Assembly: GCF_035285525.1 (NCBI RefSeq)
Contig: NZ_JAYKGW010000042.1
Location: 30,001 to 62,000, forward strand
DNA from: Okeania sp.
GTDB taxonomy: Bacteria; Cyanobacteriota; Cyanobacteriia; Cyanobacteriales; Microcoleaceae
Length of the DNA stretch: 32,000 nt
Reading direction: 5' to 3'
In this document: positions 1 to 32,000 of the stretch, one piece after another
Layout of the letters: each line of letters begins with the position of its first letter
How positions within the stretch are numbered: position 1 is the first letter of the stretch
The notes under the pieces: generated by a model
Told to the model about the DNA's origin: nothing
The model's database searches: none
What the model saw: only the letters and a program-made list of their open reading frames with translations
Translations under genes and position numbers: made by a program

Positions 1-1
1 T

Positions 2-526
2 GAACTTTTGAATCAACGTACTGAATATTTAGAAAAGTTCCAAACTCAATTGGATTTGTTAAATACAGTTGTTAATATATCTCAGAAGTATAGCAGTATA
101 AAACAAGCTCTTACAGAAATCGTAGATATCTATAGTAAAAGTTTTTCTACAGATATATGTATTTTACAGTTAATTGAGAATAATAATTTAAGTTCTACTA
201 TAGGAATAAGTAATAAGCTGGGTCAACAGGTTGATAACTGTTTGGCTGATGACCCTCTGGCAATGGAGGCGATCGCTTCTGGGAATGTACAATTTGTGAT
301 GAATGTTTCTCAGGATACTAAGTTTTCTGATGTTTCCCATTATCAAATTTCAGGAATAGAGACTCATCTGGTTATTCCCATTTCCTATCGGGAAAAGCTT
401 CTGGCTTTGATGTCCTTGCAATGGCAAAAACTTAGTAAACTTGAACCAGAAGAAATTAGTACAATTAAAATATCAGTTCAATTACTGACACTAGCTTTGA
501 ATAGCTTTAGCACAACTGAAGACTAA
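2..526 (+). CDS. GAF-like sensory domain protein, C-terminal fragment (5' end lies upstream of the window)
   Basis: The frame is open from the window edge; the TTG at 8 is only the first start-like codon and no in-frame stop precedes it. Stop TAA is at 524-526. The pattern ICILQLIENN...LVIPISYREKLLALMSLQW resembles a GAF core. A HIP1 site lies inside (269-276). Family call is from memory. Confidence 0.5.
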   Translation, partial: ELLNQRTEYLEKFQTQLDLLNTVVNISQKYSSIKQALTEIVDIYSKSFSTDICILQLIENNNLSSTIGISNKLGQQVDNCLADDPLAMEAIASGNVQFVMNVSQDTKFSDVSHYQISGIETHLVIPISYREKLLALMSLQWQKLSKLEPEEISTIKISVQLLTLALNSFSTTED

Positions 527-544
527 AAATTTTGACCGTATTCT

Positions 545-1246
545 ATGATTAATAATTCTACAGAAGTCCAGGCCATATTTAACAAAATTGCTCCAGTTTA
601 TGACCAACTAAATGATTTATTGAGTTTGGGTATACATAAAAGTTGGAAACAAATGGCTGTAATCTGGAGTGAGGCTAGTTATGGTGATACTTCTCTAGAT
701 TTGTGTTGTGGTAGTGGAGATTTAGCTTGGATGTTGGCTAAGTCTGTCGGAAGTACAGGCCGGGTTTTTGGGGTCGATTTTTCTGTGGAGCAGTTGGCGA
801 TCGCTCGTAACCGACGACCCCCTTTATGGGATCAGGTTAGTTCTATTGATTGGATCAAGGCGGATGTTTTGAGTCTGCCTTTTGCTGATAATTATTTCGA
901 TTGTGCTACGATGGGATATGGTTTGCGTAATGTCTCAAATATTCCCTATTGTTTACAAGAGTTACATCGAGTCCTTAAACCTAATGCTAAGGCAGCAATT
1001 CTAGATATGCACCGTCCTAGTAGTTCGGCTCTAAGAGGATTTCAACAGTGGTACTTGGATACGGTTGTAGTTCCAATAGCTAGTAATTTGGGGTTAACTG
1101 AGGAATATGCTTATATTAATCCTAGTCTAAATAAATTTCCTACAGGATTAAAGCAAATTGACTTAGCACATAAAGCTGGATTTGTCAATTGTAAACATTA
1201 CCCTATTTTCGGGGGAATGATGGGAATATTAGTAATTACAAAATAG
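545..1246 (+). CDS. menG: UbiE/MenG-family SAM-dependent methyltransferase (demethylphylloquinone / 2-phytyl-1,4-naphthoquinone methyltransferase in cyanobacteria)
   Basis: 233 aa with ATG start. The N-terminal FNKIAPVYDQLND motif and the SAM-binding LDLCCGSGD motif are typical of the UbiE/MenG family. A HIP1 site is at 797-804. Confidence 0.9.
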   Translation: MINNSTEVQAIFNKIAPVYDQLNDLLSLGIHKSWKQMAVIWSEASYGDTSLDLCCGSGDLAWMLAKSVGSTGRVFGVDFSVEQLAIARNRRPPLWDQVSSIDWIKADVLSLPFADNYFDCATMGYGLRNVSNIPYCLQELHRVLKPNAKAAILDMHRPSSSALRGFQQWYLDTVVVPIASNLGLTEEYAYINPSLNKFPTGLKQIDLAHKAGFVNCKHYPIFGGMMGILVITK

Positions 1247-1360
1247 ACATTTCCAGAAAGTAGAGAGTGAACCTCAGACTAAAGTCAGAGGCTTGAAATA
1301 CTGAGTTAAATATTTTCCATCCCCTTAAAAAGGCAGGCTTTAGACCTAATTTTTTTGGTA
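1247..1360 (+). repeat. TAAA-hairpin interspersed element, copy 1
   Basis: ACATTTCCAGAAAGTAGAGAGTGAA is followed by the hairpin CCTCAGAC-TAAA-GTCAGAGG (1272-1291), CTTGAAATACTGA and ...GCTTTAGACCTAATTTTTTT. It starts on the base after the menG stop codon. It is homologous to six other copies in the window. Confidence 0.85.
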
Positions 1361-1420
1361 AGTAAGAAAGTTTCTTAACCTTTTGCCAAAATAATAAAAG
1401 CAGAAAATTTTTTTATACAT

Positions 1421-1747
1421 TTTTCTAGGGCGTGTCATCAATTAAATAAGTTGACAAAAAGGCTATTCTCTGTTAAGTAAAAATGGCGCTCGCGGTTGGG
1501 TAGGTTCAGATACAGGGTAGCATACCTGAAATTGTTCGGTCGGTAGGGGCGGGTTTCTCCGTAGGGACGTTTCGCTACGCGACATGAAACGCATTTTTGT
1601 TATGCAAAGTCCGTACAATGAACGATTTTCAAAAGTCGAGTTAGATAAACCCGCCCCCCAATGATGTAATGAACAGTTTTAGCTTTGTCAGTCCACTACT
1701 TTTGTTAATAAAGCTTCTAACATCTAATTAATGACATACCCTAGAAA
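1421..1747. mobile_element. MITE-like element bounded by about 22-nt terminal inverted repeats
   Basis: The left end is TTTTCTAGGGCGTGTCATCAATT (1421-1443). The right end is AATTAATGACATACCCTAGAAA (1726-1747), its near-perfect reverse complement. There is no ORF inside. Confidence 0.6.
1543..1657. repeat. GC-rich core bounded by inverted GTAGGGGCGGGTTT / AAACCCGCCCC motifs
   Basis: GTAGGGGCGGGTTT (1543-1556) and AAACCCGCCCC (1647-1657) are inverted copies of the motif that is tandemly arrayed at 28980-29173. The core is nested inside the 1421-1747 element. Confidence 0.6.
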
Positions 1748-1781
1748 TTTTTTTATCAATTCCTGATTCTAGATTTGTAAT

Positions 1782-1813
1782 AATTTAGAATTTAGAATTT
1801 AGAATTTAGAATT
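1782..1813. repeat. heptamer tandem repeat (AATTTAG) x 4.5
   Basis: Direct reading of AATTTAGAATTTAGAATTTAGAATTTAGAATT. Confidence 0.95.
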
Positions 1814-2109
1814 GAAGCAACTATTAAGTTGGTGTGGTTCACAAATAATCTATATCCTTCCGACTTTCCATAGACCTTTTAGCCTGAATGCTTATCTAGA
1901 TTTTACAGCAAATTTTCAACATAAGAAGTACAAATATTAATGTTAAAACTCTTGTAATACAGCCTTCTAGGCTGTCAAAATTGTACCTAAATAATATGCA
2001 ATCTGCTGTATTATCTACTCCCGTAATTTCTGAAATGTTCTGATTGTTTATTTAAACTATTATTTTTCCTTATTTTCATTCTAGCTCACTAATAAATAGA
2101 GCTTTTAAC

Positions 2110-2238
2110 GTAAGCATTCAGATGTCAGCTATTGTTTTTAATTTGAGATAAAAGTTTTATTAATTAACGCCAAATTAAAACTTACTATAAAAGCTGAGTC
2201 TTATTGCTGTTAGATAACAGCTAATAAATGAATGCCGA
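2110..2238. mobile_element. GTAAGCA-TIR MITE family, short copy
   Basis: GTAAGCATTCAGATGTCAGCTATT...GAGATAAAAGTTTTATTAATT...CAGCTAATAAATGAATGCCGAC. It ends 30 nt upstream of the DUF445-like TTG start. Confidence 0.6.
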
Positions 2239-2268
2239 CCTTTCAAGTTTGCTTTTAGGTAATCAAAA

Positions 2269-3495
2269 TTGTCTAATATCTGGCTTTATTTTGTACCACC
2301 GATTGCAGGTGGAATTATTGGCTATTTCACTAATGATATAGCCATAAAAATGCTATTTCGTCCTTATCGTCCCTATTATATTTTTAGACGAAAACTACCC
2401 TTTACTCCTGGTTTAATTCCTTCTAACCAAGAACGTTTAGCTAAACGAGTTGCTGATACAATTATGGGTTCTTTGTTAACTCCTTCAGAGTTGCAAAACC
2501 TAGCACGTCGTTTATTACAAACTGAACGGATGGAAGCTGCTATTCTGTGGCTTTTACAAATGGCTTTAGAGCAATTAAAAGTTGATACAAATACTAAAAG
2601 TATCAAGATTTTAGCGAATATTCTCCGTGATTTATTAGGTCAATCTTTACCACGACTTTTGAAAATTTGGGCAAAGAGAGAAGATTTTTTAGAACCTCAA
2701 TTAAATCAAATTTTTGACCATATTTTGCTAGAGTTTCAACTAACAGAAATGCAGGCAGCTCAATTATCTGATTGGTTATTAAAAGTTGTTTTACCACCAG
2801 ATGTATTGAGACAGACTTTAATTGATTTTTTGACAGATCAAAATATTTCTATTATTGATGAGGGTTTTCGTGAAAAAGCTAGTGGAACTTATTGGGTAGT
2901 AGCTAATTTATTTGGGTTGCGTAACACTTTAACTAGGTTAAGAACTTTTTGTTTAGATGAGAGAGAGCTAACGAATAAACGCTTAACGGAACTAATTACT
3001 GCATTGGGTGTTAGAGAAAGAATTAAAGAATGGTTACATAATCTTTCGATGCAAAATTTACCTGTTTCTACTGTACGTCAATTAAGAAATACTATGCGGG
3101 ATAGTGTGCGTTTATATTTACATGACCATGGTGCTGATTTGATTCAAGCTTTAAGTTTATCTATAGATTGGGAACATATTGCAGATTTAATTATTAATCG
3201 TTTACAAGCTTCTTCAATAATGAATAGTTCTCTAGAGTTAGTTAGTCAAGAATTAGCTTTGATTTTAGAGCGTTATTTGGAGCGAGATTTAGAAAATATT
3301 GTGGCTATGGCAATTCCTATTTTAAATATTGATCAAGTTATTATTAATAGAGTTAAAGCTACTTCTGCTCAGGATTTAGAAGTTGCTATTAATGTAATTG
3401 TTAAAAATGAGTTGCAAGCTATTGTTAATTTGGGTGGAGTTTTAGGTGTTTTTGTTGGTTTGTTACAGACAGTTATTTTGTTTTTACAAAAGTAA
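2269..3495 (+). CDS. DUF445-like membrane protein
   Basis: 408 aa. The N-terminus [19 protein letters not shown] and the C-terminal hydrophobic segment [18 protein letters not shown] fit the DUF445 pattern. The only upstream start option is TTG 2269, because an in-frame TAA lies at 2260-2262. Confidence 0.8.
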
Positions 3496-3608
3496 TATTG
3501 TGTTGATAGAATTTGGTGGCGTACAGAATTTTTCGATTCTTAGAAAGGTAAGCAATATCGAGAGATTAGAGATTTTAGATCAAATTTTAAAACTGTTGCG
3601 TAATAGTT

Positions 3609-3766
3609 ATATCAAATCCGGTAGTATCGGTAGAATTGATTTCCTGTAGGGGTTTGGTCTCCAATTTTTCGGGAACCGTACCCTCTACATACCGGGGGTT
3701 TGCCCAATCCTGATGGTAAACCTTATTCTCCAATTTCTTGGGAACCGTAGAAATCGGATTTGATAT
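3609..3766 (+). mobile_element. GATATCAAATCCG-TIR MITE, copy 1
   Basis: The 12-nt perfect TIR is ATATCAAATCCG (3609-3620) / CGGATTTGATAT (3755-3766). The internal block CTGTAGGGGTTTGGTCTCCAATTTTTCGGGAACCGTACCCT is shared with the copy at 24520-24662. Confidence 0.8.
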
Positions 3767-4050
3767 TACAGCAGATTCTATTTTTGTGGGGTACATCCAT
3801 TGAGAGGATTTAATGATTAAATCTATACTTCAATATACTTGGAATCTGCTTTAAGTTAATTCAAAATTCAACTTAATTTAGAAGTATTATTTAGACATTT
3901 CATCTCTAACCTCAAAACTGTTGCGCAATAGTTATAGTTTCTGATTAATTCAAAATTCAACTTAATTTAGAAGCGTTATTCAGACATTTTATCTACTCTT
4001 TTCCCGGCACAAGATTATAATTAGTAGTAGATTTATTTCTGAAAACACTG

Positions 4051-4092
4051 ATAACTCATAACTCATAACTCATAACTCATAACTCATAACTG
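4051..4092. repeat. heptamer tandem repeat (ATAACTC) x 6
   Basis: Direct reading. The array ends 2 nt before the ATG at 4095. Confidence 0.95.
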
Positions 4093-4094
4093 AA

Positions 4095-4358
4095 ATGGCA
4101 ACTCCAAACTCAAACAAATCTACTCCTAAAACTAAACTCGATCCAGAAAAATATGCTCGTCTCAAAGCTGAACTAGATGCACCTTATCGAGGATTTAGAA
4201 AATTTATCTATGTAACTTTTGGAGCTTCTGGTTTTATTGGAGCTTTTATTTCTTTTGCCAAAATTATTGCTGGTCAAAATATTGATTCTGCTCTTCCTAA
4301 TTTTGCCTTACAACTTGGAATTATCGCTTTGATGATTTGGTTGTTTCGTTTAGAATAA
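4095..4358 (+). CDS. small two-TM protein, DUF3493-like (cyanobacteria/plastid lineage)
   Basis: 87 aa with ATG start. It has a basic N-terminus, the motif APYRGFRKFIYVTFGASG and a second hydrophobic helix LQLGIIALMIWLF. Family name is from memory. Confidence 0.65.
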   Translation: MATPNSNKSTPKTKLDPEKYARLKAELDAPYRGFRKFIYVTFGASGFIGAFISFAKIIAGQNIDSALPNFALQLGIIALMIWLFRLE

Positions 4359-4390
4359 CTATCTGGGGTTTTAAATATAGCACTACTTAT

Positions 4391-4516
4391 GGTTGGCTGA
4401 AAAAGTCTTTTTCCGAAGGTAGGGAACACTTAACTGTTTAAACTATCTGCTACGGTCAAGTTTTCTGAGGGACAATAAACGAAAAACAAGATATGTCAAA
4501 AATTTACCATTTTGAC
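4391..4516 (+). repeat. GGAACAG/CTTAACTG element, copy 1
   Basis: GGCTGAAAAAGTCTTTTT..GGTAGGGAACACTTAACTG...ATCTGCTACGG.CAA.TTTTCTGA...TACCATTTTGA. It is homologous to 9671-9797, 9891-10007 and 12645-12745. Confidence 0.75.
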
Positions 4517-4548
4517 TTTTGATTTATACCAGTTTGATACATGTTTAC

Positions 4549-4697
4549 TACGAATCCCTCTATACCTATTCCCAGTTAAGTGTTCCCTGTTCCCTATTCC
4601 CAGTTAAGTGTTCCCTGTTCCCTGCAATATACGAATCCCTATTCCCTCCATACCTATTCCCAGTTAAGTGTTCCCAGTTAAGTGTTCCCTGTTCTCT
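4549..4697. repeat. cluster of CCCAGTTAAGTGTTCCCTGTTCCCT units
   Basis: Four copies of CAGTTAAGTGTTCCC lie inside two larger direct repeats, each beginning TACGAATCCCT (at 4549 and 4630). Confidence 0.85.
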
Positions 4698-4913
4698 AGC
4701 AATAAAAGTTGACATTTAGCAACAAGTCTATATATTTGGCCACAAAAATATAAAAAATAAAGAAAATATTACGAAATCAATGATCCCTATCAAGTTATTG
4801 TCAAATATTATGTATAAATCAATTGAGGTCAGCTAATATAAAGACCTTAAACTTTAATTGGGGTTAGCTTATATATAAACCCTAAACATAATAAAAAACC
4901 AATTTTCAACACC

Positions 4914-4951
4914 AAAATGCCTAGTTCTAAACTTATAGAACTAGGCATTTT
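4914..4951. terminator. bidirectional intrinsic-terminator-like hairpin
   Basis: A perfect 16-bp stem AAAATGCCTAGTTCTA (4914-4929) / TAGAACTAGGCATTTT (4936-4951) with a 6-nt loop. T-runs follow on both strands. It lies 93 nt downstream of the 5044-5274 ORF, at the end of the infB transcription direction. Confidence 0.7.
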
Positions 4952-5043
4952 GTCATTTACTACTCTTTTATATCTTGATTGTTAATCCTAACAAAAGAAT
5001 TTCAGAAATAAACTAGAAAATTGTATCTTATTTGACTGTTTTT

Positions 5044-5274
5044 TTAGTAAGCTAGTGTTTCTAGAGTTTCTCTTAAATACAAACTAACTTGTTTATCTAA
5101 AGGAATATTTTGCTCCTCATTACTATTAACTTTACGTTCTAATTGCCATCTCTGAAAACCTGAAGTTAAAGCGATCGCCTGCTTCAAACTATCCCAAGTT
5201 TCAAGTTCTGGTTCATTCTTGGCAATTACCTGAACTGAACTATTATTCCAAGAAGTAGCATTAAAATTATTCAT
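5044..5274 (-). CDS. small hypothetical protein downstream of infB
   Basis: 76 aa with ATG start. It contains a HIP1 site (5171-5178) and is not built from the interspersed repeats. A perfect 16-bp hairpin terminator follows 93 nt downstream. No family recognised. Confidence 0.5.
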   Translation of the reverse strand: MNNFNATSWNNSSVQVIAKNEPELETWDSLKQAIALTSGFQRWQLERKVNSNEEQNIPLDKQVSLYLRETLETLAY

Positions 5275-5465
5275 AACATTTACCTAATTTACAAAGGACA
5301 AACTTTTAGTGCTGCAGTTGCTGATATTTTAGCTCTCTTTTTAAAGATAACTCACTAAACATAAATCAGGCATTCTTATGAGACTATATTTGTCACCAAA
5401 TCTTGACTTTCAGAAATCATAAACACTACTTTAACTTGATATAACCCCCCCTAATACTCACGACT

Positions 5466-8400
5466 TTAAACAGATAATTTCCGACGCTTAGTTACCATCT
5501 GATAACCCTCAATTATGTCACCTTCATTCCAATCATTAAAATTGTCAAAACTGATACCACATTCATAACCGGCATTTACCTCCTTAACATCATCCTTCAT
5601 ACGTCTGAGAGAGTCCAATATACCTTCATATATAACCTCTCCATTTCGACGAACTCTTACCTTACAATTACGGATCACCTTACCAGATAAAACATAACAA
5701 CCTGCAACAGCACCACGGCCAATGGCAAACACAGCTCGAACTTCCACCTCACCTAATGGCTCTTCTATCAGCTCAGGATCTAACAGACCTTCCATTGCCC
5801 CTTGGACATCATCCAAAAGTTTGTAGATCACATCATACTCTCTCACATCTACTCCAGCTTCATCCGCTGCTTGACGCGCTCCCGATGCCATAGTCGTATT
5901 AAAACCAATAATCACAGCCTCACTAGCTGCTGCTAAATCAATATCTGTTTCCGTAACTTCTCCAGCTCCAGATAACAGCAACCTTAACTGCACCTCCTTC
6001 TGAGGTAACTGTCGTAAAGCTGCAACAATAGCCTCTATCGAACCTTGAACATCCCCTTTGAGAATCAAGTTCAACTCCTTCAGTTCTCCTTCCTGGGCAC
6101 GAGCTGAAACAGCACCCAAACTGGTGCGACGCATAATCCGCGATTCTCGTTTCGCATCTGCTCTTTCTCCTGTAATAGCCGAAGCTTCCTTTTCACTCTC
6201 AAACACTTCAAACTCATCACCAGCTTGAGGGACATCTCTCAGACCCAGAACCTCCACCGCAAAAGATGGACTAGCCTTCTCCACTCGAGCGCCCCGGTCA
6301 TCAATCATGGCCCGTACCTTTCCATAAACTGAGCCAGCAACTACAATGTCCCCTACTTTCAAAGTCCCATTTTGGACCAATAAAGTAGCTACTGGACCTC
6401 TAGCCTTATCCAAATTAGCTTCAATCACCGTACCTTTAGCCAAACGTTCTGGATTCGCATTTAAGTCTTCTACCTCTGATACCAGCAAAATCATTTCCAG
6501 TAAAGTGTCCAAATTTTGCTTCTTAATCGCACTAACTGGAACCATAATGGCATCCCCACCCCATTCTTCAGGTACTAAACCATGTTCCATCAATTCTTGT
6601 TTCACACGGTCTGGGTTAGCCTCTTCCTTATCAATTTTATTAATTGCTACTATCAGAGGTACTTCCGCAGCTTTAGCATGACTAATAGCTTCTATAGTTT
6701 GTGGTTGTACCCCATCATCCGCAGCTACCACCAAAATAGCCACATCCGTAACTCTTGCCCCCCTAGCTCGCATGGCCGTAAAAGCTTCGTGACCAGGAGT
6801 ATCTAAAAATACCACTTGTTGGGTTTGGCCTTCATGTTCCACATCAACATGGTAAGCTCCTATATGCTGGGTAATACCACCTGCTTCCCCTGCTGCCACT
6901 TTAGTTGCCCGAATTGAATCTAGGAGACTCGTTTTTCCATGATCCACATGCCCCATAATTGTTACAACTGGAGGACGACGTTGCAGAAGTTCCATATCTG
7001 CATCTTCTAGCATTTCCGTTTTCTTAGCTGCTGACTGCTCTTCTAGAATTTCTATGGGTATTCCTTCTTCTTGTACTACCATTTCTATAGTAGGAATATC
7101 TAAGCTTTCGGTTATATTCACCGCAATACCTTTCATAAATAGTCTTTTGACAACTTCTGTATCAGGTACTGCTAAAGCTAAAGCTAATTCCTGGACTGTC
7201 ATTGAGCCATTAATGACTAACTTTTCTACAGGTTTTGGTTCAGTTGGTTGAGCTGGTTCACTACTTTCGGTCTTAACAGATTCACGGGATTGACTAGATC
7301 TCTTTTTAAGGGAAGTATTACTATTAGACTGGGGCTTATTTTCGGCAAAACTTTTTGGTTTGGCTGGCCGAGCTAGAGATAAACTCATTGTGACTGGCGC
7401 AGGCTTATTTAAAAGCTCTTCTAATTCCTCATCTTCATCTTCCATTACAGGTTTGGGACGAAGACGTTTTGCCTTAGCGGTAGATTTAGCAGCATTTTTC
7501 TGAACAATTTCGGATGGGTCTTCTTCTTCTTCTTCCCACTTTGAACCTTTCTTTGATTTAGGTAAAGTTGGTTTATTTGGAGCTATTGCTTTTCGTCTTG
7601 GTTTTTCTAAATCAAAATTTACAGTTTCTACAATGTTACCTTCCTGCTCTTTCTGTTCCACATCCAAAAAAATATCTGTTGATTCTTCTGTAACAGATGT
7701 TGTTAGTTTCGGTTTTGGTGCAAGTTGAGGTTTCTTTTCTTGTACTAGCTTTAGTTTAACTGTAGGTTTCTCTCTATTTTTCGGCTTTAGTTGAGGAGAA
7801 GTTTCAGATACTGGAGAAGGTTTTCTGGGACTCTCTTTATCTTTCTGAGGAGTATCTTTGATATTTTCTCTATCTTTCTGAGGAGTATCCTTGTTATCTT
7901 TTTTAGATACAAATGGCTGTTTTTCAGTAGTTTTTTCTTCTCTATCTTTTCTTTTTTTACCTTCTGGCTTTGGTTTTTTATTTTTTGGGCTAGGCTTAAC
8001 AATGTTAGTATTTCGTGGACTCCGATTTAAGCTAGGGGGAGCTGGTCTAGCTGGTGGAGCTACTAACTTTGGTACTTCTACTGTTTCTTTTTCAACCGCA
8101 GTATTTTCCCTATTTAATGGTTTATTCGGTTGTTTGAGCTGAGAATTATTGCCTACTTCCCTATCTTTTTGAGTAGCAGTATTATCTTTACTATCTTTGT
8201 TTAATGGTTTATTCGGTTGTTTGAGCTGAGAATTATTGTCTGTTTCTAATCCAGATTGATCTTTTGCTGGCTCTGACTTGAGGGCAGAATTTGGCCTTTG
8301 TCTATTGACTGACTCAAGTTGTTTGTCTAAAACTGAAGTATTTGGAGGAGTTGCCACTAAATTTTTATCTATTTTGCTGGAATTTTTTGATTGAGATTTT

Positions 8401-8693
8401 TCTGATAATCGCTTAGGTTTGCGTATTTCTAGTATTTCTTGTTTTTTTTGTTCGTTATTTTTTGAACTTAAATCTGATGAGTGAGAGTTACTCTTTTCTG
8501 GAGCAGCAGACTTACTAGGAGAGTGGGGTAAGTTTTCTGCTGTGGTGCGAATTAGTTCTGCTTCTGATTCTGTAATAGTGCTACTATGACTCTTGGCTGA
8601 TATGTTGAGCCTTTGACAAGCTGCTAATATATCCTTGTTTTCCAAATTTAATTCCTTTGATAATTCGTAAATTCTTACTTTTCCATTGTTCAT
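5466..8693 (-). CDS. infB: translation initiation factor IF-2
   Basis: 1075 aa. It has the IF2 N-terminal motif [12 protein letters not shown], the GTPase motifs [20 protein letters not shown] and NKID, and a conserved C-terminal domain. A long K/P/S/E-rich linker lies between. Confidence 0.97.
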
Positions 8694-9095
8694 CCACTCT
8701 ACCCTCTCTTTAAGATATTTATTTTTACATTGCCATAATCTTTGATTTAAGGACTACACTACAATCATACTAGATTTATGTTCAGTTTTGTTGCTGACCA
8801 AGTTTTTTTTTCAAGTTTTAACCAAGAAGTTTCTTCCCTTGGGATTAATTGCTTGGTAAGTTGACATAGTATTAAGATTTTATATAGCTAATCATTATTT
8901 TAGATATAGAAGTTAGTATTGCAGAATAATTAATCTATAGCAATCCTAAAAGACTAACCACAAATTTAACCAAACCAATCAAGTCGCTTAAATGTTTAGT
9001 CCAGCCCACTTTTTTAAGTAAACGTCCCGATCAGTAACAATAGGTCGTATGGGTGCGGCCAGTTCCGACCTAAGAGTGTTTGGCGTTAAACAGGT

Positions 9096-9345
9096 GACTC
9101 CTGACTTCTGACTCCTCATTTACATATTTTATGTAGAAGGGACGGAACAATGTCCAAATATTTGAGATATTTTGGAGGTTAATTAATTAGCCTACAAAAT
9201 ATCCTCCCTAATATTTTAGGAAATAAAGACAATTACTCGTTTTAAGCACATTTTTTATTTTTTATAGGGGATAAAATATCCCACTAGCTTCTCACTCATG
9301 CTTCATACCTCATCCCTCATTTCTCCTGACTTCTGACTCCTAACT
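9096..9345. repeat. about 200-nt unit flanked by GACTCCT/GACTTCT heptamer blocks
   Basis: GACTCCTGACTTCTGACTCCTCATT (9096-9120) and CTCCTGACTTCTGACTCCTAACT (9323-9345) are direct repeats. They bracket an AT-rich segment containing small palindromes. Confidence 0.6.
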
Positions 9346-9387
9346 TCCTTCGTTAAGATTGATACCAGAAGCACTTTATTAAAAAGT

Positions 9388-9654
9388 TTAAGTAACTGTG
9401 GGTGATGAATTTTTCAATCTTTGCCATAGTGAATCGTATATTCCTTTGGATACATAAGCTTTAAGTGAACGGCCTAACTTATTTTTTTGATCAGCAATTT
9501 TCAGACATTCTTCTTGCGGACAAATGTAAGCTGAACGACCTTCTCCGTGATCTAATTCAATAGTGTCAGATTTTTGGCTCCGAACAACTCGCCAAAATTC
9601 TTCTTTAGGAGCGAGTTTTTTGCAACTAACACACCGACGGTAATTTTGTTTCAT
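9388..9654 (-). CDS. ylxR: YlxR/DUF448 family RNA-binding protein
   Basis: 88 aa. It has the RRCVSCKK...FWRVV motif and a second Cys pair (YICPQEEC). It sits in the canonical position between nusA and infB. Confidence 0.85.
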   Translation of the reverse strand: MKQNYRRCVSCKKLAPKEEFWRVVRSQKSDTIELDHGEGRSAYICPQEECLKIADQKNKLGRSLKAYVSKGIYDSLWQRLKNSSPTVT

Positions 9655-9670
9655 TTCGGATGTATTTTTT

Positions 9671-9797
9671 AGTTAGGGTTTGCTGAAAAAATCTGATGGT
9701 GGAGGTAGGGAACAGGGAACACTCAACTGGGAAAAGTTTAGAGTATCTGCTACGGACAAATTTTCTGATTGTAAGTAACAAAACTCTACCATTTTGA
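9671..9797 (+). repeat. GGAACAG/CTTAACTG element, copy 2
   Basis: It starts 17 nt upstream of the ylxR start codon (gene on the minus strand). It has the same block order as 4391-4516. Confidence 0.8.
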
Positions 9798-9890
9798 AAC
9801 GACAACAACGAAAAACTAGGTACTTTTTTAGGACTTAAAAAGGCTCAAACTTTTAGTTTTCAATGATTTTATATTTATTCAGCAGACCCT

Positions 9891-10007
9891 AGTTAGGGTT
9901 TGCTGAAAAAGAGTTAAGGAACACTTAACTGGGAACAGGGAACAGCTTAGACTATTTGTTACAGCAAAATTTTTTGATAGTCAAGGTCAAAATTTTATTA
10001 TTTTGAG
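9891..10007 (+). repeat. GGAACAG/CTTAACTG element, copy 3 (tandem to copy 2)
   Basis: TTAGGGTTTGCTGAAAAAG..GGAACACTTAACTGGGAACAGGGAACAG....TTATTTTGAGA. It lies between the nusA stop and copy 2. Confidence 0.75.
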
Positions 10008-10058
10008 ACCAATAGTCAAAATTGTAAATCTTAAATCTGCTTCATTATTTCTCCCTAC

Positions 10059-11405
10059 TCATTCATTACTTTCTACTTCATCTTTTGTAGAGATATCTAG
10101 AGGATGTTCATTTTCATCTTCATCAACTTCTAAAGAATCATTTAACTCCTCAAAATTTTCCTCAATATTTTCTGTTATTTCTAACTCTGGTTCCTCAGTT
10201 TCATTTTCTTCTTGTTCTGCTAATGCTTGACGATGAGATACTTCAGCTGCAACTTTGCTATCTTCCTCAGCATGGTCATATCTATGCGTGTCCTTAATAT
10301 CAATTTTCCACCCTGTCAGACGAGCTGCCAAACGCACATTTTGGCCTTCCTTACCGATCGCTAAACTAAGTTGGTCCTCAGAAACCAAAATATGAGACCT
10401 CCTTTCCTCTGGATCGACCAAACGAACTTCATCTACCCTAGCGGGACTAAGAGAATTAGCAATATATATAGAAGGATCTGGAGACCAGCGAATTACATCT
10501 ATTTTTTCACCCCTCAATTCATTGACCACTACCTGTATTCTGGAACCCCTAGCACCAATGCAAGCTCCCACAGGGTCTACATCTCTTTCTAGAGTATCAA
10601 CTGCAATTTTAGTCCGGGGGCCAACGTGTCGGGATGGTGGATTGGCCTCTCTGGCAACTGCCACAATTCTCACTATTTCATCTTCAATTTCTGGGACTTC
10701 ATTTTCAAATAAATAAACCACTAAGGCTGCATCTGCTCTGGACACAAGTAACTGAGGCCCACGAGTTGAGCCTTCGCATACCCGCTTCAGATAAACTTTG
10801 AAAGTTGCATTAGCACGATAATTGTCGTTAGGTAATTGTTCTTTTTTTGGCAGTTCAGCTTCTACTTCTGGTCTCCCAAAACCACTACTTACTGCTAGGA
10901 TAACTGACTGTTTTTCAAATCTCAAAACTTTGGCTTGAAGAACTTCTCCTTCTAAGTCTTGAAATTCTTCTTGAATCATTTTTCGTTGTTGATCTCGTAA
11001 TTTTTGAGCTAATACTTGTTTAGTTTGTATAGCTGCCATGCGACCAAATTCATTTTTATCTGGTGTCACATCCAAGAAAACTGTATCATTTAACTGAGCT
11101 TCTGAAGCTACTTCTAGAACTTCATTCAGAGCTATATGATGATCTGGATTAGTTACTTCTTCAACAATGGTTTTAGTGGCTAATATTCGATAACCTTCTT
11201 CTTCAATATCTAACTCTACTTCAAAGTTATCAAAATAATCATCTGTGAAATTAATTCCATCTATACGTTGAGTGCGTCGGTAGCGTTCATATCCTTTTAA
11301 TAAGGCTTCTCGTAAAGCAGCTTGAACTGCGTTTTTTGGTAAATTACGTTCTTTACTAATATTTTCAATTAACCCTCTCAGTCCAGGCAAACTAACCATT
11401 GACAT
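10059..11405 (-). CDS. nusA: transcription termination/antitermination factor NusA
   Basis: 448 aa. The N-terminus is LIENISKERNLPKNAVQAALREAL, followed by S1 and two KH regions (GACIGARGSRIQ, LAIGKEGQNVRLAARLTGWKIDI). The C-terminal tail is acidic. Confidence 0.96.
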   Translation of the reverse strand: MSMVSLPGLRGLIENISKERNLPKNAVQAALREALLKGYERYRRTQRIDGINFTDDYFDNFEVELDIEEEGYRILATKTIVEEVTNPDHHIALNEVLEVASEAQLNDTVFLDVTPDKNEFGRMAAIQTKQVLAQKLRDQQRKMIQEEFQDLEGEVLQAKVLRFEKQSVILAVSSGFGRPEVEAELPKKEQLPNDNYRANATFKVYLKRVCEGSTRGPQLLVSRADAALVVYLFENEVPEIEDEIVRIVAVAREANPPSRHVGPRTKIAVDTLERDVDPVGACIGARGSRIQVVVNELRGEKIDVIRWSPDPSIYIANSLSPARVDEVRLVDPEERRSHILVSEDQLSLAIGKEGQNVRLAARLTGWKIDIKDTHRYDHAEEDSKVAAEVSHRQALAEQEENETEEPELEITENIEENFEELNDSLEVDEDENEHPLDISTKDEVESNE

Positions 11406-11445
11406 AATAATTATTTCTCCTTGAAATTTTTATAAATAAAATAAG

Positions 11446-11470
11446 TCAGCATTCAGTAGGAAATGCTTAC
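11446..11470. repeat. GCATT..AATGC hairpin motif copy
   Basis: GTCAGCATTCAGTAGGAAATGCTTAC, 41 nt upstream of the nusA start codon. It is related to 16993-17019, 23365-23406, 30889-30912 and 31395-31428. Confidence 0.55.
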
Positions 11471-11934
11471 TCAAATAATAGTTATTGAAGCGACTTGGTT
11501 TGAATTTTTGTCATATTAAATTATTAATAATTTAGGTATTCAAGCCCAGTATTTTTGTTTTTTTTGAGAGCATATATATTGAAATTTATTTCAGTTATCA
11601 GTTAAGCTGTTGTACATTTAAACCCAATATTTTTTCTGTGTCTAATTAATAAAAAAGTAAGCATTCAGTCATCAGCTAGAAGGAGGGATTAGTCTTCAAG
11701 AAGAATTAAAAGTCAGATCCGAAAAATATCATCAGCTAAGTTTAGTAAGTTATTACTTTCATGTATTTTTTGGTGCAGGATAATCCAGGAAAAGCTGTTG
11801 GCGCAGCATTCCGGAGGTGGAGCTGAATGTTAATAGTTGAATTATTACATAAAAAAACCTTTTTTAATTATGAATTATGCTTTGCTAAAACACATTTTAA
11901 ATGGGTTTTACCTGACACAAATTTTATTTATGAG

Positions 11935-12030
11935 CGGAAAATCAAGGTATAATGCCTCTCCTTTTAAGAATAAAAAAAGAATATTTTCTTATTTTAAATC
12001 CTCTGGTTAAAATCCAGAGGTAATTATCCA
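11935..12030 (-). repeat. TAAA-hairpin interspersed element, degenerate copy
   Basis: GGTATAATGCCTCTCCTTTTAAGAATAAAAAAAGAATATTT...CCTCTGGTTAAAATCCAGAGG. It is followed by an AT-only (TAAT)n run up to the rimP stop. Confidence 0.5.
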
Positions 12031-12052
12031 TTATTAATTATTAATTAATTAA

Positions 12053-12514
12053 TTAATTAATTTCTTGTAATTCAACAGTATTAATTAGAGAACGTGGAAT
12101 ACTTGTTTGTCTTCCCTTTTGGTTGATATAAACTGCTGTTTGATCGCGACGAACAAGTTGTCCTGTCCAGTTACTTTTACCTTTATAAGGTTCAGAAGTA
12201 TTGACAGTTATACTAAAGCCTTTAAAAGCAATAAAATCTCGGTCATTATCCAAAAACTTAGAAATACCAGGACTGGATATTTCTAATAAATATGGCTCCG
12301 GAATTATGTTTATTGCATCTAGTTGTTCTTCTATAGCATGACTCATTCGTTCACAGTCATCTAAACCTGTGTCTTGATGAGGGTGTCGAATGTCCAACCG
12401 TAGAACTGGTGGATGCTGATTGGTATGAAATACTGCTCCTACTAATTCTAATCCTAGGGATTCAGCAATAGGAGTAGCAAATTGGATGATTTGTGGTATT
12501 AATGGGTGACTCAT
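12053..12514 (-). CDS. rimP: ribosome maturation factor RimP
   Basis: I prefer the ATG at 12514 ([26 protein letters not shown]), which matches typical cyanobacterial RimP N-termini. The ORF track starts 10 codons earlier at a GTG (12544). It lies upstream of nusA as in the canonical operon. Confidence 0.85.
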
Positions 12515-12644
12515 AACAGGCGCAACAAAAAAAGTGGGCTTCACCCACTTCCCTTTGGATATATTGTAGCATTTATTGCGGAAAAAGTCTTTTTGCTATT
12601 TTTAGGGAGTAAGGAGTCATTTCGGTTATCAGTTATCAGTACCT

Positions 12645-12745
12645 CTCAAAATGGTAGAGTTTTGACTCTAACTGCGAGAAAATTTGGCCGCAGTAGATAC
12701 TCTAAACTGTTCCCAGTTCAGTGTTCCCTATTCCCTATTCCCTAA
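12645..12745 (-). repeat. GGAACAG/CTTAACTG element, copy 4 (inverted)
   Basis: TCAAAATGGTAGAGTTTTGA...CGCAGTAGATACTCTAAACTGTTCCCAGTTCAGTGTTCCCTATTCCCTATTCCCTA. Its terminal (TTCCCTA)x3 supplies the TAG stop (12742-12744) of the 478-aa membrane protein gene. Confidence 0.8.
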
Positions 12746-14178
12746 TTAGATTTATTAGCTTTAAGTTGTAATTGTCTGGTTTCTTCTAAAATTTTCTCCA
12801 CATCTTCTTCACTCATCCCCATCACATAATTAATCTTTACTTCTTCAAGAAATGCTGATATTAAAGATTGAAGTTCATCTAAAGTATTTTCTTGTTGTAA
12901 TTCTTGACTTAGTTCTTTGCTGAAGTGTTGAACTAATTCTTCAGATAATTTTGTTCCCTCTGGATCTGCCATAGCAACTTTAACTGTTTCATAAGCATTT
13001 TGGGGTCCCTCGGTGACAATATTAGATAATTCTTTGACTAATCTTTCTGATAATTGCTTGGCTAAATTTTCTACTCCTGGTATTTGCTGAAGTGTCTGAA
13101 AAGCAGGTAATTCTTCAATGATTTTTTCTACGTTATAACGAATTAGAGCTTCTATCTCTGATTTAATTTCTGGTATTACTTTACAGACTGTTATTTCTAC
13201 TAATTTATTGGTAATCGCTTCAATTTCATTAATGTTATTTAGATCAATATAAGTTCGCTGTTGAGAGGAAAATATTCGCTTGGCTAATTCACCACTTGCT
13301 ACATCTTTTTGTAGCTGATTAATTATTTGTATTATGACTACTTCTGTTAATTCTTGAGCAATGGAAGCTAGAAAACCTCGGCTAGCTTGTGCCCTGATTG
13401 TTTCTAGGTCTATAATTTGAGCATTATTGAGGCGAATAGTAACAGGAATTATCCGCGATAATTGTAGAAATGGTAATAGTAAAAAAATATCATACCAACG
13501 CCATAGCATTGCTTCTTGCCAACTAACGCTAGGATAACGGCGACTAATTAAAAATGTTCTACCTAAAAATTCTAAGCCAAAGATAATAATAAAAGGGAAG
13601 TCAATTATGCCGAAATAATCAGTTAGTCCTCCACTTTCCCCAATCCCTCGATAATAATTTTTGACAATCAATGGTTGAATTTCTTTTTCAAACCATTCAC
13701 TTTCTTTATTCCATCCATTTGCTATTAAGTATTCTGCACTCCAAAAAGTTGTAAATGATCCTTTTGCAGAATCTTCTGGATTAGGAATTTTATCTCTAAT
13801 GCGATTTTTTATTTTTTCTAAAGAACCACTTTTATTAGCAACTGCAAAAGGATTTTGATTGATCATGTCTATAGAAAGTTCTTGTAGTTCTTCTAGTTGT
13901 TTTTTTACTTCTAAAGAATCAAAACCTGTAGAAATTTTTGTTTTTAATTCTGTAAAACTATTTAGATATTTTTCTGTATCTCGATTAGGTCTAATTCCTT
14001 TGATAGGGTCGTATATTTTTGTGAGACTAGGGACATAATCAAAATAGAAATCTCGGAAAGTAATATAGCTGATATTAAATAGCACTAGGGTAAAATTTAC
14101 TAGGGCTAAAAGTGCCATTATTTTTTCCAGTATTGGTACTTTGCGATTTTTCCGGCGGATATGTCTTGTAGTTACCAT
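12742..14178 (-). CDS. conserved hypothetical membrane protein with a coiled-coil-like C-terminal half
   Basis: 478 aa with ATG start. It has several hydrophobic helices (LALVNFTLVLFNISYI, FPFIIIFGLEFLG, YDIFLLLPFL) and a long, complex, non-repeat sequence. No family recognised. Confidence 0.75.
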   Translation of the reverse strand: MVTTRHIRRKNRKVPILEKIMALLALVNFTLVLFNISYITFRDFYFDYVPSLTKIYDPIKGIRPNRDTEKYLNSFTELKTKISTGFDSLEVKKQLEELQELSIDMINQNPFAVANKSGSLEKIKNRIRDKIPNPEDSAKGSFTTFWSAEYLIANGWNKESEWFEKEIQPLIVKNYYRGIGESGGLTDYFGIIDFPFIIIFGLEFLGRTFLISRRYPSVSWQEAMLWRWYDIFLLLPFLQLSRIIPVTIRLNNAQIIDLETIRAQASRGFLASIAQELTEVVIIQIINQLQKDVASGELAKRIFSSQQRTYIDLNNINEIEAITNKLVEITVCKVIPEIKSEIEALIRYNVEKIIEELPAFQTLQQIPGVENLAKQLSERLVKELSNIVTEGPQNAYETVKVAMADPEGTKLSEELVQHFSKELSQELQQENTLDELQSLISAFLEEVKINYVMGMSEEDVEKILEETRQLQLKANKSN

Positions 14179-14190
14179 TTTTTAAATTTT

Positions 14191-14220
14191 AGGGAACAGG
14201 AAACAGGGAACAGGGAACAG
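14191..14220. repeat. heptamer tandem repeat (GGAACAG-type) x 4
   Basis: AGGGAACAGGAAACAGGGAACAGGGAACAG, 12 nt upstream of the start codon at 14178 (minus-strand gene). Confidence 0.9.
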
Positions 14221-14235
14221 TTTTTAGTTTTTCCA

Positions 14236-14335
14236 AGAAACCCGGTTTCTAAATTTCAGAGGCTTCCAGAAACCCGGTTTCTTTAAGAAACCGGGTTTCT
14301 AATAGTCCTAATAATCCTAAAGAAACCGGGTTTCT
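14236..14335. repeat. four copies of the 15-nt near-palindrome AGAAACCCGGTTTCT / AGAAACCGGGTTTCT
   Basis: Copies are at 14236-14250, 14268-14282, 14286-14300 and 14321-14335. Copies 2 and 3 are exact reverse complements separated by 3 nt. The cluster lies in the spacer between the malic-enzyme stop and the next gene's start. Confidence 0.9.
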
Positions 14336-14371
14336 AATAATCCCTTGGACTTCAGCTTTGAGCCGTGAAAT

Positions 14372-15781
14372 TTATTTGACGGCGGGATGTTTCAGTGCTA
14401 TGGTACTTTCTTGGCGAGCTGCATTAGCTACTGCACTAGCAACAACTGTAGCTACCCTTTTATCAAAAACTGAAGGAACAATATGCTCTTTGTTAAGGTC
14501 TGAGTCTTCTACTAATGAAGCGATCGCTTTAGCAGCTTCTAAATACATTGTAGAGGTGAGGGTAGTTGCCCGACAATCTAGAGCGCCCCGAAATATTCCA
14601 GGGAATGCTAAAACATTATTAATTTGATTCGGATAATCACTTCTACCAGTTGCTATAACTGCCACATCTTCTTTGACTAATTCTGGTTGTATTTCGGGAA
14701 TAGGATTAGCCATAGCAAATACTATCGGATCTTTTGCCATAGAACGTACCATTTCTGGAGTGAGAACTCCTGGTACACTAACACCTAAAAATACATCAGC
14801 TCCAACCAAAGCATCTGCTAGAGTACCTGAGGACTCAACCGCAAATTCTTGTTTTTCTCGATTTAAACCACTACGGCCTTTTGATACGATACCCTTAGAA
14901 TCGCATAACCAAATTTTATTAGTTCCTGCTTGGCGCAACAACCGAGCAACTGCTATTCCCGCAGCACCAGCACCATTAATAACTATCCTAATATTCTCTA
15001 GAGACTTTTTGACTAATTTTAAAGCATTAATTAAAGCAGCTAAACTAACTATTGCTGTGCCATGTTGGTCATCGTGAAATACGGGAATATCTAATATTTC
15101 TCTTAGTTTGGTTTCTATTTCAAAACAACGGGGAGCAGCAATATCCTCTAAGTTGACTCCTCCAAAAACAGGAGCAATATTTTTAACGGTTTCGACAATA
15201 GTATCAGTATCTTGAGTAGCTAGACAAATAGGAAAAGCATCAACTCCAGCAAATTCTTTAAATAAGAGAGCTTTACCTTCCATCACTGGTAGAGCGCCTC
15301 CAGGGCCAAGATTTCCTAACCCTAAAACTGCACTACCGTCTGTAACAATGGCTACTGTATTTTGTTTTATAGTAAGGTTATATATCTGTTCTGGGTCTTC
15401 AGCAATAGCTTTAGAAACTCGGCCTACTCCTGGAGTATAAGCCATTGATAGATCAGCTTGAGATTGGAGGGAGATTTTGCCTTGGACTGTGATTTTACCA
15501 CCATGATGTAAATTGAAAGTCCGGTCATAGAAATCGACTACTTGTATTTCTGGTAAAGCTTTAACAGCTTGAACAATTTTTTCACTATGTTCTGTACTAT
15601 AGGCATTGACTATAATTTCTCTAACTGTGGTTTGACGATTTTGTTCAAGTAGGTCAATATTGCCTATACTGCCCTCTTCTGATGCAATGGCTTGGGTAAC
15701 GCTGGCCAACATTCCGGCACGGTTAGGAATTTTGAGACGAATTACTATACTAAAAGAGGGATTTGGTGTTAGTTGTACCAT
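14372..15781 (-). CDS. NAD(P)-dependent malic enzyme with N-terminal ACT domain
   Basis: 469 aa. An ACT-like N-terminus (IVIRLKIPNRAGMLASV) is followed by malic-enzyme motifs (LSMAYTPGV, VTDGSAVLGLGNLG, FHDDQHGTAIV, INGAGAAGIA). A HIP1 site is at 14520-14527. Confidence 0.92.
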   Translation of the reverse strand: MVQLTPNPSFSIVIRLKIPNRAGMLASVTQAIASEEGSIGNIDLLEQNRQTTVREIIVNAYSTEHSEKIVQAVKALPEIQVVDFYDRTFNLHHGGKITVQGKISLQSQADLSMAYTPGVGRVSKAIAEDPEQIYNLTIKQNTVAIVTDGSAVLGLGNLGPGGALPVMEGKALLFKEFAGVDAFPICLATQDTDTIVETVKNIAPVFGGVNLEDIAAPRCFEIETKLREILDIPVFHDDQHGTAIVSLAALINALKLVKKSLENIRIVINGAGAAGIAVARLLRQAGTNKIWLCDSKGIVSKGRSGLNREKQEFAVESSGTLADALVGADVFLGVSVPGVLTPEMVRSMAKDPIVFAMANPIPEIQPELVKEDVAVIATGRSDYPNQINNVLAFPGIFRGALDCRATTLTSTMYLEAAKAIASLVEDSDLNKEHIVPSVFDKRVATVVASAVANAARQESTIALKHPAVK

Positions 15782-15892
15782 GTTAGGTTTGTTTGAGGTT
15801 TAAGTCCTAAATTTTACCAAAAAAATGGGTTGAAAGGTAAACATTTTATAATTAATAATTAACAATTAATAATTAATAATTAATAATTAATT

Positions 15893-15992
15893 AGCCAAAA
15901 ATGAGGTATAAAGCCTCCTCTTTTAAGGGCATGAAAAAATATTTAACTCAGTATTTCAAGCTTCCGAGTTTAGTCGGAGGTTCACTCTCTAC
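15893..15992 (-). repeat. TAAA-hairpin interspersed element, copy
   Basis: AGCCAAAAATGAGGTATAAAGCCTCC...CAGTATTTCAAG CTTCCGAG-TTTA-GTCGGAGG TTCACTCTCTACT. It is preceded by the AT-only block TAATTAATAATTAACAATTAATAATTA, which also precedes the copy at 22946. Confidence 0.85.
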
Positions 15993-16144
15993 TTATAACT
16001 GAAATTACCTCTTATTATTAAAGAATAGGGTTGGCTAAAAATAGTTTTTTTCTTTATGAATGGATAAGCTTTATACTTTTATTTTTCGGTAATTATTTAG
16101 GGTTTGCTGATTTATCGGGAACCGTAAAAGTCTTTTTGCATTTG

Positions 16145-16165
16145 GTAGGGAGTAGGGAGTAGGGA
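16145..16165. repeat. heptamer tandem repeat (TAGGGAG) x 3
   Basis: Direct reading. It is the same unit, in reverse complement, as the array at 24665-24692. Confidence 0.9.
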
Positions 16166-16992
16166 GTAAACCCAACCCTAAGTTAGGAGGGATGGGAGTT
16201 ATCAAGGAAAAGGAATTAGTTGTAAGAATTGTCTCTTAATTTTTCTACTCTTGGGTAAGCCTTTTCATGCTAACTTTTTTCACCTTTTTGACCTAAAAGC
16301 TGGTACTTTTTCCTGACAAATAAGTTGCTAAAAACTTTATCTGTTAATACTTTCATATTTCCATACGCAAGCCGTATTTAGCTATTAGCTATGAACTATC
16401 AGTTATGAGCTATTGCCTTGAATTTTAGATAAAAGCTTTATTAATTATTGACCTATAACAATATGGAATAATTTGTGAGAAGAAACTTTAGGGGTTTGGT
16501 TTCCAAATCTCTTGGTGTTTGGGTTTGGAGACCAAACCAGGCTAACGAATAACCATGTCCTTTGTAAATTTCCTATTGTTTATAGCCTAATTATTAATGG
16601 TTAATTCTGGATTACTACCTCTTACCTATACCCTAATTCTTAACTATGAACTTTAGTAGCGATCGCTCATAAAGATAAGAAAATTTTCAACAATAAAGTT
16701 CCAATTAAAAGTCTTTCTGGTCAGTAGGTTAAGTACAAAAAAACTAAAAAATTTTAGATATCAGAAGTATCTAAACTGAATGGAAAGATTAATCTCAATT
16801 TGTAAGTGTTCAGCTATCAGCAATAAAAACCTCAATCTTAAAGAGGAGATTTAAGCGAAATATAGACTTAAAAACTGGCTTTTGTAGATAAGATTTAATT
16901 CTGAATAATGAAACGCTATATCAAAAACTAAAAGTAATAACTGAGTTGCGCAGTTACGACCCAGAAAGGTAGCTTATATATGACGGCTTTTT

Positions 16993-17019
16993 GCGCAGCA
17001 TTACCCAGGAAATGCTTAC
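16993..17019. repeat. GCATT..AATGC hairpin motif copy
   Basis: GCGCAGCATTACCCAGGAAATGCTTAC ends on the base adjacent to the stop codon (17020-17022) of the orphan ORF. Confidence 0.6.
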
Positions 17020-17406
17020 TTATGAAAAATCTACAGGAAAAATTTTACACATCATATAACTTGGTAAAAATGTTTGATTTTCATCAACACAATCTATTAA
17101 TATTTCTGATTCATTTTCCTCTTTAAGTGGATTTACACAAATAGCAAGTTTTCCTACTCCTGGCATTAATGAAATTATTCGATTTTTGAGACTTTCAATA
17201 TCTTGCTCTAAGTCATTTGCATCTGATATTGAGGGAGTAATAATGAAAAAAGTTTTGACTCCAACTGAATCTGGGGCAAAGCCAAAACTACATTCGTTTA
17301 ATAATGATTGAGTGGAAAAATTTAAAGTTTCATAGAAGCGATTAATTAGTGCTTGATAGAAAGATTCACTTAGATAATGATCGTCGAAAGTTGGTTGAGA
17401 TAACAT
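17020..17406 (-). CDS. orphan hypothetical protein
   Basis: 128 aa from ATG 17406, which has a GAGGAAA Shine-Dalgarno-like motif 8 nt upstream. The ORF track starts at TTG 17421. It is the only long ORF in a 2.6-kb repeat-filled stretch. No family recognised. Confidence 0.45.
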   Translation of the reverse strand: MLSQPTFDDHYLSESFYQALINRFYETLNFSTQSLLNECSFGFAPDSVGVKTFFIITPSISDANDLEQDIESLKNRIISLMPGVGKLAICVNPLKEENESEILIDCVDENQTFLPSYMMCKIFPVDFS

Positions 17407-17798
17407 AATAAGTTTCCTCAAATAATATTTTTTGTATACTTGCTAATTTTAACATCCATTAAGATTATATAATTATCATTATCTGATTTTAGTTATCTAA
17501 ATCACAAAACCATAAGATAATTATTACTAATCTAATTGTCAGCAAACAGCTATTGGCACTTAGCAGTGAGTATTTAGCTTTTGAACTCAATAACTTTAAT
17601 TGTAAGCAAACAGCTATTAGAAATCAGCAGTCAGTATTTAGTTTGGGTTGTAGTAGTTACTACAGAGTTAAACTAGAGCAAACAGGAGAAAAATATCAGC
17701 AATTTGTTTGATATTTCCAGCTAAATATTATTGTTAGAGATACTGAGTAACTGTAAGTATTTAGCAGTTAGCCATTAGCTATTAGCTATTGTTTGGTT

Positions 17799-17991
17799 GT
17801 AAGCAGTTAGCAGTCAGCAGTCAGATATATATTTTATTTTAAGATAAAAGCTTTATGATACGGTTCCCGATAAATCAGCAATTTTATCTGACTACAAAAT
17901 TCAGCTTTCAAGTTTATATTCGTTTAAATATACTCCTTAAGGTTGAGGTTTTTATTACTAAAGTGCTGACAACTAATAGCTAAATGCTTAC
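17799..17991. mobile_element. GTAAGCA-TIR MITE family, full copy
   Basis: GTAAGCAGTTAGCAGTCAGCAGTCAG...TTTTAAGATAAAAGCTTTATGATA...GACTACAAAATTCAGCTTTCAAG...CTAATAGCTAAATGCTTAC, 193 nt. Confidence 0.75.
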
Positions 17992-18427
17992 GTTGAGTTT
18001 GAGAGCAAAGTTTTATCAATTAAGACTTGCTGAAAAAGTATTTTTAAGAAAATAGGGTGATGGGGAGTAAATTTTTTTTGTCTAAACTATTGCCGAAAAT
18101 GCGCTCCTTTTTAATTTTTTCGGGAACCGTGCATGAATAGCTCAAACAACCAAACCTTTTTCCACCCTAAAAAGACTAAAAAATTGCTCAATAAACATTT
18201 TCCTATTTAATTAGCAAGTCCTAATTAAATAGGAATTGATTTTGACTATAAAAGCCAAGTTCAAAGTCTATATTAACTTAAAAAAATCCGGACATTTTGA
18301 AGATAGTTGCTGTTTTTTGACAACTCCCTTAGTTGCTTAAAATTTAGAATCAGTGTCTCAAATATTAATTTATTTTTTCATAGCAAGACGCTATTTTTTG
18401 TAAAATTTGAAAATATTAAACATCATC

Positions 18428-20185
18428 ATGGAATCTACTATTGAAAAACTGAAAAGTAAATTTGACAAAGCTTTAATTACTGCTTTTGGTCAAGATTTAG
18501 CAGGTAAAAATCCCTTGCTTGTTCCTGCAAGTAATCCCAAATTTGGAGATTATCAATGCAATTTAGCAATGTCTTTAGCTAAAAAATTAAAAGATAAACC
18601 AAGAGCGATCGCTACTCAAATTATCAACAATCTTGACATTACCGATTTTTGTCTACCTCCAGAAATTGCCGGACCTGGCTTTATTAATATTACCCTGAAA
18701 CCAGAATATATTCAAACCTGTTTAGAAATAATAATTAAGGATGAACGACTGAATATTTCTCTAGCTCAAAATCCACAAAGAGTTGTGATAGATTTTTCTA
18801 GTCCTAATATTGCTAAAGAAATGCACGTTGGGCATTTAAGATCGACAATTATTGGAGATGCTTTGGCGAGGGTATTAGAATTTCAGGGACATGATGTATT
18901 AAGACTAAATCATGTGGGAGACTGGGGTACTCAGTTTGGGATGTTAATTACTTATTTAAGGGAGGTTTTTCCGGAAGCTTTAAAGACTGCTGATGTTTTA
19001 GATATAGGAGATTTAGTTACTTTTTATAAGCAGTCAAAAAAACGGTTTGATGAGGATGAAGATTTTAAGGAAAGGTCGAGAAAAGAAGTAGTAAGTTTAC
19101 AAGCTGGTGCTGAGGATAGTCGTTTTGCTTGGCAACTTTTATGTAATCAATCTCGACGAGAATTTCAGGTTATTTATGACTTACTTGATATTAGTTTAAA
19201 TGAGCGAGGAGAGTCTTTTTATAATTCTATGTTACCTGGAATTATAGAGGAGTTAAATAAGTTAGGTTTATTGGAGGAAAGTGATGGTGCTAAATGTGTA
19301 TTTTTAGAAGGATTTACTAATAAGGAAGGTGAGCGTTTACCTTTAATTGTACAGAAGTCTGATGGTGGTTATAATTATGCTACAACTGATTTAGCTGCTT
19401 TAGTTCATCGCATAGAAAAAGAGGGGGCAAACCGATTAATTTATGTTACTGATTCTGGTCAAGGTAATCATTTTGCTCAAGTTTGGCAAGTGGCAAAAAA
19501 GGCTGATTGGATACCAGAAAATATAGAGGTTGTTCATGTTCCTTTTGGTTTGGTTTTGGGAGAAGATGGGAAAAAATTAAAGACTCGTTCTGGAGAAACA
19601 GTGAGGTTGAAAGATTTATTAGATGAGGCGATAAATAGAGCAAGGAATGATTTGGAAAAAAGGTTAAAAGAGGAAAATCGTTCTGAGAGTGAGGAGTTTA
19701 TTAAAAATGCTGCTCAAGTTGTTGGTTTAAGTGCGGTTAAATATGCAGATTTGAGTCAAAATCGAAATAGTAATTATGTGTTTAGTTTCGATAAAATGTT
19801 GGCTTTGCAGGGTAATACTGCTCCTTATTTATTATACGCTTATGTGCGGGTTCAAGGTATTGCTCGGAAGGGAGAAATTGATTTTGAAAAGTTGAGAAAT
19901 GATGCCAAAATTATTTTGCAAGATGAGCCAGAGTTGGTGTTAGGAAAACATTTATTACAGTTGAATGAAGTATTAAATATGGTGGCTATTGAATTATTGC
20001 CTAATCGTCTTTGTGAGTATTTATATGAGTTGAGTGAAAAGTTTAATAAGTTCTTTGAAAATTGTCCGGTTTTGAAGTCGGAAGAACCTGTGCGTACTTC
20101 TCGGTTATTGTTGTGTGATGTAACAGCTCGAACTTTAAAGTTGGGGTTGTCTTTATTAGGAATTTCTGTTTTAGAAAGAATGTAA
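18428..20185 (+). CDS. argS: arginine--tRNA ligase
   Basis: 585 aa from ATG 18428; the ORF track starts at TTG 18407. It has the class I HIGH-type motif ([14 protein letters not shown]) and typical ArgS blocks ([10 protein letters not shown], the anticodon-binding C-terminus ending LGISVLERM). A HIP1 site is at 18605-18612. Confidence 0.95.
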
Positions 20186-20189
20186 TTTT

Positions 20190-20270
20190 TACCGAAAAAA
20201 TTGGGGATAAAGCTTCCCTCAAAAAGGGGATGAAACAAATATTCGATTCAGTATTTCAAGCCTCTGATTT
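20190..20270 (-). repeat. TAAA-hairpin interspersed element, truncated copy
   Basis: TACCGAAAAAATTGGGGATAAAGCTTCCCTCAAAAAGGGGATGAAAC...CAGTATTTCAAGCCTCTGA. It begins 5 nt after the argS stop. The hairpin arm is replaced and it is followed by (CTGATAA)x2. Confidence 0.75.
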
Positions 20271-20917
20271 TCCTAGGTCATGCTGCGCAAATAGACAGAG
20301 ATACTGATAACTGATAACTGAAATGACCTCTATTTAACTTTTTTTTCGGTGGGAAAAAGTCAAAAAGTGAGTATTTTGAGATACAGAATTTTCCCTTGCT
20401 ATACCAGTTCCCATCTATTATTACTATACTTGAGGAATACTTCAGTCATCAAATAATTAACACAAACCAAATTATTTTTTGCCAATTTTAGCTAAGTTAA
20501 TGTGAATTTTTCTGATGTTTACTTCTTTTCTTGCTCCCCTACTCCCCTGCTCAATCAAATTTAGAAAACTTTTTGAGAAATGGTATTATGAGGTACTCCT
20601 CAGTAGGAGCATCTTTGTACTTCATAAAAGCTGATGAGCAATGCTTATCTCTTCTATAATTTTCTGTTCCTACTACAGATGTTGCATGACGTCTCTACCT
20701 CCTCCCTACCTCAACAAAAAAACTTTTCATAAGCAAACTCTATTTAAGGAGGGAAAATTTTAATATTGCATTTTTCTAATCTATGAGGTATAGTGTTAAA
20801 CCAACGTTGTTCCTCTTATAGTCATTCTGGTTTAGACTGAGACAATAATTTCTTACTGTTAAAAGGTTTCAGCTAAAAAAATGTTTCATTCTTATTCAGA
20901 ATAACTATAATTTATAA

Positions 20918-21147
20918 GAAACCCGGTTTCAACTTACAAGGTAAGCATTCAGCCCTTAACAGTCAGCAATCAGCTATTTATTTTAGTTTGAAATGAAAGC
21001 TTTATTAATTGAGATCAATTTAGTTTGGCTATCAAAACTGACTTTGAAGACTACACTCATTTAGAGCAACTCCGTAATTTTAGATAATGTTTGCTGAGTG
21101 CTGATGGCTAATAGCTGAATGTTTACCTTACAAGAAACCGGGTTTCT
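20918..21147. mobile_element. GTAAGCA-TIR MITE family, full copy with extended inverted ends
   Basis: The left end is AGAAACCCGGTTTCAACTTACAAGGTAAGCATTCAGC and the right end is GCTGAATGTTTACCTTACAAGAAACCGGGTTTCT. The internal blocks GAAATGAAAGCTTTATTAATT and CTATCAAAACTGACTTTGAAG are shared with other copies. It lies 114 nt upstream of the receiver gene start. Confidence 0.8.
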
Positions 21148-21260
21148 GAAGGTCTGGGTTTTTCAGTTATCAGTTATTCAGAGTCTTTTTGTTGAGACAT
21201 CTAATACTGAAGCACAAGACAAGTTAAACAATTTTAAATCCATAGTTTTACTTTATTGTT

Positions 21261-21704
21261 ATGTCTAAAAAGAAAGTTTTAATCGTAGATGACTGCGAAA
21301 TAATCAGAAAACAATGTTCTCGTATTCTCATCAAGATGGGATTTAATGTTAAATTAGCAAGTAATGGTTTAGAAGCAATAGAACAAGTAAAACTATACCA
21401 TCCTGATGTAGTAATTTTAGATATTATTATGCCAGAAATGAATGGATATCAAGTTTGTCGTCAAATCAAATCTCATCCTCAAACTAAGAATATATCTGTA
21501 ATTTTTTGTTCTAGTAAATGTTCAGAAGTTGATATTTATTGGGGTATGAAACAAGGTGCTGATGGCTATATTAGTAAGCCTGTAAAAAAGGATAAGTTAA
21601 TTACATTAATGTCAAGATTTAGTGGTTATAAAAATGAGATTAAAGAATATAGCGATCAGTCTCTTTATCAGGAAGGACGTATTCAGATTTTACCTAGTGT
21701 TTAG
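21261..21704 (+). CDS. single-domain CheY-like response regulator receiver
   Basis: 147 aa. It has the acidic pocket VDDCE, the phospho-acceptor context VVILDIIMPEMNG, and the conserved Ser/Lys positions (FCSSK, YISKP). Confidence 0.85.
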   Translation: MSKKKVLIVDDCEIIRKQCSRILIKMGFNVKLASNGLEAIEQVKLYHPDVVILDIIMPEMNGYQVCRQIKSHPQTKNISVIFCSSKCSEVDIYWGMKQGADGYISKPVKKDKLITLMSRFSGYKNEIKEYSDQSLYQEGRIQILPSV

Positions 21705-21742
21705 CAAGTAGTCGTCCCCAATAAATTTCTGATTAGAAAATA

Positions 21743-22648
21743 CTAAAAACCTAAATTTTGAGAAATTACTTCTAATAGAAATAAACCTGCTACAGAATTT
21801 CCTTGTTGGTTAAGATGAGGACTATAGGAAACAATTACTCCTGTTCCAGGAACTATTCCCAAAACAATTCCACTAACACTAGATTTGGTGGGAATTTTTA
21901 TTTTTATAGCATAATTAATTGAGGCTTCATATAAACCACAAGTAGTCATTAATTTTTGCACAGTTAAACAGTATTTTTGGCATTCAGGATGAGGTGCATT
22001 TACTAATAACATTCCGAGATTAGCTACATCGAATATCTTAGCAGATAAACAACAGATTTGATTATAAGTATCTAAACTAATTTCTGCTTCTTTTATACAG
22101 CCAGATTCTACTAATTTTTGAGCTATAGCTTGATTCTTTTGATTAGGTAAAGAACGAACCGAAGCCAACATATTTTCATCTAAAAATAATTGACAATTTC
22201 CATAGTTATTCAACCAACAACAAAAATTTTCACATCTTTCTATAGCAGTATTTCCTGGTAATAAAGATGATAAAGCGATCGCTCCACTATTAATCATCGG
22301 ATTTCGCGGCCATCCCTCATCAGTTTCTAATTGTTCTAAAGAATTAAAAGGTTTTTCTGAAGGTTCTTGACCAACTTTTTTAAATACAAATTCATTGCCA
22401 AATTTAGATAATAAATAGAATAACAGAAATGGTTTAATCACACTCATTAAAGGAACTTTGGTTTCCACATCCCCTAATGATATAATTTGATTATCAATAC
22501 TTTGCAAGACAACTGCAAAATTATTAGAGTTAGCTTCAGCAAGTAAAGGGATATAAGTAGGTAGTGTACCTGATTTACTTTTAGCTAATGTTTGTTTTAC
22601 CCATTTTGTTAATTCCTGTTCGTTAATTTCTGATAAACTTTTAAACAT
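21743..22648 (-). CDS. glsA: glutaminase A
   Basis: I prefer ATG 22648 (MFKSLSEINE...). Motifs are LPTYIPLLA, LMSVIKPF and NPMINSGAI. The 22 extra N-terminal codons in the ORF track (to TTG 22714) are encoded by a heptamer repeat array. A HIP1 site is at 22275-22282. Confidence 0.88.
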   Translation of the reverse strand: MFKSLSEINEQELTKWVKQTLAKSKSGTLPTYIPLLAEANSNNFAVVLQSIDNQIISLGDVETKVPLMSVIKPFLLFYLLSKFGNEFVFKKVGQEPSEKPFNSLEQLETDEGWPRNPMINSGAIALSSLLPGNTAIERCENFCCWLNNYGNCQLFLDENMLASVRSLPNQKNQAIAQKLVESGCIKEAEISLDTYNQICCLSAKIFDVANLGMLLVNAPHPECQKYCLTVQKLMTTCGLYEASINYAIKIKIPTKSSVSGIVLGIVPGTGVIVSYSPHLNQQGNSVAGLFLLEVISQNLGF

Positions 22649-22660
22649 AAAAATAGTAAA

Positions 22661-22702
22661 AGGAATAAGGAATAAGGTAGAAGGTAGAAGGTATAAGGTA
22701 GA
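22661..22702. repeat. heptamer tandem repeat (AGGAATA/AGGTAGA) x 6
   Basis: Direct reading, 13 nt upstream of the preferred glsA ATG (22648, minus strand). Confidence 0.9.
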
Positions 22703-22834
22703 AACTTTGAACAAAAAGGAATAAATGATAGAAATAACTATCTAAAATTAATTGAAGCAGCTATTTTAATCATTCAGCCATCAGCTATAAGCTAACAGCT
22801 TTGAATTAAGTGGTTTTCCAAAATAGATTTCCTA

Positions 22835-22933
22835 GTTGAAAGAAATAGGGAAAGGGGAACAGGAAGAAATAATTGATAATTTATCAACTAAGATTCGATA
22901 TTTATAATCTAATATTTCAATAATTAATAATTA
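22835..22933 (+). repeat. about 95-nt local direct repeat, copy A
   Basis: GTTGAAAGAAATAGGGAAAGGGGAACAGGAAGAAATAATTGATAATTTATCAACTAAGATTCGATATTTATAATCTAATATTTCAATAATTAATA is nearly identical to 23065-23157. Confidence 0.9.
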
Positions 22934-22945
22934 ACAATTAATAAT

Positions 22946-23047
22946 TACCAAAAAATTAGGTATAAAGCCTCCCCTGGTTCGGGGATGAAAAAACACTTAA
23001 CTAAGTATTTCAAGTCTCCGACTTTAGTCAAAGGTTCACTCTCTACT
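22946..23047 (-). repeat. TAAA-hairpin interspersed element, copy
   Basis: TACCAAAAAATTAGGTATAAAGCCTCCCCTGGTTCGGGGATGAAAAAAC...AGTATTTCAAGTCTCCGACTTTAGTCAAAGGTTCACTCTCTACT. Confidence 0.85.
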
Positions 23048-23064
23048 ATCTACTGATAACTGAA

Positions 23065-23157
23065 GTTGAAATAGGGAAAAGGGAACAGGAAGAAATAATT
23101 GATAATTTATCAACTAAGATTGGATATTTATAATCTAATATTTCAATAATTAATAGT
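23065..23157 (+). repeat. about 95-nt local direct repeat, copy B
   Basis: Near-identical to 22835-22933, with a period of about 230 nt. Confidence 0.9.
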
Positions 23158-23159
23158 TA

Positions 23160-23253
23160 CCCCTTCTTATAAAGAAGAGGATTGACTAACAAAACTCTTT
23201 TTTCTTTTTCCTCCATGAATGGAGGGGCTTTATACCTTAATTTTTTAGTAATT
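23160..23253 (+). repeat. TAAA-hairpin interspersed element, partial copy (opposite orientation)
   Basis: ...CCTCCATGAATGGAGGGGCTTTATACCTTAATTTTTTAGTAATT matches the 3' module of the family. Confidence 0.6.
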
Positions 23254-23439
23254 AATTTTGCTTATGAAATTATCAAATTAATTTTGCATAAGCACTTATT
23301 AACTTATGATAATACCAAAAAAGGCATTAGCTTCTCAAGAGAATTAAAATTTATGTTTGCGTTTGCGTAGCATCCCATAGGGAAGCATTCCCCAGGAAAT
23401 GCTGAATAATTAAACTCATTTAATACCTATTTATTTTCC

Positions 23440-24120
23440 ATGAAAAAACTAATAGTAATTACAGGGGTAAGTAAAGGTTTAGGTAGAGCAATGACTGATG
23501 AATTTATTAATTTAGGTCATACCGTTATAGGTTGCGCTCGTTCTCAATCTACTATAGAAAATTTAACTAATAAATATCCTCATTCACATCAGTTTAGTTG
23601 TGTCAATGTAGCAGATGAAAATTCTGTGCAAGAGTGGGCAAGTAAAACATTAACTAATTATTCACCGCCAGATTTATTAATCAATAATGCAGGTATAATT
23701 AATCAACCAGCACATATTTGGGAAGTTGATAGTGAAGAATTTTCCCAATTAATTGATATTAATATTAAAGGTGTGGTAAATGTGATACGTCATTTTGTCC
23801 CAGCTATGATTTCTAGGAGAAGTGGTATTATTGTTAATTTTAGTTCTGGGTGGGGACGTTCTACTTCTCCACAAGTTGGACCATATTGTGCTTCTAAGTG
23901 GGCAATAGAAGGTTTAACTCGTGCTTTAGCTCAGGAGTTACCGTTAGGAATGGCTGCTATTCCTCTTAATCCAGGAATTATTCATACTGATATGTTGGAT
24001 ATTTGTTTTGGAGAGGATGCAAAGTCTTTTTCCTCTGTTAAGTCTTGGGTAAAAAGAGCTGTTCCTTTTTTGTTGAAATTAAAACCCCAGGATAATGGGA
24101 TACCTTTGACTGTATCTTAA
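23440..24120 (+). CDS. short-chain dehydrogenase/reductase (SDR) family oxidoreductase
   Basis: 226 aa. It has the cofactor motif ITGVSKGLG, NNAG, and the catalytic S...YCASK triad context. Confidence 0.9.
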   Translation: MKKLIVITGVSKGLGRAMTDEFINLGHTVIGCARSQSTIENLTNKYPHSHQFSCVNVADENSVQEWASKTLTNYSPPDLLINNAGIINQPAHIWEVDSEEFSQLIDINIKGVVNVIRHFVPAMISRRSGIIVNFSSGWGRSTSPQVGPYCASKWAIEGLTRALAQELPLGMAAIPLNPGIIHTDMLDICFGEDAKSFSSVKSWVKRAVPFLLKLKPQDNGIPLTVS

Positions 24121-24215
24121 AAACCTGATAGTCAGAGTAAAAATTAGTATATTTTTTCAAAAATCTCTTACCAATTACTTATTTCTGACTTTTTTGTGAA
24201 TTCTGGTTTTTAAAA

Positions 24216-24297
24216 TGCGGATGAAGGGAATCGAACCCCCACTTCCGAAGAAACTAGAACCTAAATCTAGCGCGTCTACCAATTCCGCCACATCCGC
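24216..24297 (-). tRNA. tRNA-Leu (anticodon UAG)
   Basis: An 82-nt cloverleaf on the minus strand. The acceptor is GCGGATG/CATCCGC with discriminator A. The anticodon stem is CTAGA/TCTAG with loop TTTAGGT. There is a long variable arm (TTTCTTCGGAAGT) and a T-loop TTCGATT. CCA is not encoded. Confidence 0.88.
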
Positions 24298-24519
24298 ATA
24301 ATTTTAATATAACACACAAATCAAAATTTTTTGTATTTATTCTCAATTTTTTTTTAGATAGAGTTGTGAAAAAGTCTTGTTGCTATTTTTAGGGATTATT
24401 TAGGGCTTGCTGATTAAATTATAGAAGTATTGACATTCTCAAGTTTTGGCCTTCTTAAGTCGTGATTGATCAGGAACCGTGTACATCTTCTACAACTCCT
24501 TATTCCTCATTGACTCTTC

Positions 24520-24662
24520 ATATCAAATCCGCTGGCTTTGGAGGATAAGGTTATACCATCAGTATTAGCTAAAATTCCTAGCTTGTCAGGGTACAGTTCC
24601 CGAAAAATTGGAGACCAAACCCCTACAGCCTTAAATTCTACCAATACTAACGGATTTGATAT
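24520..24662 (-). mobile_element. GATATCAAATCCG-TIR MITE, copy 2 (inverted relative to copy 1)
   Basis: It has the same 12-nt TIRs (24520-24531 / 24651-24662). It carries the reverse complement of the CTGTAGGGGTTTGGTCTCCAATTTTTCGGGAAC.GTACCCT core. It ends 10 nt from the cyclase stop codon. Confidence 0.8.
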
Positions 24663-24664
24663 CA

Positions 24665-24692
24665 CTACTCCCTACTCCCTACTTCCTACTCC
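24665..24692. repeat. heptamer tandem repeat (CTACTCC) x 4
   Basis: Direct reading. On the minus strand it reads (GGAGTAG)n and encodes the last residues (..GVGSRE) and the TAG stop of the Amt-PAS-cyclase ORF. Confidence 0.9.
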
Positions 24693-27600
24693 CTTTCCTT
24701 GCAAAATATAAGCCTTCATTTTTCCCTTACCCTTTATATCAATGAATCCTCGTTCTGTAAATAAAAATTTGTGCTGCAAAATCCGATAAGTATTCTCTGT
24801 AACTTGGATTAATCCTGGTATGCCATGAGATTCCATGCGACTAGCAATATTTACGGTATCACCCCATAGGTCGTAGATAAATTTCTTACGTCCAATTACA
24901 CCAGCTACTACGGGGCCAGTATTAATACCAATCCGAATCCGAAAATCTCGTTGATGCTCATTAGTAAAATGTTCTACTTCTTTTAATATATCTAGAGCCA
25001 TTAAAGCGATCGCTTCGGTATGATTTTTCATTGGTTGAGGCAACCCACCGACAACCATATAAGCATCGCCAATAGTTTTAATTTTCTCTAAATTATACTT
25101 TTCTGCTAATAAATCAAACCTGGAAAAAATCTCATTTAACCAATAAACTAATTGCTCAGGATGAACGGAACTTGCTAACTCAGTAAAGCCTACTAAGTCT
25201 GCAAATAAAACTGTAACTTCGGCAAAGTCTTCTGCAATAATTTCTTGATTTTCTTTTAATTTATCAGCAATAGGTTTAGGGAAAATATTTAATAGTAATT
25301 TTTCTGACTTTTCCTGTTCTAAAAGTAAAGCTTGTTCTGTTTTTTTTCTTTCAGTTATATCACGACAAAGAGCTAAAATTAAATTACTATTACCTGCTTG
25401 TAATAAACCCCGACGTATTTCTACTGGAAAAGTTTTACCATTTTGGCATTTGTGTATTTTTTGTATAGTTATCGGTAAGCCAGGAATTAATTCTTGCCAC
25501 TTTTGCTCAATTTCTTCTGATAAATTTACCTCAATATCTTGTATATAAAGATTCAATAATTCTGCACGAGTATATCCTAAACTTTGAGAAGCAATTTGAT
25601 TGACATCAATAATTTTTCCTTGCAAATCGTGAATAATAAAAGCATCTGCTGCTTGTTCCATAATAGCTCTAAATTTTTCCTCACTTTCTCGCAAAGCTGC
25701 TTGTGCTAATTTCCTTTCAGTTATGTCTCGTATGGCAGTTACTTTATGTTGATTTCCATGATAAAAAAATTTTTTTGCTTCTATTTCTATGGGAAAAGTA
25801 GAGCGGTCTTTTCTAAGTCCAAATACTTCATAAGGTTTCTCATATCCAGAACTCAAATTTTGCCGTACTAAGTCTTGATATTTTGAGTCTATTAATTCTA
25901 ATCCATTCATGCCTATCATTTCTGATAGTTCATATTGAAACATTTGCAAAGCTGCACTATTTGCATCAACTATTTCTCCTAGTTCGTGAATAATAATTGC
26001 CTCAAAAGTTGCTGTAGATAAACTCCTAAATCTTTTTTCGTTTTCTCGAAGTTTTACTTCTGCTTTTTTTCTTTGAGAAATGTCTCTAAAAGTTCCGGTG
26101 TAAAATTTTATTTGATTTAATTTGGCTTCTCTAATAGCAATTTCCATAGGAAATAAAGAACCATCTTTGCGAATACCAACTAACTCGTAAAGATTTCCTG
26201 TCTCAGCAATATTAGATATCAAAAATTCTATATAATATTTTTTTTGATTGCTTTTTTTTTCTGCCTCTAAATCTGTTTGAATATCTGCTGAATTTGACTC
26301 TGCTAAATGAAGAAAATTTGGAAAATAAGACTGCCAGTTTTCCGGTTTAATATCCTCATTATTAAATCTATAATAAACATCTCCAATTTCTTGATTTGGA
26401 GAGAATATAAAACTTGGATAAACCCAGAAGTTTAATGGTTCTAATATTGATTTATTTACAGAAGGAAATAAATCATGACCGTTGATTTTTTCCATTGTTA
26501 ATGGATTAATAGTAAAATCAAGTATTTTAACAACAGGGATTCCTACTAATTCTTCAGACTTATAACCAAATATTTTCTCAACGCTAGGATTTGCACTAAT
26601 AATTTCTAGTCCTGATTTACTAAAAGTTATAATTCCATCTTTAGCAACCTTAATAATAGCATCATTTCTGGCAGTAACTTCTTCCAAAGCATCCATAACC
26701 TGATTATATCTTTCTGCAATTTGACCTACTTCTGTAAAAGGTTCTACAGGCACTCTTAAACTTAAATCTTGGTTACGAGCTTGAGAATTCATTACTTCAA
26801 AAAAATCTAATATTTCGGTTTTAGCATTGTGTTCAGAAACATTTAAACCAATATACTCATCTTCTCTAGAAACTCGGAATAAAAAAAACTTATTTGTAAT
26901 TAATAAAATTGGATATACAACACAAAATCCTAATATAAAAGCAGTACAAATTCCTAATAATTGAACAGTTAATTGTTGACTAAAACTAAGACCAGTATCT
27001 AATACTTCCCTCTTAGCAAATAAAGCTACTGCTAAAGTACCCCAAATACCCGCACCAAGATGAACTGGAATAGCTCCGACAGCATCATCAATCTGAATTT
27101 TTTCTAAAGCGTGCCCGACCACAATACTAACTATGCTACCAATAGCACCAATAACCACCGCAGAAAAAGCTGTAACTGCATGACAACTAGCTGTAATAGC
27201 AACGAGACCAGCTAAAGTTCCATTAATCAGTAGTTCAGCAGTGGGGATGCCAACAATATACCAACTAATCCCAAGAGTAACCATCATTCCTGCTACACTA
27301 GCAAGAACTGTATTGACAATAATATCAGCTACTTGTTCATTCAAGACTAGGGTGCTGCCACCATTAAACCCAAACCAACCAAACCAAATTAACATAGCTC
27401 CCAAAACTGATAGAGGCAAATTAGAACCATGAATTTTTTGCGGTGGGCGATCAGGAGGAAATCTACCAGTACGAGGTCCAATAACGAATAAAGCGGCCAA
27501 AGAAACCCAACCCCCAATACTATGAACAACTGTGGAACCTGCGAAGTCAATAAAACCACGTTGTCCTAACCAACCTGTTGATATACCTGCATTAACTCCA

Positions 27601-28283
27601 TTCCAAACCCAATGACCAAATATGGGGTAAATAAAACCGGAAACTAGGAAGGTAATAAATAGATAGGCCGCAAATTTCATTCGTTCAGCTACAGCGCCAG
27701 AAACAATAGTTGTTGCTGTGCCACAGAACATGACTTGGAATAGAAATAAAGCGATATCAAAAGGTTGCAGTTCAGTTCCCAAGAAGAAATTGGTATGGCC
27801 AATTAATCCACTATAAGATGCCCCAAACATAAAGGCAAACCCAAAAGCCCAAAAACAGGCAACTGAAACACCAAAATCGGTTAAGTTTTTAATAGCAACG
27901 TTAATACTATTTTTTGACCTAGTAAGTCCGGATTCTAAACACATAAATCCAGGCTGCATGAGAAATACTAATCCAGAGCAAAGTAATATCCACAAAATAT
28001 CAATTGTTTGATATGTAAGTTCAGATTCTGAGGTTAATATATTATTGTTAAATTTGGATTTATTTTTTCTTTTAATAACAGTTTGGGGATTATAGTATAA
28101 ATTTGTGGATTTAATTAAATATTCTTCTGGTGAAAGTTGAGATTTTTTCCATTCTTTGACTTCTTTTGTATTAGTTATTTGCTGATAATTATTTGTATGT
28201 TTATTGATTGGCGACCCTTGTAAAATGGTTAATGTTAGAGTCAGAAAGAATATAATAATTCCTAAAATATATTTTCGAGGCAT
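24672..28283 (-). CDS. Amt ammonium-transporter domain fused to three PAS modules and a class III adenylate/guanylate cyclase domain
   Basis: A single uninterrupted 1203-aa ORF. aa 1-23 form a signal/TM segment. aa 93-486 form the Amt domain (LMQPGFMCLESG, DFAGSTVVH, WFGFNGGS, DDAVGAIPVH, and the Amt-type C-terminus RVSREDEYIGLNVSEHN). aa 535-985 form PAS/PAC modules, each ending in an RDI(S/T)(Q/E)RK coiled-coil linker. aa 1018-1195 form the cyclase domain (VLFADLVGFT, KTIGDAYM, YDLWGDTVNIASRME). A HIP1 site is at 25006-25013. Confidence 0.92.
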   Translation of the reverse strand: MPRKYILGIIIFFLTLTLTILQGSPINKHTNNYQQITNTKEVKEWKKSQLSPEEYLIKSTNLYYNPQTVIKRKNKSKFNNNILTSESELTYQTIDILWILLCSGLVFLMQPGFMCLESGLTRSKNSINVAIKNLTDFGVSVACFWAFGFAFMFGASYSGLIGHTNFFLGTELQPFDIALFLFQVMFCGTATTIVSGAVAERMKFAAYLFITFLVSGFIYPIFGHWVWNGVNAGISTGWLGQRGFIDFAGSTVVHSIGGWVSLAALFVIGPRTGRFPPDRPPQKIHGSNLPLSVLGAMLIWFGWFGFNGGSTLVLNEQVADIIVNTVLASVAGMMVTLGISWYIVGIPTAELLINGTLAGLVAITASCHAVTAFSAVVIGAIGSIVSIVVGHALEKIQIDDAVGAIPVHLGAGIWGTLAVALFAKREVLDTGLSFSQQLTVQLLGICTAFILGFCVVYPILLITNKFFLFRVSREDEYIGLNVSEHNAKTEILDFFEVMNSQARNQDLSLRVPVEPFTEVGQIAERYNQVMDALEEVTARNDAIIKVAKDGIITFSKSGLEIISANPSVEKIFGYKSEELVGIPVVKILDFTINPLTMEKINGHDLFPSVNKSILEPLNFWVYPSFIFSPNQEIGDVYYRFNNEDIKPENWQSYFPNFLHLAESNSADIQTDLEAEKKSNQKKYYIEFLISNIAETGNLYELVGIRKDGSLFPMEIAIREAKLNQIKFYTGTFRDISQRKKAEVKLRENEKRFRSLSTATFEAIIIHELGEIVDANSAALQMFQYELSEMIGMNGLELIDSKYQDLVRQNLSSGYEKPYEVFGLRKDRSTFPIEIEAKKFFYHGNQHKVTAIRDITERKLAQAALRESEEKFRAIMEQAADAFIIHDLQGKIIDVNQIASQSLGYTRAELLNLYIQDIEVNLSEEIEQKWQELIPGLPITIQKIHKCQNGKTFPVEIRRGLLQAGNSNLILALCRDITERKKTEQALLLEQEKSEKLLLNIFPKPIADKLKENQEIIAEDFAEVTVLFADLVGFTELASSVHPEQLVYWLNEIFSRFDLLAEKYNLEKIKTIGDAYMVVGGLPQPMKNHTEAIALMALDILKEVEHFTNEHQRDFRIRIGINTGPVVAGVIGRKKFIYDLWGDTVNIASRMESHGIPGLIQVTENTYRILQHKFLFTERGFIDIKGKGKMKAYILQGKGVGSRE

Positions 28284-28979
28284 AGATACGGTTCCCGAAA
28301 AATCGGGGCTTTTTTTAGATATTTTTTAAGTTAATTTTGTGGTCAGGATTCAGCGGTTAGTTATTAGGTATCAGTTACTCAAAAAGTAGAGATAAAAAGT
28401 TGGAATTAGTGTGGAGAATACACAAGTCCTGATATTGAAGTAAGTTGGATAAATTCTCTGAGGATAAAGTTGATTATGTATCCGATATTTTTTACTTCAA
28501 TGGTAATAGAGAATATTGTTCCCAAAAGTAAAGATCGCCAGAGATTAAATGATTAAGAATAATGTATATAATATGTGATTTTACTTATGATGGGTCTAGT
28601 TTTTATGATGTAAAACTCTTGGTTCAAAGAGGTTTATATTACAAAATAAAGTGCTGTAGATTCAGCACTTTCCGTTATTATGAGAGATACAATCGGGGGC
28701 AAGATGCGCCCACTACAAAACTTTCACTATTTACCCTATACCTCATTTGTCCGAAATATGCTGTAAAACCTACTTATCAATATATCATATTGTTAGTCGA
28801 TATTTCTCACTTCAAAAGTAATATCAGACATTTTTTTAGGAAGAAATTTAATTAGAGGCTGAGTTATTAAGAATAAAGTTTATAGTTCCTATGTAGTATG
28901 TAATTTCCCTTAAGAATATCATATCTGTTAGTATTGATTGTGTAAAAGCCGACAAAACAGTTAACTGATAACTGAAAAA

Positions 28980-29173
28980 GGGGGGGCGGGTTTTTTTCAG
29001 TTGATGAACTTTTCTTAAATCCCTGGTGAAACCCGCTGAGGGGGCGGGTTTTTTTCAGTTGATGAACCTTTCTTAAATCCCTGGTGAAACCCGCCCCTAC
29101 ATTCCCTGGTGAAACCCGCCCCTACAGTCCCTGGGGAAACCCGCCCCTACATTCCCTGGGGAAACCCGCTTAG
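28980..29173 (+). repeat. compound tandem array built on the AAACCCGCCCCTAC motif
   Basis: There are two 58-nt units (GGGGCGGGTTTTTTTCAGTTGATGAAC.TTTCTTAAATCCCTGGTGAAACCCGC..). These are followed by 25-nt units CCCTGG(T/G)GAAACCCGCCCCTACA(T/G)T at 29079, 29104, 29129 and 29154 (the last is truncated). The array is flanked on both sides by (GATAACT)n. Confidence 0.9.
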
Positions 29174-29208
29174 TTATTTCAGGGCGATCACTACTTTTGG
29201 GAATCAAA

Positions 29209-29230
29209 GATAACTGATAACTGATAACTG
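29209..29230. repeat. heptamer tandem repeat (GATAACT) x 3
   Basis: Direct reading. Confidence 0.9.
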
Positions 29231-29272
29231 AAAAGCAATCAGCGATTTTAATACTTTTCGCTGATTGCTTTT
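29231..29272. terminator. 15-bp hairpin, candidate terminator of the PG-binding protein gene
   Basis: AAAAGCAATCAGCGA (29231-29245) / TCGCTGATTGCTTTT (29258-29272) with a 12-nt loop and a T-run at the 3' end on both strands. It lies 225 nt downstream of the stop at 29497. Confidence 0.5.
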
Positions 29273-29496
29273 CATGCCATTCTTATGTAAAGCTGCACAG
29301 AATTATTAACTTTTTAATTTATCTATAATTTTATCTGCAGTTATTTATAATAATCATTTATTCTATGCAACTTCATATTCAATTGGTATTATTAAAGTTG
29401 ACATATTTTGACTGGAATTATGGTCTGAAAATATCAAAAAATCAACTTCAGTATTTTTCTAATTTAAGCCGGAAATGCTAATAACTGAAATGACTT

Positions 29497-30447
29497 TTAA
29501 TTGTTACTAAAAGCTTCCCAGGTTTTTTCGTTAACTATTCCATCAATCTCTATTCCTTGAGATTTTTGAAATTCTTTGACTGCTGCTACAGTTTTCATGC
29601 CAAATATTCCGTCGATTGGTCCTGGATTAAAACCCATTGTTTCCAGACGAAGTTGTAAAGTTTTGACTTTAGACCCCCTGTCACCTTTAGCTAATATCTT
29701 GTCTGTTTCGACTACTTGGTTTTGCTTGGGAGTCGTTGCTTTTGCTATTTCAGGAGATGGTTGAGAAACTATCGGTGGTGTTTCTCTTTGTATAGGTAAA
29801 GCAGGAGCTATCGGTAATTCTTCTTTAAAAGGTGGGGGAGAAACTATCGGTGATTTTTCTTGAATAGGTGAACGAGAAACTATTGATGGCGTTTCTCTTT
29901 CCAGAGGTGAACGAGAGACCAATGAAGGTTTAGCTAGAGATGTCCAAGTAATTTCATCAACTATACCTGTGACAGTCAAACCCGCAGACTCTTGAAAATC
30001 TTTTACTGTTTTTGTTGTCCGGGCACCAAATACACTATCTATAGTACCTGGATCAAAACCTCTTGCTTGCAAACGTCTTTGTACTGCCCAGACTTCAGCA
30101 CCTCGATCGCCTTCTGATATATTCTTTTGGTTTGTTTGTTTTTGAGGAACTCCAGAATAGAAAGGTTTAGAGAATAATTTAGTTTGAGTAGGTTGCTCAG
30201 AAAATCTAGAATTTCCAGGAATTAAAGGTATTAGAAAATTTTGATTTTTGGGTTTTTCTGAGAACTTAGTTTTGATTCTGTCTGTTTCACTTAAGGTAAA
30301 ATTTTTAGATTTTAATTGACTAATTAAGTTTTCTTCTTCTTCTTTAGTTAAAGACTCTGTTTTATTAGAAGCGATCGCTCTGTCGAAGTTTAAGTTAAAC
30401 AGGGCAGCTACACTTAATAGAGTCGTAATAGTAGGAACACGCATCAT
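29497..30447 (-). CDS. secreted protein with two peptidoglycan-binding (PG_binding_1-like) domains
   Basis: 316 aa. It has a signal-like N-terminus (MMRVPTITTLLSVAALF). Two copies of the GDRG..V..LQ.RL...GF.PG.IDG.FG..T..AV..FQ motif occur at aa 113-170 and 255-312, separated by a Pro/Ser-rich repeat linker. A HIP1 site is at 30371-30378. Confidence 0.85.
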   Translation of the reverse strand: MMRVPTITTLLSVAALFNLNFDRAIASNKTESLTKEEEENLISQLKSKNFTLSETDRIKTKFSEKPKNQNFLIPLIPGNSRFSEQPTQTKLFSKPFYSGVPQKQTNQKNISEGDRGAEVWAVQRRLQARGFDPGTIDSVFGARTTKTVKDFQESAGLTVTGIVDEITWTSLAKPSLVSRSPLERETPSIVSRSPIQEKSPIVSPPPFKEELPIAPALPIQRETPPIVSQPSPEIAKATTPKQNQVVETDKILAKGDRGSKVKTLQLRLETMGFNPGPIDGIFGMKTVAAVKEFQKSQGIEIDGIVNEKTWEAFSNN

Positions 30448-30478
30448 AATAATTTGGTTGTGATGGTTAATGTTTTTG

Positions 30479-30674
30479 TAAGCAGTCAGCTATCAGCTAT
30501 CAGCTATCAGCTTTTTAGTTAACAACTAGAGCTACTCGTTTTACTGCTTCAAGTATCTGTTTGAAAATTTAGTAGCAGTTAAACAAATTATTGCTTCATT
30601 AATGAAAAAGCTATTAATGAAGTTCCTCCAAAGGAAGCTACCTGACTGCTAATAGCTGATGACTGAATGCTTAC
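30479..30674. mobile_element. GTAAGCA-TIR MITE family, full copy
   Basis: GTAAGCAGTCAGC(TATCAGC)x3...CTGACTGCTAATAGCTGATGACTGAATGCTTAC, 196 nt. It lies 31 nt upstream of the PG-binding protein start codon. Confidence 0.8.
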
Positions 30675-31038
30675 TTTTACAATTCAGACTTTAGTTACAA
30701 TTAGTTAAGACAAAAAAACACTACAGTTACATTGTTCATATTATCATCTTCTATAAATTTTCCAATAACATAAGAAGTTTTTTTGTACATTATTGCTAAT
30801 TACTTCCAGTTAATCTAATTATCCGGAATGTGTCATTACAGCCTTACTTGTTGTTACCCCCTGGGTATGTCATACCAATTTCTAATTTGTAAGCATTTCC
30901 TGCGGAATGCGCTCCCATTGAGCTATTAGCATTCAACTTTTAGATATTGTCAGGAATTAAGTAAGACTTGCTGATTAAATCTAAAAGTATTCATAGATAA
31001 ATATTTCACTATTTTTAGGGTCTGATTTCTCCGGAACC

Positions 31039-31170
31039 GTCATTTCAGTTATCAGTTATCAGTTATCAGTAGAGAGTGAATCTCCGGCTTTAGTCGGAGG
31101 CTTGAAATACTGAATTAAGTGTTTTTTAATCTCCGAACAAAAGGAAGCTTTATACCTAATTTTTTAGTAA
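31039..31170 (+). repeat. TAAA-hairpin interspersed element, most complete copy
   Basis: GTCATTTCAG + (TTATCAG)x3 + TAGAGAGTGAA + hairpin CTCCGGC-TTTA-GTCGGAG (31082-31099) + CTTGAAATACTGA...GCTTTATACCTAATTTTTTAGTAA. Confidence 0.85.
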
Positions 31171-31292
31171 AAATGCAACTTTTTAAACCGATAAAATTGA
31201 AAAAGTTAGCATCTTACATTAACTAAAACAGAAAAATTAAGCAACTATTTTTTCAACTATTTCCTTTGCAACACCCCGTTCATGCTTATTCT

Positions 31293-31334
31293 GTAAGGAC
31301 GTTGCAGTAAGGACGTTGCATGCAACGTCCCTAC
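31293..31334. repeat. palindrome GTAAGGACGTTGCA/TGCAACGTCCCTAC with duplicated left arm
   Basis: GTAAGGACGTTGCA occurs at 31293-31306 and again at 31307-31320, followed by TGCAACGTCCCTAC at 31321-31334. Confidence 0.85.
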
Positions 31335-31469
31335 CAAGTGCAAAAAGCTTCTTCAGCAAACCCTAATTAACTCAAAGATTAGAAATCCTAATAGCTGAAT
31401 GCGAGTGCATGACCCAGGAAATACTTACATTTAATTTATAACTTTATCTGTTTTGAACGAACTTTTTAT

Positions 31470-32000
31470 TCAAGCAATAATTGCAAAATTAAGATTATAT
31501 ATATTGCTATATTTATCTTGAATGTAACTAATAAAAGGCTCAATACTTAAAGATTTACCTGTCACTTGATTTATTAATTCATTAGCAGTATACTTACGAC
31601 CATGTTGATAAATATTTTGTTTTAACAATTGACGTAGAAGAGTAAAATTACCTCGTTCAATACCAAAAGTAACTTCCGGATCAAATTTAACTATTGCTTC
31701 ATAAATTTGAGCTGCGATTAAATTCCCTAAAGCATAACCTTGAAACATTCCGCCAATCATTTCGCCATACCAATGTACATCTTGCATTACCCCTTCACTA
31801 TCATTAGCAGGAACAATTCCTAAATCTTTTTTATAACTTTCATTCCAAGCTTCAGGCAAATCTTTAACACTTAATTTACCCTCCAACATAGCTAACTCTA
31901 AATTAAATCTAATCATTACATGAAGATTGTATGTCACCTCATCAGCATCAGTACGAATAGGTGACTTTACCACCTTATTAATAGCTTGATGAAACTCGGA
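31470..32000 (-). CDS. M32 carboxypeptidase (carboxypeptidase Taq family), C-terminal part; 5' end beyond the window
   Basis: The frame stays open from 31973 to the window edge (translation SEFHQAINKVVKSPIRTDADE...). C-terminal blocks MQDVHWYGEMIGGMFQGYALGNL and GRKY match the M32 family from memory. Confidence 0.8.
   Translation of the reverse strand, partial: SEFHQAINKVVKSPIRTDADEVTYNLHVMIRFNLELAMLEGKLSVKDLPEAWNESYKKDLGIVPANDSEGVMQDVHWYGEMIGGMFQGYALGNLIAAQIYEAIVKFDPEVTFGIERGNFTLLRQLLKQNIYQHGRKYTANELINQVTGKSLSIEPFISYIQDKYSNIYNLNFAIIA

Follow-up and report, generated by a model that had tools for sequence, protein, structure and literature searches.

The locus considered here raises the question of what an Amt-family protein does when it is joined, in a single polypeptide, to PAS domains and a nucleotide cyclase. 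It lies in a window of 32,000 nt, the whole stretch of DNA analysed, from Okeania sp., a marine filamentous cyanobacterium (GCF_035285525.1, contig NZ_JAYKGW010000042.1, positions 30,001-62,000 of the forward strand). The reading that we favour, and hold to be reasonably probable, is that the product belongs to the sensor-Amt (AmR) type of ammonium receptor and has cAMP as its output.

Domain architecture of the gene

The open reading frame at 24672..28283 is unbroken, begins with ATG and encodes 1203 aa followed by a stop codon, in agreement with a preliminary description of the locus. The coordinates of that description hold; the strand, which it omitted, is minus, and the plus-strand frame over the same interval is riddled with stops. 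HMM searches and structure prediction, which it proposed as checks, confirm its four-part architecture by profiles, residues and a structure model. The features, with the evidence for each in brackets, are as follows.

24672..28283 including the stop codon, minus strand: whole gene, Amt(AmR)-HAMP-like-PAS x3-CTE-predicted class IIIa adenylate cyclase, 1203 aa (ORF, Pfam, NCBIfam)
28008..28283, minus strand: N-terminal extension, aa 1-92, with a hydrophobic signal/anchor segment at aa 6-24, followed by a hydrophilic stretch that varies (hydropathy)
26820..28007, minus strand: Amt domain, aa 93-488, 11 predicted transmembrane helices (Pfam, TIGR00836, hydropathy)
27699..27956, minus strand: N1/N2 ammonium-receptor signature, aa 110-195, Q110-X6-E117-X15-N133-X2-D136-F137-X54-T192-X2-S195 (exact regex match to the pattern of PMC11152129)
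26646..26819, minus strand: HAMP-like helix-loop-helix linker (AKTEILDFFEVM...RVPVEPFTEVGQIAERYNQVMDALEE), aa 489-546 (orthologue conservation, weak HAMP matches, AF2 model)
26073..26645, minus strand: PAS1 in two halves, aa 547-737 (PAS_9 on rejoining, AF2 PAS strands either side of the insertion)
26217..26507, minus strand: PAS1 insertion of ~97 aa, aa 593-689, between the Eα/Fα region and strand Gβ (orthologue comparison, AF2)
25710..26033, minus strand: PAS2, aa 751-858 (PAS_9 match aa 763-856, AF2 PAS fold 762-853)
25344..25679, minus strand: PAS3, aa 869-980 (PAS 869-976, PAS_4 876-980, AF2 PAS fold 881-975)
25236..25343, minus strand: signalling helix and cyclase-transducer element (EKSEKLLLNIFPKPIADKLKEN), aa 981-1016 (AF2 helices 977-1000 and 1003-1011, AC9 alignment)
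24696..25235, minus strand: class IIIa cyclase catalytic domain, aa 1017-1196 (Pfam, PDB sequence matches, model superposition)

Residues 1-92 gave no match in the Pfam profile search. The start Met and the hydrophobic segment are kept in cyanobacterial orthologues and the remainder of the extension varies; the hydrophilic stretch behind the anchor is presumably periplasmic. The extension is missing in Leptospira P0031 and Coleofasciculus P0044.

The Amt module carries a receptor signature

A complete Amt domain, as first proposed, is supported by Pfam (Ammonium_transp, aa 97-488, profile positions 1-397 of 399, E 2.5e-120) and by the NCBIfam model TIGR00836 'amt' (415 bits against a cut-off of 343). 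The canonical pore set is present, comprising W227/S310, the Phe gate F186/F306, D246 and the twin-His pair H254/H408. The preliminary description placed D246, H254, H408, W225, W227 and S310 correctly, and its mapping of the conduction residues proved exact on alignment to the actual E. coli AmtB (W227=W148, D246=D160, H254=H168, S310=S219, H408=H318); the Phe gate aligns as F186=F107 and F306=F215.

AmtB was nonetheless the wrong comparator. The best PDB matches of the Amt domain are Sd-Amt1 of Shewanella denitrificans (8qj3, E 3e-113) and Ks-Amt5 of 'Candidatus Kuenenia stuttgartiensis' (6eu6, E 4e-90), with Af-Amt1 (E 3e-59) and E. coli AmtB (about 1e-32) far weaker. Sd-Amt1 and Ks-Amt5 are experimentally characterised ammonium receptors whose fused enzyme responds to ammonium (PMC11152129, PMC5764959). 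The published AmR signature, QX6EX15NX2D[F/T]X54-60TX2[S/T], is accompanied in Sd-Amt1 by a set of named N1/N2 ligands and switch residues (Q22, F25, E29, K44, N45, D48, T104, S107, Y119 and N269; PMC11152129). Counterparts of all ten are present in the Okeania protein, with switch residues K132 and Y207 and the exit constriction N354 lying beyond or between the signature positions, and all of these, like the signature itself, are invariant across 13 orthologues. E. coli AmtB, the negative control, lacks the signature and has Y32 in place of E117 and S263 in place of N354 in the alignment. By these residues the Amt module is assigned to the sensor subclass rather than the AmtB-like one, and the sensor reading is strengthened well past what retained conduction residues alone would allow.

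The signature also occurs in the plant AMT1 transporters At-AMT1;1-3 and Le-AMT1;1, for which a dual function is possible (PMC11152129), and its presence is therefore no proof that transport has been lost. The Okeania module might combine working transport with signalling, as has been suggested for plant AMT1 and fungal Mep2, in which case cAMP would track transport flux and not site occupancy. Such a transceptor gains from the intact pore residues, which make conduction possible, and from the characterised transport by the signature-bearing plant proteins; it is made fairly unlikely by N354, at the position where N269 narrows the exit of Sd-Amt1 and assimilatory Amts have Ser, and by the closest relatives, Sd-Amt1 and Ks-Amt5, which mostly bind rather than transport.

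The linker and the PAS domains

Behind the Amt domain, the preliminary description recognised a helical linker at aa ~490-535. The helical character stands; more specifically, the segment is HAMP-like, is strongly conserved and recurs in Sd-Amt1 and in Amt fusions with other outputs. It is almost invariant among orthologues over aa 489-546 and common to the Leptospira Amt-cyclase and the Coleofasciculus Amt-PAS-PP2C. Its match to Pfam HAMP (E 0.015, 16 bits) falls below the cut-off of 25; colinear matches link it to the HAMP of Sd-Amt1 (E 0.016) and to a HAMP-array kinase chimera (E 0.004). The AF2 model has a helix at 482-504, a loop and a helix at 518-546. Whether the output is a cyclase, a PP2C or a histidine kinase, Amt and linker are conserved as a unit, as one would expect if they formed a sensor cassette.

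The description of three PAS modules, the first interrupted by an insertion of about 100 aa, is borne out by Pfam, an excision test and AF2. Pfam matches PAS_9 in three stretches and PAS at 869-976. Once aa 593-689 are removed, PAS1 gives a single PAS_9 match over the whole profile (2-103 of 103, E 7e-12), which, together with insertion-free orthologues, supports a split first PAS domain. Orthologues from Okeania, Dapis and Trichodesmium carry the insertion, in which the motif DIxPENWQ..FP is conserved, whereas P0020 and P0021 lack it and P0019 and P0025 have it in a different form; on this comparison it is lineage-specific. In the AF2 model it has pLDDT <50 for aa 606-673 and a long helix at 665-695. 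No LOV Cys motif was recognised in the PAS domains when these were read by eye, and there was, again by eye, no His at the site that we take to correspond to the FixL haem-ligand position.

Three intact PAS domains immediately ahead of the transducer element could mean that the true inputs of the cyclase are intracellular (redox, O2, light or a metabolite), with the Amt domain mainly an anchor or oligomerisation scaffold and with little or no ammonium dependence. The number of PAS domains and the PAS1 insertion differ among lineages, and the PAS-helix-cyclase layout resembles that of soluble guanylate cyclase. A mere anchor would not, however, be expected to keep its N1/N2 ligands, switch residues and HAMP-like linker invariant across genera, and PAS-less Leptospira proteins connect the same Amt and linker straight to the same cyclase, so the path from Amt to cyclase would work without PAS. 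Nor was any cofactor motif recognised in the by-eye reading, and on balance a cyclase driven by the PAS domains is unlikely.

A predicted adenylate cyclase output

The catalytic domain matches Guanylate_cyc in Pfam over aa 1017-1196 (profile positions 3-183 of 183, E 3e-66). Its sequence matches in the PDB are AC9, AC8 and AC5 and mycobacterial Cya/Rv1625c, and superposition of its model on 7yz9, the catalytic domain of Rv1625c, gives TM 0.93, rmsd 1.8 Å and 46% identity. Metal residues D1029 and D1073, substrate residues K1069 and D1138 and transition-state residues N1145 and R1149 are invariant in orthologues, and 72 of 77 cyclase-bearing homologues have all six. The residues named earlier hold with one exception: position 1028 is Ala, and the metal Asp of FADLVGFT is D1029. 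The transducer element in front of the domain aligns with the stretches that lead into C1 and C2 in mammalian AC9, and its motif LLxN[ILV]xPxx[ILV]AxxL is present in 75 of the 77.

The adenylate-type class III cyclase first described is thus upheld by profile, residue check and structure model, and the domain is predicted to be a complete class IIIa cyclase whose Lys/Asp pair, selecting ATP, makes it adenylate type. A Pfam match does not tell adenylate from guanylate cyclases, and the latter are also among the sequence and structure matches. Synthesis of cGMP or another nucleotide, or a catalytically dead dimerisation module, is still very unlikely, given that K1069/D1138 aligns to the C2 Lys/Asp of the adenylate cyclase AC9, that the protein keeps both metal Asp residues and the Asn/Arg pair, all of them invariant, and that the top bacterial match is the adenylate cyclase Rv1625c.

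Proposed mechanism of a probable ammonium receptor

As an ammonium receptor, the protein would form an Amt-type trimer in the cytoplasmic membrane. NH4+ from outside would move through the selectivity elements W227/S310, the Phe gate F186/F306 and the twin-His pair H254/H408, and beneath the His pair would be diverted, as in Sd-Amt1 and Ks-Amt5, to the two N1/N2 sites, which are buried and built from E117, N133, D136, T192 and S195, with N354 constricting the exit toward the cytoplasm. Occupancy of these sites would rearrange E117, K132 and Y207 and displace the Amt domain at its C-terminal end. The displacement could pass through the HAMP-like helix-loop-helix and the helices joining the three PAS domains to the transducer element and alter the pairing of two class IIIa catalytic domains, a pairing that would form two ATP sites and set the rate of cAMP synthesis. 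External ammonium would thereby probably control cAMP, and the PAS domains probably admit a second, intracellular signal that modulates the output. We infer binding without net transport and coupling to the cyclase, and likewise whether the response is activation or inhibition and what the PAS domains bind.

Several points speak against the receptor reading. The pore residues are intact and the signature is shared with plant transporters; the HAMP match lies under the Pfam cut-off; and neither an NtcA box upstream nor a nitrogen-related gene linkage reaching past the genus was found. Three PAS domains stand between sensor and output, where Sd-Amt1 has only a HAMP and Ks-Amt5 a direct fusion, so the ammonium signal may be diluted or gated by other inputs; and a trimeric sensor is mismatched in stoichiometry with a dimeric cyclase.

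Distribution and genomic context

The architecture is not unique to this gene. A protein annotated in NCBI as 'ammonium transporter [Okeania sp.]' (P0001) is identical to the 1203-aa product, and P0001 and at least 26 other protein clusters among the matches listed share the same colinear architecture. These independent clusters, at least 27 among the matches listed, are 1150-1220 aa long, come from Okeania, Dapis, Trichodesmium, Microcoleaceae and Phormidium and are 58-81% identical over the entire length, domain junctions included. The frameshift or gene split at the Amt-PAS junction against which the preliminary description advised a check is ruled out by the identical protein and the colinear homologues from several genera, and the chance that a sequencing or assembly error joined two or three adjacent genes, for which only the draft or metagenome-type assembly could be adduced, is negligible.

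A survey of its distribution, likewise suggested earlier, places the Amt-PAS-cyclase architecture in a cyanobacterial clade (Okeania, Dapis, Trichodesmium, Phormidium), and a shorter, PAS-less Amt-cyclase of ~680 aa is common in Leptospira and widespread in Leptospiraceae. Full-text literature searching found no paper on any Amt-cyclase, in line with the earlier view that an Amt-PAS-adenylate cyclase is uncharacterised; the gene would thus give a known sensor-Amt class a new, hitherto uncharacterised output in its predicted adenylate cyclase. No NtcA box (GTAN8TAC) was found upstream of the gene, and no linkage to nitrogen-related genes extends past the genus. The suggestion of a likely diazotrophic lineage finds no support in the window, which has no nif genes; its basis is only that Okeania is a relative of Trichodesmium.

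Comparison with known systems

Sd-Amt1 (Amt-HAMP-GGDEF; PDB 8qj3/8qj4/8qpf; PMC11152129) is the closest solved relative, colinear over aa 97-486. The two proteins have in common the N1/N2 ligands, the switch residues (E29/K44/Y119 in Sd-Amt1), the exit constriction (N269), the canonical pore residues, a HAMP-like element at the same place with weak sequence similarity, and a second-messenger cyclase, dimeric beneath a trimeric sensor. The output of Sd-Amt1 is a GGDEF diguanylate cyclase producing c-di-GMP, whereas that of the Okeania protein is a predicted class III adenylate cyclase producing cAMP, set behind three PAS domains and a transducer element; the N-terminal signal/anchor extension is also extra in the latter. 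Ks-Amt5 (PDB 6eu6; PMC5764959), the second-best solved relative, belongs to the AmR subclass and builds its N1/N2 sites from equivalent Glu/Asn/Asp/Thr residues, but its histidine kinase is fused directly, without HAMP or PAS, and signals by phosphotransfer, not a diffusible nucleotide. It is the Amt-histidine kinase cited as an example in the preliminary description. E. coli AmtB shares the fold family and pore residues at 30% identity; unlike the Okeania protein, it has no N1/N2 signature (Tyr32/Ser263 against E117/N354) and no fused domains, and it has GlnK as partner.

Among cyclases, the catalytic domain is 43-48% identical to Rv1625c/Cya chains in fold matches (TM 0.93, 7yz9). Rv1625c/Cya and the mammalian membrane adenylate cyclases (class IIIa) share the six catalytic residues and a transducer helix ahead of them, but have a 6-TM bundle rather than Amt and lack HAMP and PAS. 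Soluble guanylate cyclase (H-NOX-PAS-coiled coil-cyclase) gives long structural alignments through its PAS-helix-cyclase layout; being heterodimeric, soluble, GTP-specific and NO-sensing, it is alike in layout, not family.

Proteins of ~680 aa from Leptospira, Turneriella and Ca. Parabeggiatoa, which carry the annotation 'ammonium transporter', are likewise Amt-cyclases and make up at least 51 clusters among the best 120 matches. They are 56% identical in Amt(AmR) and linker over aa 92-541 and 59% identical in transducer element and cyclase over aa 975-1197, but have neither PAS domains nor the N-terminal extension; literature searching found no study of them. Cyanobacterial Amt-PAS-PP2C (SpoIIE) and Amt-PAS-histidine kinase proteins, such as Coleofasciculus P0044, are 68% identical in Amt, linker and PAS1 (aa 94-591) and carry a phosphatase or kinase output instead of a nucleotide cyclase, which shows one sensor cassette paired with several outputs.

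The gene and its product

The gene encoding the Amt-cyclase fusion lies at 24672–28283 on the minus strand. It is a single uninterrupted ORF of 1203 amino acids, as the preliminary description had claimed, and starts with ATG. The plus-strand frame over the same interval is riddled with stop codons, and no other ORF of at least 80 aa overlaps the gene. The protein (hereafter the query) is 100% identical to an NCBI entry labelled merely 'ammonium transporter [Okeania sp.]', from a genus of the Microcoleaceae, order Oscillatoriales. Profile searches recovered all three types of domain that had been proposed for it, with matches to PF00909 (Amt), several PAS families and Guanylate_cyc.

The Amt module

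The match to PF00909 (Ammonium_transp) spans aa 97–488 and is nearly complete, covering profile positions 1–397 of 399 with 402 bits against a cut-off of 23.2 (E 2.5e-120); NCBIfam TIGR00836 'amt' reaches 415 bits against a cut-off of 343.3. Hydropathy analysis gives 11 hydrophobic segments between aa 96 and 462, and the module is colinear with the 11-TMH structure of Sd-Amt1, an ammonium receptor of Shewanella denitrificans. The conduction pathway had previously been mapped onto E. coli AmtB, and an alignment of the query to the E. coli sequence reproduces that mapping exactly (W227=W148, D246=D160, H254=H168, S310=S219, H408=H318); it also locates the Phe gate (F186=F107, F306=F215). The Trp/Ser site, Phe gate, Asp and twin-His align to their Sd-Amt1 equivalents as well; in Sd-Amt1, the double mutant corresponding to H254F/H408F is permanently OFF.

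Among solved structures, the module is closest to the two ammonium receptors that have been characterised, Sd-Amt1 (8qj3, E 3e-113) and Ks-Amt5 of Ca. Kuenenia stuttgartiensis (6eu6, E 4e-90), while assimilatory Amts score lower (Af-Amt1, E 3e-59; E. coli AmtB, E ~1e-32). The ammonium-receptor (AmR) subclass is defined by two buried NH4+ sites, N1 and N2, and the signature QX6EX15NX2D[F/T]X54-60TX2[S/T] has been proposed for it (Pflüger et al. 2024, PMC11152129). This signature is matched exactly by the query at aa 110–195 and occurs in its strict form in 105 of the 120 best homologues; E. coli AmtB, the negative control, gives no match. All residues named in PMC11152129 are found in the query, and the set from Q110 to N354 is invariant in 13 of 13 orthologues.

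AmR residues of the query, with equivalences from the Sd-Amt1 alignment and roles as given in PMC11152129
Query residue; Sd-Amt1 residue; role
Q110; Q22; ligand of N2 when ammonium is absent
F113, E117; F25, E29; open side path to N1/N2, the Glu being an N1 ligand
K132; K44; switch Lys
N133, D136; N45, D48; N1/N2 ligands
T192, S195; T104, S107; N1/N2 ligands
Y207; Y119; switch Tyr
N354; N269; constricts the exit to the cytoplasm

AmtB has Tyr32 at the position of E117 and Ser263 at that of N354, and these Glu/Tyr and Asn/Ser substitutions are used to tell receptors from assimilatory transporters (PMC11152129). As in the AmR subclass, a fused cytoplasmic transducer follows C-terminal to the Amt in the same ORF, here made up of a HAMP-like linker, three PAS modules and the cyclase. 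Together, the alignments assign the Amt module to the AmR subclass, and it is predicted to be of the receptor type, which would bind NH4+ with high affinity, would not sustain transport, and would let ammonium modulate the output. One rival explanation is a transceptor, in which the Amt module of the query transports ammonium too. The AmR signature is also carried by plant AMT1 transporters (PMC11152129) and thus predicts the N1/N2 site, not the loss of transport; the residues at E117 and N354 are those of receptors.

The Amt is preceded by an N-terminal extension (aa 1–92; 28008–28283, minus strand) that is specific to the cyanobacterial clade and absent in the Leptospira and Coleofasciculus relatives. 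It begins with a signal- or anchor-like hydrophobic segment at aa 6–24, for which a cleaved signal peptide and a 12th helix are candidates, and continues as a variable hydrophilic stretch of ~70 aa that has no family match.

The linker and the PAS region

The segment at aa ~489–546, described earlier as a helical linker, is helix-loop-helix in the AlphaFold (AF2) model (helices at 482–504 and 518–546; pLDDT 52–74), and is more precisely a conserved HAMP-like element common to other Amt fusions. It is nearly invariant among orthologues. Pfam HAMP (PF00672) matches its second half only, at E 0.015 and 16 bits against a cut-off of 25, a score below threshold for which the linker is called HAMP-like and no more. 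The segment is colinear, with weak sequence similarity, with residues 385–449 of Sd-Amt1, HAMP included (E 0.016), and also aligns to a HAMP-array kinase chimera (E 0.004). Amt and linker are retained together in the Amt-cyclases of Leptospira (56% identity over aa 92–541) and in an Amt-PAS-PP2C protein of Coleofasciculus (68% over aa 94–591), and the pair behaves as a portable sensor cassette combined with several outputs.

Three PAS modules follow, with Pfam matches to PAS_9, PAS and PAS_4 and three PAS folds in the AF2 model. PAS_9 matches in three stretches. The first module had been described as interrupted, and only when aa 593–689 are cut out do the halves of PAS1 rejoin as one full-length PAS_9 match (2–103/103, E 7e-12). 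Okeania, Dapis and Trichodesmium all have the insertion, with DIxPENWQ..FP as a conserved motif in it; it is missing from the orthologue clusters P0020 and P0021, and differs in the clusters P0019 and P0025. It is modelled with pLDDT below 50 at aa 606–673 and a long helix at aa 665–695; in a fold search with the whole chain, the cyclase domain accounts for most of the signal, and the search is uninformative on this insertion. PAS2 (762–853) and PAS3 (881–975) are ordinary PAS folds in the model. Reading the PAS sequences by eye for cofactor motifs revealed neither the Cys motif of LOV domains nor a proximal His of the FixL type.

A second rival explanation is that the cyclase is driven by the PAS modules and the Amt of the query is an anchor only. 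In its favour, the three PAS modules stand between the Amt and the cyclase, and their number varies, PAS2 being missing from P0025. Against it, the PAS-less Leptospira form, a natural minimal version of the system, joins the Amt and linker to the cyclase.

The cyclase and its transducer element

Guanylate_cyc (PF00211) matches aa 1017–1196 over profile positions 3–183 of 183 (223 bits, E 3e-66). The best sequence matches are to class IIIa enzymes, namely mammalian AC9, AC8 and AC5 (C1 and C2 halves) and the mycobacterial Cya/Rv1625c, with E values from 1e-61 to 1e-52, and the fold of the cyclase model matches that of the catalytic domain of Rv1625c (7yz9), with a TM score of 0.93, an rmsd of 1.8 Å and 46% identity. 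D1029 and D1073 align to the C1 metal-binding Asp residues of AC9, K1069 and D1138 to its C2 ATP-specifying Lys/Asp pair, and N1145 and R1149 to its C2 Asn/Arg pair (the transition-state pair). The residues listed in the preliminary description are correct here as elsewhere in the protein, with the single exception of D1028, which is an Ala; the Asp that binds metal follows it as D1029. Since all six catalytic residues lie in one chain, the cyclase would be of the homodimeric type. It is a class IIIa enzyme by sequence and fold, predicted to be adenylate-specific, and would dimerise and synthesise cAMP, in agreement with the adenylate-type class III cyclase first proposed from the Lys/Asp pair K1069/D1138.

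A third rival explanation holds that the cyclase of the query is not adenylate-specific, or is inactive. The six catalytic residues are invariant in the orthologues, and all three motifs are present in 72 of the 77 cyclase-bearing homologues.

In the transducer region, the stretch LLLNIFPKPIADKL, helical in the model, lines up with the parts of AC9 that precede C1 and C2. The segment EKSEKLLLNIFPKPIADKLKEN, which precedes the catalytic domain, is helical in the model, aligns to the AC9 pre-catalytic segments, and is what we take to be the transducer element known from class IIIa/b cyclases. The transducer motif is found in 75 of the 77 cyclase-bearing homologues. Soluble guanylate cyclase has a PAS-helix-cyclase layout like that of the query.

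Proposed mechanism

Given the observed architecture, residues, conservation and homology of the query, the best-supported reading, by analogy with the characterised receptors, is an AmR-type ammonium receptor with a cAMP output. From Sd-Amt1 and Ks-Amt5 we infer that ammonium is bound, how binding is coupled to the output, in which direction the output responds and what the PAS modules do. NH4+ would get past the Amt selectivity elements and then fill N1 and N2; the rearranged E117, K132 and Y207 would shift the Amt domain at its end; a signal would then pass through the HAMP-like element and the PAS-connecting helices to the transducer element; and the pairing of two catalytic domains under a trimeric sensor would be altered. 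For Sd-Amt1, pairing of two out of three arms has been proposed. The query may serve as a handy system for trimeric-Amt-to-dimeric-enzyme coupling, as a cAMP read-out is simple in an E. coli cya strain.

A more far-reaching proposal, which is tentative and on balance unlikely, is that in the clade of Okeania, Dapis and Trichodesmium the query is the main gauge of external ammonium, that cAMP is made only if the PAS modules report a permissive redox, O2 or energy state, and that cAMP then controls nitrogen-related behaviour. If this were true, cAMP might, for example, shut off N2 fixation or alter motility and colony formation. The query would then be the first case in which an extracellular nutrient ion is linked directly to cAMP via a repurposed transporter, and a third, mechanistically distinct way for a trimeric sensor to act on a dimeric enzyme.

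Distribution and novelty

Architectures were assigned from precomputed Pfam domains in the best 120 database clusters.

Domain architectures among the best 120 database clusters
Amt-PAS-cyclase; 27/120; Okeania, Dapis, Trichodesmium, Microcoleaceae, Oscillatoriaceae, Phormidium
Amt-cyclase (~680 aa); 51/120; Leptospira, Turneriella, Ca. Parabeggiatoa, metagenomes
Amt-PAS-PP2C(SpoIIE); 16/120; e.g. Coleofasciculus, Geitlerinemataceae
Amt-PAS(-GAF)-histidine kinase(-REC); 25/120; e.g. Spirulina, Oscillatoria, Aggregatilineales, Ca. Rokubacteria
Partial Okeania sequence without the cyclase end (cluster P0017); 1/120

The 13 orthologues, which share 58–81% identity with the query, align colinearly with it over every domain junction and the start Met, and a frameshift or an assembly fusion in which neighbouring genes were joined by error is excluded on that account. 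A contig scan for orthologues was dominated by the generic Amt motif WFGWFGFN and returned distant Amt genes only, with no cyanobacterial orthologues. Among the other architectures, the cassette of Amt, HAMP-like element and PAS1 is joined to a PP2C/SpoIIE phosphatase in, for example, the clusters P0044 and P0047 (Coleofasciculus and Geitlerinemataceae); this Amt-PAS-PP2C form is a further uncharacterised sensor-Amt output.

Sensor Amts were defined as a class only recently. Just two of them have been characterised, one with a histidine kinase as output and one with a diguanylate cyclase, and further Amt-based signalling systems are said to await discovery (Pflüger et al. 2024, PMC11152129). 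No study of a fusion between an Amt and a class III cyclase from cyanobacteria or Leptospira came up in a full-text literature search (Tremblay & Hallenbeck 2009 may list such fusions), which agrees with the earlier statement that an Amt-PAS-adenylate cyclase is uncharacterised. The fusion is not categorically new, because it is already in databases (as 'ammonium transporter') and is widespread; what is new is the uncharacterised, predicted cAMP output and the relay of HAMP-like, PAS and transducer elements on a known sensor-Amt class. The query and its relatives would add a third sensor-Amt output (predicted to be cAMP) and a more elaborate relay. Their hosts include ecologically important marine filamentous cyanobacteria such as Trichodesmium, and also Leptospira. 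If ammonium controls cAMP, the fusion would provide a direct, testable path by which external fixed nitrogen reaches a global second messenger, in organisms whose N2 fixation and blooms are governed by how much ammonium is available.

Gene neighbourhood

Genes flanking the Amt-cyclase gene (24672–28283, minus strand)
31470–31973; minus; M32 carboxypeptidase, on the upstream side
29497–30447; minus; PG_binding protein, ~1.2 kb upstream
23440–24120; plus; short-chain dehydrogenase (SDR), on the downstream side
21743–22714; minus; glutaminase, an ammonium-releasing enzyme, 2–3 kb downstream
21261–21704; plus; orphan receiver domain (REC), beyond the glutaminase, 2–3 kb downstream
18407–20185; plus; ArgRS, beyond the REC gene on the downstream side

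More distant in the window are a malic-enzyme gene and the rimP-nusA-infB genes. The Amt-cyclase gene is probably transcribed alone, since the flanking genes are either far off (PG_binding) or on the opposite strand (SDR). Synteny, taken from exact-protein look-ups, shows that the gene order is conserved in Okeania SIO2C9 (locus L082), is kept only in its upstream part in Dapis (L081) and is absent in Phormidium (L083). A functional link to the glutaminase and the orphan response regulator was considered and rejected: the order is kept in another Okeania but not in Dapis or Phormidium, so that the linkage, which carries no functional evidence, is probably just synteny within the genus. The window contains no nif, glnB/glnK or CRP genes; the suggestion of a likely diazotrophic lineage is unsupported there and depends on the kinship of Okeania with Trichodesmium, which has an orthologue of the query (P0006, 75% identity).

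No NtcA box (GTAN8TAC) matches upstream of the gene at 28284–29500, the window-wide count of this motif is at chance level, and promoter and terminator scans are at background level. The same intergenic region contains two adjoining tandem arrays at 28982–29169, made of a 58-bp unit repeated 1.9 times (98% match) and a 25-bp unit repeated 3.7 times (95% match). The units are GC-rich and hairpin-forming (GGGGCGGGTTT...AAACCCGC) in surrounding DNA of 33% GC, and one of them, at 29028–29052, is terminator-like by score. The arrays may represent a cyanobacterial short repeat element.

Elsewhere in the window, the malic-enzyme gene and rimP are separated by an ORF of 478 aa (12742–14178, minus strand) that has no Pfam match at E<=0.001. 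Long stretches free of ORFs of at least 90 aa occur at 3496–5465, 15782–17019 and 20239–21260, and this low coding density recalls Trichodesmium-type genomes. At the left edge, a GAF-domain ORF (8–526, plus strand) may be the last part of a larger signalling protein cut by the window boundary.
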